A DNA stretch of 61,983 nt, counting the filler. It is 5 parts of 5 records of this genome, joined end to end, with 100 filler letters (N's around TTAATTAATTAA, not from the genome) between each part and the next. Parts side by side here need not be neighbours in the genome. Positions count along the whole stretch, not along the records: positions 1 to 24,275 come from SRR31156797_12852; 4 more parts are not named here. One strand, given 5' to 3'. Numbering within the stretch: the first letter of the stretch is position 1; every line of letters begins with the position of its first letter. The notes beneath the pieces are model-generated. The model had not been told where the DNA came from, did not search any database, and saw only the letters and a program-made list of their open reading frames with translations. Shown piece by piece: positions 1 to 61,983 of the stretch. The translations under genes and the position numbers were made by a program.

Positions 1-2712
1 GTGTTCAATTACAATTACAGTATTGCCTTTATCTACTAGGCGATTCAGGACATCAAGTAAAACTCTGATATCTTCAAAATGTAAACCTGTAGTTGGTTCA
101 TCTAATATGTAAATGGTTTTCCCTGTATCTTTTTTAGCTAATTCAGAGGCTAGTTTTACGCGTTGCGATTCTCCTCCTGAAAGCGTTGTAGAAGGTTGTC
201 CAAGAGTTATATAACCCAAACCAACTTCCTTAATTACTCTTAGTTTGTGTGCTATTTGTGGAATGTTCTCGAAAAAATCAACAGCCTGATTAATGGTCAT
301 ATCAAGAACGTCGCTGATCGATTTTCCTTTATATCTCACTTCAAGCGTTTCCCGGTTGTACCTTTTTCCGTTACAGTCCGGACATTCAACCATCACATCA
401 GGTAAAAAATTCATTTCTATTACCTGAACACCTCCTCCTTTGCAAGTTTCGCATCGGCCTCCAGCCATATTAAAAGAAAAGCGACCCGGTTTATAATCTC
501 TTATTTTTGATTCAGGAAGTCCGGTAAATAGTTTTCTGATTTCATCAAAAACTTTGGTGTAGGTTGCCGGGTTCGATCGAGGTGTTCTGCCTAATGGAGA
601 CTGATCTACGTCCACAACTTTATCTACATATTCTAAACCATCTATTTTTTTATACGCCAATGGATCTTTAACAGCTTTATATACATGCTGGTTAAGGATA
701 GGATATAAAGTTTCGTTGATTAGCGTTGATTTTCCACTCCCGGAAACGCCACTAACACAAATTAGTTTACCTAAAGGAAATGTAGCTGTTACATTTTTTA
801 GATTATTCCCGGATGCGCCACGAAGAACTAATTTGTTACCATTACCATCTCTTCGTTTATCAGGAATGGCGATTGTTTTTTTATGGTTAAGATAATCAGC
901 TGTTAAGGTATTGGCTTTAATCACCTCTTTAGGATTGCCGTGAGCAACAATTTCTCCGCCATGCCTTCCTGCATATGGTCCCATGTCAATCAAATAATCC
1001 GATTGAAGCATCATATCTTTATCATGTTCTACAACTAATACGGTATTTCCAGTATCTCTAAGTTGTTGTAATGAATGTATGAGTTTGTGGTTATCCCTTT
1101 GATGCAGGCCGATACTTGGTTCATCTAAAATGTATAAAACATTAACCAATTGCGATCCAATTTGTGTTGCCAGTCTAATGCGTTGACTTTCACCTCCGGA
1201 TAGAGTCATGGCACTTCGATTCAAGGAAAGATATCCTAAACCAACGTCCAACAGAAAACCTAAACGGCTTTTGATTTCTTTCAAGATTTCAGCAGCAATG
1301 GTTTTTTGCTTAGAACTCAGATGTTCCTCTATGTTTTCAAACCATTCTGCCAACAGAATCAAATCCATTTCTGATAATTCAGCAATGTTTTTGTCGTTTA
1401 GTTTAAAGTGCAAAGCTTCCTTGTTTAATCTTTGTCCATCACATTCCGGACATTGAGATGAGGTTACAAATTGTCCAACCCATTTTTTTGCTTTCTTACT
1501 TGTCTCTGTGCTTTGCTGTTGCAGGATGTATTTTATTACACCATCAAAACTGATAAAATAGTTTGAAGAAGTTCCAAGAGGGGTGTTTTTTAAAGTAATG
1601 GGTTCACTCGTTCCATTTAAAATGGTATCTAATGCTTCTTCCGGAATGTTTTTTATCGCTGTTTTTAAGGTAAAGCCATACTTTTCAGCAATCGCTTCCA
1701 GTTGCCAAAATATCAAAGTGTTTTTATATTTTCCTAAAGGTGCTATTCCTCCCGCTCTAATACTTAAGGAGTCGTTGGGAATCACTTTTTCGATATCAAC
1801 CATATTGATACTTCCAAGACCTTTACATTTGTTGCAAGATCCTTGAGGCGAATTGAAAGAGAAGGAGTGAGGAGCGGGTTCATTGTATGATATTCCCGTA
1901 GTAGGGCACATGAGTTTTTGTGAATAAAACTTTGCTTCCTGACTTTCAACATCCAACATCATCATAATGCCTTTACCATTTTTCATGGCCAGAGCAACGG
2001 AATCTGCTAAGCGTTTTTCATCCTTGTCAGATACTTTAATCCGATCAATAACCATTTCAATGCTATGGTTTTTGTATCTGTCAACTTTATAGCCGTGTTC
2101 CAGTTCTACAATTTCACCATCCACTCTGGCGTGCAGGTATCCTTTTTTACGGATTTGTTCAAAAAGTTCCTTGTAGTGTCCTTTTCTGTTTTTAACTAAA
2201 GGAGCAAGCACCATCACTTTTTTACCTTGAAAATTCCCTTTGATAAGGGAAATAATTTTTTCGGTGGTGTATTTTACCATTTTTTCACCCGTGTTGTACG
2301 AATAGGCATCAGAAGCTCTGGCATACAACAAACGCATGAAATCATAAATTTCGGTGATCGTACCAACGGTAGATCGGGGATTTTTATTAGTTGTTTTCTG
2401 TTCAATGGAAATTACAGGACTTAAACCTGTAATTTTATCTACATCGGGACGTTCCATGTTTCCCAGGAACTGTCTGGCATAGGCCGAAAAAGTTTCAATA
2501 TATCGACGCTGGCCTTCGGCGTATATGGTATCAAATGCCAATGAAGATTTACCACTACCACTCAATCCTGTTATAACTACCAGTTTGTTTCGAGGAAATT
2601 CGATATCTACATTCTGCAGATTGTGAACACGGGCTCCATAAACAGAAATGGCTCCATCTTCAACATAAACTTCTTCTTCAACTAAAGCATTTGTGTCTTG
2701 TATATTTCCCAT
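1..2712 (-). CDS. uvrA: Excinuclease ABC subunit A (3' end truncated by window edge)
   Basis: Manual translation from ATG 2712: MGNIQDT...GARVHNLQNVD...VITGLSGSGKSSLAFDTIYAEGQRRY; the same frame reaches KGNTVIVIEH at position 1. Absent from the ORF track because no stop codon is in the window. Confidence 0.97.
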   Translation of the reverse strand, partial: MGNIQDTNALVEEEVYVEDGAISVYGARVHNLQNVDIEFPRNKLVVITGLSGSGKSSLAFDTIYAEGQRRYIETFSAYARQFLGNMERPDVDKITGLSPVISIEQKTTNKNPRSTVGTITEIYDFMRLLYARASDAYSYNTGEKMVKYTTEKIISLIKGNFQGKKVMVLAPLVKNRKGHYKELFEQIRKKGYLHARVDGEIVELEHGYKVDRYKNHSIEMVIDRIKVSDKDEKRLADSVALAMKNGKGIMMMLDVESQEAKFYSQKLMCPTTGISYNEPAPHSFSFNSPQGSCNKCKGLGSINMVDIEKVIPNDSLSIRAGGIAPLGKYKNTLIFWQLEAIAEKYGFTLKTAIKNIPEEALDTILNGTSEPITLKNTPLGTSSNYFISFDGVIKYILQQQSTETSKKAKKWVGQFVTSSQCPECDGQRLNKEALHFKLNDKNIAELSEMDLILLAEWFENIEEHLSSKQKTIAAEILKEIKSRLGFLLDVGLGYLSLNRSAMTLSGGESQRIRLATQIGSQLVNVLYILDEPSIGLHQRDNHKLIHSLQQLRDTGNTVLVVEHDKDMMLQSDYLIDMGPYAGRHGGEIVAHGNPKEVIKANTLTADYLNHKKTIAIPDKRRDGNGNKLVLRGASGNNLKNVTATFPLGKLICVSGVSGSGKSTLINETLYPILNQHVYKAVKDPLAYKKIDGLEYVDKVVDVDQSPLGRTPRSNPATYTKVFDEIRKLFTGLPESKIRDYKPGRFSFNMAGGRCETCKGGGVQVIEMNFLPDVMVECPDCNGKRYNRETLEVRYKGKSISDVLDMTINQAVDFFENIPQIAHKLRVIKEVGLGYITLGQPSTTLSGGESQRVKLASELAKKDTGKTIYILDEPTTGLHFEDIRVLLDVLNRLVDKGNTVIVIEH

Positions 2713-2813
2713 AATCTACCTTTCTAAGCTAGCAAATATAGGAAAACAAAAAGAGATTAGTTTTTATCACCAGAAGGAAATGATGGTAAAAAAAACACCG
2801 AAGTGTTGGCAAC

Positions 2814-2841
2814 AAAAAATCCATTGAGCTTGTCAATGGAT
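2814..2841 (-). terminator. Intrinsic terminator after the SLT gene
   Basis: Stem ATCCATTGA/TCAATGGAT with an A-tract at 2814-2819 (U-tract on the minus strand). Confidence 0.65.
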
Positions 2842-2884
2842 CTTATATATTGTTTTGAAAACTATTTTATAATTCCGTTATAAC

Positions 2885-3931
2885 TTATTCAATGATGAGT
2901 TCTTGTTTTTCTATGGAAATATGATTTTCATTAAGTATATGAGGAACTACTACTTCACTTTGTATAGGTTTAGAGGGTAGTTCTTTTAGTTCACTATTAT
3001 TTTTAGGAAGACTAATTTCGTAGGTTTTTCTTAAAGAGTTTGTTAACTCATTTTCACGAAGCCAAGGGTTAAGATCCTTTAGTTCTTTGTATGATAAATC
3101 ATATAATCCTGCAAAAGTTGCAATATTATTAATCGTTGAATCAATAGTCACTTTTTCGGTTGGAATAACAGGGTACAAATCCTTAGGTTTTACGTAAAAT
3201 CCATATTGGGTTGGATTTGATAGAATTTCTTTTACCGCAATAATTCTGTATACATACCTTCCTGTTTCTTCTCCTAATAACAGGTTATAATAGTCTGAAG
3301 CTTGTTGTTTGTCAAGCTGTTTGTTAATACCTCTTTTACCTGCATTATATGAGGCGGCTACCAAGGTCCAGTTTTCATATGTTTGATATGATTTTTTTAG
3401 GTATTTGCAAGCTGCAATTGTCGCTTTTTCTAAATGATAACGTTCGTCAATTTCATTATTGATTTCAAGGCCATATTCAATTCCAGTGCTTTTCATAAAT
3501 TGCCATATGCCAGCTGCACCTGCCGGAGATACTGATCGGGGCATAAGTCCGCTTTCAATTACTGCTAAATATTTAAAGTCATCAGGAACACCTTGCTCTT
3601 TTAAAATAGGTTCAATAATAGGGAAGAAACGGTTGCATCTTTTTATAAAAAGTACGGTTTGTGATTGCCAATAGGTATTAACTAAAAGTTCTTTATCAAG
3701 GCTTTCTTTCACCCAGTGCTTTTCAACTGGGACTCTTTCTTCTGCAAAATATATTGTATCCGGAATGTTCAGGCTAAAAATAGAATAGGCCTTTTCAAAA
3801 CTTGGTTCATGCAATTCCTTCGTCGCCGGTTCAGATGAATAGGTGAAAAGTTGAAAAATGATATAAACGGCTATTATACTTGTTGAAATAGATAATAATT
3901 TGATGTAGTTGTTGGTTGATTTACGCTTCAT
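2885..3931 (-). CDS. Lytic transglycosylase (SLT, MltD-like)
   Basis: YLAVIESGL, SPAGAAGIWQFM and AASYNAG motifs; N-terminal TM segment. Confidence 0.9.
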   Translation of the reverse strand: MKRKSTNNYIKLLSISTSIIAVYIIFQLFTYSSEPATKELHEPSFEKAYSIFSLNIPDTIYFAEERVPVEKHWVKESLDKELLVNTYWQSQTVLFIKRCNRFFPIIEPILKEQGVPDDFKYLAVIESGLMPRSVSPAGAAGIWQFMKSTGIEYGLEINNEIDERYHLEKATIAACKYLKKSYQTYENWTLVAASYNAGKRGINKQLDKQQASDYYNLLLGEETGRYVYRIIAVKEILSNPTQYGFYVKPKDLYPVIPTEKVTIDSTINNIATFAGLYDLSYKELKDLNPWLRENELTNSLRKTYEISLPKNNSELKELPSKPIQSEVVVPHILNENHISIEKQELIIE

Positions 3932-4144
3932 AATTATCCCCCTCGTTATTGCTTTCCGGTTTGCGCTCGAAAAATATATAATACACTTTAAAAAGAAAAC
4001 TCTTCAAAGAATACGTTGCAGATTTACTTTTTGTTGTGATAAAAACTAAAAATTTACACAAAGTTTTTATACAAATTAACTATGCATTAAGAAATGCTAA
4101 ACGCAATACAAATATGTATTTTTTATCTTGGATTTAAGTTGATT

Positions 4145-4178
4145 AAAAAAGCCGGTAATTGAAAATGAATTACCGGCT
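4145..4178 (-). terminator. Intrinsic terminator after pdxA
   Basis: 11-bp stem AGCCGGTAATT/AATTACCGGCT plus an A6 tract on its left. Confidence 0.8.
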
Positions 4179-4187
4179 GTATAATGT

Positions 4188-5288
4188 TTAGATTTCTTCT
4201 TGTTCTTCTTCAGGCAACTGCTCATCCAGTTTGTCATCCATCTTGCTTATATCGTATGATCTAAGCGGATTTTTCGACAGTTCTTTATAAGAGCTTCTGT
4301 TTTTAAAGATATCTATAGCTGCATAAATAGCTTGTCTGAATGATTCTTCATCGGCTGAACCCTGACCTGCAATTTCAAATGCAGTTCCATGATCTGGTGA
4401 TGTTCTGATGATTGGTAATCCTGCAGTAAAATTCACACCCGAAGCAAATGAAATTGTTTTGAACGGGATTAGACCCTGATCGTGATACATAGCTAAGATG
4501 GCGTCAAACTTAGATAAGTTATTAGAACCAAATAGTCCATCAGCAGGGTATGGACCTAATGCCATTATTCCTAATTTTTTAGCATCTTCAATCGCAGGAA
4601 TGATAACCTCTTGTTCTTCTTTTCCGATTAGGCCTTCATCGCCAGCATGAGGATTGAGACCCAAAACCGCAATTCGTGGTTTACGAATAGTAAAATCTTC
4701 TTTTAAAGAACGATTTAATATTCTCAGTTTATCTAGAATTTTATCTCTGGTAATGCTCTCAGAAACCTGGTTAATCGGAATATGTCCGGTAACAACACCT
4801 ACTTTTAATACATCACTAATTAAAAGCATTAAGGATCCATTTTTTCCAAATTCAGATTCTAGGTATTCTGTATGACCAGGAAAACTAAAGTCGTCGGATT
4901 GAATATTTTTTTTGTGAATAGGAGCTGTTACAAGAACATCAATTTTGTTTTCTTTTAAATCTGCTACAGCAGCTTGTAGAGCCGCGTAGGCAGCTTCTCC
5001 TCCCATTTTTGTTGCTTTACCAAGCTCTACTCTGATATTGTCATCAGCACAGTTAATGATGTTGGCTCTTTTGGGATGAGCACCTTCAGCACTTCGTATA
5101 TTGTTTAAACTTAAATTTGATATATTTAATGTTTTACGATGATATGCGGCAACCTTGGAAGACCCGTAAATTATGGGTGTGCACATGTCAAGCATACGAT
5201 TATCACTTAGTGTTTTAAAAATGATTTCGTAACCTATGCCATTGATGTCTCCATGGGTAATTCCCAGTCTTATTTTATGTGTATTCAT
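4188..5288 (-). CDS. pdxA: 4-hydroxythreonine-4-phosphate dehydrogenase
   Basis: GITHGDINGIG, FPGHTEYL, GLNPHAGD, AMYHDQGL and RTSPDHGTA motifs; ATG 5288 preferred over the ORF-track start at 5318. Confidence 0.95.
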   Translation of the reverse strand: MNTHKIRLGITHGDINGIGYEIIFKTLSDNRMLDMCTPIIYGSSKVAAYHRKTLNISNLSLNNIRSAEGAHPKRANIINCADDNIRVELGKATKMGGEAAYAALQAAVADLKENKIDVLVTAPIHKKNIQSDDFSFPGHTEYLESEFGKNGSLMLLISDVLKVGVVTGHIPINQVSESITRDKILDKLRILNRSLKEDFTIRKPRIAVLGLNPHAGDEGLIGKEEQEVIIPAIEDAKKLGIMALGPYPADGLFGSNNLSKFDAILAMYHDQGLIPFKTISFASGVNFTAGLPIIRTSPDHGTAFEIAGQGSADEESFRQAIYAAIDIFKNRSSYKELSKNPLRSYDISKMDDKLDEQLPEEEQEEI

Positions 5289-5401
5289 ACGATCCTTTTG
5301 TATTTCTTCCTCAAACAAAACCTTTAATTTTCCATTGTTTTAGAAAAAAAGAAGGTGAGGGCTTAAATATCGCCATTTTTGTGAAAGAATCGGTCTAAAA
5401 A

Positions 5402-6838
5402 TTAATTTTTTGTTTTGGCTTTTAAAAATTGATATAAAAGTCTTACTCCAACTCCTGAGCCACCCTTCCCTCTGTAACTGCTTTCCTTTAAATGAAAAGA
5501 AGGACCTGCAATATCAAGGTGAATCCATGGATATGTAATGAAGTTAGATAAGAATTTACCGGCAGTAATGGCTCCTCCCTCGCGGCTACCTAAATTCTTT
5601 ATGTCGGCAATGTCAGATTTAATTAAGGCATCATAATCGCTCCAGAATGGGAATTTTACAATGCGTTCGTGAGTTTCAAATCCAACAGATTCCAGTTCAT
5701 TAAATGTTGTATCATCTGCAGTACCCATGGCAACAGTAGCGTATTCACCAATAGCCATCACGGCAGAACCGGTTAAAGTAGCCAGGTCAATAACTAATTC
5801 AGGTTCGAATTTATTGGCATAACTTAAGGCATCTGCAAGTATCAATCTACCTTCCGCATCGGTGTTTATCACTTCAACGGTTTTGCCATTGTGCATGGTA
5901 AGAATATCACCAGGAACATAGGCATTTTTACCCGGGCGGTTATCAGTTGCCGGAACTAATCCTATTACATGCACAGGTAAATTATTTTTAGCAACGGCAG
6001 CTAATGTTCCAATCACAGATGCAGCTCCGCCCATGTCACATTTCATGGTATCTAAACTTCCGGGAGGTGTTTTTAAGTTAATACCACCTGTGTCAAAAAC
6101 AACCCCTTTCCCAACTAAAATAACCGGTTTTGTATTAACCGCATTTTCTGGTTTCCATTCCAATATTGAAAAAGTAGGAGGGTCGATACTGCCTTTGTTT
6201 ACCGCTAGCAAACCACCAAATTTTAGTGCTTCAATTTTGTTTTTGTTGAATACCTCAGCATGAAATCCATCTTTTTTTGATTGTTCCAAAATGAAATCAC
6301 TCAACTGCGTTGCATTTAATTTATCAACCGGTTGGTTTACCAGATCACGCGTAATGTAAACGGATTCTAGCAGGTTATTTAATTCGTTTAATTCGCAACC
6401 TGTAATAGCAGAACTGGCAACGTTAATATCTTTGATAATATTTTCTTTTTCCTCTTTATCAGATTTATACCTGACAAAAGTATAGGCACTTAAAACAAGA
6501 CCTTCACACAATGCAATAACAGTTTCTTTATTGCCTAAAACATCTACAATAGCCACATCGGAAACGTCTTCAGATTTAAGCTTCTTATAAATGCTATGCG
6601 CGTCAGTTCTCACTTTTTCAAGGTCATCATTTCCTGTTTTATCAATTATCCGAATAAAAACTTGTTGATTTAAACGATTGATATGAACCAATGACTGTTC
6701 TTTTTGAGCCTTCTTTTTTATGTATTCTATTTCGTTATCCGAAATTTTAAAATCTTGTAATAATTCAAGATCATTTAATAAGAAAATTAAATTTCCTTCG
6801 TGATTTATGTCGATTGCTTTTTTTAATGTTGGACGCAT
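5402..6838 (-). CDS. pepA: M17 leucyl aminopeptidase
   Basis: VGKGVVFDTGG, MKCDMGGAA, NTDAEGRLILAD and HLDIAG motifs; ATG 6838 preferred. Confidence 0.93.
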   Translation of the reverse strand: MRPTLKKAIDINHEGNLIFLLNDLELLQDFKISDNEIEYIKKKAQKEQSLVHINRLNQQVFIRIIDKTGNDDLEKVRTDAHSIYKKLKSEDVSDVAIVDVLGNKETVIALCEGLVLSAYTFVRYKSDKEEKENIIKDINVASSAITGCELNELNNLLESVYITRDLVNQPVDKLNATQLSDFILEQSKKDGFHAEVFNKNKIEALKFGGLLAVNKGSIDPPTFSILEWKPENAVNTKPVILVGKGVVFDTGGINLKTPPGSLDTMKCDMGGAASVIGTLAAVAKNNLPVHVIGLVPATDNRPGKNAYVPGDILTMHNGKTVEVINTDAEGRLILADALSYANKFEPELVIDLATLTGSAVMAIGEYATVAMGTADDTTFNELESVGFETHERIVKFPFWSDYDALIKSDIADIKNLGSREGGAITAGKFLSNFITYPWIHLDIAGPSFHLKESSYRGKGGSGVGVRLLYQFLKAKTKN

Positions 6839-6899
6839 AATTCTAACTTTATTTGTATGATACTCAAATAACAATAAGGATAGATGAATGTTTTGGTTT

Positions 6900-7295
6900 T
6901 TAAGTAAGCATATTATTGCCGGAATTACTTTGTTGCCTGAAAAAATCTCGTGTAATTACTTTTTTCAATTCCCGATGAATAATTAGTTCAGTTAATACCT
7001 CATTGTATGGTTTGTCCTGCAGTTGACTTTCATACAGGCTTATTTGTTTTTCACTGATATCAATTCTATACAAAAAGTGCATAAACCGGTCTAAGCTATC
7101 AGAGATTAAAGAAGCAACATGATCTTTCATCTGATCGAATAATTCTTCATAAAAGAATTCAGCCTGTCCGGAATATTGAATTTCCAGACCGAACTCTCCA
7201 AAATCTTTTTGGATTTGTCTTCCAGTTTCTACGATCAGGTCATTTTGGCGGGAAGCTTTAATCAGGTCTTCTCTGGATGTTGTCGGCAGTTTCAT
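6900..7295 (-). CDS. Conserved hypothetical Bacteroidota protein
   Basis: 131-aa ORF; its start overlaps the upstream gene's stop; FLYRIDISE...RELKKVITR pattern. Confidence 0.7.
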   Translation of the reverse strand: MKLPTTSREDLIKASRQNDLIVETGRQIQKDFGEFGLEIQYSGQAEFFYEELFDQMKDHVASLISDSLDRFMHFLYRIDISEKQISLYESQLQDKPYNEVLTELIIHRELKKVITRDFFRQQSNSGNNMLT

Positions 7296-8293
7296 TATTT
7301 TGATTGCTTAACTTGTTTGTAAGAATGCAGTATTGCTTCGAGTTGTCTAACCTGATTTCTTTTTTTAGGTTTTTCAGGATTGTACACGTAGCCTTCTGTT
7401 ACAATAAGTTTGTTTCTTTCCTGATTTAAGTGAGCCATGCTAACAAACGGGCCTCCCATCATATCTCCCTGTACTTTCCACAAGCCTCTTAAAACAACCG
7501 TATATAATGAATCGGATGAATTAATCACATTGTAACTAACTGGAATTTGATGTTCAGTTGTCATGTATGATCCCTCTGAAGGCCCGGGAACCTGCTCCAT
7601 TAAAGTTTTGTCCCGACCGTTTAATAAGTATTCTTTAGAAAAAGAACCTTCTCCAACATAATCTAACTCATACATAATTAAGCCAAGGCTTGTTTTAGCT
7701 GTTTCGTGAGACATCCATAAAAAACTATCTTCCTTTTTTCTTAAAGAAAAATCTCGTGGTACTGTTACTGAAGCGCCAAAATGAGAAGTGGTTAAATCAG
7801 ATAATTCTTTATTGAAAGTTCTTTTAAAATAAGTAGTCAATCTTTCTCTTTCTGCTTTGGTAAAAAAGCCTACAAGTTTCAATTCATTCTCTACCAGCAT
7901 TTCTTTCATACTAGCGGTGTCTTTGGCAAAAATTTTAACCAAGGCTTGCTGTTTTGCCCACGTGCCTTTGTAGAATTTAATGCCTTCCTCTTTTACGCTT
8001 TTGTCAACTTCTACCATAATTAAATTACGATAGGTTTTCATAAAATCAGAAAGTGAACGGTAGGGGATCACAGAAACATCAAACATCGGTTCTTCCTGAG
8101 GAAGTCCCATCATGGGTTGATTCATCATCTCCCAAAGTGTTTCTCCGGCTTCGGATTTTTTTACAGCATCATTCATTACAATTATCATAACACCTGCACT
8201 ACCCGATGGATTCGGTTTGTGTGAATTGGGTTTTGTTTTACAACTGCTAAGGATAATGGTTAACGCTAGTAAAAGGAATAAGGTATGTTTCAT
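7295..8293 (-). CDS. DUF4837-family lipoprotein
   Basis: Lipobox LSSC; GLPQEEPMF, WAKQQ and RGLWKVQGDMMGGPFVS motifs. Confidence 0.8.
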   Translation of the reverse strand: MKHTLFLLLALTIILSSCKTKPNSHKPNPSGSAGVMIIVMNDAVKKSEAGETLWEMMNQPMMGLPQEEPMFDVSVIPYRSLSDFMKTYRNLIMVEVDKSVKEEGIKFYKGTWAKQQALVKIFAKDTASMKEMLVENELKLVGFFTKAERERLTTYFKRTFNKELSDLTTSHFGASVTVPRDFSLRKKEDSFLWMSHETAKTSLGLIMYELDYVGEGSFSKEYLLNGRDKTLMEQVPGPSEGSYMTTEHQIPVSYNVINSSDSLYTVVLRGLWKVQGDMMGGPFVSMAHLNQERNKLIVTEGYVYNPEKPKKRNQVRQLEAILHSYKQVKQSK

Positions 8294-8413
8294 GATTCTC
8301 TAATTTAGTTTTAAAACTTATGAAACGCAGTATGCAACTAATCTTTAATAGATTTTGGCTGGTTTCATAATTAATGAATTATTATTATGTATTAGATTAC
8401 CGTAATGGCAATT

Positions 8414-9565
8414 CTATTTTAGTTCTGCCAAATTATCTACTTCTTCTTTAATAAAAAAGAATTTGTTGGAATTGTCTTTAACCTGTATGATCAATTTTTG
8501 ACCAGGATGAATTTCTTTACTTTTCAACTTATTCCATTTCATTATATCTTCAACTGTACAATGGTAGTTGATAGCAATTTTATGAAAATACTCACCTTTT
8601 TGTACAATATGTTCTATTGGAATGGTTTTGTAAGTATTTTGAGCAGCTCTGTTTCTTTCTTGGTATTTGTATAATTCAGGTTCCTTTTGCACAAAAGTAC
8701 TTGCGAAATCTTGTGGAATAAATAATCTAACAGGATCTTCATTTACAGGAATGGTTTCTTTGGTAAAAACCGGATTCAGAAAACTCAGGTCGTCGATGCT
8801 AATGCCAACAACAGTTGAAATTTGTTCAAACGAAATACTTTTTTGAATGTAAACAGTATCTAACTGGTTAAATCCAAACTTGGCAGGTTTATTTTCGATA
8901 TCGTAATTTTTAAAATAACTCATGGCATAATTTGCGGCAATAAACGCAGGAACATAACCTTTTACCTGCTCGGGTAAATAGGGGCGAAGTTCCCAATAAT
9001 TAGTTTTACCACCTGATCTTTCAATGGCTTTTTTTACCACTCCGGCGCCTCCATTATAAGCAGCGAGAGCCAATTGCCAATCGTTAAATGTTCGGTAAAG
9101 ATACTCTAGGTATTTGCATGCGGCTTCGGTTGCCAGAACCGGATCACTTCTTTCGTCAATATAGGTGCTCACTTTTAAGTCGAACATAGAGCCGGCATGA
9201 TATAAAAATTGCCATAAGCCGGTTGCACCGGATTTAGATTTAGCTCTGGGATCAAGGGCTGATTCTATAACTGCCAGATATTTAAGTTCAAGAGGTAAAT
9301 TGTATTTATCCAGGTATTCTTCAAAAAGGGGAAAATATAATTTCGATCGACTAATGATATTGGCCAGATGATCTCTTCTTTTTACGGTGTAAACATCAAT
9401 ATATGCCTGAACAGATTCGTTGTAATCCAGTTGGATGGGTGTTTGATAATTAAGCGCTTCCATTCGTTTTTCAATCATCCATTCCGGAAATTGAGGAATT
9501 GTTTTTTCCTGGCTAAAACAAACGAAAGGAAATAGAATCGCAATCAGAAATACATATAATTTCAT
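8414..9565 (-). CDS. mltD: Membrane-bound lytic murein transglycosylase D-like (SLT + LysM)
   Basis: LAVIESAL, GATGLWQF and ALAAYNGG motifs; C-terminal LysM (HIVQKGEYFHKIA...IHPGQKL). Confidence 0.85.
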   Translation of the reverse strand: MKLYVFLIAILFPFVCFSQEKTIPQFPEWMIEKRMEALNYQTPIQLDYNESVQAYIDVYTVKRRDHLANIISRSKLYFPLFEEYLDKYNLPLELKYLAVIESALDPRAKSKSGATGLWQFLYHAGSMFDLKVSTYIDERSDPVLATEAACKYLEYLYRTFNDWQLALAAYNGGAGVVKKAIERSGGKTNYWELRPYLPEQVKGYVPAFIAANYAMSYFKNYDIENKPAKFGFNQLDTVYIQKSISFEQISTVVGISIDDLSFLNPVFTKETIPVNEDPVRLFIPQDFASTFVQKEPELYKYQERNRAAQNTYKTIPIEHIVQKGEYFHKIAINYHCTVEDIMKWNKLKSKEIHPGQKLIIQVKDNSNKFFFIKEEVDNLAELK

Positions 9566-9633
9566 GCGTATGCATTTATATATTATAGACGAATGAGCTT
9601 GTATGAGAAATCATATTTCAAGCTCATTTCATA

Positions 9634-10530
9634 TTACTTTAAGTTAAAGGTCATAGTACCTATGTTTCGGCCGTCAGCAAAAACATCAGCAGTATAATCC
9701 CCCTCAGTCAGTTCTCCGGCATCAACCTGGTAATATAGGCATACATCCAGTTCATCTCCTCCATATTCAATTACTCTTTTAGCAGAATAATTAATTTCAC
9801 TGTTTTCATAGGTGAAAATATCTTCTTTGCTATGGTACAATAAAGCACCATCCGGTCGTAATATTCTTAAGTATACGAGCTTTTCTCCAACTTCGGCAGT
9901 GATATTTTTTTGTATCGTAAAACAAATCCTGATTTTTGAAACACGGGAATATTTATTTGTCGATCTTCCTTTTGAATTCATACCGCTTGCTTCAAAATTA
10001 AAGGTTTCGAGTTTTGAAGCTATTTCAACCTTATGTTCCAGATTTTCTTTTACTTCTTCTAATTTGGAATAGTTGGTTTGAATATGCGTTACTTTTTGCC
10101 GGTATTGCTGGTTTTCTTCTTGTAATGCCTTGTTGGTTTGATTTAAAGAATCAATTTGAATGACATAGTTTTTTAAAACTTTCCGCAAGGATGATAACTC
10201 TTTTTTATACTCCCTGATTTTTGAGGCGTTGGTTGCTTTTATGGTTTGAATTTCTTCGATAAGGTGCGATATTTTCTCACGATCCTGCTCCAACAATTGA
10301 TTAAGGGTGTCGCTATTGGTTTTTAAGGAGTCGTAATCCAATGCAAGGTTTTCAAATTCATAGGTAAGTAAATCCTTTTCAGCTACCATTTCATCTACTA
10401 AAACCTGCATGGCACTTTGGTTTTTATAGTACAAATATCCCAAAGTAGAAATAATAACAATGGAAATAGCAGCGATGATAATGGCGGTTTGGTGTGATTT
10501 ATGTGGTTTCTTGTTGTCGTTAGTGCTCAT
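9634..10530 (-). CDS. Membrane-anchored coiled-coil hypothetical protein
   Basis: N-terminal TM helix, long heptad-rich region, beta-rich C-terminus. Confidence 0.75.
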   Translation of the reverse strand: MSTNDNKKPHKSHQTAIIIAAISIVIISTLGYLYYKNQSAMQVLVDEMVAEKDLLTYEFENLALDYDSLKTNSDTLNQLLEQDREKISHLIEEIQTIKATNASKIREYKKELSSLRKVLKNYVIQIDSLNQTNKALQEENQQYRQKVTHIQTNYSKLEEVKENLEHKVEIASKLETFNFEASGMNSKGRSTNKYSRVSKIRICFTIQKNITAEVGEKLVYLRILRPDGALLYHSKEDIFTYENSEINYSAKRVIEYGGDELDVCLYYQVDAGELTEGDYTADVFADGRNIGTMTFNLK

Positions 10531-10692
10531 GGTAACGGTTGTGCTTTTAATATTGACGACAAATTTAGAATTTTTTAAGGCATTACATAATATATGATTG
10601 GGATATAATTCATATTATTTCCCTGATATAAAAGAAAGATTGCAGAATTGATTTAAATTTGCTCACTGTTTAACTTTGAATTTATACATTCC

Positions 10693-12501
10693 ATGCGAAA
10701 TATTGTTTTTGGACTTATTACTTTACTCATCATTGTTTATTCTTGTGCCAACCCGGGATATCCTACAGGAGGTCCAAAAGATGAAGATCCACCAATTTTA
10801 AAGAAATCCACACCAGAAATGAATGCCTTGAATTACAAGAAGGATGTGGTGGAAATTGAATTCGATGAAATTATTAAGCTTGATGATGTATTTCAGAAAT
10901 TTGTTGCATCTCCTCCCTTAAAAAAGCGACCAACTATTGAAGCCAGAGCTAATAAATTAAGAATTAAGTTTCATGAGGAGGAAGTGCTACAGGATAACAC
11001 CACTTACACGCTTGATTTTGCAGATGCAGTGCAGGATAATAACGAAGGAAATCCATTAGAGTCATTTGTGTTTTCTTTCTCTACCGGTGAAATTGTAGAT
11101 TCATTTGCCATTATGGGGAATGTTTGGGATGCTTTTGACCTGTCTCCAATTGAGGGAACCTTAGTGATGGCACATATAAATTTAAATGACACTGCCTTTA
11201 CTCACGATATTCCGGTACGATTAGGAAAAACGGATGCAGACGGTCATTTTGCAATCCGTAATCTGGCTCCCGGACAGTATAAAGTTTATGCCATCGAAGA
11301 TGGGAATCGTAATTATATGTTCGATCAGCCCGGAGAATATATTGCCTGGTATGATTCTATCGTTGTTCCTTCAATGGAATATGTTGACATTCCGGATACA
11401 TTAGAAACAGATTCTGTCGTTTTTCATAAAGAGTTGGTCTATCAGCCACACGATTTAAAATTATTTCAGTTTAAGGAAAAGAGCATTCAACAATATATGT
11501 TGGGTAATGAGCGCAAAGATTCTAACACACTGGCATTCTTTTTTAATTTACCACTCGAAAATTTCTCTATAGAACCCGTATTGCCAGAATATACCAACAA
11601 AGATTGGGCTGTTCTGGAGCCTTCTGTTGAGAATGATACCATGTTTGTTTGGATTACAGACAGTACTTTGTATAATAGAGATACGCTGAACATTTCTTAT
11701 TCATTTTTGGGGTTGGATACTTTGAATAATCCTTTACAGATAAAGGATACATTGAAGATGTATTATTTTAGAATGCCGGAGAAAACCACACGTCGAGATA
11801 AAAAGAAAGGGAAAGAAAAAGTAAAAACTTTGAATATGGCTAAAAAGTCAACGAAAGTAGATTTGTTTAAAGATTTTGCTTTTATAATGCCTACTCCGGT
11901 TAAAGAGATGGATATAGAATCATTTACGCTATACGAAAGAGTAGATACACTTTTAGAGGAAAGAGAATTTACATTGTTACAGGACTCTTTGTTTAAAAGA
12001 AGATACACTTTACATACCATAAGTAAATGGACACCGGGAGCCAGTTATTTATTGTCGGTTGATTCAGCTGCCATTGAAGATGTTTATGGTTTGAAAAATG
12101 ATTCTATTGGTGCTATGTTTTCTGTAAAAGGCATCGATTCTTATGGAACCCTACTCATAAATATGTTGAAAGGATATGATAATTGGTTAGTGCAATTGCT
12201 TGATAACAGCGATAGAGTAGTTCAGCAGAAATATGTTCCAAAAAATGGGAAGTTTGCATTCCAGTATTTAAAACCGGGTTCATACCAATTAAAACTGGTA
12301 TTGGATAATAACAAAAATGGAAAGTGGGATACAGGTAAGTATGATGAAAAAAGGCAACCTGAGAATGTATATTATTATGGTGATAAAGTTGATGTAAGAG
12401 CTAATTGGGATGTTTCGGTTGAATGGAATGTAGATGATTTTGACCTGTATAAATATGTGGAGGAAAACAGGAAGTCGGTCAGAAGACAAGATGAACTATA
12501 G
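10693..12501 (+). CDS. Ig-like (Big_5) domain lipoprotein
   Basis: Lipobox YSC followed by ANPGYPTGGPKDEDPP; NTTYTLDF...DNNEGNP; C-terminal DNNKNGKWDTG...QPE. Confidence 0.85.
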   Translation: MRNIVFGLITLLIIVYSCANPGYPTGGPKDEDPPILKKSTPEMNALNYKKDVVEIEFDEIIKLDDVFQKFVASPPLKKRPTIEARANKLRIKFHEEEVLQDNTTYTLDFADAVQDNNEGNPLESFVFSFSTGEIVDSFAIMGNVWDAFDLSPIEGTLVMAHINLNDTAFTHDIPVRLGKTDADGHFAIRNLAPGQYKVYAIEDGNRNYMFDQPGEYIAWYDSIVVPSMEYVDIPDTLETDSVVFHKELVYQPHDLKLFQFKEKSIQQYMLGNERKDSNTLAFFFNLPLENFSIEPVLPEYTNKDWAVLEPSVENDTMFVWITDSTLYNRDTLNISYSFLGLDTLNNPLQIKDTLKMYYFRMPEKTTRRDKKKGKEKVKTLNMAKKSTKVDLFKDFAFIMPTPVKEMDIESFTLYERVDTLLEEREFTLLQDSLFKRRYTLHTISKWTPGASYLLSVDSAAIEDVYGLKNDSIGAMFSVKGIDSYGTLLINMLKGYDNWLVQLLDNSDRVVQQKYVPKNGKFAFQYLKPGSYQLKLVLDNNKNGKWDTGKYDEKRQPENVYYYGDKVDVRANWDVSVEWNVDDFDLYKYVEENRKSVRRQDEL

Positions 12502-12525
12502 TTTTAATCATTAAAAAATAAAGTC

Positions 12526-12837
12526 ATGTCAGTATTAGTAAATTTTGCCATGTTTCCAACGGATGCAGGTGTTAGCAAAAGTGAACCTGTTAGTAAAGTA
12601 ATTGATTTTATTAAAAATATCGGAGTGAGTTATACTTTTGGTGCTATGGGTACAACTATTGAAACCAATACTATGCCGGAAGCACTGGAAATTATCAATA
12701 AGGCCTATCAAATTCTCGAAAAAGATCATGAGCGTATTTATACTACCGTAACGATTGATGCCCGTAAAGGTGAGATGGGAAGAATGACCAATAAAATTAA
12801 TGCTGTTGAAAGTAAAATTGGTAAGGTTAATAAATAA
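12526..12837 (+). CDS. MTH1187/YkoF-like thiamine-binding protein
   Basis: FAMFP...S.S..V...GAMGTTIE...RIYTTVTIDAR pattern. Confidence 0.8.
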   Translation: MSVLVNFAMFPTDAGVSKSEPVSKVIDFIKNIGVSYTFGAMGTTIETNTMPEALEIINKAYQILEKDHERIYTTVTIDARKGEMGRMTNKINAVESKIGKVNK

Positions 12838-12841
12838 GCCA

Positions 12842-13681
12842 ATGTGTAAGTATTGTGCTCGCCTAAAGGTGCTTCTTGTGCTATTTGTAGCTGGCTTAGT
12901 TAGTGTTAATGAGGTGAATGCACAATGTAATGTTCAGAATTATACTTTTCAGGGAGGCGAGGTTGTAACATACCATGCCTATTATAATTGGCATTTTATT
13001 TGGCTTAATGCCGGGATTGTGCACTTTTCAGTAGAGGACAAAAACTACAATAATACAGATTGTTGGTTTTTATCGGCTTATGGAAGAACTTATAGTGGAT
13101 ACGACAGATTTATGATGGTGCGCGACACCTTTGAAGTATATGTAGATAAGAACAGATTTGCGCCTTTATATTATAGACGTGCGACTAATGAAGGAAGCAC
13201 GCACTCCAAACATAATTACTGGTTTAATTACGAAACCAATACGGTAAAGGCCAGGTTTCAAAGGGAAGATGAGACAGAATTAAAGGATAGTGCACTGATA
13301 CTACAGGATTGTACTTCCGATTTACTGACTATGGTTTACAAGGCTCGCAACATAGATTATTCTCAATACAAGGAGGATGATAAAATCCCCATTAGAATGA
13401 TTGTAGATAGTAAAATCTACGATTTATACATTCGCTATTTAGGGAAAGAAACCATAAAGAACAGAGATGGACGCCAGTTTAGATGTTTAAAGTTTTCTCC
13501 ATTATTAGTGGCAGGTACTATTTTTAAATCAGGGGAAGATATGACGGTGTGGGTGACAGATGATGATGCCCGTATTCCAATTATTGTGGAGGCGAAAGTA
13601 CTGGTAGGTTCAGTAAAGGCTGTATTTGTTGATGCTCAAGGTTTAAAAAATCCTATTGAAGCAGAGGTATTTGAAGATTAA
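12842..13681 (+). CDS. DUF3108-family protein
   Basis: Signal peptide; YNWHFIWLNAG, VRDTF and VWVTDDDARIPI...VGSVK motifs; ATG 12842. Confidence 0.8.
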   Translation: MCKYCARLKVLLVLFVAGLVSVNEVNAQCNVQNYTFQGGEVVTYHAYYNWHFIWLNAGIVHFSVEDKNYNNTDCWFLSAYGRTYSGYDRFMMVRDTFEVYVDKNRFAPLYYRRATNEGSTHSKHNYWFNYETNTVKARFQREDETELKDSALILQDCTSDLLTMVYKARNIDYSQYKEDDKIPIRMIVDSKIYDLYIRYLGKETIKNRDGRQFRCLKFSPLLVAGTIFKSGEDMTVWVTDDDARIPIIVEAKVLVGSVKAVFVDAQGLKNPIEAEVFED

Positions 13682-13763
13682 ATATGTTTGAGTTCAAAAT
13701 CTGGTTTGCTTAAAGAACCTCAGATGTGTAACTTTATAAGAAAGTGTTTGAGTGTTTTGCAAA

Positions 13764-14546
13764 ATGGGGAAATTAGAAAACTATATAAATGAACTACTGT
13801 TAGAATTTCAATGCAATATAAAAGAAGTGCGTAAACACGGTGATGAAGAATCGATTCACGCATTAAGACTTTCTTTAAAGCGCATTTTTACCCTTATTAA
13901 ATTTATCGACTTCATAGAAATTCAATTTTCTTCGGAACCATCTGGTGTTCGCAAAACTTTAAAACAACTATTTAAACAATTAGGAGAGATACGGGATTTA
14001 CAGTTAGCCTTAAAAACGCAAAAGCTTATTTTAGGAGGTAAATCATTAAAAAAGATGGAGCGTATAATTAAGCCTATTCAGAAATTTCATAAAGCACAAT
14101 TGTTGCATATTCTCAATAATTTTAATGCTCAAGAAGTGAGTGATCGGTTAGGAGAGCTACTTAGGATTTTAACTTGTTTTAAAAAGAAATACCTGATTGA
14201 TCAAGTTCGTTTGAAATTAGAAGAGGATATACAAAGTGTTGGTTTTTGTTTGGCACAGAGTAAAGTAGATTATCATTTAATCCGGAAAAAAATAAAGCAG
14301 CAGTACTATTTATTGTTGTGGATAAAAACAATATCCAAAGAAAAAGTCAAGCAAAGCGCTTTTGAGTTGAGAAGGCAATTGGCAGAGCTATTGGGAACGT
14401 GGAATGATGTTGAAATGATGCAGCTCGTTTGTCGTCAGGTTGATTATAGCTTTTCTGATAAGGAAAAACTAAAATTGAATTTGTATCAAAGTAGTATTGA
14501 AAAGCAGTTGAGTCATGCGGAAATAAATCAGGCTATCCGAATTTAA
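13764..14546 (+). CDS. CHAD domain protein (polyphosphate-binding family)
   Basis: IHALRLSLKR, LGEIRDLQ, HLIRKKIK and LGTWND motifs. Confidence 0.85.
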   Translation: MGKLENYINELLLEFQCNIKEVRKHGDEESIHALRLSLKRIFTLIKFIDFIEIQFSSEPSGVRKTLKQLFKQLGEIRDLQLALKTQKLILGGKSLKKMERIIKPIQKFHKAQLLHILNNFNAQEVSDRLGELLRILTCFKKKYLIDQVRLKLEEDIQSVGFCLAQSKVDYHLIRKKIKQQYYLLLWIKTISKEKVKQSAFELRRQLAELLGTWNDVEMMQLVCRQVDYSFSDKEKLKLNLYQSSIEKQLSHAEINQAIRI

Positions 14547-14559
14547 CAAATAGCCTGAT
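14527..14559. terminator. Likely bidirectional terminator between convergent genes
   Basis: 10-bp inverted repeat ATCAGGCTAT/ATAGCCTGAT. Confidence 0.55.
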
Positions 14560-14580
14560 ATATTATTTTCTACTTCAAAC

Positions 14581-16536
14581 TTAGTTTAAAGCCATATTTT
14601 CTTGTGGTTTTGAAACTACAATTTTCTGGTTTAATTTTTCAATGATGGTTTTGTATAACGATTTAAGCTCGTTATATGCCGAAGCTGGATACGTTGGCTT
14701 TTTAAGCTGGTAAACAGCTGATATCACAATTTTATTTTCTTCTTTTTGCACATTAAAAGCGATAGCAGTATTATCTGTGTTTTTGTTAATTGGTTCAGGT
14801 AGTTGTTCAACCTGATATCCTTCTGGAATTGTAATTTCTGCCAGGTATGTCTTAGTTACCGGGTTAATCAAATCTATATTTAACTCTCTTTCTTCCTGCT
14901 TAAAAGGGTTGGACTGAATGGCCATGTGCATAAAAGGTTTAAAAATCATAAGTCCGTCAATCTGATCGATTTTACTGTTAAAGGAAAAATCGTAGTTAAA
15001 CATTCTTGTATTTTCTTCCAGCTCAGCAATATTGATATCGCCAATCAGGTTTAAACCTCGTTTATGAAGATTTTCCTTAAACTTTTTATCATCTCGCTCA
15101 TAGGATTTCTTCTCCTTTATGGATTCGTAGCCCTTGGTTTGAACAATAATTTTCCCGGTTAACTCATTTTTTTCAGGATCAAGTTTGTAGCTAAACCGGG
15201 TAGCTGTTACAGAAGGAACATTGTTTTTAATCGTAATCCAGTTTTCACTGCCTTGTTTCACCAGGTATCCATTGCCATTATAGTATGATTCTGGCATCAT
15301 ATTATTGGGGCAGTATGCATCGGTTGCATCCAGTAAAACTTCTTTGTCTTTTAAGCGAGCCAGAATAATCACATTATTAAATAAATCACTGAAAGGAAAA
15401 TCGCTATTTATCTTACCATGATCTCTTGTACTTATAATTACCGGATCAGCATTTATGCCCACGCTGCGCAAATATCCTAAGGCCATTAAGTTAATGTTGG
15501 CTGTATTTCCGGTTTTTTCGGTGGTAAATTCTTTTATGGATTTAGCAGCCCATTTATTGATATAACCATTGTGTTTGTAGTTGTATTTCATATGATTTAA
15601 AATGGCTTCCACTTTTTCGTCTTCAGATGCATTCAGTAAAGCCACGAATTCTTTCTTTCCAATCTTTTCAGCCTTTTTAATATACTTTCCAAATTCTGCA
15701 CTTTCTAAAAAATCTTTGGATAACTCGGGCCAGGTAGTCATGATTTTTTGTTTTCTTCCATCCGGGTAATTAATTTCAGACAATTGGAAATCAATTTTTT
15801 TAATGTAATCTTCTCTTGATGAAATAAAGCTTTCGTCTTTAAAAGAGCCTACGTTTTTCAAACCAAAAGTATAGGTTAAGTCTTGAAATTCAAGCCCCAT
15901 AAAACTTTGAGCTATTCCTTTATCAGTATCCTTACTAAAATGATCAAATTGGGTAAAGCCTTGAGCTCTGAACATGTATGTGTAAAAAGGAATCATGCTT
16001 GTTTTGTATTCACTATAAATGGTAGGTATGTTCGACTGAAATTCCCAGTCTGGCAGATGAAACATAAATGGAGAAAGTATAGTGTACTTCACATCAAGAA
16101 TGCAGCCTTCTTTAATATTAGGCAGGGCAAATTTTTTTCGATACCAGTATTTATTAATGGGTTCTTCAAATATTTGCTCGTCTTTAAGAACTGTTTTTTC
16201 CATTGTGCCATTATTGACAAAAAAAGTGGTTGCTTTAATATCTCGAACCCTTTCTCTGTCAGAGTTACCTATGTATAATTCAATTGAAAAATTGGCTTGG
16301 TCAAATGCAGCTTCTTTAAAAATTTTAACGCGTTTATGTCGTTCAAATTTCAAAATAAATCCACCATCCTCTTGAATAAAACGAGCAGATCCTTTATCGA
16401 ATATGGTAACCGCTGGTGCATCAGGTTCAAAATCGCATTTTGTCATTTTTAAATAATCAATGCTCTCTTCATTTTGAGACCATAGTTGAATTGAAAAAAA
16501 CAGTGCGCAGGATAGGTATAGAATAGTTCTCCTCAT
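14581..16536 (-). CDS. DUF3857 + transglutaminase-like protein (catalytic Cys apparently absent)
   Basis: Signal peptide; PDAPAV...RVKI, FALPNIKEGCIL and WEFQSNIP motifs; TGNTANINL at the usual GxC position; ISTRDHG, LLDAT. Confidence 0.85.
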   Translation of the reverse strand: MRRTILYLSCALFFSIQLWSQNEESIDYLKMTKCDFEPDAPAVTIFDKGSARFIQEDGGFILKFERHKRVKIFKEAAFDQANFSIELYIGNSDRERVRDIKATTFFVNNGTMEKTVLKDEQIFEEPINKYWYRKKFALPNIKEGCILDVKYTILSPFMFHLPDWEFQSNIPTIYSEYKTSMIPFYTYMFRAQGFTQFDHFSKDTDKGIAQSFMGLEFQDLTYTFGLKNVGSFKDESFISSREDYIKKIDFQLSEINYPDGRKQKIMTTWPELSKDFLESAEFGKYIKKAEKIGKKEFVALLNASEDEKVEAILNHMKYNYKHNGYINKWAAKSIKEFTTEKTGNTANINLMALGYLRSVGINADPVIISTRDHGKINSDFPFSDLFNNVIILARLKDKEVLLDATDAYCPNNMMPESYYNGNGYLVKQGSENWITIKNNVPSVTATRFSYKLDPEKNELTGKIIVQTKGYESIKEKKSYERDDKKFKENLHKRGLNLIGDINIAELEENTRMFNYDFSFNSKIDQIDGLMIFKPFMHMAIQSNPFKQEERELNIDLINPVTKTYLAEITIPEGYQVEQLPEPINKNTDNTAIAFNVQKEENKIVISAVYQLKKPTYPASAYNELKSLYKTIIEKLNQKIVVSKPQENMALN

Positions 16537-16546
16537 TTTAATTTTG

Positions 16547-18379
16547 TTAAAAGGTTATGATTGCTTTTTGATGATCCTTTAAGCAGGATTCAGTTATAAA
16601 CTTGTTGAATTCAGGGTATTCATCTTTTAAATATCTTCCTTGTTTAATTTGAAAAGTTCTAATCACCATCAATTGGTTTTCCTTTATCTCAAAGTGTTTT
16701 TTATACAGACCATAAGGTGTTTTATTCGATATATTTTCTAATCCTATTAGTTTTTGAATCGGCTTATTAAAATGGTAGGCGACAGTATCGCATCGGTTGA
16801 ATGGGCTTGAAATGAAAACATCTGTTTGCCTTGTGGAATCAGGTGTTAATTGGTATGAGATAGGTCGGAAAGGACTTAAAAGAATTTTCGAACCTAGTTT
16901 TTCGAAAAGTTGATCTACCTTACCTTTTAATTGCAGATGGATAAAACACGAATCGCGATGAGGCCGGTTAATTTTAAATTCTTCCACATCTGTTTTATAA
17001 TTAAAACCAATGTAGTCAATCGATTCTTTTTTATCACTTTCTGAAAGATGGTTATTAAAGGCCTTAAGATTGTCGAAAGAGGCTCCCCGCAAATTTGCAT
17101 TACATTCGAAACTAACCATATCTGAAATATGAATTTGAGTGTAATAAGTATCCATACTTTCATTTAAGGATAATGCTGGAGTTTGTACCAGTTTACTGTT
17201 GTCCTGAATGTTTAATAAAGCTTTTCGGTTTTGAGTAAAAGTACCCAGATAGTTAAACGGAGAGGTTTTGTCTGTGCATTCCAGCCATATAGTATCCTTT
17301 TGCAAAGGAACACAAAGTATGATGTGGTTAAATTGGTTGGAAGGAAAATCGGAGTTAATTCTGTTGGGTTTATCACCAGCATAAATGGTTGTGTAAATTG
17401 ATTCGATTCCTGCTTCTTTAAGTAAAGCCATGGTGTAATTACTTAGGGCTTTGCAATCTCCATGTTTGTTATTGCACACATAGGTAGCCGGATGAGGAAC
17501 TAAGCCTCCAATATCTTCGGAAACATAAATATAACGTGTGTTATCCTGCATGTAATGATACAGCGTCTTAATTTTTTCGGTTTTATTTGGCAGGTGATCT
17601 GTGAGTTGATGTACCTTATTTTTTTCCTGCTCGGTTAAAACGTCCAAGCCTTTTGCTAAGTCGCAATGCCAGTTCCCAAAATCCTTCCAGGTGTTGGCGC
17701 TTCCCGGAATACCGTAGGTAAACTGATGCGGAATAACAACCACATGCGGAAGCTGGTCTTTCAAATGAGGAGCGTAAGATTCATATTCGGGATACTCGAA
17801 ATGATTGACATGCCAGTGTAGTGTTTTGCTTTCTTCGTTTTTAACAACGTAGGCTGTATCGGTTTTAAAACTATAAATATTGAGTTCTTCGTTTAAGGGA
17901 ACTTCAACGCTCAGAGAGGCCGATTTTACCGGAACATCTTTCCAAAGAGCCGGATTCCAGTCAGCCAAAGAAATATAGTTTTTAATAGTATAGGAATAGC
18001 TGTACTTAATGGTATATGGAAAGCGATTGTGAATTAAATCAAATGTCATTAAGCGCTGATCTGTATAAAACTCACTTTCGGAATAAGGCGTTCGGATGAT
18101 AATGTCTTTCTTTTTTAGTTTTCGGATTTCATTACCCCAAAAGTCGTGGATGGAGGCTTTTATATTTTTTACTGAATATGTATCTGAATAGGGGATAGCG
18201 ATTTCTGCATATTGTGCGCCTTTAGCATTGTTTATTTGAAGTTCTACCTCAATGTTTTCAACTACTTTTTTACCATCGTAGATGATTTGGGTAGTGTAGT
18301 TTTTTAGCTCAGCATTGTGCTTCGAAGCAGTTAGGATGGAGCAAAACAGTGTGAGTAAGGTCAGGAGTGTGATCCGCAT
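16547..18379 (-). CDS. DUF3857 + transglutaminase-like protein (Cys-His intact)
   Basis: YMQDNTRY, HGDCKALSNY, FNHIIL and WLECT motifs. Confidence 0.87.
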   Translation of the reverse strand: MRITLLTLLTLFCSILTASKHNAELKNYTTQIIYDGKKVVENIEVELQINNAKGAQYAEIAIPYSDTYSVKNIKASIHDFWGNEIRKLKKKDIIIRTPYSESEFYTDQRLMTFDLIHNRFPYTIKYSYSYTIKNYISLADWNPALWKDVPVKSASLSVEVPLNEELNIYSFKTDTAYVVKNEESKTLHWHVNHFEYPEYESYAPHLKDQLPHVVVIPHQFTYGIPGSANTWKDFGNWHCDLAKGLDVLTEQEKNKVHQLTDHLPNKTEKIKTLYHYMQDNTRYIYVSEDIGGLVPHPATYVCNNKHGDCKALSNYTMALLKEAGIESIYTTIYAGDKPNRINSDFPSNQFNHIILCVPLQKDTIWLECTDKTSPFNYLGTFTQNRKALLNIQDNSKLVQTPALSLNESMDTYYTQIHISDMVSFECNANLRGASFDNLKAFNNHLSESDKKESIDYIGFNYKTDVEEFKINRPHRDSCFIHLQLKGKVDQLFEKLGSKILLSPFRPISYQLTPDSTRQTDVFISSPFNRCDTVAYHFNKPIQKLIGLENISNKTPYGLYKKHFEIKENQLMVIRTFQIKQGRYLKDEYPEFNKFITESCLKDHQKAIITF

Positions 18380-18454
18380 TTATTTTGTTTTGCACGAATA
18401 TAAATATTTTGTGTGAATGGAGAAAGTTGAAGTAGCAGGAACGCAGATATCTTC

Positions 18455-18716
18455 ATTTAAAAAGTGCATGTAGACAGATTTATCCAGAAAAGTATCTTAT
18501 TAAAATGAATTGATGTATTTCTCCAAAGAAAAGTCTCATCTAAAATTCAGATTCTACTTTTCTTAAAAAAATGGCTTATCTAAAATTCATATGGCGTATT
18601 TCTGAATAGAAATGTGGCATCTAAAACTAAAATGCGACTTTTCTCAAAAAAAATAAGTTATCTGAATTAAAGATTCTCCATATTTTGATTGAAACACACA
18701 ATATGAATTTAAAAAG
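18455..18716. repeat. Degenerate ~40-41-bp tandem array built from two alternating short palindromes
   Basis: ATCT(A/G)AA-type unit starts at 18538, 18578, 18619 and 18660, with weaker copies at 18455, 18498 and 18701. Confidence 0.7.
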
Positions 18717-18750
18717 CAAAAAGAGACCATCTCAATTGAGACAGCCTCTT
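18711..18750 (-). terminator. Intrinsic terminator with no annotated gene directly upstream
   Basis: Minus strand AAGAGGCTGTCTC-AATT-GAGATGGTCTCTT-TTTGCTTTTT; 13-bp stem with 3 G-U pairs that form only on the minus strand. Confidence 0.85.
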
Positions 18751-18865
18751 GAATCTCGTATTCACTTAAACACAAAATATAAAAGTGCTCAAACTAAATT
18801 AAATTGATATGTATTAAGCAAATGGTTTGGCGAGATTATGTTTTAAAATATTCATTTGTTATGGT
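18711..18865 (-). ncRNA. Putative sigma54-dependent small RNA (~150 nt) carrying a 13-codon sORF
   Basis: Bounded by a sigma54 -24/-12 promoter and a strand-matched terminator; contains no long ORF. Confidence 0.55.
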
Positions 18866-18875
18866 TGAAATGATA

Positions 18876-18891
18876 TGCAAATAACTTGCCA
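18876..18891 (-). promoter_or_regulatory. Sigma54 (RpoN) -24/-12 promoter
   Basis: Minus strand TGGCAA-GTTAT-TTGCA versus consensus TGGCAC-N5-TTGCW; GG-N10-GC spacing is exact. Confidence 0.75.
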
Positions 18892-18934
18892 TAAACTACA
18901 ATACTGTATAATAAATAAATGTTTATTATTTAAC

Positions 18935-18960
18935 TTATTGTTACTTGTTATTGTTACTTG
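18935..18960. repeat. Perfect 13-bp tandem duplication
   Basis: TTATTGTTACTTG x2. Confidence 0.8.
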
Positions 18961-18999
18961 TGAAAGTATGTGTTTTAGTTGTTATTAATGAAAAATAAG

Positions 19000-19019
19000 A
19001 ATGACATATCTACGTCATT
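19000..19019. promoter_or_regulatory. Candidate enhancer (bEBP) site
   Basis: AATGAC-N8-GTCATT palindrome about 135-155 bp upstream of the predicted sigma54 start site. Confidence 0.4.
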
Positions 19020-19272
19020 TATGCGGCATTTTGTTTAGTGTTTTGTAAATGAGCGTGAAGTGAGGATGTTTTTTTCATAGTTTGTTAAGATTTTGTATGG
19101 GTGTTTTATAGATTTAGAGTGCTGAAATAGATCTTATAAAATTAAATAGCAAGCAAAGTAGTAGTGAATATATTTTTGTAATATGTTTTTTAGGAAAGAG
19201 TATTCTTGCTTTAGTTGCTATTTATTCTATTATTGGGGAGTTTTGTTTTGTCAATAGGGAAAATATAAACAT

Positions 19273-19343
19273 GAAAAAGTCTGTTACTTTGCATCATGAT
19301 TCGCCACCCCAGCAACTCATAACACAAATAAACAGACTTTTTC
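19273..19343 (-). terminator. 71-nt hairpin downstream of the nif operon (terminator or structured 3' element)
   Basis: Perfect 13-bp outer IR GAAAAAGTCTGTT/AACAGACTTTTTC; the inner arms pair on the minus strand via G-U. Confidence 0.55.
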
Positions 19344-19456
19344 GAGTAGTAGGAATGGCCATGAACCATCCCCTGCGTAACCTATATCCTTGTGCCAAAG
19401 GTTAAAAGGTTAGCCAATTTATTGGAATAATTATAAGACAATAGTATAATTTCTTT

Positions 19457-19834
19457 CTATAGTGTATATTCTGGTTTAAAAGCGCTATCTACCCAGTTTT
19501 TTATTGTTCTTAATGATGTAATCATTAATTCTATATCCTGAGTAGCAGAATCTGCTGAAACTACACAAGAGCATTTGGTTTGTAATTCATCTGCCTGTGC
19601 TTTAATTTCTGCTGGAATTAACTCATTTTTTTCAAGGGTAGCGATAATATTTTCCAAGCCATGCCCGTATGGTTCCTTACCATTCTTATAAAGCATAGAG
19701 CTCATTAAGTATTCAGCTGCAAGCGTAATTACATTTATAGTAATGTTTTCTCCAAACTTATTGGATTTAGAGAAGCTTATTGCATTGTGAAAGTATTCTA
19801 AACCTTCGTCGTAAATTTTTCTGCTGTTATTCAT
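19457..19834 (-). CDS. HEPN-like domain protein, last gene of the nif operon
   Basis: Helical 125-aa protein; LAAEYLMSSML..G.EPYGHGLENII resembles the HEPN AxEKxLKA..G..P..HDL pattern; 19 bp downstream of nifV. Confidence 0.6.
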   Translation of the reverse strand: MNNSRKIYDEGLEYFHNAISFSKSNKFGENITINVITLAAEYLMSSMLYKNGKEPYGHGLENIIATLEKNELIPAEIKAQADELQTKCSCVVSADSATQDIELMITSLRTIKNWVDSAFKPEYTL

Positions 19835-19853
19835 AGTTGTTTTTTTTCGGGAT

Positions 19854-20963
19854 TTATAGATCGAGAATTAATTCTCGTAATTCATTATTGTCAACACTGT
19901 TTTTTTTGCTTGCTGCCAGTTGCTTTACTTTGGGTAAAATTTCTTTTCCTTGCTCGGTACTCAGTTGAATACCCATTTGAGCCAAGGTATCTAACACTAC
20001 TGCTACACCAGAGTGTTTTCCTATCACAAACTGAGATTGTTTGCCCACTTCTTCCGGATGAAAGGCATGGTAACTCATAGGATTATTCAGTATTGATCTG
20101 CAATGAATACCGGATTCGTGACTCGCAATTAATTCGCCTGTAATTGGTTTTGTTTGGCTTACTTTTCGTTTTGATACATTTTCTACAAACTGGCAGACTG
20201 TATTAATGTTTTTCAAATCAATTTCCAGGTCTTTATTTAATGAGAATTTAGCTGCAGCAGCTACTTCTTCAAGTGGAGCATTTCCTGCTCTTTCACCTAG
20301 TCCGTTTATGGTTACGTCAATGCTATTGCATCCGGCTTGTAATGCGGCAATGCTGTTGGCAGTTGCCATGCCTAAATCGTTGTGCGCATGAAATTCTAAA
20401 TCCATATCAGGAAATAGCAGACGATAACTCGAAATCATTTCATGAACAGAGAAAGGATTCATAATACCAACGGTATCTGCAAAGCGAACACGTTTTACGC
20501 CCAGACTGGTGGCTTTATTTATATATTCGGCTAAAAAATTTGGATTAGCTCTGGAAGCATCTTGTGCTCCAATGCCAACAAATTCAAAATGATTATTGGC
20601 TAAGCCAATCATAGTGGCCATTTGATCCATCACCCATTGGGGATCTTTACCAATAGCTGCTAACTGAAGATCACTAACCGGAAATGAAATGCTGATTCGT
20701 TTAGCGCCTGTTCTTTTGGCAGCCATTATATCTGATACGGTTGCTCTGGCCCAACATAAACTATCAAAAGCAAAACCTTGATTGATGATAGTTCTAATGT
20801 CTTTTTCCTCCTCAATAGAGATAGCAGGAGTTCCAACCTCAGCTTCCTGAACACCTAATGCTTCAAGCATTTGAGCAATTTGTATTTTTTCATCTAATGA
20901 AAAAACAACACCGGCAGCTTGTTCGCCGTCTCTTAAAGTAGTGTCTATCAGATATTGTTTCAT
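19854..20963 (-). CDS. nifV: Homocitrate synthase
   Basis: IDTTLRDGEQAAG, FADTVG, EFHAHNDLGMATAN, NGLGERAGNA and HESGIH motifs; nif context. Confidence 0.93.
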   Translation of the reverse strand: MKQYLIDTTLRDGEQAAGVVFSLDEKIQIAQMLEALGVQEAEVGTPAISIEEEKDIRTIINQGFAFDSLCWARATVSDIMAAKRTGAKRISISFPVSDLQLAAIGKDPQWVMDQMATMIGLANNHFEFVGIGAQDASRANPNFLAEYINKATSLGVKRVRFADTVGIMNPFSVHEMISSYRLLFPDMDLEFHAHNDLGMATANSIAALQAGCNSIDVTINGLGERAGNAPLEEVAAAAKFSLNKDLEIDLKNINTVCQFVENVSKRKVSQTKPITGELIASHESGIHCRSILNNPMSYHAFHPEEVGKQSQFVIGKHSGVAVVLDTLAQMGIQLSTEQGKEILPKVKQLAASKKNSVDNNELRELILDL

Positions 20964-21004
20964 GGTGTATTCAGTTATCAGTTAACAAAAATTGGATAAC
21001 AGCA

Positions 21005-21055
21005 ATCAGTAAACAGTTTCATGACATAAGTGAGCATTATTTACTGTTTACTGAT
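21005..21055. repeat. Intergenic 13-bp inverted repeat within heptamer-like CAGT/ACTG repeats
   Basis: ATCAGTAAACAGT (21005-21017) and ACTGTTTACTGAT (21043-21055). Confidence 0.65.
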
Positions 21056-21073
21056 CACTATTGATTGTCTAAC

Positions 21074-21379
21074 TTAATCCGAGATTAAATACTCTTCTAC
21101 TGCTTCTCCTTCTTCAAGGGCATCAAGTATTTCATCAATTTTTTCTTCTGTAATTTCACCGTACCATAAGTTGTTTGGGTGGATTACCATAATTGGTCCC
21201 TGGCTACATACATTTAAACAAGCAGTACTTGATACAGCAGCATCAATACCTCTGTCGTTACACTCTTCAGTGATATAAGGGATGAAATCTGTAGCTCCGT
21301 TTTTGTTACAGAATCCTTGTGCATCTCCTGCAACACGGTAAGAATTACATACCAAAATGTGATATTCAGGCTTTTTCAT
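21074..21379 (-). CDS. Thioredoxin-like [2Fe-2S] ferredoxin (nif-associated)
   Basis: HILVCNS...GFC...STACLNVCSQGP...WYG. Confidence 0.9.
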   Translation of the reverse strand: MKKPEYHILVCNSYRVAGDAQGFCNKNGATDFIPYITEECNDRGIDAAVSSTACLNVCSQGPIMVIHPNNLWYGEITEEKIDEILDALEEGEAVEEYLISD

Positions 21380-21466
21380 TTCTTGAAAATTATAGGTTAA
21401 TAAAACTGTTTATTTGTCTTTCTTTCTGGTTATATATAAGTATTGGTTTGGTTATTTTTGAATGGA

Positions 21467-22759
21467 TCAACCACATCCGGTTCCTGTTCCTGAACAACCT
21501 GCTCCACACTTAAAGCTTTCTGCTTTTGTAACCGTTCTTAGTTCGGTGCCTTTGTATACTGAATCCATTCCCTGATCAATAAGTCCCGACATTTCGATTA
21601 CTTCCAAGCCTGACTTACCAAGAATTTTAGATGGTTTTGGACCAATACCTCCAACCAAAATAGCTTTACAGTCGCTTAGTATTTCTCCTAATTCTTCCCA
21701 ACGTTTGTCGCCGCTTCCTTTTGGAGGAGTAACACGTTGATTTACTAATTTGTATCCATTAGGAGTTTCCTTGAAAATATAAAGTCTATCAGCTTCTCCT
21801 AAGTGCTGGTTAACCAGGATTCCTTCGTTACTGGCAACTGCAACATATGGTCTTGAGTCAGCATCTCCTTTATCAATTCTTACTTTGGCTGCTTCTGTTA
21901 ATAGCTCCATGGCTTCAGTACTGTCTTTACCTAATAATCCGGCAGCATCAGCTCTACAGCGACTACAGTGTGTCATTGGAGGAAGGTGCTCTGCAATACC
22001 TTTTCTAATTTCTTTCATGTAAGAAGAAGATGGCTCTTCTAAATCAGAGAACGGAGTATCTTCAACAGGAATCAAAGGAATGGTATTCATTAAGTCAACA
22101 CCCATTTCTGCTAAGCCTTCTGCTAATTCTGTCAGGTGATCATCGTTAACACCCGGGATTACTATAGCATTTGCTTTTACAGTGATTCCTGCAGCCTTTA
22201 ATTTTTTAATAGCTTCTAATTGTTTTTCCAATAAAAGCTCAGCTCCTGCCAATCCAAAATATCCTTTCTTTTCAAAACGAACCCAACGGTACACTTTTTC
22301 AAGAATTTTAGGATCCAATGCGTTGATGGTAATAGTTACATGACTTACTTCCAATTCAGCCAATTCATCTACATAAGGAGCGATGTTTAATCCGTTTGAA
22401 GAAACACAAAGGATCATATCATCAAAGTTGGAACGAACCTGACGTAGAGTTTCCATTGTCTCATCAGGATTTGCAAAAGGATCTCCAGGTCCTGCGATTC
22501 CTACAACTGATAATTGAGGCATTTTTTCGCGCAGTGATTTTAAGTATACAATAGACTGCTCTGGAGATAAAATATTTGAAGTAACACCAGGACGACTTTC
22601 GTTAACGCAGTCGAACTTACGGTTACAATAATTACAACTAATATTACATTTAGGGGCTACTGGTAAATGCACTCTGGCATATTGTCCTTTAGCTTCTTTA
22701 TTGAAACAGGGGTGTTTTTTAAAATCGATCATAACTTTGATTTTTTGATGATTTGACAT
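21467..22759 (-). CDS. nifB: Radical SAM FeMo-cofactor protein NifB with C-terminal NifX-like domain
   Basis: HPCF, HLPVAPKCNISCNYCNRKFDCVNESRPG, AGPGDP, CSRCRADA and VNQHLGEA motifs; alternative start at 22732. Confidence 0.96.
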   Translation of the reverse strand: MSNHQKIKVMIDFKKHPCFNKEAKGQYARVHLPVAPKCNISCNYCNRKFDCVNESRPGVTSNILSPEQSIVYLKSLREKMPQLSVVGIAGPGDPFANPDETMETLRQVRSNFDDMILCVSSNGLNIAPYVDELAELEVSHVTITINALDPKILEKVYRWVRFEKKGYFGLAGAELLLEKQLEAIKKLKAAGITVKANAIVIPGVNDDHLTELAEGLAEMGVDLMNTIPLIPVEDTPFSDLEEPSSSYMKEIRKGIAEHLPPMTHCSRCRADAAGLLGKDSTEAMELLTEAAKVRIDKGDADSRPYVAVASNEGILVNQHLGEADRLYIFKETPNGYKLVNQRVTPPKGSGDKRWEELGEILSDCKAILVGGIGPKPSKILGKSGLEVIEMSGLIDQGMDSVYKGTELRTVTKAESFKCGAGCSGTGTGCG

Positions 22760-22811
22760 CAGATAATAGACTATTGCCTGTTATCTCTTATTCCAATTAA
22801 CTCGTTTTGTT

Positions 22812-24224
22812 TTACATGTACTTCCAGCCTACCTCGGATTTTTCTTGTTTGTAATCAATCATGGCATTGCCAATCTTGTCAAACATTTCCTGGGCACCTT
22901 TATAGGCTACATGTTTTAATCTAGAACCGCCCATTCTGTCATGTATCGGAAATCCTGCTCTTACAAGAGGGATACCTAACTCACGAGCTATATAGTACCC
23001 TTTACTGTTACCTACTAACAGGTCGGGCTTCATATCAATACAGTATTCATTGATTTTTTCGTAATCCAAATCATCTAACACAATGGTTGAATGACCATGA
23101 ACCGGAGCACTTTTTTCAATTTCCGGTTTTAGTATTCCGCTACTACCTCCAGAGGCGGCAAGAATTACTTCAACACCTATTTCATCTAAAAAGGCTGTCA
23201 TGGCAATTACAAAATCCTCTTCACCGTATACCACTGCTTTTTTACCGAATACATATTTGTGTCCGTCTGCGTAAGCATCAATTAAACGACCTCTTTCCAT
23301 GCTATATTTGGTAGGCACTTCATTACCGCTTAATTCTTTCAGGATGTCAAATAGGGCATCGGTTTGTGTAATTCCGAAAGGAACATTAATGGCGTAATTT
23401 TTAACGCCAAATTCCTTTTGTAAATATTCAGCTCCTGTTAAAGCTAAATTTTTATTTTTTACTCTTCCGGCCAGATTTCCTTTGTTTAGTACAGGGCCAA
23501 ATTCGATACTGGCTTTGGCTCCTCCCATTAATTTTAAATCCTCTACAGAAGTTCCGCCATCCGGTATTCTGTGATAAGTATCCCAAACCGGGTTATCTAG
23601 TGTTTCAGAATAATCAGGAACCATGATGTAATCAATTCCAAAATCTTCTAAAATATCTTTTAGCATTCTAAGATCTTCGGTAGAGATGAAACCAGGAAAA
23701 ATATTTACTTTTTCGTTTGGTTCAACCTTAGTGGCAAAGGTCTTAGTAATAGCAGCTACTGTTTCGTGGAATCCATCCATATGAGATCCCTGATAACTTG
23801 GTGTAGATGAGTAAACAAATTCAGGAATTGTTTCGTCATCAGCATGAGCTGCTTTGTAATTTCTTAAAGCTTGTCCGATATCATCACCAATTGTTTCGGC
23901 TAAGCAGGTTGTACAAACACCCACTACTTCTGGTTTGTACTGAGCAATTACATTTTGAATTGCCATGCTGAGATTGCCTTCTCCGCCAAAAATAGTTGAC
24001 TCCTCACTAAAATTGGAAGAGGCAATATCAACAGGCTCTTTGTAGTGACTGATCAAATATCTTCTGATATAAGTGGCACACCCTTGTCCTCCGTGAATTA
24101 CAGGTACACAACCTTTAATTCCTTTATATGCTATACTTCCGCCAAGTGGAGAACACACCTTACATGCATTCCTGGTGGCTACGAAGTTTTTTCTTTCTTT
24201 TAATACTGGTATTTTGTCGGCCAT
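22812..24224 (-). CDS. nifN: Nitrogenase FeMo-cofactor scaffold NifN
   Basis: RNACKVCSPLG, HGGQGCATYIRRYLISHYKEPVDIASSNFSE and GFPIHDR motifs; directly upstream of nifB. Confidence 0.88.
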   Translation of the reverse strand: MADKIPVLKERKNFVATRNACKVCSPLGGSIAYKGIKGCVPVIHGGQGCATYIRRYLISHYKEPVDIASSNFSEESTIFGGEGNLSMAIQNVIAQYKPEVVGVCTTCLAETIGDDIGQALRNYKAAHADDETIPEFVYSSTPSYQGSHMDGFHETVAAITKTFATKVEPNEKVNIFPGFISTEDLRMLKDILEDFGIDYIMVPDYSETLDNPVWDTYHRIPDGGTSVEDLKLMGGAKASIEFGPVLNKGNLAGRVKNKNLALTGAEYLQKEFGVKNYAINVPFGITQTDALFDILKELSGNEVPTKYSMERGRLIDAYADGHKYVFGKKAVVYGEEDFVIAMTAFLDEIGVEVILAASGGSSGILKPEIEKSAPVHGHSTIVLDDLDYEKINEYCIDMKPDLLVGNSKGYYIARELGIPLVRAGFPIHDRMGGSRLKHVAYKGAQEMFDKIGNAMIDYKQEKSEVGWKYM

Positions 24225-24275
24225 ATTATTATAGAATTAAGATTAAAGTATTAAGTATAAAGATGATTTACAGCT

Positions 24276-24375
24276 NNNNNNNNNNNNNNNNNNNNNNNNN
24301 NNNNNNNNNNNNNNNNNNNTTAATTAATTAANNNNNNNNNNNNNNNNNNNNNNNNNNNNNNNNNNNNNNNNNNNN
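24276..24375. other. Artificial contig spacer
   Basis: N44-TTAATTAATTAA-N44; base composition changes across it. Confidence 0.97.
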
Positions 24376-24376
24376 G

Positions 24377-25021
24377 TCCCAGATCAATCCCCATTTTCTG
24401 TACAATACCCTGGATTCCATCAAATGGCTGGCGGTCTTTCAGAATGTTGAAAATATCAGCGATATGGTTACGGCCCTTATTAATCTTCTGAAATACAACA
24501 TCTCCAAGAAATCGAAACTTGTTTCCCTGGGGGAAGAGATAAATAGCATAAAGGATTACATCGAGATTCAGAAATTCCGTTTCGGGGATGACTTCGATGT
24601 CCTTTATGAGATCGGAGAAGAGACCCGGGATTGTTCCATACTGAAATTCATTCTCCAGCCACTGGTGGAGAATTCCATATTCCATGGTTTTGACAACATC
24701 GACTATCAGGGGGTCATCAGGATACAGAGCTCTCTGAAGGGACAGACGCTGGTGATCAAGGTTATCGATAACGGAAAGGGCCTGGTTGGGAATCAGGATT
24801 ATCTGCAGCAGAGAAGCACCTACGATCATAAAAAAATGCACAACAGCATCGGCGTCAGGAACGTTATGGACCGGATCAAACTCTATTTTGGCGAGAAGGC
24901 CGATTTCTCTCTCGAAAACGGTCTGGAGAGCGGGGTCGTCGTTACCCTCTCCCTGCCATTGCTGCACAACGCCTCCAGGTTTCCAGACGAGAACGAATCG
25001 ATGAGGACTTATATTGAGTAG
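24377..25021 (+). CDS. YesM/LytS-type sensor histidine kinase (5' truncated)
   Basis: Frame from 24377 reads SQINPHFLYNTLDSI; also LQPLVENSIFHG, DNGKG and IGVRNV. Confidence 0.9.
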   Translation, partial: SQINPHFLYNTLDSIKWLAVFQNVENISDMVTALINLLKYNISKKSKLVSLGEEINSIKDYIEIQKFRFGDDFDVLYEIGEETRDCSILKFILQPLVENSIFHGFDNIDYQGVIRIQSSLKGQTLVIKVIDNGKGLVGNQDYLQQRSTYDHKKMHNSIGVRNVMDRIKLYFGEKADFSLENGLESGVVVTLSLPLLHNASRFPDENESMRTYIE

Positions 25022-25303
25022 TCCCGGGGCTGTTTGATCATGCTTGGAATATACAGTTTAAGATAAAAAACAAGGAACCCCGGAGGCGGATTCTGAAGCT
25101 CGGCGCTTGGGATCGCTGATAAAGAGGGATTATTCGAGATTGGAGGAGCGGGTGTTCTTTGACAGGGTTCCGCTGAGCATTGGAAAGGGAAAACGGTCGT
25201 TCAACAGGGATCAGCATGTGTCCGTTACGCTATCGAACGGAGGTCTTTCATTATTTACCAATCAGCTATTGCTGGTCGAATCATTGTAAGTTAATATTTT
25301 TCC

Positions 25304-26293
25304 ATGAACTACGTCAGACTTAAAGATGTTGCAGAACGTGCCGGTGTTACAGTAACGGCGGTTAGTAGGGCATTGAAAGACAAAAGTGATATCAGCGAAA
25401 ATACGAAGAAAAGAATCAGGAAGATCGCGAATGAGATGGGATACATTCCAAATGCGAATGCTTCAACCCTTCGGTCAAACTCTCATCGCACCATCGGGAT
25501 TGTCGTCACTTATCTAGACAACTTCTTCTATAACAGAATCCTTATGGGGATAACCGATTCCCTGTCCCGGAAAGGCTATACGCCCATCATCTTCAGCAAT
25601 CAGGAGGATCCCCGGCGAGAAGCGGAGATTCTGAAGACTCTGGCCGGGAACCGGGTCGCCGGCGCCTTGATCGTGCCGGCAAGCGATCTTGTTAATGAAA
25701 ACCAGTACAATCAATATAACTATACCTGCGTGACCATTGTCCGCCGCAAACTGAATGAGGAATTGAATTATTTCATAAATGATTCAGAGAAAGCCGGAGA
25801 ACTGGTCGCAAATGATCTGATGGCAAAGGGCTGCAGAAATCCAGCCTATATCGGAGTCGACCTTCCTATAAGCTGTAATCAGTCCCGTCAGTCTGGATTT
25901 GCACGGGCTTTGAGCGATAACGGGATAAGCCTCAGGAGTGATAGGATATTGAACAGCAAGCTATCCTTGAGCGAGACCTATGATATCACCCGGGATCTCG
26001 TACGCAAAGATAGAACTCTCGATTCAATATTCGTTTACAACGATAATCTGGCCTTTGCGGTTATCAGGGCGCTGCATGATTCTGGGGTGAGGATGCCCGA
26101 AGACATACGCGTGTATGGACATGATGATGTAAAGGAAGCGCGTTTTTCGACACCTTCTTTAACGACTGTAAAGGTTCCTAAATACAAGCTGGGTTTTGAA
26201 AGCGCATCGAATCTGGTAAGCCTTATAGAGGATGGAAAGGGCAGTATTCAGAATAAAATGTACGATCCTGAACTCATAGAGCGTGAGAGCTAA
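25304..26293 (+). CDS. LacI-family transcriptional regulator
   Basis: LKDVAERAGVTVTAVSRAL HTH, YIPNANA hinge, PSLTTV. Confidence 0.95.
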   Translation: MNYVRLKDVAERAGVTVTAVSRALKDKSDISENTKKRIRKIANEMGYIPNANASTLRSNSHRTIGIVVTYLDNFFYNRILMGITDSLSRKGYTPIIFSNQEDPRREAEILKTLAGNRVAGALIVPASDLVNENQYNQYNYTCVTIVRRKLNEELNYFINDSEKAGELVANDLMAKGCRNPAYIGVDLPISCNQSRQSGFARALSDNGISLRSDRILNSKLSLSETYDITRDLVRKDRTLDSIFVYNDNLAFAVIRALHDSGVRMPEDIRVYGHDDVKEARFSTPSLTTVKVPKYKLGFESASNLVSLIEDGKGSIQNKMYDPELIERES

Positions 26294-26381
26294 AATGTTT
26301 TTGAGTAAGTAAATAAAATTATTCTTTCCCTCCTTTGCTTTCAATCGATACCCTTTCTGATAAGAAATCCGAATTATTATG

Positions 26382-26411
26382 TTGACAGATTTAAGAGGCT
26401 GGGCTGATAAT
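26382..26411 (+). promoter_or_regulatory. Sigma70 promoter of the sugar operon
   Basis: TTGACA (26382)-N18-GATAAT (26406). Confidence 0.7.
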
Positions 26412-26412
26412 A

Positions 26413-26446
26413 ACTTTAACGATAAAGTAGCTTTAACGTTAAAGCT
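26413..26446. promoter_or_regulatory. Two abutting LacI-type operators
   Basis: ACTTTAACGATAAAGT and the perfect palindrome AGCTTTAACGTTAAAGCT, both with a central CG, lying between the -10 and the RBS AGGAGG. Confidence 0.8.
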
Positions 26447-26459
26447 CTAGGAGGATGAT

Positions 26460-27425
26460 ATGAAAAAGGTGATTGTTTTTTTGCTCATGATAGGTCTCGT
26501 CCCTATCTTTCTAATGGCTAACGGGCAGGAAGATTCTGGTAAGCTTGTGATCGGAGCTTCTATGCAGGGTGCGAAAAGTACGTTTATCCAGACTGTCGCA
26601 GCCGGTATGTACAAGTATGCCGATGAACATTCGGATGAGATCGAGTTGAAAGTCGTCTGGGCGGAGGATAAGGCTGATACACAGATCGCTCAGGTCGAGA
26701 GACTAGCCGGCAGCGTGGATGTTGTGATCCTGAATCCCGTCGATGCTGTCTCCTCCTCTCCTGCGGTTGATGTGTGCAAGGAAGCGGGGATCCCTGTCAT
26801 TACCGTGAATACAACCGTCGAGAATCAGGATATGGCCGATGCCTATGTGGGCTCCAATGACATACAGGCCGGGGAGCTGATGATGCAGAGGCTGATAGAT
26901 CAGATAGGCGGCAAAGGCAATGTGGCCATTATTCAGGCTGTAATCGGTCATTCCGCACAGATCGGACGCGACACGGGATACGACAATGTTCTGAAGCAGA
27001 ATCCCGATGTGAACCTTCTGTATAGACAGCCCGCTGACTGGGCTGCCGATAAGGCTCAGCGGCTTATGGAAAACTGGTTGCAGAAGGGCGAGAGGATCGA
27101 TGCCGTGGCAACTCACTTCGACATGATGTCCTTCGGCGCCCTCTATGCTCTGGAGGAAAGAGGCACGGAGCCCCTTCCCTTCATCGGAGGAATGGACTGC
27201 GATCCCTCTGCTATGGAGGCTGTAAAAGAGGGACGTTTTGATCATTCCATCTGGCAGGACGGCGTTGCCCAGGGTTACCATTCGGTCAGACTGGCTGTCG
27301 AAGCGGCGAAGGGCGAGGGCATAGATGATTATATTATTCCCTTCGAGATCGCCACTGCTGAAAATATCGATCTTTATATCGAGAAGGCAGAGAAGAGAGA
27401 CGCGCTTCTTAAAAAATACTTCTGA
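26460..27425 (+). CDS. Sugar ABC transporter substrate-binding protein (RbsB-like)
   Basis: Spirochaete-type signal peptide ending ...LMANGQE; ILNPVD, AGIPVITVN and YVGSND motifs. Confidence 0.92.
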   Translation: MKKVIVFLLMIGLVPIFLMANGQEDSGKLVIGASMQGAKSTFIQTVAAGMYKYADEHSDEIELKVVWAEDKADTQIAQVERLAGSVDVVILNPVDAVSSSPAVDVCKEAGIPVITVNTTVENQDMADAYVGSNDIQAGELMMQRLIDQIGGKGNVAIIQAVIGHSAQIGRDTGYDNVLKQNPDVNLLYRQPADWAADKAQRLMENWLQKGERIDAVATHFDMMSFGALYALEERGTEPLPFIGGMDCDPSAMEAVKEGRFDHSIWQDGVAQGYHSVRLAVEAAKGEGIDDYIIPFEIATAENIDLYIEKAEKRDALLKKYF

Positions 27426-27438
27426 TTCAAGCTCTCCC

Positions 27439-27462
27439 GCTCCGGTATGAGAATGCCGGGGC
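27439..27462 (+). other. Intercistronic GNRA hairpin (likely mRNA stabiliser for the SBP cistron)
   Basis: GCTCCGGTAT-GAGA-ATGCCGGGGC with no U-tract. Confidence 0.5.
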
Positions 27463-27496
27463 ACCCTAAATCAAATGAAACAATTAAGGATTACTT

Positions 27497-29014
27497 ATGG
27501 ATGACAATATCCTTGAAGTACGAGGTATAAGTAAGCGTTTCGGGGGAGTCAATGCCCTGGAAGGAGTCGATTTTTCTTTGCGGAAGGGAACCGTTCATGC
27601 TCTGATGGGAGAAAATGGAGCGGGAAAGAGTACCCTGATGAAGATCATACTCGGCTATTACATTCCCGATTCCGGTATCCTGTCGATCAATGGGGAGCAA
27701 AAGCGCTTCAGGGGAACCGCAGATGCCTTAAACGCTGGTATCTCCATGATCTACCAGGAGATGAATCCGGTTCCCCATATGACAATAGCCGACAATCTTT
27801 TCCTGGGACGAGAGCCTCTGACCAGACTGGGACTGGTTGATTACAGGAAGATGTGGTCGGAAACAGAAAGGATCTTCCACGATATCGGAGTGGAGCTTTC
27901 TCCCAAGACGCTGCTACAGGATCTTTCGGTTGCGCAGGTTCAGCTTGTGGAGATTGCGAAAGCGATCTCCTACAATTCCGAGATCCTTGTGATGGACGAG
28001 CCCACATCCGCATTGAGCGATAAGGAGATTAGAAACCTGTTCAAGGTTGTTGAAACCCTCAACAACAAGGGCGTTTCCATTGTCTATATTTCTCATAAGC
28101 TGGATGAGGTTTTTGAAATCTGTACGGACGTGACGATCCTGAGGGACGGCAGATTAATCCATGCCGGCCTGTTACGGGATCTGTCTGAGAACGAGCTAGT
28201 CTCCATGATGGTGGGACAGGAAGTGGAACAGCTGTTTCCATGGCAGAAAAACGAAATCGGAAATACCGTACTGAAGGTCGATGGACTTACGAGATCGGGC
28301 GAGTTCGAAGACATTAGCTTTGAATTAAAAAAAGGTGAAATTCTGGGCATCGCAGGATTGGTTGGAGCGGGACGAACCGAGTTGGTTGAGACCATCTACG
28401 GTATGAGAACGGCCGAGCGGGGAACCATTCTTATCAAAGATAAATATGTGACAATCAAGCATCCCAAGGATGCTATCAAAAATAAAATCGCAATGGTCAC
28501 GGAGGATCGTAAGAATCACGGACTGGTTCTCCTTCTGTCCATCTCAAAAAATATCGTTATGTCCGCTATGCAGAAGTCTATGAAGCGGTGGTTCATCGAT
28601 CTTAACCAAGAGGAAAAGCATGTCACTGAGATGATGAGGAAGCTTCAGATCAAGGCCTTTTCATCGAAGCAGAATGCCGTGTCTCTCAGCGGAGGGAACC
28701 AGCAGAAAGTGGTTGTGGCGAAGATCCTGTATGCGGATCCGGAGATCATTATCCTGGATGAACCTACCAGGGGAATCGACGTAAAAACGAAGTCTGAGAT
28801 TCACTCTCTCATGTCTAAGTTCGCAAGTGAGGGGAAGGCGGTTCTAATGGTCTCTTCTGAGATCCCCGAGGTCTTGGGAATGAGCGATCGAATCCTGGTT
28901 ATGTCCCAGGGAAGGATAGCCGGCGAGCTCAGCAGAGAGGAAGCGACAACGCAGAAGGTTCTTACTATGGCTATGAAAAACGTAAGCAGAGGTGTGTATG
29001 GAAATGTTCATTAA
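27497..29014 (+). CDS. Sugar ABC transporter ATP-binding protein (RbsA-like)
   Basis: GENGAGKSTL, MDEPTSAL, LSGGNQQK and LDEPTRGIDV motifs. Confidence 0.95.
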   Translation: MDDNILEVRGISKRFGGVNALEGVDFSLRKGTVHALMGENGAGKSTLMKIILGYYIPDSGILSINGEQKRFRGTADALNAGISMIYQEMNPVPHMTIADNLFLGREPLTRLGLVDYRKMWSETERIFHDIGVELSPKTLLQDLSVAQVQLVEIAKAISYNSEILVMDEPTSALSDKEIRNLFKVVETLNNKGVSIVYISHKLDEVFEICTDVTILRDGRLIHAGLLRDLSENELVSMMVGQEVEQLFPWQKNEIGNTVLKVDGLTRSGEFEDISFELKKGEILGIAGLVGAGRTELVETIYGMRTAERGTILIKDKYVTIKHPKDAIKNKIAMVTEDRKNHGLVLLLSISKNIVMSAMQKSMKRWFIDLNQEEKHVTEMMRKLQIKAFSSKQNAVSLSGGNQQKVVVAKILYADPEIIILDEPTRGIDVKTKSEIHSLMSKFASEGKAVLMVSSEIPEVLGMSDRILVMSQGRIAGELSREEATTQKVLTMAMKNVSRGVYGNVH

Positions 29015-29975
29015 TCGAAATCTTAGCAAAAGAACAATGGGGAGCCTTTTGTCCAGGTATGGGATAATCATAGCCTTCGGCTTGATCATTCTGGCTCTCT
29101 CATTAGCCTCCAGTGAGTTTCTCACTGTCTATAACATTATCAATATACTCAGACAGTCTTCGATCATCGGGATCGTCGCTATCGGTATGGCCCTTATGAT
29201 CATCATGGGCGGGATCGATCTTTCCGTAGGATCTCTGCTCGCTCTGGCCGGTGTTGTTTCGGCTATGTTCGCCCGTGCCGATCTGGGGATTCCCGTTCCC
29301 ATCGCCGTTCTTGCAGGCCTGGGAGTGGGGGCCCTCTCCGGCGCCTTCATCGGAACATGCGTTGCCTGGGGAAATATTGAGCCTTTCATCGTTACTCTGG
29401 GTATGATGACGATCTCCAGAGGAATTGCCATGATTCTGTCCCATGGTATTCCCATTACGGGCCTGAACCCCGATTTTACTAGAATCGGTTCGGGGAAGTT
29501 GTTTGGAATTCCTTATACCATAATCATTTATATCCTTATTCTTTCTCTGGCTACATTGATTCTGAAGCGAACCCGTTTCGGCCGTCAGATCTATGCTATA
29601 GGAGGAAATGAAGAGGCTGCGAAGGTAGCGGGGATCAACATCAAAGTAACTAAATTGAAGATGTTTATTCTGCTGGGCTGCTTCACAGGTCTCGCGGGTA
29701 TCCTGCTGGCCGGCCGCGTGAGGAGCGGTTCGCCCAGTATCGCCAATGGGTATGAACTGGATGCCATAGCCTCCTGCGTTATCGGAGGGATAAGCTTTAC
29801 CGGAGGGATCGGCACGGCTTTCGGAGCCTTTATCGGGACTCTCATCATCAGCACGATCAATAACGGTCTCGACCTTTTGAATGTGCAGGCATTCTATCAA
29901 CAGGTCGTCAAGGGGCTGATCATTATTCTAGCCGTGCTGATAGACAGTCAGAAGAGCAGGCTGGCGACAAAATAG
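28998..29975 (+). CDS. Sugar ABC transporter permease (RbsC-like)
   Basis: GGIDLSVG, PFIVTLG, GRQIYAIGGN and YELDAIA motifs. Confidence 0.95.
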   Translation: MEMFINRNLSKRTMGSLLSRYGIIIAFGLIILALSLASSEFLTVYNIINILRQSSIIGIVAIGMALMIIMGGIDLSVGSLLALAGVVSAMFARADLGIPVPIAVLAGLGVGALSGAFIGTCVAWGNIEPFIVTLGMMTISRGIAMILSHGIPITGLNPDFTRIGSGKLFGIPYTIIIYILILSLATLILKRTRFGRQIYAIGGNEEAAKVAGINIKVTKLKMFILLGCFTGLAGILLAGRVRSGSPSIANGYELDAIASCVIGGISFTGGIGTAFGAFIGTLIISTINNGLDLLNVQAFYQQVVKGLIIILAVLIDSQKSRLATK

Positions 29976-29999
29976 CCTTCAGGATTTCAGGAGTAATAG

Positions 30000-31058
30000 A
30001 TGAAAAAACATAAAGTCGCCTTCATCGGTTTGGGGCGGATTAGTGATCTGCATGTCCTCGGATATAAGGATAATCCGGATGCAGAGTTGTATGCCATATG
30101 CGACAGCAATCCTGAGGTCGTTCAAAAGCGTGCCAGGGAGTGGGGTGTTCCGGTTGTCTATCATGACTACAGAGAGCTTCTGGCTGACCCGAATGTCGAT
30201 GCCGTAGAGGTTCTCACCCCCCATCCTTTTCATGAACAGATTGTTGTTGATGCGGCAAAGGCCGGCAAGCATATCAGCTGTCAGAAACCCATGACCTCAG
30301 ATCTGGCTTCGGCAGACCGGATGATCAGCGCATGCCATGAGAATAAGGTGAAATTCAAGGTAACGGACAACTATGTCTTTTACCCGCCCATTATGAAAGC
30401 CAAGGAGTTAATCGATTCGGGAGCCATCGGAGAGATCAGCAATCTGAGGATCAAGATGATCGGCTGCGGAATCGGCGGCTGGGAGGTCCCGAAGGACACC
30501 TGGGGCTGGAGACAGCGGGAAACCGAGGAGGGGCGGGGACAGCAAACCTTCGATCATGGTCATCATCTTTGGGCTGTGGCATGGTATCTGCTCGGATCAG
30601 TAGGGGAGATGAAATCATGGATCGATATCACTGAGGGAACCATTGATTCTCCGGCTGTCATGATGTGGCGGTACAAATCAAAGAACAGATACGGACAGTG
30701 CGAATACACCTATTCCAAGGATCTGGAAATCCCTTCCGATTACTACGCCTGCGACGAATGGTTCGAGATTACCGGAAGCAAGGGCATCATCAAGGTGAAC
30801 CGCTGCAATGGACAGTGCATCCCCGGTCCCGCCGTTTCTGTCTATACCAGCCGGGGATGGGAGCATATAGATCTTCCCGACGACTGGAGCGAAGGTTTTA
30901 TTGAGAGCACGAAGAATTTTACAAGAGCCCTGGCCGGCAAAGAGGATCTTACTTTGACGGGAGAAGAGGGGAGAGAGGTCCTTGCCATGGATCTGGCCAT
31001 CAGCCTTTCCAACAGAGAGAACAGGACGGTGAATATGAAGGAACTCGGCTACGAGTGA
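30000..31058 (+). CDS. Gfo/Idh/MocA-family NAD(P)-dependent oxidoreductase
   Basis: IGLGRI, TPHPFH, CQKPM and FDHGHH motifs. Confidence 0.92.
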   Translation: MKKHKVAFIGLGRISDLHVLGYKDNPDAELYAICDSNPEVVQKRAREWGVPVVYHDYRELLADPNVDAVEVLTPHPFHEQIVVDAAKAGKHISCQKPMTSDLASADRMISACHENKVKFKVTDNYVFYPPIMKAKELIDSGAIGEISNLRIKMIGCGIGGWEVPKDTWGWRQRETEEGRGQQTFDHGHHLWAVAWYLLGSVGEMKSWIDITEGTIDSPAVMMWRYKSKNRYGQCEYTYSKDLEIPSDYYACDEWFEITGSKGIIKVNRCNGQCIPGPAVSVYTSRGWEHIDLPDDWSEGFIESTKNFTRALAGKEDLTLTGEEGREVLAMDLAISLSNRENRTVNMKELGYE

Positions 31059-31072
31059 TGGGAGCAAAAGGA

Positions 31073-31699
31073 ATGAGAATCGCGATTATAAACGAGGTCA
31101 GCGCGGCTGATAAGAATGAACATATATTGAAGGCTCTGGAGGGCTTCGACCATGAGATCATCAATCTCGGAATGAAAAGCAGGGACGGTGATCGCCAGCT
31201 TCAGTATATTCATACCGGCTTTCTGACCGGACTGTTCCTGAATGCGGGAAAGGCGGACTTTGTTGTGGGGGGCTGCGGAACCGGCATGGGATATCTGAAT
31301 GCTGCCGCACAGTTCCCGGCCGTCTTCTGCGGTCATGTCCTGACAGCACTGGATGCGTGGCTTTTTGCGCAGATTAACGGAGGCAACTGCATCTCCCTGG
31401 CCTTGAATCAGGGATACGGCTGGGCGGGAGATGCGAATCTCAGCTTTATATTTGAGAAACTCTTCAGCGTTGAATTCGGCTGCGGATATCCCGTTGAAAG
31501 GAAGATCCCCCAGGGAGAAAGCAGGGAGAAACTCTGTCGTATGTCCGTGGATACTCACTATGACATGGGAGAAATCATTAACCGAATGGATGATCGGATT
31601 GTCAAGGAAAGCCTTGATTTTCCCGGCGTTGCCGAGGCCCTGGATCTGGAAAGCCTTGAGGAAGGGTCGCTTAAGGACTCACTGCGTAAATATCTATAG
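31073..31699 (+). CDS. RpiB-fold isomerase resembling DhuI (4-deoxy-L-threo-5-hexosulose-uronate ketol-isomerase type)
   Basis: MRIAIINE.S.A.KN, DFVVGGCGTGMG, LFAQINGGN, GYGWAG and GYP motifs. Confidence 0.8.
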   Translation: MRIAIINEVSAADKNEHILKALEGFDHEIINLGMKSRDGDRQLQYIHTGFLTGLFLNAGKADFVVGGCGTGMGYLNAAAQFPAVFCGHVLTALDAWLFAQINGGNCISLALNQGYGWAGDANLSFIFEKLFSVEFGCGYPVERKIPQGESREKLCRMSVDTHYDMGEIINRMDDRIVKESLDFPGVAEALDLESLEEGSLKDSLRKYL

Positions 31700-31702
31700 G
31701 AA

Positions 31703-33565
31703 ATGAATATGGGAAATATGGAAGTCAGAGCGAATGCGGTCGCCGAAGCCGGCGGTTTCAAGGAGGCTCTTAATGCGGGGACCCTGGCGGAAAATCATGA
31801 TATCTCCGTCAGCGAGGCGCTTGTCCTCGGCCTGTTGAATCAGGGTGTGAGAAAGTATGTCGGAATCTTTGGACACGGTTCGACGCAGATCGGCGATGTC
31901 CTGAGAATCTATGAAAAGGCCGGTGTCGTAAGGGTTTTCAATGTTCGGCATGAAACCGAGGCGTCTCATATAGCATCAGCCATGAGATGGCAGTACGGTG
32001 AGTCGATCGCCGTATTCACATCCATCGGTCCCGGAGCGCTGCAGGCGCTGGCCGGATCTCTTGTGGGCGCATCCAACGGGCTGGGTATCTACTATATCTT
32101 CGGTGAGGAGACGACCAGGGATGAAGGCTACAATATGCAGCAGATTCCCCGTCCCGAGCAGGGGCTGTTCCTGAAGATGATGTCCCATATGGGGCCATCC
32201 TACATGCTCCACACTCCGGAGGCCCTCTCTTCCGCCCTGAAAAAAGGGATCAGTACGATCTATCATCCCCATAGGCCGTCTCCCTTCTTTCTGCTGCTTC
32301 CGATGAATGTCCAGCCTGCGGTGATGGAAGACTACAACCTGCGCGAGCTGCCTGACAGGAGTCACTATTCCCTTCCCCATGCAGACGGTGAATCGGTGGA
32401 GAAGGCCTGTGAGATGATCCGCAGACATAAAAAGATCTGTATAAAGATCGGGAGAGGGGCTCTTGATGTTGACGCATCCGTTCTCAAAGCCTTTATGGAG
32501 AAAGCCGGTGCTGTTCTGGTTCACGGGCCTTCTTCAGTGGGAGTTCTGCCGTCTTCTGATCCCTTGAACATGGGGGTAGGCGGTTCAAAGGGCTCTGTTT
32601 CCGGTAACTATGCAATGGAAGAGGCCGAACTTCTCATCCTGATAGGAGCGAGAGCCGTCTGCCAGTGGGATTCTTCGGGAACAGCCTGGAAGAGCGCCAG
32701 GCAGATCATCAATATCAATACGGATATCGGTGATGCCCTGCACTACAACCGCACTCTGCCCTTGATCGGTGATGCCGAAAAGGTTCTGAACCAGCTTCTG
32801 GATAGGCTGGAGGGCAATGAAATCTCAGACGAATGGCTTGATGGCTGCAGGAAGGCCCGAGACGAGTGGGAGCGCTTTAAGAACGCCAGGTTCGAAAGGC
32901 CGGTCATAGCTGATCCGAAGTGGGAGCGGCCCCTGTTGACTCAGCCGGCTGCAATTCATGAGGTGGCCGAATTCGCCGGGGAACGCGGCTTTGAAAAGAT
33001 CTTCGATGCCGGAGATGTTCAGGCCAACGGTTTTCAGGTCGTGATGGACGATGAACCCGGGATGACCTTCACAGAAACAGGCGCATCCTATATGGGCTAT
33101 GCCGCTTCCGCTCTTGTTGCCGGCGGTCTGGCGGAGAGGGGCCGGTATTCGATCGCCTTCACAGGTGACGGCAGCTTCATGATGAATCCCCAGGTTCTGA
33201 TAGATGGAGTTGAGCATGGTGCGAAAGGGATGATCGCTCTCTTTGATAACCGAAGGATGGCGGCCATCAGCTCTCTTCAGGTCGCTCAGTACGGAGAGGA
33301 TTTCCGCACCGACGATTCTGTTGAAGTCGATTTCATCGCCATGGCCGAATCTGTCAAAGGGGTTAAAGCGTTCCATGGCGGATACTCTGTGGATGAGTTG
33401 AGAGAGGCTCTGAAGCGGGCCGCCGATTATGACGGTCTATCCCTCTTATATGTGCCCGTTTATTTCGGTGATGACGAACTGGGCGGTCTCGGCGCCTTCG
33501 GAAACTGGAATGTCGGAAACTGGTGTGAAGACGTTCAAAAGACAAAACAGCGATTAGGTTTTTAA
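31703..33565 (+). CDS. TPP-dependent enzyme, divergent IolD-like acylhydrolase
   Basis: GIFGHG, RHE (catalytic Glu position), TSIGPGA, S.MGY and TPP motif GDGSFMM...LFDN. Confidence 0.82.
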   Translation: MNMGNMEVRANAVAEAGGFKEALNAGTLAENHDISVSEALVLGLLNQGVRKYVGIFGHGSTQIGDVLRIYEKAGVVRVFNVRHETEASHIASAMRWQYGESIAVFTSIGPGALQALAGSLVGASNGLGIYYIFGEETTRDEGYNMQQIPRPEQGLFLKMMSHMGPSYMLHTPEALSSALKKGISTIYHPHRPSPFFLLLPMNVQPAVMEDYNLRELPDRSHYSLPHADGESVEKACEMIRRHKKICIKIGRGALDVDASVLKAFMEKAGAVLVHGPSSVGVLPSSDPLNMGVGGSKGSVSGNYAMEEAELLILIGARAVCQWDSSGTAWKSARQIININTDIGDALHYNRTLPLIGDAEKVLNQLLDRLEGNEISDEWLDGCRKARDEWERFKNARFERPVIADPKWERPLLTQPAAIHEVAEFAGERGFEKIFDAGDVQANGFQVVMDDEPGMTFTETGASYMGYAASALVAGGLAERGRYSIAFTGDGSFMMNPQVLIDGVEHGAKGMIALFDNRRMAAISSLQVAQYGEDFRTDDSVEVDFIAMAESVKGVKAFHGGYSVDELREALKRAADYDGLSLLYVPVYFGDDELGGLGAFGNWNVGNWCEDVQKTKQRLGF

Positions 33566-33577
33566 AGGAGAATAACA

Positions 33578-34420
33578 ATGGATCATCCTGTCTCAATAGA
33601 CGAATTAAAACAGATAGCGAGGGAAATCCGTTTAACAATATTGAAAACGGTTCATGATGCCGGCTGCGGTCATACAGGCGGCTCTCTTTCGGAGGCCGAT
33701 ATCCTTGCGGCTTTGTATTTCAGGGTTATGAAAATTGATCCCGAGGATCCCGAAATGCCTGACAGGGACAGGTTCATCCTCTCCAAGGGGCATGCCACTC
33801 CCGGTTTCTATTCCGCCCTTGCTCACCGTGGATACTTTCCCATGGAGACGCTGTCCGGATTCGATAAGCTCGGAAGCATTCTTCAGGCTCATCCGGATAT
33901 GCATAAGGTCCCCGGTGTTGATATCTCCTCCGGTTCTTTGGGACAGGGGCTTTCCTGCGGCGTCGGTATGGAACTGGCCTGCGAGGCCCTGGATAAGGGC
34001 TTTCACACATTCGTCCTTATGGGTGACGGTGAAAGTACGGAAGGCCAGATATGGGAGGCCGTGCTTTTTGCAGGTGCTGAGAACGTAAAGGTGAAACGCA
34101 TCATCGCTATCGTGGATTACAACAAGGTTCAGCTGGCGTCAAGAACCAAAGAGGCCGTTGATCTGGGAGACATCGCATCCAAGTACAGGGCTTTCGGCTG
34201 GACCGCCCTGGAATGCGACGGCCATGATATGGCCGAACTCGTACTGACTCTTGAAAACGCTAAGGAGCTTTCCAACGAGGGCCCTGTGGTTGTCGTAGCC
34301 CATACGGTTAAGGGCAAGGGGGTCAGCTTTATGGAGGATGACTACAAATGGCATGGAGCGGCCCCGGACGACGAACAGTATGAACAGGCTGTCAGCGAAT
34401 TAATGGAGAGTGCGATATGA
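33578..34420 (+). CDS. Transketolase, N-terminal subunit
   Basis: GHTGGSLS, DRFILSKGH, GSLGQG, GDGE..EG..WEA and HTVKGKG motifs. Confidence 0.94.
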   Translation: MDHPVSIDELKQIAREIRLTILKTVHDAGCGHTGGSLSEADILAALYFRVMKIDPEDPEMPDRDRFILSKGHATPGFYSALAHRGYFPMETLSGFDKLGSILQAHPDMHKVPGVDISSGSLGQGLSCGVGMELACEALDKGFHTFVLMGDGESTEGQIWEAVLFAGAENVKVKRIIAIVDYNKVQLASRTKEAVDLGDIASKYRAFGWTALECDGHDMAELVLTLENAKELSNEGPVVVVAHTVKGKGVSFMEDDYKWHGAAPDDEQYEQAVSELMESAI

Positions 34421-35370
34421 GATTACCCAATATTGGAGAGAGTGTAATGCCGAGGGTGTCCTTCGGCGAGAGCCTTGTTGAGCTTGCCGAGAAGTATCCG
34501 GACATGGTTGTTTTCGACGCGGATGTCTGCGCTTCAACACAGACTGCGAAATTCAGAGACGCCTACCCTCAGAGGTTCTATCAAATGGGAATCGCTGAGT
34601 CAAATATGGTCGGTACCGCAGCGGGGATGGCAACCATGGGCTTCACGCCGTTTGTCTCAGCCTTTGCTGTATTCCTGGCAAAAAGGGCGTTGGATCAGAT
34701 TCGCGTGTCTGTAGCCTATCCGAAGCTGAATGTCAAATTGAACGGTGCTTACGGGGGATTGCCCACTGGAAAGGCCGGAGCCACCCACTCCTCGGTAGAG
34801 GATATTGCTGTCATGCGCTGCATGCCTCATATGACTGTGCTTGTTCCCGCTGATCCTGTGGAGACAAAACTGGCCAGCGATCTGGCTCTCCGCACGGAGG
34901 GACCTGTTTATCTGAGGACTGTCCGCTGTCCCGTTCCCACGATCTTCGGAAAGGATCATAAGATGGAACTCGGCAAAGGGCTGGTTCTTCATGAAGGTGC
35001 GGATCTTGCTGTTATCTCAACTGGAATGATGACCCCTAAGGCTCTGGCCGCCGTCGAGTCCCTGTCCAGGAAAAAGGGAATCAAGGTCCGGTTGATCCAT
35101 ATGGGAACGATTAAACCCCTGGATCGTGAGATTATCATTCAGGCAGCCCGCGAATGCGGAAAGATCCTGACAGTGGAGAACCACAGCGTCCTCGGCGGAT
35201 TGGGCAGCGCGGTGTCCGAGGTCGTGACCGACAGCTGCCCCTGCCGTCTGGAGCGCATCGGGTTCCCCGATATTTTCCTTGAGTCAGGGGATAACGAAGC
35301 CATCTTCTCAATGCTGAAGATGAATACGAATGATATTGCCGAGCGAATAGAAGCGATGCTTGCGGAGTGA
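34417..35370 (+). CDS. Transketolase, C-terminal subunit
   Basis: GIAESNM, FAVF...RALDQIR, GATH and VENHS..GGLG motifs; ATGA overlap with the N-terminal subunit. Confidence 0.94.
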   Translation: MRLPNIGESVMPRVSFGESLVELAEKYPDMVVFDADVCASTQTAKFRDAYPQRFYQMGIAESNMVGTAAGMATMGFTPFVSAFAVFLAKRALDQIRVSVAYPKLNVKLNGAYGGLPTGKAGATHSSVEDIAVMRCMPHMTVLVPADPVETKLASDLALRTEGPVYLRTVRCPVPTIFGKDHKMELGKGLVLHEGADLAVISTGMMTPKALAAVESLSRKKGIKVRLIHMGTIKPLDREIIIQAARECGKILTVENHSVLGGLGSAVSEVVTDSCPCRLERIGFPDIFLESGDNEAIFSMLKMNTNDIAERIEAMLAE

Positions 35371-35399
35371 AGGATAAGAGATGTCTGAATACGTAAAAG

Positions 35400-35499
35400 N
35401 NNNNNNNNNNNNNNNNNNNNNNNNNNNNNNNNNNNNNNNNNNNTTAATTAATTAANNNNNNNNNNNNNNNNNNNNNNNNNNNNNNNNNNNNNNNNNNNN
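35400..35499. other. Artificial contig spacer
   Basis: N-run + TTAATTAATTAA + N-run, 100 nt. Confidence 0.97.
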
Positions 35500-35519
35500 A
35501 AAAATCTACAAAGCCATTA

Positions 35520-35550
35520 AAAAAGTAGACTCAGGTCTACTTTTTATTTT
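35520..35550. terminator. Intrinsic terminator
   Basis: AAAAAGTAGAC-TCAG-GTCTACTTTTT followed by ATTTT. Confidence 0.8.
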
Positions 35551-35636
35551 ATCTTCTAATTTTTCTTAATATTTTTCATTTATTTAAAAAACTAATGTAT
35601 AATACGCTTTTAAAATAATTTAATGGAAATATATAA

Positions 35637-36515
35637 ATGAACATGCTTAAAAATCTATTTACTGATTTAGAAAATCTACTTAGTTTACTAAATGACTTCG
35701 ACTATAGTAGACTTATATTATTAACAATTACAATGTTAATAGTTTATATTATTAATATCATTGCTTTAAATCGATATCATAAAAGTAAAATCAATAAAAC
35801 ACAAATAGAATTAAAAAGAATAAATCTTGAAGCAAACCTAAATATAAAAAGACAAAACCTTTCAAAGCTTTATATTGCAATATTTTTGTTTATTTCATTT
35901 TTAATTATTTCAAATAATAATCTTGCAGTTGTAATTCCTGTTTTATCAGCACTAATATTAATACTTCTATTTTCAATAAAAGAACAGCTAAATAATATCT
36001 TTTTAGGTTTAGCCTATAAGTCTTCTATTTTAACAACTATTTACGAAGGAATGGAGTTTTACTTTAAAGAAAAACCAAATGAGGTTTGTAAAATATCAAA
36101 GGTAAATCTATTTAAAACAATTTATAAAAATGAAATGACAGGACAGCTTTTATCACTAGAGAATAAAGTATTAAATGAAAAAGAGATTATTCATAAAGCA
36201 ATCCCTGATTTAGACTATGTTGAGTTTAAATATAAAGTAAATAATAATTATGATGTGGAAAAATATATAGAAAAAACAAAGCAAGAGCTTGTTGAATATA
36301 TAAATACTATAGAAGATGTAGATTTTAAGACACTTAGAGAAACTGTATTATCTTTAAAATCAAAGTATAATACAACACCTTTTTTAAAACCTTCATATAC
36401 TATCGATGTTATTTTTAACACCCATGAAGAGTTAATCATAAAAATAAACCTAACTACTTATCAATATAATTATGAAAACTATTTAGAGGATTTACTTAAA
36501 TTTAGACCTAGATAG
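35637..36515 (+). CDS. Membrane protein, possibly MscS-family mechanosensitive channel
   Basis: About 3 TM segments, then LFSIKEQLNNIFLG (MscS TM3-like) and a beta-rich cytoplasmic part. Confidence 0.55.
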   Translation: MNMLKNLFTDLENLLSLLNDFDYSRLILLTITMLIVYIINIIALNRYHKSKINKTQIELKRINLEANLNIKRQNLSKLYIAIFLFISFLIISNNNLAVVIPVLSALILILLFSIKEQLNNIFLGLAYKSSILTTIYEGMEFYFKEKPNEVCKISKVNLFKTIYKNEMTGQLLSLENKVLNEKEIIHKAIPDLDYVEFKYKVNNNYDVEKYIEKTKQELVEYINTIEDVDFKTLRETVLSLKSKYNTTPFLKPSYTIDVIFNTHEELIIKINLTTYQYNYENYLEDLLKFRPR

Positions 36516-36601
36516 TTACTAAAAAATTATATATTAATTGCACTAATAAACTTTTTGTTACTAAAAAGTTGCTATTCTTCCATTAAAAAATTAGGATACT
36601 A

Positions 36602-37453
36602 ATGAAAGAATTCAATTTTAGTCAAGAGTTAAAAAACTATGCATATATTCTTATTGCATCTATTATTCTAGCTATTGGAATAGTAGGCTTCTTCTCTCCA
36701 AATAAGATAATTACAGGTGGAACAGCAGGTCTTGCCCTACTTTTACACTATATAACACCACTTACAATAGGTACACTTATAGCTGCTGTTAACCTTCCTT
36801 TAGTACTTATAGGATGGAAATACCTTGGTAAAATGTTTGCTGTTAGAACTATCATCACTATTTTAATAATCTCCCTTGCAATTGATTTTTTTGATAAAGT
36901 TATTATGTTAAAACCTTTTGTTTTAGAGATGCCTCTTGCTTCTATTTTTGGTGGTATCTTTATTGGAGTTGGACTTGCACTTGTTATAAAAGGAAACTCT
37001 AGTGCAGGTGGTTCTACTATTATTGCTAGAATAGTTGCATCAAAAAGTGAAATCAAGCCAGGAACAGTAATACTTGTAATTGATTCACTTATTATTCTTT
37101 CTTCTTTATTTATTTTTGATGATGTAGCAAGAGTTTTATACAGTATTGTAAGTATCTATGTAACAACGAGAATAATAGACACCATCTTAACAGGTAGATT
37201 AAACAAAAAAGTTGTTTATCTAGTAAGTAAAAAAACAGATGAATTAAAAAGACAAATCACTGAACAACTGGGACCTGAAGGAACTATTATAAAAGGTGAT
37301 GGACTTTTTGAAGGACAAGATAAAAGAATGATTCTTTTAATTGTAGAGGTAAACAAACTTCAAGTTTTAAGACAAATGCTTAAAGAAACAGACCCAGAAG
37401 AAGGATTTTTAATCATTACAGAAGCTACTGAGATGTTAGGACGAGGACACTAA
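36602..37453 (+). CDS. YitT-family membrane protein
   Basis: TGGTAGLA, NLPL..IGW..LG and SSAGGSTIIA motifs; DUF2179-like C-terminus. Confidence 0.9.
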   Translation: MKEFNFSQELKNYAYILIASIILAIGIVGFFSPNKIITGGTAGLALLLHYITPLTIGTLIAAVNLPLVLIGWKYLGKMFAVRTIITILIISLAIDFFDKVIMLKPFVLEMPLASIFGGIFIGVGLALVIKGNSSAGGSTIIARIVASKSEIKPGTVILVIDSLIILSSLFIFDDVARVLYSIVSIYVTTRIIDTILTGRLNKKVVYLVSKKTDELKRQITEQLGPEGTIIKGDGLFEGQDKRMILLIVEVNKLQVLRQMLKETDPEEGFLIITEATEMLGRGH

Positions 37454-37459
37454 CACTCT

Positions 37460-38194
37460 TTAGCAAACAACTTTATAACTTTCAACTAACCTTGAAATAT
37501 CTTTTCCTAAAGAGTTAAGTTTTTCTATAGAAAGCCTTTCTTTAGTTCCAGAAATACCAACCGCACCTATTAATATATTTTCATGATTAAATAAAGGAAC
37601 TGCTACACAAGACATATTGTCTTGATATTCACTATTATCAATTGAGTAGCCATTCTCTTTTACTTCTTCAATTGCCTGTTCTAAAAAGCTCATATCAGTA
37701 ATTGTATTGTGAGTATATTGATTTAGTTTTATAAGCTCTAAATCATAGTTTCCAAAGGCTAAGATTGATTTACCTAAAGCATTTGTATGTAAAGGAGCTT
37801 GAAGACCTATACTGTTTCTGGTTTTTATTTTTCTATTAGATTTATCAATTTGATTTACATATAAAACTTTATAATCATCAAAAACCCCAAAATAAGCGCA
37901 CTCTTTTGTGAGCTCATAAACATTTTCTAAAATAGGTTTTGTTTTCTCTACTAAGATTTGTATTTTCGTTTTTTGAGTAGTTTTATTCTCTAAAGACTTT
38001 GGAATAATCTCATTTGAGTTATCTAAATAAGTAATATAATTTTCATCTTTTAAGGTTTGTAAAATTCTAGACATAGTACTTTTATTTATATCTAATCTAT
38101 CACAAAGAGTTGAAGCTAAAATAGGTTTTCCATAGTTTACTATCTCTTTATAAACTTGTAAACCTTTTGTTAAAGATTGTAGCTGTGTTGACAT
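37460..38194 (-). CDS. IclR-family transcriptional regulator
   Basis: QSLTKGL, KSTMSRILQTL, PLHTNALGKSILA and CVAVP motifs. Confidence 0.92.
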   Translation of the reverse strand: MSTQLQSLTKGLQVYKEIVNYGKPILASTLCDRLDINKSTMSRILQTLKDENYITYLDNSNEIIPKSLENKTTQKTKIQILVEKTKPILENVYELTKECAYFGVFDDYKVLYVNQIDKSNRKIKTRNSIGLQAPLHTNALGKSILAFGNYDLELIKLNQYTHNTITDMSFLEQAIEEVKENGYSIDNSEYQDNMSCVAVPLFNHENILIGAVGISGTKERLSIEKLNSLGKDISRLVESYKVVC

Positions 38195-38237
38195 TTGAGT
38201 CCTTATGCAAAACTAATTTAATAGTTTTGCACAAGTT

Positions 38238-38801
38238 TTATAAAAGTTCATTAAATTTTGCAAGCCAAGCTGGATGTGCAGGCCAAGCAGCAGCAGTAAC
38301 TAGATTTCCATCTACATGTGCAGCTTCAAAGCCAATATCAATCCACGTACCACCTTTCATATTTAAATCAGGTGCACAAGCTGGATAACAAGAACAAGTT
38401 TTGTCTTTAACTACATCAGCAGCAACTAAAACTTGAATACCATGGCAAATTGAAGCTATTGGTTTATTTTTATTGTTAAAATCTTTTACAATCTCTAATA
38501 CTCTTTGATTAAGTCTAATATACTCAGGAGCTCTACCACCTGGAACTACAAGTGCATCATAACTTGTCTCATCAATTTCATCAAATGTTGCATTTAATGT
38601 AAAATTATGTCCTGGCTTTTCTGTATATGTTTGATCACCTTCAAAATCATGAATAGCAGTTTTAATCTGCTCTCCTGCTTTTTTATCTGGACAAACTACA
38701 TCAACAGTATGACCTAACATTAATAGTGCTTGGAAAGGAACCATTAATTCATAATCTTCTACAAAATCACCTGCTAATACTAAAATTCTTTTTGACATCA
38801 T
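38238..38801 (-). CDS. DJ-1/PfpI-family protein
   Basis: [24 protein letters not shown] and WPAHP motifs. Confidence 0.93.
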
Positions 38802-38896
38802 CTACTCCTTGATTAAGTTTAGAAAATATTAATACAACTAGAGTTAATAATATATATGTAAAATATATTAATCTCAAGTAGTTTCACTATATGAAA

Positions 38897-39988
38897 CTAC
38901 TTAGTCAAAATATAAAATTTACCACTGTCAGTTGAAAGAAGAAGTTCTCCTTTAGGAGACTCTATAACATTTCTTATTCTTTGATGATACTCGCTTAAAA
39001 CTCTTTTTTCTTCTACAAACTCATTGTTTTCATTCATAGTTATAATATTTAGATGAGTAAGTTTTAGTGCTCCAGATAAAAGTTTTCCTTCTAGGCTTTT
39101 AAACAGTCTTCCAGAATAAACTATTAAAGAACTAGGTGCAATAGAAGGTATAAAATACTTTTTTGCTTGTTCCATACCTGCTTTATGAGTTCCTTCTCCT
39201 ACAGAAATAGGAGCCCAATACTCTTTTCCAAAAGAGATAACAGGCCAACCATAGTTTTTACCCTTTTCTATTAAATTAATCTCATCTCCACCTCTAGGAC
39301 CATGTTCTATTGCCCATAAATTCTTACTTTTTTTATCATAAATAATTCCTTGAATATTTCTATGTCCATAAGAGTATATTTCATCTAAAGCATTTGGATT
39401 TTTTATAAAAGGGTTATCGTTGGGAATAGTTCCATCTAAATTTAGTCTTATCACTGTTCCTGCATGGGTTGTTAAATCTTGTCCATTTGGTCTAACTCCC
39501 CTATCACCAACAGTAAAATATAAATGTCCTTCTTCATCAAAGGTTATTCTACTTCCAAAGTGCCTTGAAGTATTACTTGATGATTTGGTTATAAGTAAAT
39601 CTTTCCAGTCTTGAAGTTCATTATTTATAAGTTTTGCTTTTGCTAAAGTTGTTACACCTTTTTTATTTACTTCTTTTACATAAGTAAAATAAAGTGTTCT
39701 GTCTTTATTAAAATTTGGACTTTTTTGTACATCTAATAAACCACCTTGTCCTTTATGATAAACAGTCGGAGTATTTAATAAATATTTGATATCTTTTTTC
39801 TCTAAATTTAATATTCCTATTTCACCATTTGTTTGAGTAAATAAAACCTCTTTTTCATTTAGATAAGTCATACCCCATACTTTACCAAGGTTAGAAACAA
39901 CTGTTTCTAATTTATATTCAAAATTATTAGTATTTGAAAACAAAATACCTGGTAATAAAAAAACCATTAAAACAAAAATTCTTATCAT
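38897..39988 (-). CDS. PQQ-dependent soluble aldose sugar dehydrogenase (YliI-like)
   Basis: GQGGLLDV, HFGSRI, VGDRG, YGHRNIQG and EHGPRGGDEIN motifs. Confidence 0.92.
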   Translation of the reverse strand: MIRIFVLMVFLLPGILFSNTNNFEYKLETVVSNLGKVWGMTYLNEKEVLFTQTNGEIGILNLEKKDIKYLLNTPTVYHKGQGGLLDVQKSPNFNKDRTLYFTYVKEVNKKGVTTLAKAKLINNELQDWKDLLITKSSSNTSRHFGSRITFDEEGHLYFTVGDRGVRPNGQDLTTHAGTVIRLNLDGTIPNDNPFIKNPNALDEIYSYGHRNIQGIIYDKKSKNLWAIEHGPRGGDEINLIEKGKNYGWPVISFGKEYWAPISVGEGTHKAGMEQAKKYFIPSIAPSSLIVYSGRLFKSLEGKLLSGALKLTHLNIITMNENNEFVEEKRVLSEYHQRIRNVIESPKGELLLSTDSGKFYILTK

Positions 39989-40021
39989 AGTAAACTCCTG
40001 TTTAATTAATAATACTTTATA

Positions 40022-40435
40022 TTATAACTTAAAATCTTTATCTTTGATATCTTCTAAGGTAGTATTTTCATACATTTTTCTAATTAAAGCTCTAGGCTCA
40101 ACCCATTTATCATGTAATGCACACTTGTTATTACAATCACAATGACCTATCCCTAAGATACAAGTATTGTCTTCTTCTAAGTCCTTAAATGTTTCCAAAA
40201 TATCTTTAATACTAGTTTTAGAAGGATCTGCTATTAGTTCATATCCCCCTTCTCTACCTTTTATTGAGTTAACAAACTTTGCATTTACTAGTTCAATCAT
40301 TATTTTTGTTAAAAATTTATAAGGAATACCTAATATCTCTGATAACTCTTTTGCACTATATAGTTTTTCATTTCCATTATCAGCGATATAACATAATATT
40401 CTTATTGCATATTTTGTTGTGTTGTGTAGTTGCAT
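40022..40435 (-). CDS. Rrf2-family transcriptional regulator (Fe-S ligands present)
   Basis: TKYAIR, PYKFLTKI, GREGGY and CILGIGHCDCNNKCALHDKW motifs. Confidence 0.93.
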   Translation of the reverse strand: MQLHNTTKYAIRILCYIADNGNEKLYSAKELSEILGIPYKFLTKIMIELVNAKFVNSIKGREGGYELIADPSKTSIKDILETFKDLEEDNTCILGIGHCDCNNKCALHDKWVEPRALIRKMYENTTLEDIKDKDFKL

Positions 40436-40490
40436 TTATTCCCTTTACTTTTCTCATTTTACATAATTTTCTATTAAACCATAAAAAACA

Positions 40491-40569
40491 TTTTAAATTC
40501 TACTTTAAGGTAGAATTTAAATATTCAATGATAATATTCCAAAATACTACCTTAAAGTAGAATTTAAAA
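40491..40569. promoter_or_regulatory. Duplicated palindromic operator between rrf2 and norC
   Basis: TTTAAATTCTAC-TTTAAG-GTAGAATTTAAA (40492-40521); 40547-40569 is an exact 23-bp reverse complement of 40491-40513. Confidence 0.8.
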
Positions 40570-40579
40570 AGGAGTTAGA

Positions 40580-42417
<1,838 letters not shown>

Positions 42418-42426
42418 AGAAGAAAA

Positions 42427-43573
42427 ATGGAAGAGTATATCGGAAAAGTTTGGGATAAATATATTACTAAAAAAGCAAGAAAAAACTTTGAAGAACAAAC
42501 GGTTTTCTTTGAAGACAATAAAAAAGTATTAAGAATTTTTTATCACCTTTTAGGAGGTGATAAAACAAAAGAACTTTATATAACTGATAAACGTTCCATT
42601 TTTAAAAAAAGAAGAAGTCTAAGTGAAAAGATTTCTGGAGTAGGAAAAGAGTTTTATCTTCCATGGCAAGATGAAGAGGCTCTTTACCTCCCTCCTTCTA
42701 TTTCATACTTTAAAGATGAAAAATCAAATCAACTTCTATATTTTTGGCTTATTGCAATGATGAGTAATATAGATGTAAATAAAAAGAACATCATCTCTAG
42801 TAATATTAAAACAACAAAATATCTATTATCTAAATATGAAGGTTTTCAAGAGTTTTATTATAACTGTTCAAATGAAATCTTTGAACAATATGAAGAACTA
42901 GAATTTATAAAAGAGTTAGATGAAAATAGTGCTAAAAATATTTTAGAAATACAACCTTTTTACATGTGGATTTATCCATCTTTAAAAATGAAAAAAACTA
43001 TTGAAAAATTTGAAGAAGATGAACCTTATAGAAATAAAGAACAAAAAGATAAAACAGAAACCTTACTTATGAAAAAAAAGGTTGAGAAAATTGATGATAA
43101 ATCAAAAACTGATGGGCTTTTGGTATTTTTACCTGAAGGACTAATGAGTATTTTAGAAAGAGTAAATGTTGATAGAAGTGAAGATGATAGTTTTGATGAA
43201 AATGCCCTATTCAATGCACAGGATTTAGATGAAATAACAATTGGAAGAAAAAAAGCAAATCTAAACGCAAGAATAAAAATGGATTTAGATATTGAAAGTG
43301 ATGTAATTGAAGAGTATCCAATAAAATCCAACTTTTCATTAGATGAATGGGATTATAAAAAACAGAAATATTTAGAAAACTTTGTTAATATAAATCCAAT
43401 ATTTACAAAAAATATAAAAGCTATAAAACTTCCTACAAGATTGAAAAAAATAACAAATCAAGTTCAGCATGAACTAGATTTAATGCAACTAGATAAGATA
43501 AAAAGAACTAATCTTGATTGTGGTGATGAAATAAATCTAAACACATGGATTGATTATAAAAGTTCAAAAGATA
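42427..43573 (+). CDS. norD: NorD/CbbO-type accessory protein (3' truncated)
   Basis: MEEYIGKVWD start, LYLPP.I...N..LYFWL and DEWDYK motifs; the vWA part lies beyond the contig end. Confidence 0.8.
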
Positions 43574-43673
43574 NNNNNNNNNNNNNNNNNNNNNNNNNNN
43601 NNNNNNNNNNNNNNNNNTTAATTAATTAANNNNNNNNNNNNNNNNNNNNNNNNNNNNNNNNNNNNNNNNNNNN
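43574..43673. other. Artificial contig spacer
   Basis: N-run + TTAATTAATTAA + N-run. Confidence 0.97.
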
Positions 43674-45045
43674 TACCCGTCTGGCCTTAGCTTTCTTAGG
43701 CAGATACAAGGGGGGGGCCGCCAAAGCCGCTGTCATGGCCAGTGGTGCCACGGGGCTGGTGTCCGGAAGCAGCATCGCCAATATTGTCACCACCGGCCCT
43801 TTCACCATCCCGTTGATGAAAAAAATAGGCTACCCGGCGAAAAAGGCGGCGGCAATTGAAGTTGCGGCCAGTACGGACGGTCAGTTGATGCCGCCCATCA
43901 TGGGCGCCGCCGCTTTTATTATTGCCGAATATGTGAATGTCCCCTATCTGGAGGTGGTGAAGGCCGCTGCCATTCCGGCACTGGCCTCTTATTTCGGGCT
44001 GTTCTGTATTACTCACCTGGAGGCTTCAAAGCTGGGGATCAAGGGCCTTTCACCACCGGATATCCCGAGGTTTTTTAAAACCCTTAAGGAGGGGGTCCAC
44101 TATTTGATTCCTCTGGGTATGCTGCTCTATGAACTGGTCTGGTTGCGGCATACCCCTGAGATGGCGGCTTTCAGATCGCTTCTGCTCCTGTTTCCGGTGA
44201 TTTTCTACCAGGAGATTAAGAAGGCTGTACAAGAAAAAAAAAGTGTTAAAGGAGCGATTCAGGAGAGCTTCAGGATTATTCTGAGCGGTTTCGTGCAAGG
44301 CTCCAAGAATATGATGGCGGTGGCCCTTGCCTGCGCCTGTGCCGGCATCATTGTGGGGGTGGTCAACATGGGGATCGGAGGGATGATTTCGGGAATTGTC
44401 GAGTTTCTCTCCGGTGGAAACATCTTCCTGTTGCTGCTCATTTCAGCCTTTGCAAGCCTCATGATCGGCATGGGTTTGCCCACGACCGCCACATATATCG
44501 TCATGGCCTCATTGACCGCGCCCATCATTGTTGAAGTGGGCGGTTTGTACGACCTTGTGATACCCCTGATGGCGGCGCATCTGTTCTGTTTCTATTTCGG
44601 CATACTGGCCGATGATACGCCGCCGGTGGGTCTTGCCGCCTATGCGGCTTCCGCCATTGCGGAATCGGAACCCATCCCCACCGGCATCCAGGGGTTTTTG
44701 TATGATATAAGGACCTCCTGCATCGCTTTTATGTTCGTCTTTAATCCGGATCTGATACTCCACGGCATCAGCAGCTGGCCCCGGGCCCTCTTGATATTTG
44801 TCATGGCCCTCGTGGGCATGTCGGCCTTTGAATGCTTTGCCCAGGGGTGGTGTCTGACCCGAAACCGGTGGTATGAAATCCCTTTCCTGATCGGGGCGGC
44901 CTTCATATTATTCCATCCCGGTGCCGTTACCGCCTTTTTCCATGTGGATATGGCACTGAAATATTATTTCTTTTCCCTGGGTCTGGTTATTTACGGCCTC
45001 GTGATTTTCTCCCAGAAGATGAGATTGAAGCGGATAGAAGCCTGA
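43674..45045 (+). CDS. TAXI-type TRAP transporter fused permease (5' truncated)
   Basis: GSSIANIVTTGPFTIPLMK, QLMPPIMGAAAF, GMGLPTTATY and ADDTPPVGLAA motifs. Confidence 0.93.
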
Positions 45046-45272
45046 AACACTATCTCAATAAACCCGTCCTGTTAATCGGTTTTTAGACAGGTATCTCGGC
45101 TTCGGCAAATTTATTTCAATAAATGAAAATGTCTTGACTTTTTTATCTGATAGAGAAAATTTGACACATGATTGTGAAGATACCTTGAAGAATATGTTTC
45201 AGCCCAGCAATTGGCCTATGCGCTCTTTCGGGTGTCGCCTTACAGTACGGGCATATCAAAGGCCATACGAAC

Positions 45273-45338
45273 ATTCGAGGACACCTTATTTGTCTATGGG
45301 AGGATAAATTCCTCTATTCAGTGAGCTTCCCCCGGAAT
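45273..45338. repeat. REP-like palindromic repeat, copy 1
   Basis: 45273-45313 matches 48462-48502 at 37 of 41 nt; the right arm is degenerate. Confidence 0.7.
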
Positions 45339-45383
45339 TGGGACGGAATTGGGCATCCTGATCTTTTTGAAAGTCGAATAATT

Positions 45384-47138
45384 ATGGCCATAAAAAAATC
45401 TGAACTCTATTCATCGCTTTGGGCAAGCTGTGATGAACTACGTGGCGGCATGGACGCCAGTCAGTACAAGGATTATGTCCTGTTCATGCTGTTCATCAAG
45501 TACATTTCGGATAAGTACGTGGACTCCGATGATTTCGCGCCGCCGGTCAACATTCCAAAGGGTGCGAGCTTCAAGGACATGCTTCATCTCCGTGGCAGGC
45601 GGCGACCGGATCAACACCCAGGTCATACAGCCGCTGATCGACAGGAACTCACGTCTGGCCCGCAGTGATTTTCCCGATTTTAACGATCCCAATAAACTTG
45701 GGGAAGGCAAGGCCATGGTGGACCGCCTCACCAACCTGATCAATATTTTCAACCGTCCGTCTCTGGATTTTTCGAAGAACCGGGCGGATCACGATGATAT
45801 CCTTGGGGATGCCTACGAATATCTGATGCGGCATTTTGCCCAGGAGAGCGGCAAAAGCAAGGGGCAGTTCTATACGCCGGCCGAGGTCAGCCGTGTAATT
45901 GCCAGGGTCATCGGGATTTCTCCGGAAAAGGTCGTCGCCTCAACCACGGCCTACGATCCCACCTGCGGATCGGGCTCTTTGTTGTTAAAAATTGCCGCAG
46001 AGGCAGGTAAGAACATCACACTGGAGGGGCAGGAAAAGGATGTCACCACAGCGGGTCTTGCCCGCATGAACATGATCCTGCATGATTTCCCAACCGCCAA
46101 CATCCTGAACGGCAACACACTGGCTTTACCAAAATTCAAGGATGGCGAAAACCTCAAGACCTACGACTTTGTGGTGGCCAATCCCCCGTTTTCCGATAAA
46201 ACCTGGAGTACGGGTCTCACGCCTTCCCTTGACCCCTATCAACGCTTTACGTGGGGCGAGCCGCCCGCAAAGGAATCTTCATGATCGACGCCTCCAGGGG
46301 CTTTATCAAGGACGGAAACAAGAACCGCCTGCGAGAGCGGGACATCCAAAAGATCCTTGATATTTTTAACAAACAAGAGGATCGCCCGCGTTTTTCCCGC
46401 ATGGTGCCATTCAATGAGATCGCCGATTCCAAGAACGACTACAATCTCAACCTGCCGCGGTACATCGACGGCTCTGAACCGGAAGACATCCAGGATATGG
46501 ACGGGCACTTGCGGGGCGGGATTCCCGAACGTGACATTGACGATCTTGACGCCTACTGGCAGGTGATTCCCGGTGTTCGAAGCATGTTGTTTGAGAGTGC
46601 CGGACGTACCGGCTATTTTCAACTGACCCATCCCATAACCGAGGTGAAGTCCGCCATTCTGGAGCACGGCGAATTCGCGTCCTTCAACTCTCTCGTGACG
46701 GACATCTTCAACAAGTGGCTTACCGCGAACAAGCCCCGGTTGAAGGGGTTTGATAAAAAGGGGCATCCCAAACAGCTCATAGCGACCATTGCGGAAGACC
46801 TTCTTAACACCTTCCGCGAAGCCCCACTGATGGATGCCTACGATGTTTACCAGCACTTGATGGATTACTGGGCGGACACCATGCAGGACGACTTTTATCT
46901 CATTGCCGCCGATGGATGGAAGGCCGAAACCCACCGGGTGCTGGAGGAGGTCAAGAGCGGAACCAAAAAAGGCGAGATGAAGGACAAAGGCTGGGCCTGC
47001 GACCTGATTCCCAAGCCCTACATTATCGCCCGATATTTTGCCAAGGAACAGGCTGAACTGGATGAACTACAGAGTCAACTGGAGGCTGTCGGTGCCGGTC
47101 TAACCGAATTGGCGGAAGAACACGGAGGCGATGAAGGG
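45384..47138 (+). pseudogene. hsdM: Type I R-M methyltransferase HsdM broken into three frames
   Basis: MAIKKSELYSSLWASCDELRGGMD from 45384; frame change near 45590; YDPTCGSG and NPPF motifs; frame change/deletion near 46270; C-terminus lost after EEHGGDEG. Confidence 0.9.
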
Positions 47139-47744
47139 ATTCAGCGCGTCGAGCGTTTTCCCGTGCCCCGGCCCGCCCTGCGCGAGGCAGTGCTCAATGC
47201 TCTGGTACACCGCGTTTACGCAGTGCCCGCGCCGGTGCAGATTCGTGTCTATGAAGACAGACTGAGCATCTGGAACCCGGCACTTCTGCCGCGGGGCTGG
47301 ACCGTGGAGAAACTGCGGGGTGAACATGCGTCCATTCCGTTCAATCCGGATATGGCCAATGCCTTTTTCCGTGCCGGGGAAATCGAGGCATGGGGTCGGG
47401 GTATCCATCAGATTTTTCAGTCCTGTCTGGATGCCGGTGGCCCGGAACCCCGATTGCACTATGAACCCAACGAACTTTTGTTGGAATTTCCATTTTCGGA
47501 GAACTATCTGCGCGCTTTGGATTTACATCAAGCCGCTGAAGGGGACATGGAAGCTTCGGTGAAAACTTCGGAAGCGTTGCTCAAATTGCTCGAACGGAAT
47601 CCGAAAATGACCCTGGCCGAAGCGGCCGCCCACATCGGTCGTACCGTGAGGGCGGTCGAGATGGCGAGCGCGAAACTGGTGAAAGCCGGAAAACTGCGCT
47701 ATGTGGGACCGCAGAAAGGCGGGCATTGGGAGGTGATCCCGTGA
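47130..47744 (+). pseudogene. C-terminal HATPase_c_4 (RecG-C-like) + wHTH fragment fused in frame to the HsdM remnant
   Basis: ALREAVLNALVHR.Y, IRVYEDRLSIWNP, NPDMANAF...IEAWGRG and [10 protein letters not shown] motifs. Confidence 0.8.
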
Positions 47745-48460
47745 CTGAACAAACCAGATCGGAACGGCTGACCCAAAATCGAGTGGTTGCCCTGTTCACA
47801 GAGGAAGACCGGGCGGATTGCCTGGGCTACCGCCATCTCGGGGATTGGCACCAGCGGGATAACAACCGCCCCATTGAGGTGGCCTTGCTGAGGAAGAACC
47901 TCAAAGCACGCGGCTATTCCGACGCCCATATTTCCGCGACCCTGCAGAAGCTGGTGACTGCCGCCGACACAACGGGCGTGACGCTCTATCAGGCCAATAT
48001 GCGGACCTATCAGCTATTGCGCTACGGGGTCCAGGTGCAGATTGCCGCCGGGAATGCCCATGAGACGGTCCACCTGATTGATTGGGAGTATCCGGAGAAA
48101 AACGACTATGCCCTGGCCGAGGAAGTGACCCTCAAAGGCGGCTATGAACGTCGTCCCGATTTGGTGTTGCACCTGAACGGCTTAGCCATCGGCGTGATTG
48201 AACTGAAGCGTGCTTCGGTAGAGGTAGCCGATGGTGTGAGGCAACTCATCACCAACCAGGAAGAAATCTTCAACAAACGATTTTTCAGCACGGTTCAGTT
48301 TGTCATTGCGGGCAGTGACTCCCAGGGCCTGCGCTATGGCACCACCGGCACCCCGGAACAGTTCTTTGTCCAATGGAAGGATGAAACGGGCAGCCTCGAT
48401 GACAGCGCCGTGGGCACGGGCGATTACCTGGACAAGCAGCTGGCGCAGCTGTGCAACGTA
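47741..48460 (+). pseudogene. hsdR: Type I restriction endonuclease HsdR, N-terminal fragment only
   Basis: GTG start overlapping the upstream [17 protein letters not shown]...RRPDLV...IELK and GLRYGT motifs; HsdR-like sequence ends at LAQLC, with no helicase domain. Confidence 0.88.
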
Positions 48461-48461
48461 T

Positions 48462-48526
48462 ATTCGGGGACACCTTATTTATCTATGGGAGGATGCATTC
48501 CTGAATTAAATAAGATGTCTTCGAAT
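48462..48526. repeat. REP-like palindromic repeat, copy 2
   Basis: ATTCGGGGACACCTTATTTA ... TAAATAAGATGTCTTCGAAT, a 20-bp imperfect stem. Confidence 0.75.
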
Positions 48527-48547
48527 TCCTATCAGCCCCCTGAAACT

Positions 48548-49531
48548 CTATTTCATTAAACCTTTCTCTCGATAGTATTTCATGGCACCCGGATGGATGG
48601 GGGCGGACAGCCCTTGCAGCATCCCTGCAGGCGTCAGGACCTCGTAGGCCGGGTGAAGCTTCTTAAATTGATCCAGGTTTTCAAAGACCTCCTTCGTGAT
48701 GGCATAGACCATTTCATCCGGGACCTTGGATGAGGTGACAAAGGTGGCTTTGACGCCGAATGTGGGGACATCTTTTTGATTAACGGCCCCGGGATAGAAT
48801 TTGATGGGGATGACGGCCGGTGCATAATAGGGGTATTGGGTGAGAAGCGCCTTGGTATCGGTAATGGGGACAATGCTTACTTTCCTGTTTCCCGCCGTGG
48901 CTTCCTTGATGGCGCCGCTGGGGTGCCCAACCGTGTAAAAAAACGCATCGATACGGCCGTCCTGAAGAAGGCCGGCTGCTTCGGATGCCTTGACCTGTTC
49001 CGCGTGAAGATCTTTTTTATAATCAATGCCCGCGGCTGAAAGTGCATCAATGGCGTTTTGCCGTTGTCCGGAACCGGGGTTTCCGATGTTGACCCGTTTG
49101 CCCCGGAGATCATTGATGGTTTTAATGCCGGCATCCTGGGCCGCCACCAGGGTAACGGCTTCCGGATGGATGCTGAAGATGGCCCTCAAATCTTCCTGTG
49201 GCCCTGTGTCTTTCCATTCCGCCTTCCCTTGGGTGGCCTGATACTGGCGATCCGACTGCACAATGCCGAAATCCAGATCCCCCGCCATGACGGCGTTCAC
49301 GTTAAAGACGCTTCCCGCCGTGGATTCCACGGTGCAGCGGATACCGTAGACTTTCCGTTTTTTGTTGATCATTTTGCTGATGGCGCCGCCCGTGGGGTAA
49401 TAAACCCCCGTAATCCCCCCTGTGCCGATGGTGGCAAAGCGGGTTTTTGCCTCCGAGGAGGGCGGGAATAGTCCGGCGGTGCAAATTACTCCGAAACAAA
49501 TCAAGGTGGTCAGTATCATTGTTTTTCTCAT
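48548..49531 (-). CDS. TAXI-family TRAP solute-binding protein
   Basis: [30 protein letters not shown] and PIHPGA..YY motifs. Confidence 0.95.
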
Positions 49532-49602
49532 GGCATTCCTCCTTTAACCGTTTACGATTCTTAAACATTTTAAAGCGGAAACCGATAACCGTCAACCGTT
49601 TT

Positions 49603-50370
49603 TCATCCCGTCTTGTTTTTGCCGCCCCGGGTTAAAAAAGCGTGCACCTTTGGATCTTCACATTCTGTTTTCAGGTGCCTGGGGTCTCCGCTGGCGATCA
49701 TGGTTTTGGTTTCCGCATCCAGGTACACGCAGTTGTCGGCCACCGAAAAAATGCTGGGCAGTTCATGGGTCACCATGACCATGGTGGCGCCCAGACTGTC
49801 TCTGAGTTCAACAATGAGGTCGTCCAGAAGCGAGGAGGTTACGGGATCGAGGCCGGCAGAGGGTTCGTCAAAGAAGAGAAATTCGGGGTCAAGTGCCAGT
49901 GCGCGGGCCACACCCGCCCGTTTTCGCATGCCGCCGCTGATTTCGGAAGGGTAGTAATCTTCAAAGCCGGCGAGCCCCACCAGGGCCAGTTTCAAGGAAG
50001 ACAGTTCTCTGATTTCCCGAGGGGTAAGATCGTAGAATTCCCCCAGGGGCAACCCCACATTTTCAGCCAGGGTCATGGAACTCCAAAGGGCCCCGCTCTG
50101 GTAGACGATGCCGATGTTGCGGGCCATTTGATCTCTCACTTCCTGTCCCGCTTCCCAGAAACTGACGTCCCCTAGAAAAACCTGGCCCTTTGCGGGTTCC
50201 TTAAGCCCGGTCAGGCAGCGCATGACGGTGGTTTTACCGCAACCGCTCCCCCCCATGAGTACGAAGATTTCCCCCCGGTTAACGGTGAAATTGAGATCCC
50301 GTTGAATCACGAAATCGCCGTAAGCGATCTCCAGGTTTTTTGCGGTAATGGCGGGCGTCTTTTCGAACAT
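49603..50370 (-). CDS. mlaF: MlaF-like ABC ATPase
   Basis: GGSGCGKT, SGGMRKRAG.ARALALDP and DEPSAGLDP motifs. Confidence 0.88.
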   Translation of the reverse strand: MFEKTPAITAKNLEIAYGDFVIQRDLNFTVNRGEIFVLMGGSGCGKTTVMRCLTGLKEPAKGQVFLGDVSFWEAGQEVRDQMARNIGIVYQSGALWSSMTLAENVGLPLGEFYDLTPREIRELSSLKLALVGLAGFEDYYPSEISGGMRKRAGVARALALDPEFLFFDEPSAGLDPVTSSLLDDLIVELRDSLGATMVMVTHELPSIFSVADNCVYLDAETKTMIASGDPRHLKTECEDPKVHAFLTRGGKNKTG

Positions 50371-50400
50371 GGCTATGGCTGCACGGAAAATAGTATAAAA

Positions 50401-51009
50401 TTAAGGTTTTGTCTGAATGCTCTCGGCGATTTCACGGCTTAAAGCCTCAACCAGACGGCTCTGGGCCCCCACCAGTTCGGCGTAGTCCGTGGGCGCCTTT
50501 TTTGCCTTGAAACGCGATTTACGGGTGACCTGGATTTTGCACTCTTTGCCCTTAAGGATTGACCACTGTGCCGTCAGATGCACCTCCCCATCCAGGCTGC
50601 CGTCCATTTGCACGATTTCAACACTGACCTGGTAGTCCACCGGGGATGGGCATTTAAAAGGGAAAATCGCAAACTGCTCCGCCGGAAGCAGGCGGGAGAG
50701 GTTCAGGGCCAGTATGTTGGTGAGGTTGTTCCGAAGGGGTTCCCCCCATTGGTTCAAATCGGCCAGGTGGATTTCATTTTCGCTCACCCGGGTGACAATT
50801 TCATGCCGATCCAGATATCCCGGGATGACAACGGCATCCACGCGGACAACCGTTTGCCGGTGGCTTTGTCTAACCCCTGTTTCAAGGTCCGGAGCGGGTA
50901 ATGGACTCAATAGATAGAACTTGGTGGGCGGGCTTGTGCCGCATCCCAAAGGGGAGAGGCATAATGTAATGAGAAAAAAGGTTTTGAGAAAAGGAAACAA
51001 GCGATGCAT
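50401..51009 (-). CDS. PqiC-like ABC auxiliary lipoprotein
   Basis: LGC lipobox; FYLLS, IPGYLDR.EIVTR and WGEPL motifs. Confidence 0.85.
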   Translation of the reverse strand: MHRLFPFLKTFFLITLCLSPLGCGTSPPTKFYLLSPLPAPDLETGVRQSHRQTVVRVDAVVIPGYLDRHEIVTRVSENEIHLADLNQWGEPLRNNLTNILALNLSRLLPAEQFAIFPFKCPSPVDYQVSVEIVQMDGSLDGEVHLTAQWSILKGKECKIQVTRKSRFKAKKAPTDYAELVGAQSRLVEALSREIAESIQTKP

Positions 51010-51013
51010 GACT

Positions 51014-52069
51014 TTACCTCCTCTGAAGCCCGCTTTTTCCCCGGAGCAGGGCTTCGGGATGACGTGACAGGTAATCGGCCAGGGACCGGATGGAACGTGC
51101 CATTTCGGAAAATTCCCGAAGGGTGTTATCCAGTTGGTTCAAAAGGGGAGAATCCTTGTCAAGCCGGCTTTGAAGCACCTCCAGGGTTTCCCTGGCCTGA
51201 TCCATGGCTTGATGGGATGCTTCAAGGCCCTTGGCGATTTTTACGGCAAGGGTTTCCAGCCTTTTCTCCATGTTTTTGACCAGTTTTCTGGCATCCTTCA
51301 CGGTATGATTGGCATTTTCCATCAGGGGGTCCACCTGAGCGTTCACATTGGTGGCGATTTTCTTGTATTCCGCTAGCGTATCATCCACTCTCTCCGCCAG
51401 TGGGGCCACACGGCTGTCCACATCATTGATCAATTTGCGGGCATCTGTCAGTGCCAGGTTGGTGGAATGGAGTATCTCGGGAATTTCCGGGGATTTAAGG
51501 ATTTTTTCGAAGGTCTTGACGGCGGATATAAGGCTTTTAAGGGCTTCTTCAAGGGGAAGATTCTTAAGTGTGTCGAAAATACGCTGGAATGTGGATGGAA
51601 TGGTCGGCATCTCCAAATACTTACTGCTAAGCCCCACGAGTTTAACAGGCGTATCGGGATAATAGTCCAGTTCGATAATGAGTTGGCCCGTGATCAGGCT
51701 GCCCATGGTTAGTTGGGCCCGCAAACCCCTTTCAATGAGCAGCGGCAGGGTTTTTTCAATGACCAGACGTTTGCCTTTGATCAGCCTTATTTTGTCGGGA
51801 TCGATTTCGATGAGGACCGGCACGTAAAAGGTCAGGGTTTTCATATTGGCCTCAACCTTAATACTTTTCACCGATCCGATTTTCACACCGCCGATAAGCA
51901 CCGGGGCCCCCACATTCAATCCTTTCACCGATCCCTCGAAAAAAAGCACGAATTCCTGTGTTTTTTTCATGAACTTTCCGCCGCCGAACACCATGAGGCC
52001 GGCCACAATGAGAACCACCGCTCCCACCACAAAAGCGCCGATAAGGGTTTTGTTTGCCTTTCCGTTCAT
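51014..52069 (-). CDS. MCE/MlaD-family protein with long helical tail (PqiB-like C-terminus)
   Basis: IGAFVVGA, SVKGLNVGAPV...G.V, GLRAQL...LITG and L.RHPEALLRGK motifs. Confidence 0.9.
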   Translation of the reverse strand: MNGKANKTLIGAFVVGAVVLIVAGLMVFGGGKFMKKTQEFVLFFEGSVKGLNVGAPVLIGGVKIGSVKSIKVEANMKTLTFYVPVLIEIDPDKIRLIKGKRLVIEKTLPLLIERGLRAQLTMGSLITGQLIIELDYYPDTPVKLVGLSSKYLEMPTIPSTFQRIFDTLKNLPLEEALKSLISAVKTFEKILKSPEIPEILHSTNLALTDARKLINDVDSRVAPLAERVDDTLAEYKKIATNVNAQVDPLMENANHTVKDARKLVKNMEKRLETLAVKIAKGLEASHQAMDQARETLEVLQSRLDKDSPLLNQLDNTLREFSEMARSIRSLADYLSRHPEALLRGKSGLQRR

Positions 52070-52134
52070 CGTTTAACGGTCTCCCGAATTTCCAGCCTGC
52101 TTTTCTATTTTTTTTGTTTTCCCGTATAAAGACA

Positions 52135-52558
52135 TTAGATTCCCATTACATTGGTGATGACCGTGATGACGGCGGTGGCGACAATGATGGCGACAATGCC
52201 GGTTACCACGGCCGAGGTGGCCGCATCTCCAACGGCGGAGGCGCTTCTGCCGCACTGCATGCCGCGCAGGCATCCGGCAATCGCCACCAGTATGCCGAAG
52301 ACCGCACTCTGAACCAGACCGATCCAGAGATCACTCAACGTAACGGAGGCTTTGGTCTGGTTGTAATACTCAACCATGTTCAGATCCAGCATGCTGACCC
52401 CAACGATAAACCCGCCCAGAATGCCCATCAGATCCGCATAAAGACACAACAGGGGCATCATGAGGGTCAGGCCCAAAATGCGCGGCAATACCAGGAATTC
52501 CATGGGGGAGATGCCCATGGTTTTAAACGCATCGATCTCTTCATTGACCTGCATGGTG
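52135..52558 (-). CDS. mlaE: MlaE-like ABC permease (5' truncated)
   Basis: MQVNEEIDA..TMG..P..FLVLPR and VG.A.TSAVV motifs. Confidence 0.88.
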
Positions 52559-52658
52559 NNNNNNNNNNNNNNNNNNNNNNNNNNNNNNNNNNNNNNNNNN
52601 NNTTAATTAATTAANNNNNNNNNNNNNNNNNNNNNNNNNNNNNNNNNNNNNNNNNNNN
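52559..52658. other. Artificial contig spacer
   Basis: N-run + TTAATTAATTAA + N-run. Confidence 0.97.
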
Positions 52659-53239
52659 CCAATTTCATCTTTTGTTCTTGCACCAATTACACCATCTCTT
52701 CCACTTACTCTTACTTTATCTAGATCAAGATCTCTTGCTTTTGCAGCATGCTCAGCTAAAGTTAGAGCAGTTCCACTTGGAGAGTCTACTTTGTATCTAT
52801 GATGTTGTTCAACAATCTCACAATCAAAATCTGCAAGTGTTTTTGAAGCAAGAGCTACAAGTTTATTTAAAACTGCAACTCCTAGACTCATATTAGTAGC
52901 ATACAAAATAGGAGTTATTTTACTTGCTTCTAAAAGTAGGTTTTTTTGATGTTCATTAAAACCAGTTGTTGCGATAACTAATGGTTTTTTTATTTCAGAT
53001 TTAATAACAGTTTCAAGAAGCTCTTGTGTTGCAGATGGAGCTGAGAAGTCAATAATTACTTCAGAGTTATCTAAAAGTGTTTGCATATCATTTGTTACTA
53101 CCGTACCATCAGGTACAGTTTTTTTAAGATCATCAAATACATGTACACTACTTAGTGTTGCTTGTTCATCATTTTCAAGATCATCTATTAAAAGTGATCC
53201 AACTCTTCCTGTACTTCCTACAATACCAACTTTAACCAT
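52659..53239 (-). CDS. dapB: 4-hydroxy-tetrahydrodipicolinate reductase (3' truncated)
   Basis: GSTGRVG, IDFS, ATTG, NMSLGV and EQHHRYKVDSPSGTAL motifs. Confidence 0.95.
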
Positions 53240-53260
53240 TATTATTCTTTTCCTTACTAC

Positions 53261-54190
53261 CTATTGTAAATATGCAATTGCACCAATTCCAGCAACTGCA
53301 CCATCTCCTGCTGCACATACAACTTGTTTTGGAGCATCTATTCTTATATCACCTGCAGCAAATAACCCAGGCACTGAAGTTTCCATTTTAAGATTTACTT
53401 TCACTTCTCCTGATTCACTCATGTCACATAAAAAGTTTCCATCATCTTGTTGTAGACATTGATTTAATACATCTCTTCCTACAAATATAAAACATCCAAG
53501 TACGTCTAATGTTCTACTCTCACCTGAATCTTTGTCTTTTACAACTACTCCAGTAACTCCCATTTTATCACCTACGATCTCTTCAGTTGTATGGTTCATC
53601 ACCTGAATAATATTTCCAAACTTATTCATTTTTTCCACTTCATGCGGGCTCGCTCTAAACTCATTTCTTCTATGAATAATATATACTGTTTTGCAGATAT
53701 TTGCTAAAAAGATCGCTTCTTCAACTGCAGTGTCTCCACCACCAAGTACAGCTACATCTTTTCCTTTGTAGAAAAACCCATCACAAGTAGCACAAGTACT
53801 TACACCTTTTCCAAAGAATTCAGCTTCCCCTTTGATCCCAGCAGCTCTTGGTACACTCCCTGTTGCTACTAGGACTGACTTTGCTTCTACGTTATCACCA
53901 TTTCCAAGAGTGATTTGGAAAGTTTCACCATTTTTTGTTACTTTTGTAACTTCATTCATATCGTGTTTTAGTCCAAATTTTTGACATTGTTCTGGCCACT
54001 TATCCATAAGCTCCATCCCTGTTACAACTTCTAATTGTCCAGGATAGTTTTCTATCTCACTACTTTGTGTGATCTGACCACCTGGGAGTCCTTTTTCAAA
54101 CATTGTAACATTTTTTAAACCACCTCGTGTAGCATAAAGACCTGCAGTAAGTCCTGCTGGACCACCACCAATAATTGCAAAATCTAACAT
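53261..54190 (-). CDS. trxB: Thioredoxin reductase
   Basis: GGGPAG, IENYPG, CATCDG, GGGDTA and GLFAAGD motifs. Confidence 0.96.
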   Translation of the reverse strand: MLDFAIIGGGPAGLTAGLYATRGGLKNVTMFEKGLPGGQITQSSEIENYPGQLEVVTGMELMDKWPEQCQKFGLKHDMNEVTKVTKNGETFQITLGNGDNVEAKSVLVATGSVPRAAGIKGEAEFFGKGVSTCATCDGFFYKGKDVAVLGGGDTAVEEAIFLANICKTVYIIHRRNEFRASPHEVEKMNKFGNIIQVMNHTTEEIVGDKMGVTGVVVKDKDSGESRTLDVLGCFIFVGRDVLNQCLQQDDGNFLCDMSESGEVKVNLKMETSVPGLFAAGDIRIDAPKQVVCAAGDGAVAGIGAIAYLQ

Positions 54191-54278
54191 TAAAACACCT
54201 CGATATTTATTTAAAAGTTATGAGATTGTACTCTAATTTTCTTATAGAAAAGTTTAAATTTTTATATTGCTTCGTTAT

Positions 54279-55241
54279 CTAACTTTCAGCTAGTATTTTT
54301 ATTGTATCACCAATAACTTCCACATATAACTCTTTTTTCCCATCAAATCTATGACTTTTTGTTTGGTAAAGTTCATCCATGATCACTTTGTAGATCGTTT
54401 TTTTCATATCATTTGGATATGGGATAACGTTGATATTGGAAAATTTAATAGTTTTACTCTCATCTCTTTGAAAAAGTTTTGTTTTAAATCTTTTAAATTG
54501 TTTGAAGTTTTGACCATTTGATTTTTTAAAATCTTTACTGTAAAAAGAGAGATAGGTTTTGATATCACTATATTTCCAAGAGTCTCTCCATAAAAACACA
54601 TTAGATAAAATAGTACTGATATGTTCTTTTATTGCAGGTTCAAAACTCTCTTCGCTAATTACAAGTACAGAGTTTTGAATATTGATAGAGTTATCGAGTT
54701 TTTTTATCTCATTATTATCTAAGGCGATACATCCTTGGGTAAAATCATCACGATCTTCTTTTTCAGGAAGTCCATGGATCCAGATACCATGACCTGTTTT
54801 CCCATTGGTTTTATCAAAAATATTAGGATAGTTTGTTGTAAGTGCTAAAGGACCATAAAAAGGATCAAGTTTCGTAAGACGTTTTGTAAGTTTATATGCT
54901 CCAATTGGAGTTTTCATATCTCCCTCTTTCTTTTTATCTCCTAACTCTTTTCCAATAAAAACACTAGAATTAAAAAGTTTTTTATTTTGTTTTGTATCAT
55001 AAAGAGTGATATCTTTCATGTTTTTTTGACATAACATTACATATTCAATTGATTCATAATATCCATAGGAGAGATTTTTATGCGCTAAACTCTCTTCCCA
55101 ATACTCTTTTTTTGTAAGTTGCTTTTGGATCAGTTGTTCTACTGCCCCTAAACCATCTTTTCTATAAATATCAACAAGATCCAAAGAGAATCCAAACACA
55201 AACTGCATACTCACTAAGCTTATTAAAAGAACCTTAATCAT
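54279..55241 (-). CDS. YkuD-family L,D-carboxypeptidase with NTF2-like C-terminus (Csd6/Pgp2-like)
   Basis: EGDMKTPIG.Y and GIWIHG...TQGCIA motifs; W..SW...Y.SFYS. Confidence 0.85.
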   Translation of the reverse strand: MIKVLLISLVSMQFVFGFSLDLVDIYRKDGLGAVEQLIQKQLTKKEYWEESLAHKNLSYGYYESIEYVMLCQKNMKDITLYDTKQNKKLFNSSVFIGKELGDKKKEGDMKTPIGAYKLTKRLTKLDPFYGPLALTTNYPNIFDKTNGKTGHGIWIHGLPEKEDRDDFTQGCIALDNNEIKKLDNSINIQNSVLVISEESFEPAIKEHISTILSNVFLWRDSWKYSDIKTYLSFYSKDFKKSNGQNFKQFKRFKTKLFQRDESKTIKFSNINVIPYPNDMKKTIYKVIMDELYQTKSHRFDGKKELYVEVIGDTIKILAES

Positions 55242-55299
55242 TAATCATCCCGTTTTTCCATTTTTTAAGATACGCTATTGTATAATAAAAGCCTTAAAT

Positions 55300-56484
55300 T
55301 TGTTACAAAAGAGTGTGGTGTTGAAGTTTCTGATTTCTTTATTTTTTAGTATAAGTTTTTTATTTGGTTCATATGTAAACGAAGATGTTTGGTGGAAAGG
55401 GGAGACTCTTCTGACTTTTTTTGAGAAGCATAAGATTCCTCAAGAGCTTTATTTTGATCTATCATCAACGGATAAAGAGTTGTGTAGTGAGATATATGCA
55501 GGTGTTGAGTATCAGATCATGTATGATATAGAAGGAAAGTTACAACAAACTCTTATCCCTATTAGTGATCAAATGCAGATACATATTTTTAAAGATTTGA
55601 ATAAAAACTTTGTTTTAGACATCATCCCTATTGAATACCAAGAGATAGAGCAAAATATTCAAGTCAGTATTCAAAACTCTCCTTACCAAGATATTATAAA
55701 AGCTACAGAAAACAATGCTTTGGCCAATGAGTTTTTATTGGCATTTAAAAACTCTGTTGATTTTAGACGCTTACGAAAAAACGATCTAGTAAATATTAAA
55801 TTTAAGCAAAAGATTCGATCAGGAAAATATTTTGGAGTTCCTGAGATCTTAGCAGCTTCCGTGAAGATGCGACGAAAAACCTATTATATTTTTCAAAACC
55901 CTGAGGATAAAAGGTATTATGATGAAAAAGGGAAGAGTCTTACAAGCTTTTTATTAAAAACTCCACTTACATATAAAAGAATATCGAGTAAATTTACCTA
56001 TAAAAGATGGCATCCTATTTTAAAAAGGTATAGAGCCCATTTGGGGGTTGATTTTGCAGCTCCTACGGGGAGAAAAGTATTTGCAGCAGCCGATGGAAGA
56101 ATAATCCACAAAGGGAGAAAAGGTGGATATGGAAAGACAGTGATGATCCGTCATAAAAATGGATTAAAAACACTGTATGCACACTTAAGTGCTTATAATA
56201 GCAGGATCAAAGTAGGCTCTTGGGTAAAACAAGGAAACTATATAGGGAAAGTAGGAAGTACAGGAAGAAGTACTGGTCCACATCTCCATTTTGGATTGTA
56301 TAAAAATGGAAGAGCTGTGGATCCTTTAAAGATCATCAGTGTTACTAAGACTCAACTTGTGGGGGTAAAAAAGAAACAATTTATGCAAATTGTAAACAAT
56401 CTTAAAAATGAACTTGACAATAGTGAAAAATATGCTAATATTCCACTAAAACTTCAACAATTTGAATTATCATATAAAATTTAA
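55300..56484 (+). CDS. M23 peptidoglycan endopeptidase (Csd3/HdpA-like)
   Basis: HLGVDFAA, YAHL and GSTGRSTGPHLHF motifs; start may be GTG/TTG a few codons later. Confidence 0.88.
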   Translation: MLQKSVVLKFLISLFFSISFLFGSYVNEDVWWKGETLLTFFEKHKIPQELYFDLSSTDKELCSEIYAGVEYQIMYDIEGKLQQTLIPISDQMQIHIFKDLNKNFVLDIIPIEYQEIEQNIQVSIQNSPYQDIIKATENNALANEFLLAFKNSVDFRRLRKNDLVNIKFKQKIRSGKYFGVPEILAASVKMRRKTYYIFQNPEDKRYYDEKGKSLTSFLLKTPLTYKRISSKFTYKRWHPILKRYRAHLGVDFAAPTGRKVFAAADGRIIHKGRKGGYGKTVMIRHKNGLKTLYAHLSAYNSRIKVGSWVKQGNYIGKVGSTGRSTGPHLHFGLYKNGRAVDPLKIISVTKTQLVGVKKKQFMQIVNNLKNELDNSEKYANIPLKLQQFELSYKI

Positions 56485-56503
56485 TTGTAATATTGGATAG
56501 ATC

Positions 56504-57850
56504 ATGGGGCAAGAAAAAAAGCCGACAATAGAAGAGATATTAGCAGATATTGAAAACTTTCATCCAGCCGATATCGCATCGCGATTAAAAAAACTTCAAA
56601 AAAAAGATAAAGAAAAATTTTATAATACACTTCACCAGATCCCAGAGGATTATCTAGGAGAGGTACTTTTAGAACTTCCAGATTCTTTAAGAGAAAAAGC
56701 CTATAAAGAGCTTTCAAGTGAGCAGATAACTACAGCATTAGAAGAGCTAGAAACAGATGATGCGACAGATATTATTCAAGATCTTGAAGAGTTAGATGAA
56801 GCAAAGGCTCACAATATTTTAACTTCTCTTGATCAAGAGGATCAAGATGATATCAATTGGTTGAAAAAATATGATGAAGAGCATGCTGGTGCATATATGC
56901 AGATCGAGCTTTTTAGCGCAAATCAAAATGAAACGATCCAAAGCTCAATAGATAGATTACGACAACTTAAAAGTGATGATGAAGTTGAAAATATCCATCA
57001 AGTATTTATAGTAGATGATGATAAAACTCTCCTTGCTTCGATCTCATTAGAAGATTTAATTACCTTGGATTTTACCCGTACCTATGCTGATATTTTAGAC
57101 TCTGATAAAGAGAAAACCTTTAAGCCTTTTTATGTTTTAGGGGACGATGATATTGATGAGGTTGTAAAGATGTTTGAAGATTATAACCTCTCTGTTGTAG
57201 CAGTGATTGGATATAAAAATAGACTTCTTGGACGGATCACTTCAGATGATATTATGGATGTTATGGAACAAAGTGCAACGGAGCAGATGTATCAATTAGC
57301 TGGGGTTGATGAAGACTCAGAACAAGAAGAGGAACTAATCCAAACAGGAAAAAAAAGGGCTTCTTGGCTTTTTATCAATCTACTTACTGCAATTTTAGCT
57401 TCTTTAGTGATAGGCCTTTTTGATGATACCCTAAAAGAGTACATTGCTTTAGCTATTTTAATGCCAATAGTGGCCTCTATGGGTGGAAATGCAGGGACTC
57501 AAACTTTAGCTGTTATGGTAAGACAGTTAGCTCTTGGTGAGATTGATGAGCAAAATAGCCGTGATGCTATTAAAAAAGAGATAGCACTTTCACTTTTTAA
57601 TGGAGCAATCTTTGCCTTGCTCTTAGGAATTATTGCTTTTATTTGGTTTCAAAATCCACTCTTAGGTTTTGTGATCGCTTTATCTATGGTGATCACTCTA
57701 TTTTGTGCAGGCTTTTTTGGAGCGATGATCCCTTTAGTTTTAAAAAAAATGGATATAGATCCAGCAATTGGAAGTACAGTGGTTCTTACAACAGTCACTG
57801 ATATTATGGGATTTTTTAGCTTTTTGGCTTTAGCAAAAGGGATATTATAA
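56504..57850 (+). CDS. mgtE: Magnesium transporter MgtE
   Basis: HPADIA, CBS pair, PIVASMGGNAGTQ and DPA...TTVTD motifs. Confidence 0.95.
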   Translation: MGQEKKPTIEEILADIENFHPADIASRLKKLQKKDKEKFYNTLHQIPEDYLGEVLLELPDSLREKAYKELSSEQITTALEELETDDATDIIQDLEELDEAKAHNILTSLDQEDQDDINWLKKYDEEHAGAYMQIELFSANQNETIQSSIDRLRQLKSDDEVENIHQVFIVDDDKTLLASISLEDLITLDFTRTYADILDSDKEKTFKPFYVLGDDDIDEVVKMFEDYNLSVVAVIGYKNRLLGRITSDDIMDVMEQSATEQMYQLAGVDEDSEQEEELIQTGKKRASWLFINLLTAILASLVIGLFDDTLKEYIALAILMPIVASMGGNAGTQTLAVMVRQLALGEIDEQNSRDAIKKEIALSLFNGAIFALLLGIIAFIWFQNPLLGFVIALSMVITLFCAGFFGAMIPLVLKKMDIDPAIGSTVVLTTVTDIMGFFSFLALAKGIL

Positions 57851-58179
57851 TGGATCAAAAATTTACCTTAGAAACAGTACAACAGGTGATCAATGAAAAT
57901 GATGGAGTAATGCTTTATTTTAGTGGGGAAAATTGTGGGGTTTGTCATGCTTTAAGACCTAAAGTTGAAGAGCTTTTTACAAAGGAGTTTTCAAAACTCA
58001 AACAGCTCTATATCTCAGCAGATCAGTATCAAGAGATCGTAGCATCATTTAATGTTTTTACTATTCCAACAGTGATCGTTTTTTTTGATCAAAAAGAGTT
58101 TATTAGACAAAGCAGACATGTCTCTATGGGAGATCTTCAAAGTAAAATAGAAAGACCTTATGATCTTTATTTTAATTGA
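57850..58179 (+). CDS. Thioredoxin-family protein
   Basis: CGVC motif, VFTIPT. Confidence 0.85.
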   Translation: MDQKFTLETVQQVINENDGVMLYFSGENCGVCHALRPKVEELFTKEFSKLKQLYISADQYQEIVASFNVFTIPTVIVFFDQKEFIRQSRHVSMGDLQSKIERPYDLYFN

Positions 58180-58191
58180 TTAGGAAAAGAG

Positions 58192-58617
58192 ATGTTAAAA
58201 AGAATATTATACATTACCATTGCAGTATTTATAGGGTTACAATTTATCCCCTCAGATATAGAAGTATCACAAACCGATCCAAACTTAGAGATCAAAGCAC
58301 CTGAACCTATAATGGCAGTATTTAAAAGATCATGTTATGATTGTCACTCAAATGGAGTGAATATCCCTTGGTATGGGAATGTTGCTCCAGTGTCACTTAT
58401 GATAAAAAGACATGTGGATCTAGGACGAGCATGGCTGAATTTTTCTACTTGGGAAAACTATACTCCAAAACAAAAAGATGATAAACTTAAAGGGATATTT
58501 CGAACAGTATATGCTGCTATGCCTCCATCGAGTTATATAAGTATGCATAAAGAGACAAAGCTAAGCAAACAAGAGATACAAATGATACGAGATTGGACAG
58601 GGAAAGCTCCCTACTAA
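58192..58617 (+). CDS. Stand-alone haem-binding (Haem_bd) cytochrome c
   Basis: SCYDCHSN...PWY..VAP.S, LNFS.W and MPP..Y motifs. Confidence 0.85.
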   Translation: MLKRILYITIAVFIGLQFIPSDIEVSQTDPNLEIKAPEPIMAVFKRSCYDCHSNGVNIPWYGNVAPVSLMIKRHVDLGRAWLNFSTWENYTPKQKDDKLKGIFRTVYAAMPPSSYISMHKETKLSKQEIQMIRDWTGKAPY

Positions 58618-58628
58618 AAAGGAATGAA

Positions 58629-59234
58629 ATGGAAAAAATAGATTATTTTAAAAACAAATCAAAGACCTATTCAAAAGATAGTAAAAGAGTAAGAAATGTT
58701 CAAACAATTGCAAAAGGTATTTTAGAAAAAGTTGAATATAAAGAAGATATGCATCTTATGGATTTTGGAAGTGGTACAGGGCTTTTAACTATAGAGATTG
58801 CCCCTTATGTTAAAAAGATCACAGGGATTGATATGTCTCCATCTATGAATGAAACACTTTTAGAAAACAAAGATTTAGTTGATTGTGAGCTAGAAGTGCT
58901 AGAACTTGATCTTTCAAAGAGTGATATCGATCATAAATATGATGGTATCATCTCTTCTATGACGTTGCATCATGTGGAGGATATTAAAGAGCTTTTTAAA
59001 AAGTTTCATAAGATACTAGATAATGAGGGAACAATCGCTTTATCTGATCTGTATACAGAAGATGGGACTTTTCACTCAGAAAATACGGGAGTGCATCATC
59101 TTGGGTTTGATGAAGAGTTTATAATTGAAGCAGCAAAAGAAGCAGGCTTTAGGGAGCTTCAAATTGAGGAAGTAAGTGTAGCGAAAAAGCCTACAGGAGA
59201 GTATCCTATATTTCTTCTTACTGGGAAGAGGTAA
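58629..59234 (+). CDS. Class I SAM-dependent methyltransferase
   Basis: MDFGSGTG, GIDMS and SSMTLHH motifs; ATG 58629 after AAGGA. Confidence 0.9.
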   Translation: MEKIDYFKNKSKTYSKDSKRVRNVQTIAKGILEKVEYKEDMHLMDFGSGTGLLTIEIAPYVKKITGIDMSPSMNETLLENKDLVDCELEVLELDLSKSDIDHKYDGIISSMTLHHVEDIKELFKKFHKILDNEGTIALSDLYTEDGTFHSENTGVHHLGFDEEFIIEAAKEAGFRELQIEEVSVAKKPTGEYPIFLLTGKR

Positions 59235-59787
59235 GTTTTATAAAAGCTTCAACAATAGCTTCTTTTTCTAAGCTTTTAACTTTCTCTTCTAAGCTTTGAG
59301 GTGTTTCATCTTTACTTAAAAAAAGTTCTTTTTGCAAGATAAACTCTCCCTCATCATAGTTCTCATTTACATAGTGAAGTGTTACTCCACTTTTTTTCTC
59401 TTTATTTTGAATCACCGCTTCATGGACAAAACTTCCATACATCCCAACTCCTCCATATTGAGGCAAAAGTGATGGATGGGAATTGATGATAGTGAAATTA
59501 TTGGTAAGAAGTGGGGAGAGTTTTTTCATATACCCACTTAAAAAAACAAATTCACATCCCGATTTTTGTAAAAGCTCATATATTTTTTGATCAGGATTTT
59601 CATCGGTTTTACTGTTGATAATATATGAATCTATCCCATATTGTGTTGCTTTTTGTAAAACTTGTGCATTGCTATTATTTGAGATAACTACAGGAAATTG
59701 TAGATGTAATGATCCTTTTTGGGTCGCTTTATAAAGTGCTTCAAATCCAGACCCATTGTATGAAGCAAGTATTCCAATTGATTGCAT
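59218..59787 (-). CDS. purN: Phosphoribosylglycinamide formyltransferase
   Basis: ASYNGSG, LSGYMK, INSHPSLLP.YGG.GMYG and YDEG motifs. Confidence 0.92.
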   Translation of the reverse strand: MQSIGILASYNGSGFEALYKATQKGSLHLQFPVVISNNSNAQVLQKATQYGIDSYIINSKTDENPDQKIYELLQKSGCEFVFLSGYMKKLSPLLTNNFTIINSHPSLLPQYGGVGMYGSFVHEAVIQNKEKKSGVTLHYVNENYDEGEFILQKELFLSKDETPQSLEEKVKSLEKEAIVEAFIKLTSSQ

Positions 59788-59900
59788 TGACTCTCTTTTT
59801 CTTAAACTAAAAGTGTAACTTTACATTAAATTTATAAAACAAACATTAAGTATACTCAATATATAATAAATCCCCTTGAAATAAATATTAAGGAATATGA

Positions 59901-60854
59901 ATGAATAGAAAAATAATATCTTTTTTACTACTTTTATTAGTAGGGACATCAGTATTTGCGCAAAAAAAAATAGGATACATAGTTTCTGATATAAGAATTC
60001 CTTTTTGGGAGATTATGTCAAAAGGGATAAAAAAATCTGCAAGTGAAAAGGGATATGCTTTAGAGATTTTAAGTGCTAATAATAGTAAAACTTTACAAAT
60101 GGAACTTACAGCTAAAGCTTTAAAAAATAGAGTGGATGGGATCATCATATCTCCTATTAATTCAACGAGTGCTGCAACGATTTTAAGTGTAGCAAAAAGA
60201 TTTAAAACGCCAGTTGTGATATCTGATATCGGGGCAGATAGTGGAGAATATGTCTCTTTTATCTCTTCAAATAATTTTGATGGAGCCTATAAAATAGGGA
60301 AAGTTTTAGCACAAAAAATGAAAAAACTTAAACTTGACAAGGATGGAACTGTTGGGATCATATCAATTCCACAAAAAAGAGCCAATGGAAAAGCAAGAAC
60401 TGCCGGTTTTATGAAAGCTATGGATGAGGCTGGAATCAAAGGTGCTGGACTTTTACAGCAAGTTGATTTCTCATATAAAGAAACATATGATCACTCTATG
60501 AAACTTATTAAAGAAAACCCAAATATGAAAGCGATCTGGCTTCAAGGTTCTGATAAATATAAAGGGGCTTTAGATGCTATTAAAGATAGTGGTAAAACTA
60601 AAGAGATACTTCTTGTCTGTTTTGATGCAGAACCTGAATTCTTGGAGATGATACCAAATGGACAACTAGTAGGAGCTGCTATGCAACAGCCTTATCTTAT
60701 GGGCTATGAAGCAATGGAGCAATTAGATAACTATTTTCAAGGAAAACCTGTGGTTAAAAATAAAGAGTTAGAGATCCTTGCTATTTCTGAAGATAATATA
60801 AAGCAGAAGCTTCCAATCATTAAAAGAAATGTTCTTGGAATCGAAACAGAATAA
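59901..60854 (+). CDS. Periplasmic sugar-binding protein (RbsB-like), no adjacent transporter
   Basis: Signal peptide; IPFW, VDGIIISP, PVVISDIG, ARTAGF and QQPYLMG motifs. Confidence 0.9.
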   Translation: MNRKIISFLLLLLVGTSVFAQKKIGYIVSDIRIPFWEIMSKGIKKSASEKGYALEILSANNSKTLQMELTAKALKNRVDGIIISPINSTSAATILSVAKRFKTPVVISDIGADSGEYVSFISSNNFDGAYKIGKVLAQKMKKLKLDKDGTVGIISIPQKRANGKARTAGFMKAMDEAGIKGAGLLQQVDFSYKETYDHSMKLIKENPNMKAIWLQGSDKYKGALDAIKDSGKTKEILLVCFDAEPEFLEMIPNGQLVGAAMQQPYLMGYEAMEQLDNYFQGKPVVKNKELEILAISEDNIKQKLPIIKRNVLGIETE

Positions 60855-61983
60855 AAAACCTTCATTTTACACACTTTTAGCAGTAGTGCTATTTTGTACT
60901 ACTGCACTTATTATGTCGCTTCAGACATGGTATAACTACAACGACGTTCAAATTCGACTTGAGAGTGAGATACAGAAAAATGCACAAACAAGTTTAAAAC
61001 AGATTGAAAAAACTATCCCCCCATATATACACGCCTTTTCTATGGAAGAGTATCTAAAGATCATAGAAAATGAGATGGAATACCAATCTATTTTTGCCAT
61101 TGTAGTTGAAGATTATAAGATGGGAAATATTTTAGGAAAGAAGTTTTTCATCTCAGGAAAGATACGAGATAAAAAATGGAATATTCAAGAATTTGACCCA
61201 AATAATAAACAGCATATGGAAAGCTTAAAAAAACAGTCTTACCTTATAAGTGATTCCATTTTAGATCAAAATCATAATCCAATAGCAAAAATCTATATTT
61301 ATAGTACAAATAAGTTTATGTCTGAACAGTTAAAAAATGTGATAGTTCGTGAGGTTATCATCTCTTTTGTGATCTATTTTATTTTTTTATTTATTTTATA
61401 TCTTATGATACATTATCTTTTTTTAAAACCTATTACAAGAATGATAGAGTCTTTGGAAAAAACAGATAAAAACTATATCCCAAAAACTGTATATGTGGAT
61501 GATACAACTGCTGAGATACATACTCTTAGTACAACATTGGCCAAAATGATGGAAACTATCAAAGAATCAAGAAAAGCTCAAAGTGATCAAAAAAAAGAGT
61601 TACAGATGATCTTTGACCATTCAAAAGATGGTATATATATTATGGATTTAGAATCTAACTTTTTAAACTTCAATGAATCCTATGTGAAGATAACTGGATA
61701 TACAAGAGAAGAGCTTCTTAAAAAATCATGCTTAGAACTCACCATATCAACCCAAAGAGAAAGAGCTATTCAAGCTATTAAAGAAGTAATAGAGAAAAAA
61801 CAGCTAGTAAATTTTGAAAAAATATGTATTACTAAAAGTGGTAAACAGCTTACTATTAATATGAGCTTAGCTCTTTTACCAGATCGAAAAAGAATTCTCG
61901 TAACGGTCAAAGATATGACCCACATTAAACTTTTAGAATCAAAAGCAAAATTAGCAGCGATGGGAGAGATGATAGGAAATATT
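60829..61983 (+). CDS. Membrane sensor histidine kinase with periplasmic and PAS domains (3' truncated)
   Basis: Manual translation MFLESKQNKKPSFYTLLAVVLF (TM1)...TM2...IFDHSKDGIYI...GYTREELL (PAS)...KLAAMGEMIGNI (just before the H-box); not in the ORF track. Confidence 0.88.
   Translation, partial: MFLESKQNKKPSFYTLLAVVLFCTTALIMSLQTWYNYNDVQIRLESEIQKNAQTSLKQIEKTIPPYIHAFSMEEYLKIIENEMEYQSIFAIVVEDYKMGNILGKKFFISGKIRDKKWNIQEFDPNNKQHMESLKKQSYLISDSILDQNHNPIAKIYIYSTNKFMSEQLKNVIVREVIISFVIYFIFLFILYLMIHYLFLKPITRMIESLEKTDKNYIPKTVYVDDTTAEIHTLSTTLAKMMETIKESRKAQSDQKKELQMIFDHSKDGIYIMDLESNFLNFNESYVKITGYTREELLKKSCLELTISTQRERAIQAIKEVIEKKQLVNFEKICITKSGKQLTINMSLALLPDRKRILVTVKDMTHIKLLESKAKLAAMGEMIGNI

Follow-up and report, generated by a model that had tools for sequence, protein, structure and literature searches.

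A candidate sigma-54-dependent small RNA gene downstream of a nif cluster in a Bacteroidota genome

Introduction

Downstream of a nif cluster in a Bacteroidota genome, a -24/-12 promoter element of the sigma-54 type is followed on the same strand by an intrinsic terminator. Do the two elements delimit a gene for a small RNA, do they belong to the leader of the operon that follows, or have they come together by chance? The original prediction took the first view. It further proposed that the RNA is nitrogen-responsive and that U-rich tracts in it pair with the translation-initiation regions of mRNAs.

To our knowledge, hardly any work exists on how Bacteroidota regulate nitrogen fixation. For regulation, the relevant passages of a nif survey in the phylum name just glnB-like genes and occasional nifA (PMC4356463). 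In the supplementary table of a survey of sigma-54, rpoN is present in 27 of 27 Bacteroidia genomes and activator genes average 9.26 per genome (PMC12316311, supplementary table), and sigma-54 use in the class is therefore plausible in general. Passages of the same source place chaperones and transporters at the centre of the predicted Bacteroidota sigma-54 regulon (PMC12316311).

Results

The locus

The sequence analysed here, referred to as the window, is 61,983 bases long. Five contigs make it up, separated by 100-nt linkers (44 N, TTAATTAATTAA, 44 N; at 24276, 35400, 43574 and 52559). The G+C contents of the five contigs are 0.352, 0.503, 0.282, 0.532 and 0.324, and the candidate RNA unit sits in the first (1-24275).

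Five genes, nif-cluster genes among them, lie upstream of the unit on the same strand. The nif cluster comprises a NifN/K-like gene (22812-24224, minus), NifB (21467-22759, minus), which exceeds the TIGR01290 cut-off, a 2Fe-2S ferredoxin gene (minus) and a NifV-like homocitrate synthase (19854-20963, minus; 439.7 bits against a cut-off of 462.9). An ORF of 125 residues that resembles HEPN proteins (19457-19834, minus) is also located upstream of the unit. The unit is thus beside nif genes as originally described, with the qualification that the cluster in the window is a fragment, interrupted by the contig end at 24275. The next gene downstream on the unit's strand encodes a protein with DUF3857 and a transglutaminase core (16547-18379, minus; Pfam PF12969 at 2.5e-22, PF01841), and its DUF3858 partner gene is the second of the pair (14581-16536, minus).

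The intergenic region contains two other structured elements. Past the last nif-cluster gene there is a long hairpin at 19273-19343, with 32-nt arms that are 78% complementary and no strand assigned; it stands 520 nt upstream of the RNA unit and is probably the terminator of the nif operon. Since the nif operon has this conserved hairpin of its own, a transcript ending at 18711 would need a separate start downstream of it. On the other side of the unit, between the terminator at 18711 and the DUF3857 gene, an array of four to five hairpin-forming repeats of 40-41 nt is found on the minus strand (18480-18693; spacing 40/41/41, family D1). The 331-nt stretch containing the array (18380-18710) has a fold z score of -2.38.

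A -24/-12 promoter element

The minus strand at 18891-18876 reads TGGCAAGTTATTTGCA, an element of the sigma-54 type with the layout TGGCAA-GTTAT-TTGCA. It is the sole match to TGGCANNNNNNTTGCW in the 61,983 bases when both strands are searched, and the one match to TGGCA-N6-TTGCW in the whole window. The GG at -24 and the GC at -12 are 10 nt apart in TGGCAAGTTATTTGCA, as the spacing of such promoters demands, and the sequence departs at one position from the sigma-54 consensus, quoted in part of a published analysis as TGGCACN5-7TTGCT (PMC12316311). The near-consensus promoter of the original prediction is therefore present. Taken alone, the motif is not significant: by chance, a mean of 0.32 matches per window is expected, and 30 of 100 dinucleotide shuffles contained at least one. 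A looser sigma-54 pattern gave 2 matches in the window against 1.12 expected.

With the GC at 18878-18877 and the usual sigma-54 spacing, transcription is predicted to start near 18865 on the minus strand, twelve bases past the C of the -12 GC at 18877. No perfect Bacteroidota primary-sigma -7 box (TAnnTTTG) was found on the minus strand within 18380-19460. One TATTTTTG occurs on the plus strand at 19171 and faces away from the RNA unit.

About 45-70 nt upstream of the -24 element is a 13-nt tandem duplication (18935-18961; 2.1 copies, 100% match), which is a single copy in a related Saccharicrinis metagenome-assembled genome (MAG) described below. The copy number differs between the two genomes, and spacing to sites farther upstream is therefore not fixed. 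The site of an activator would be expected within 18962-19257 (minus), the most variable part of the spacer. No sigma-54 activator domain is present among the Pfam matches listed for 58 ORFs of the window (in part the best five families per protein).

A terminator on the same strand

Downstream of the promoter element, the minus strand carries an intrinsic terminator at 18711-18750, composed of a 13-bp stem, an AAUU loop and the U-tract UUUGCUUUUU. The hairpin AAGAGGCTGTCTC-AATT-GAGATGGTCTCTT occupies 18750-18721; five of its 13 pairs are G-C, and TTTGCTTTTT continues from it to 18711. The site at 18750-18711 thus has both the stable, G+C-containing stem-loop and the U-tract of an intrinsic terminator. 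By itself the hairpin folds with -17.0 kcal/mol. On the minus strand three of its pairs are G-U; their plus-strand counterparts would be C-A mismatches. Every element of the hairpin as first described is present. Our scan of the window gave 12 distinct sites that resemble terminators and have 8 or more pairs; two of these, including 18750-18721, have 13.

The sigma-54 motif and the terminator share a strand and are ~115 nt apart. By chance, ~0.005 motifs per window are expected to fall 80-250 nt ahead of any of the 12 terminators on their strand; the figure is our own post hoc arithmetic, 0.32 x (12 x 170 / 123,966).

The predicted RNA

The 155-nt RNA predicted from these ends has a folding energy of -32.4 kcal/mol (z = -3.42), reached by one of 200 shuffles, compared with z = -1.22 for the opposite strand. 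The minus strand is favoured because of this difference and of the three G-U pairs in the terminator.

In the predicted fold, the RNA body (18751-18865, minus) begins with an unpaired, A-rich 5' end of 28 nt and continues into a long imperfect stem closed by AAUCUCG/CGAGAUU. The earlier description of the body as U-rich and weakly structured holds only in part. Overall, U and A are nearly balanced (38% and 37%; 44 U and 42 A of 115), and the U-rich runs at RNA positions 61-71 and 82-92 fall within the long stem.

As had been claimed, no long ORF lies between promoter and terminator. The sole complete ATG ORF in the interval has 13 codons (MNILKHNLAKPFA plus stop; 18814-18855, minus). A TTG frame of 43 codons (18775-18644) begins inside the RNA body and crosses the terminator. 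Pfam searches on 10 stop-to-stop frames of the spacer returned no family at the cut-off, the sole listing having E = 0.12.

Conservation in a close relative

Genome contigs were searched with the DUF3857 protein as the query, which yielded two loci, L001 and L002. L001 comes from the complete chromosome of an uncultured Saccharicrinis MAG and is 97.6% identical to window positions 6549-24245 (17.7 kb). The genus belongs to the Marinilabiliaceae, class Bacteroidia (taxonomy lookup), and S. fermentans is described in a section of the nif survey as possessing nifHDKENB and reducing acetylene (PMC4356463). L001 has three extra ORFs upstream whose size and order fit nifD (3' part), nifK and nifE.

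The whole RNA unit is kept in this genome, the one close relative compared. Across the spacer, the -24/-12 core (18876-18891) is unchanged (0/16) and its surroundings (18866-18934) have 6/69 positions changed. The predicted RNA (18711-18865) has 5/155, with 3/115 in the RNA body. Upstream, the variable region (18962-19257) has 34/296 and the nif-side hairpin region (19258-19456) 1/199; downstream, the repeat array region (18480-18710) has 10/230 and two indels. The RNA changes more slowly than the upstream 296 nt (Fisher p = 0.0024, one close relative) and than fourfold-degenerate sites in the NifV-like and DUF3857 genes on either side, taken together (49/353 differ; Fisher p = 0.00014, one close relative). 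Against the overall fourfold rate (129/1779), it is slower by only a narrow margin (Fisher p = 0.068, binomial 0.028). A similar degree of conservation is seen in several other spacers of the block, such as those with 0/110 and 1/162 changes, and the probability of 0/16 core changes by chance is 0.14-0.30.

RNAalifold on the two copies predicted 44 pairs. All of them are intact, and compensatory double changes are absent. Two one-sided changes in the MAG keep their pairs: 18773 G>A replaces a G-U pair by A-U, and 18726 T>C replaces another by G-C, so that the terminator stem is retained and strengthened. The other three changes (18856, 18826 and 18712) are at unpaired positions, and 18712 T>G falls in the U-tract. 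With transitions this common, the structure-keeping changes point only weakly to the predicted fold. Promoter and terminator are thus conserved together in one genome. The RNA unit is absent from L002, which comes from a Lentimicrobiaceae MAG, and from Cytophagales plasmid loci, both too distant to count.

Homology searches

The undescribed status of the RNA stood up to comparison with Rfam 15, which gave no match at the gathering score anywhere in the window. Permissive scans (18300-19500 and 18690-18900) produced sub-threshold, hairpin-driven matches only; the best over the unit were Yfr19 (25.5 bits against 70) and BTnc231 (18.2 against 80.4). A blastn search of 18700-18960 against 72,556 plasmid records gave a 29-nt chance match and nothing more. 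With nhmmer and short-word blastn, the unit found only itself and the MAG copy in ~121 kb (the window plus L001-L004). In full-text literature searches, no paper, judged by its title and the start of its abstract, dealt with a sigma-54-driven small RNA in Bacteroidota.

Nitrogen link and targets

For the proposed pairing with translation-initiation regions, 25-nt pieces of the RNA body were slid along the -50 to +20 regions of 16 genes. These genes belong to the collinear block and include NifK and NifE from L001; the set covers neither the nifH and nifD starts nor coding regions. At the seven nif-cluster start regions the RNA pairs no better than shuffled RNAs (50-80 of 100 shuffles at least as good), and the proposed pairing received no support there. 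The strongest pairing is with the DUF3857 start region (-15.1 kcal/mol), which 2 of 100 shuffles match for that gene; 72 of 100 shuffles equalled the best score over all 16 genes. Its perfect 11-nt core joins 18780-18770 to 18414-18404, and the MAG breaks this core at two positions without compensation. A conserved seed complementary to target mRNAs was not found among the 16 start regions. Full-length duplexes of the RNA with the nif and DUF3857 mRNAs are long and loop-ridden, and we judged them uninformative.

The proposal of nitrogen-responsiveness fared no better. No NifA-type TGT-N10-ACA site occurs in 18380-19460, and, as noted above, no activator domain appears among the Pfam matches listed. 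The nitrogen link of the RNA unit, made by location alone, is therefore unsupported; a nitrogen signal as the inducer is possible, again by location only.

Discussion

We propose, with a confidence that stops somewhat short of even, that the unit is a stand-alone gene, so far undescribed and probably dependent on sigma-54, whose product is a non-coding RNA of ~150 nt. In the sequence the feature is real, and it is probably a transcription unit of its own. The sigma-54 RNA polymerase would bind the -24/-12 element at 18891-18876 and, assisted by an enhancer-binding ATPase, begin transcription near 18865; transcription would halt at 18711, where the strong intrinsic terminator ends. The RNA made would have an accessible, A-rich 5' end of 28 nt, a long imperfect stem and a terminator hairpin. 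An open 5' end, a stem and a terminator hairpin are the usual build of a trans-acting base-pairing RNA. The sequence shows the motifs, their order on one strand, the lack of a long ORF and conservation in one close relative; the use of the promoter, both ends of the transcript and a regulatory function of the RNA are what we infer.

Less likely, in our estimate, is a sigma-54 match that arose by chance or goes unused. The terminator would then end a transcript starting elsewhere in the spacer, from a promoter of unrecognisable type (one read by an ECF sigma factor, for example, or a degenerate version of the primary-sigma type), or serve as a back-up stop for read-through from the nif operon. 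The frequency of the motif by itself (0.32 per window) agrees with this explanation, as does the failure to find either an activator gene among the Pfam matches listed or a NifA-type site. Bacteroidota are said, in part of the GibS paper, to carry many alternative sigma factors with unknown motifs (PMC7366714), and sigma-54 control of nitrogenase is described in passages of the sigma-54 survey as predominantly Pseudomonadota (PMC12316311). However, the conjunction of motif and terminator is expected only ~0.005 times per window by chance, and the core is intact in the MAG while the surrounding 69 nt (18866-18934) have 6 changes. The conserved hairpin that the nif operon already has 520 nt upstream also speaks against this explanation.

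A further alternative, which we consider unlikely and slightly more so than a chance motif, is that the unit is the 5' leader of the DUF3857/DUF3858 operon. The operon would then be transcribed from the sigma-54 promoter, with the hairpin as its regulated attenuator, and the short RNA would either derive from the leader or be a side product of transcripts that terminate early. Unit and operon are on one strand with no gene in between, and the minus strand has no perfect TAnnTTTG between the terminator and the ATG at 18379. As in known attenuators and leader RNAs, a promoter, a short ORF and a strong terminator precede a same-strand operon, and the 13-codon ORF reaches into the 5' strand of the long stem. 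The 5' arm of the terminator may also have another partner, a further likeness to such leaders: before the 3' arm is made, it can pair with RNA positions 74-85 (-18.5 kcal/mol), which can be seen as an antiterminator-like alternative in this fold model. The terminator fold is, however, 14 kcal/mol more stable than that alternative (-32.4 against -18.5). In addition, 18773 G>A in the MAG breaks pair 93/108, the sole G-C pair in the central hairpin of the alternative fold, yet improves the main fold. In contrast to known attenuators, the alternative fold appears weak and, in the one relative compared, not conserved. The leader would also be ~490 nt long, with 331 nt from terminator to ATG, repeat array included, and the short peptide lacks the regulatory single-codon runs typical of classic attenuators.

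In L002, the homologue of the DUF3857 gene, whose protein is 32% identical, has the sigma-54-like sequence TGGCTGGCTATTTGCT 27 nt before its ATG. This motif requires a mismatch, and 8 such matches occur in L002 against 7.06 expected. A GG/GC sigma-54-like motif lies within 600 nt upstream in one of six other Bacteroidota loci with members of the family (L002-L007), and L003 and L006 carry TAnnTTTG boxes 44 and 57 nt before the start. We rank the leader second to the stand-alone RNA because the change at 18773 weakens the alternative fold and because one locus in six has the motif. On the same count (1/6, L002-L007), we rejected the idea that DUF3857 operons are generally controlled by sigma-54.

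A separate observation concerns TTTCT-N4-AGAAA palindromes, considered as marks of a shared regulator site. They cluster locally, with 3 of the 11 matches in the window and, directly ahead of the gene, 2 of the 5 in L002. Their totals are not above chance (11 against 7.99 in the window, 5 against 2.37 in L002).

A role of the unit as a tiny mRNA encoding the 13-residue peptide MNILKHNLAKPFA is very improbable: the ATG of this ORF is 10 nt past the predicted start with an A-rich stretch ahead, and the sole ORF change in the MAG is synonymous (18826, AAA>AAG; one substitution, carrying no weight), but ~60 nt of structured RNA extend beyond the stop codon and the base directly before the ATG is changed in the MAG (18856 A>G).

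The stand-alone RNA gene that we favour can be compared with several known systems. Qrr, GlmY/GlmZ and CrcZ are small RNAs of Proteobacteria in which a -24/-12 promoter drives a short terminated RNA, and their genes usually adjoin the gene of their activator. The candidate differs in this respect, with no activator domain among the Pfam matches listed for its 24-kb contig. GibS and other small RNAs of Bacteroides thetaiotaomicron are from the same phylum and are intergenic RNAs with their own start and an intrinsic terminator, the build predicted for the candidate. GibS is reportedly also of similar size. Unlike these RNAs, the unit has no Rfam match at the gathering score, the Bacteroides family BTnc231 being below its cut-off. 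A putative sigma-54 promoter of GibS had been offered as a precedent. In their main texts, neither the GibS paper (PMC7366714) nor a later transcriptome atlas (PMC10994844) mentions sigma54, 'sigma 54' or RpoN, so that these texts lend the precedent no backing.

The better functional parallel, by analogy, is NfiS of Pseudomonas stutzeri A1501. In passages of its description, NfiS, from a diazotroph, is a non-coding RNA that stands alone and has a sigma-54 binding site; without rpoN its expression is lost, and it base-pairs with nifK mRNA (PMC6606865). NfiS also depends on Hfq. The candidate would share with NfiS, and with NfiR, the setting of a diazotroph non-coding RNA with a sigma-54 site. 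It is from another phylum, has no sequence or Rfam relation to NfiS and, whereas NfiS acts on nifK mRNA, pairs with none of the seven nif-cluster start regions compared beyond what shuffled RNAs achieve.

A bolder version of the stand-alone RNA gene, which we regard as improbable, would make it the first sigma-54-dependent riboregulator of Bacteroidota, bordering the nif island of a marine diazotroph. It would be switched on by a nitrogen- or energy-sensing enhancer-binding protein and act through its open, A-rich 5' end on distant mRNAs, nifH or nifD possibly among them. Such an RNA would have evolved independently of NfiS as its counterpart, in a lineage of anaerobes without Hfq-type control.

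As it stands, the unit is one plausible small-RNA candidate among many in any genome. If it were the leader of the DUF3857 operon, it would hint at unusual control of a widespread, uncharacterised envelope gene pair. If the RNA is expressed and rpoN-dependent, post-transcriptional control in a marine diazotroph would become accessible to study, and the promoter of the RNA would be the first of the sigma-54 class to be defined for an RNA gene in the phylum.

Composition of the window

The five contigs are joined by linkers of 100 nt each (24276-24375, 35400-35499, 43574-43673 and 52559-52658), which consist of 44 N, TTAATTAATTAA and another 44 N. Because the G+C content differs among the contigs (0.352, 0.503, 0.282, 0.532 and 0.324, in order), the window suggests a draft or binned assembly, possibly of mixed origin. 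Three genes adjoining the junctions, DctM (43735), MlaE (52135) and DapB (52607), cover their Pfam models in part only. A type I restriction-modification methylase in the fourth contig (45430-47744) has its N6_Mtase domain divided between two overlapping ORFs, which match model positions 3-140 and 237-309; this division suggests a frameshift or sequencing error. The second contig carries a 185-residue ORF (24464-25021) with weak similarity to anti-sigma-F/histidine-kinase ATPases (NCBIfam E 2.5e-6, far below the cut-off). It is overlapped on the opposite strand by a 215-residue ORF that gave no family match.

The nif cluster and its end

The contig end at 24275 truncates the nif cluster immediately upstream of the NifN/K-like gene (22812-24224), and homology to the Saccharicrinis metagenome-assembled genome (MAG) stops at 24245. 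In the MAG locus (L001 1-4168), the cluster extends by three more ORFs, which, judged by size and order alone, fit nifD (3' part), nifK and nifE. The other end of the cluster is the same in the window and the MAG, a 125-residue ORF (19457-19834) whose similarity to HEPN is weak (E 2.5e-4) and falls short of the Pfam cut-off, and which has no matching model in NCBIfam. A long imperfect hairpin with 32-nt arms (19273-19343) lies 3' of this HEPN-like gene and has U-runs on both strands. It is nearly identical in the MAG, with 1 change in 199 positions across 19258-19456, and is probably a two-way terminator that ends the nif operon.

Elements around the candidate small-RNA unit

The only perfect Bacteroidota -7 box in the spacer between the nif cluster and the DUF3857 gene is TATTTTTG (19171-19178, plus strand). 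Since it faces the nif-side hairpin, a short antisense or divergent transcript from this box is possible. A short distance upstream of the unit's -24 element is a perfect tandem duplication of 13 nt (18935-18961; CAAGTAACAATAA on the minus strand), which is present as one copy in the MAG.

Between the unit's terminator and the DUF3857 gene, four to five repeats of 40-41 nt form an array (18480-18693). A hairpin is possible in every repeat unit, and the junctions between units carry TTTCT-N4-AGAAA. The units are either candidate protein sites or candidate RNA hairpins. The period of 40-41 nt is close to four helical turns, so that candidate sites would all face the same side of the DNA helix. 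In the Lentimicrobiaceae MAG locus (L002), two TTTCT-N4-(A/C)GAAA palindromes (9807-9843) lie upstream of the distant DUF3857 homologue, and a sigma-54-like TGGCTGGCTATTTGCT (9959-9974) is found ~120-150 nt downstream of them and 27 nt before the ATG. Sigma-54 promoters with an upstream activator site typically show such a layout.
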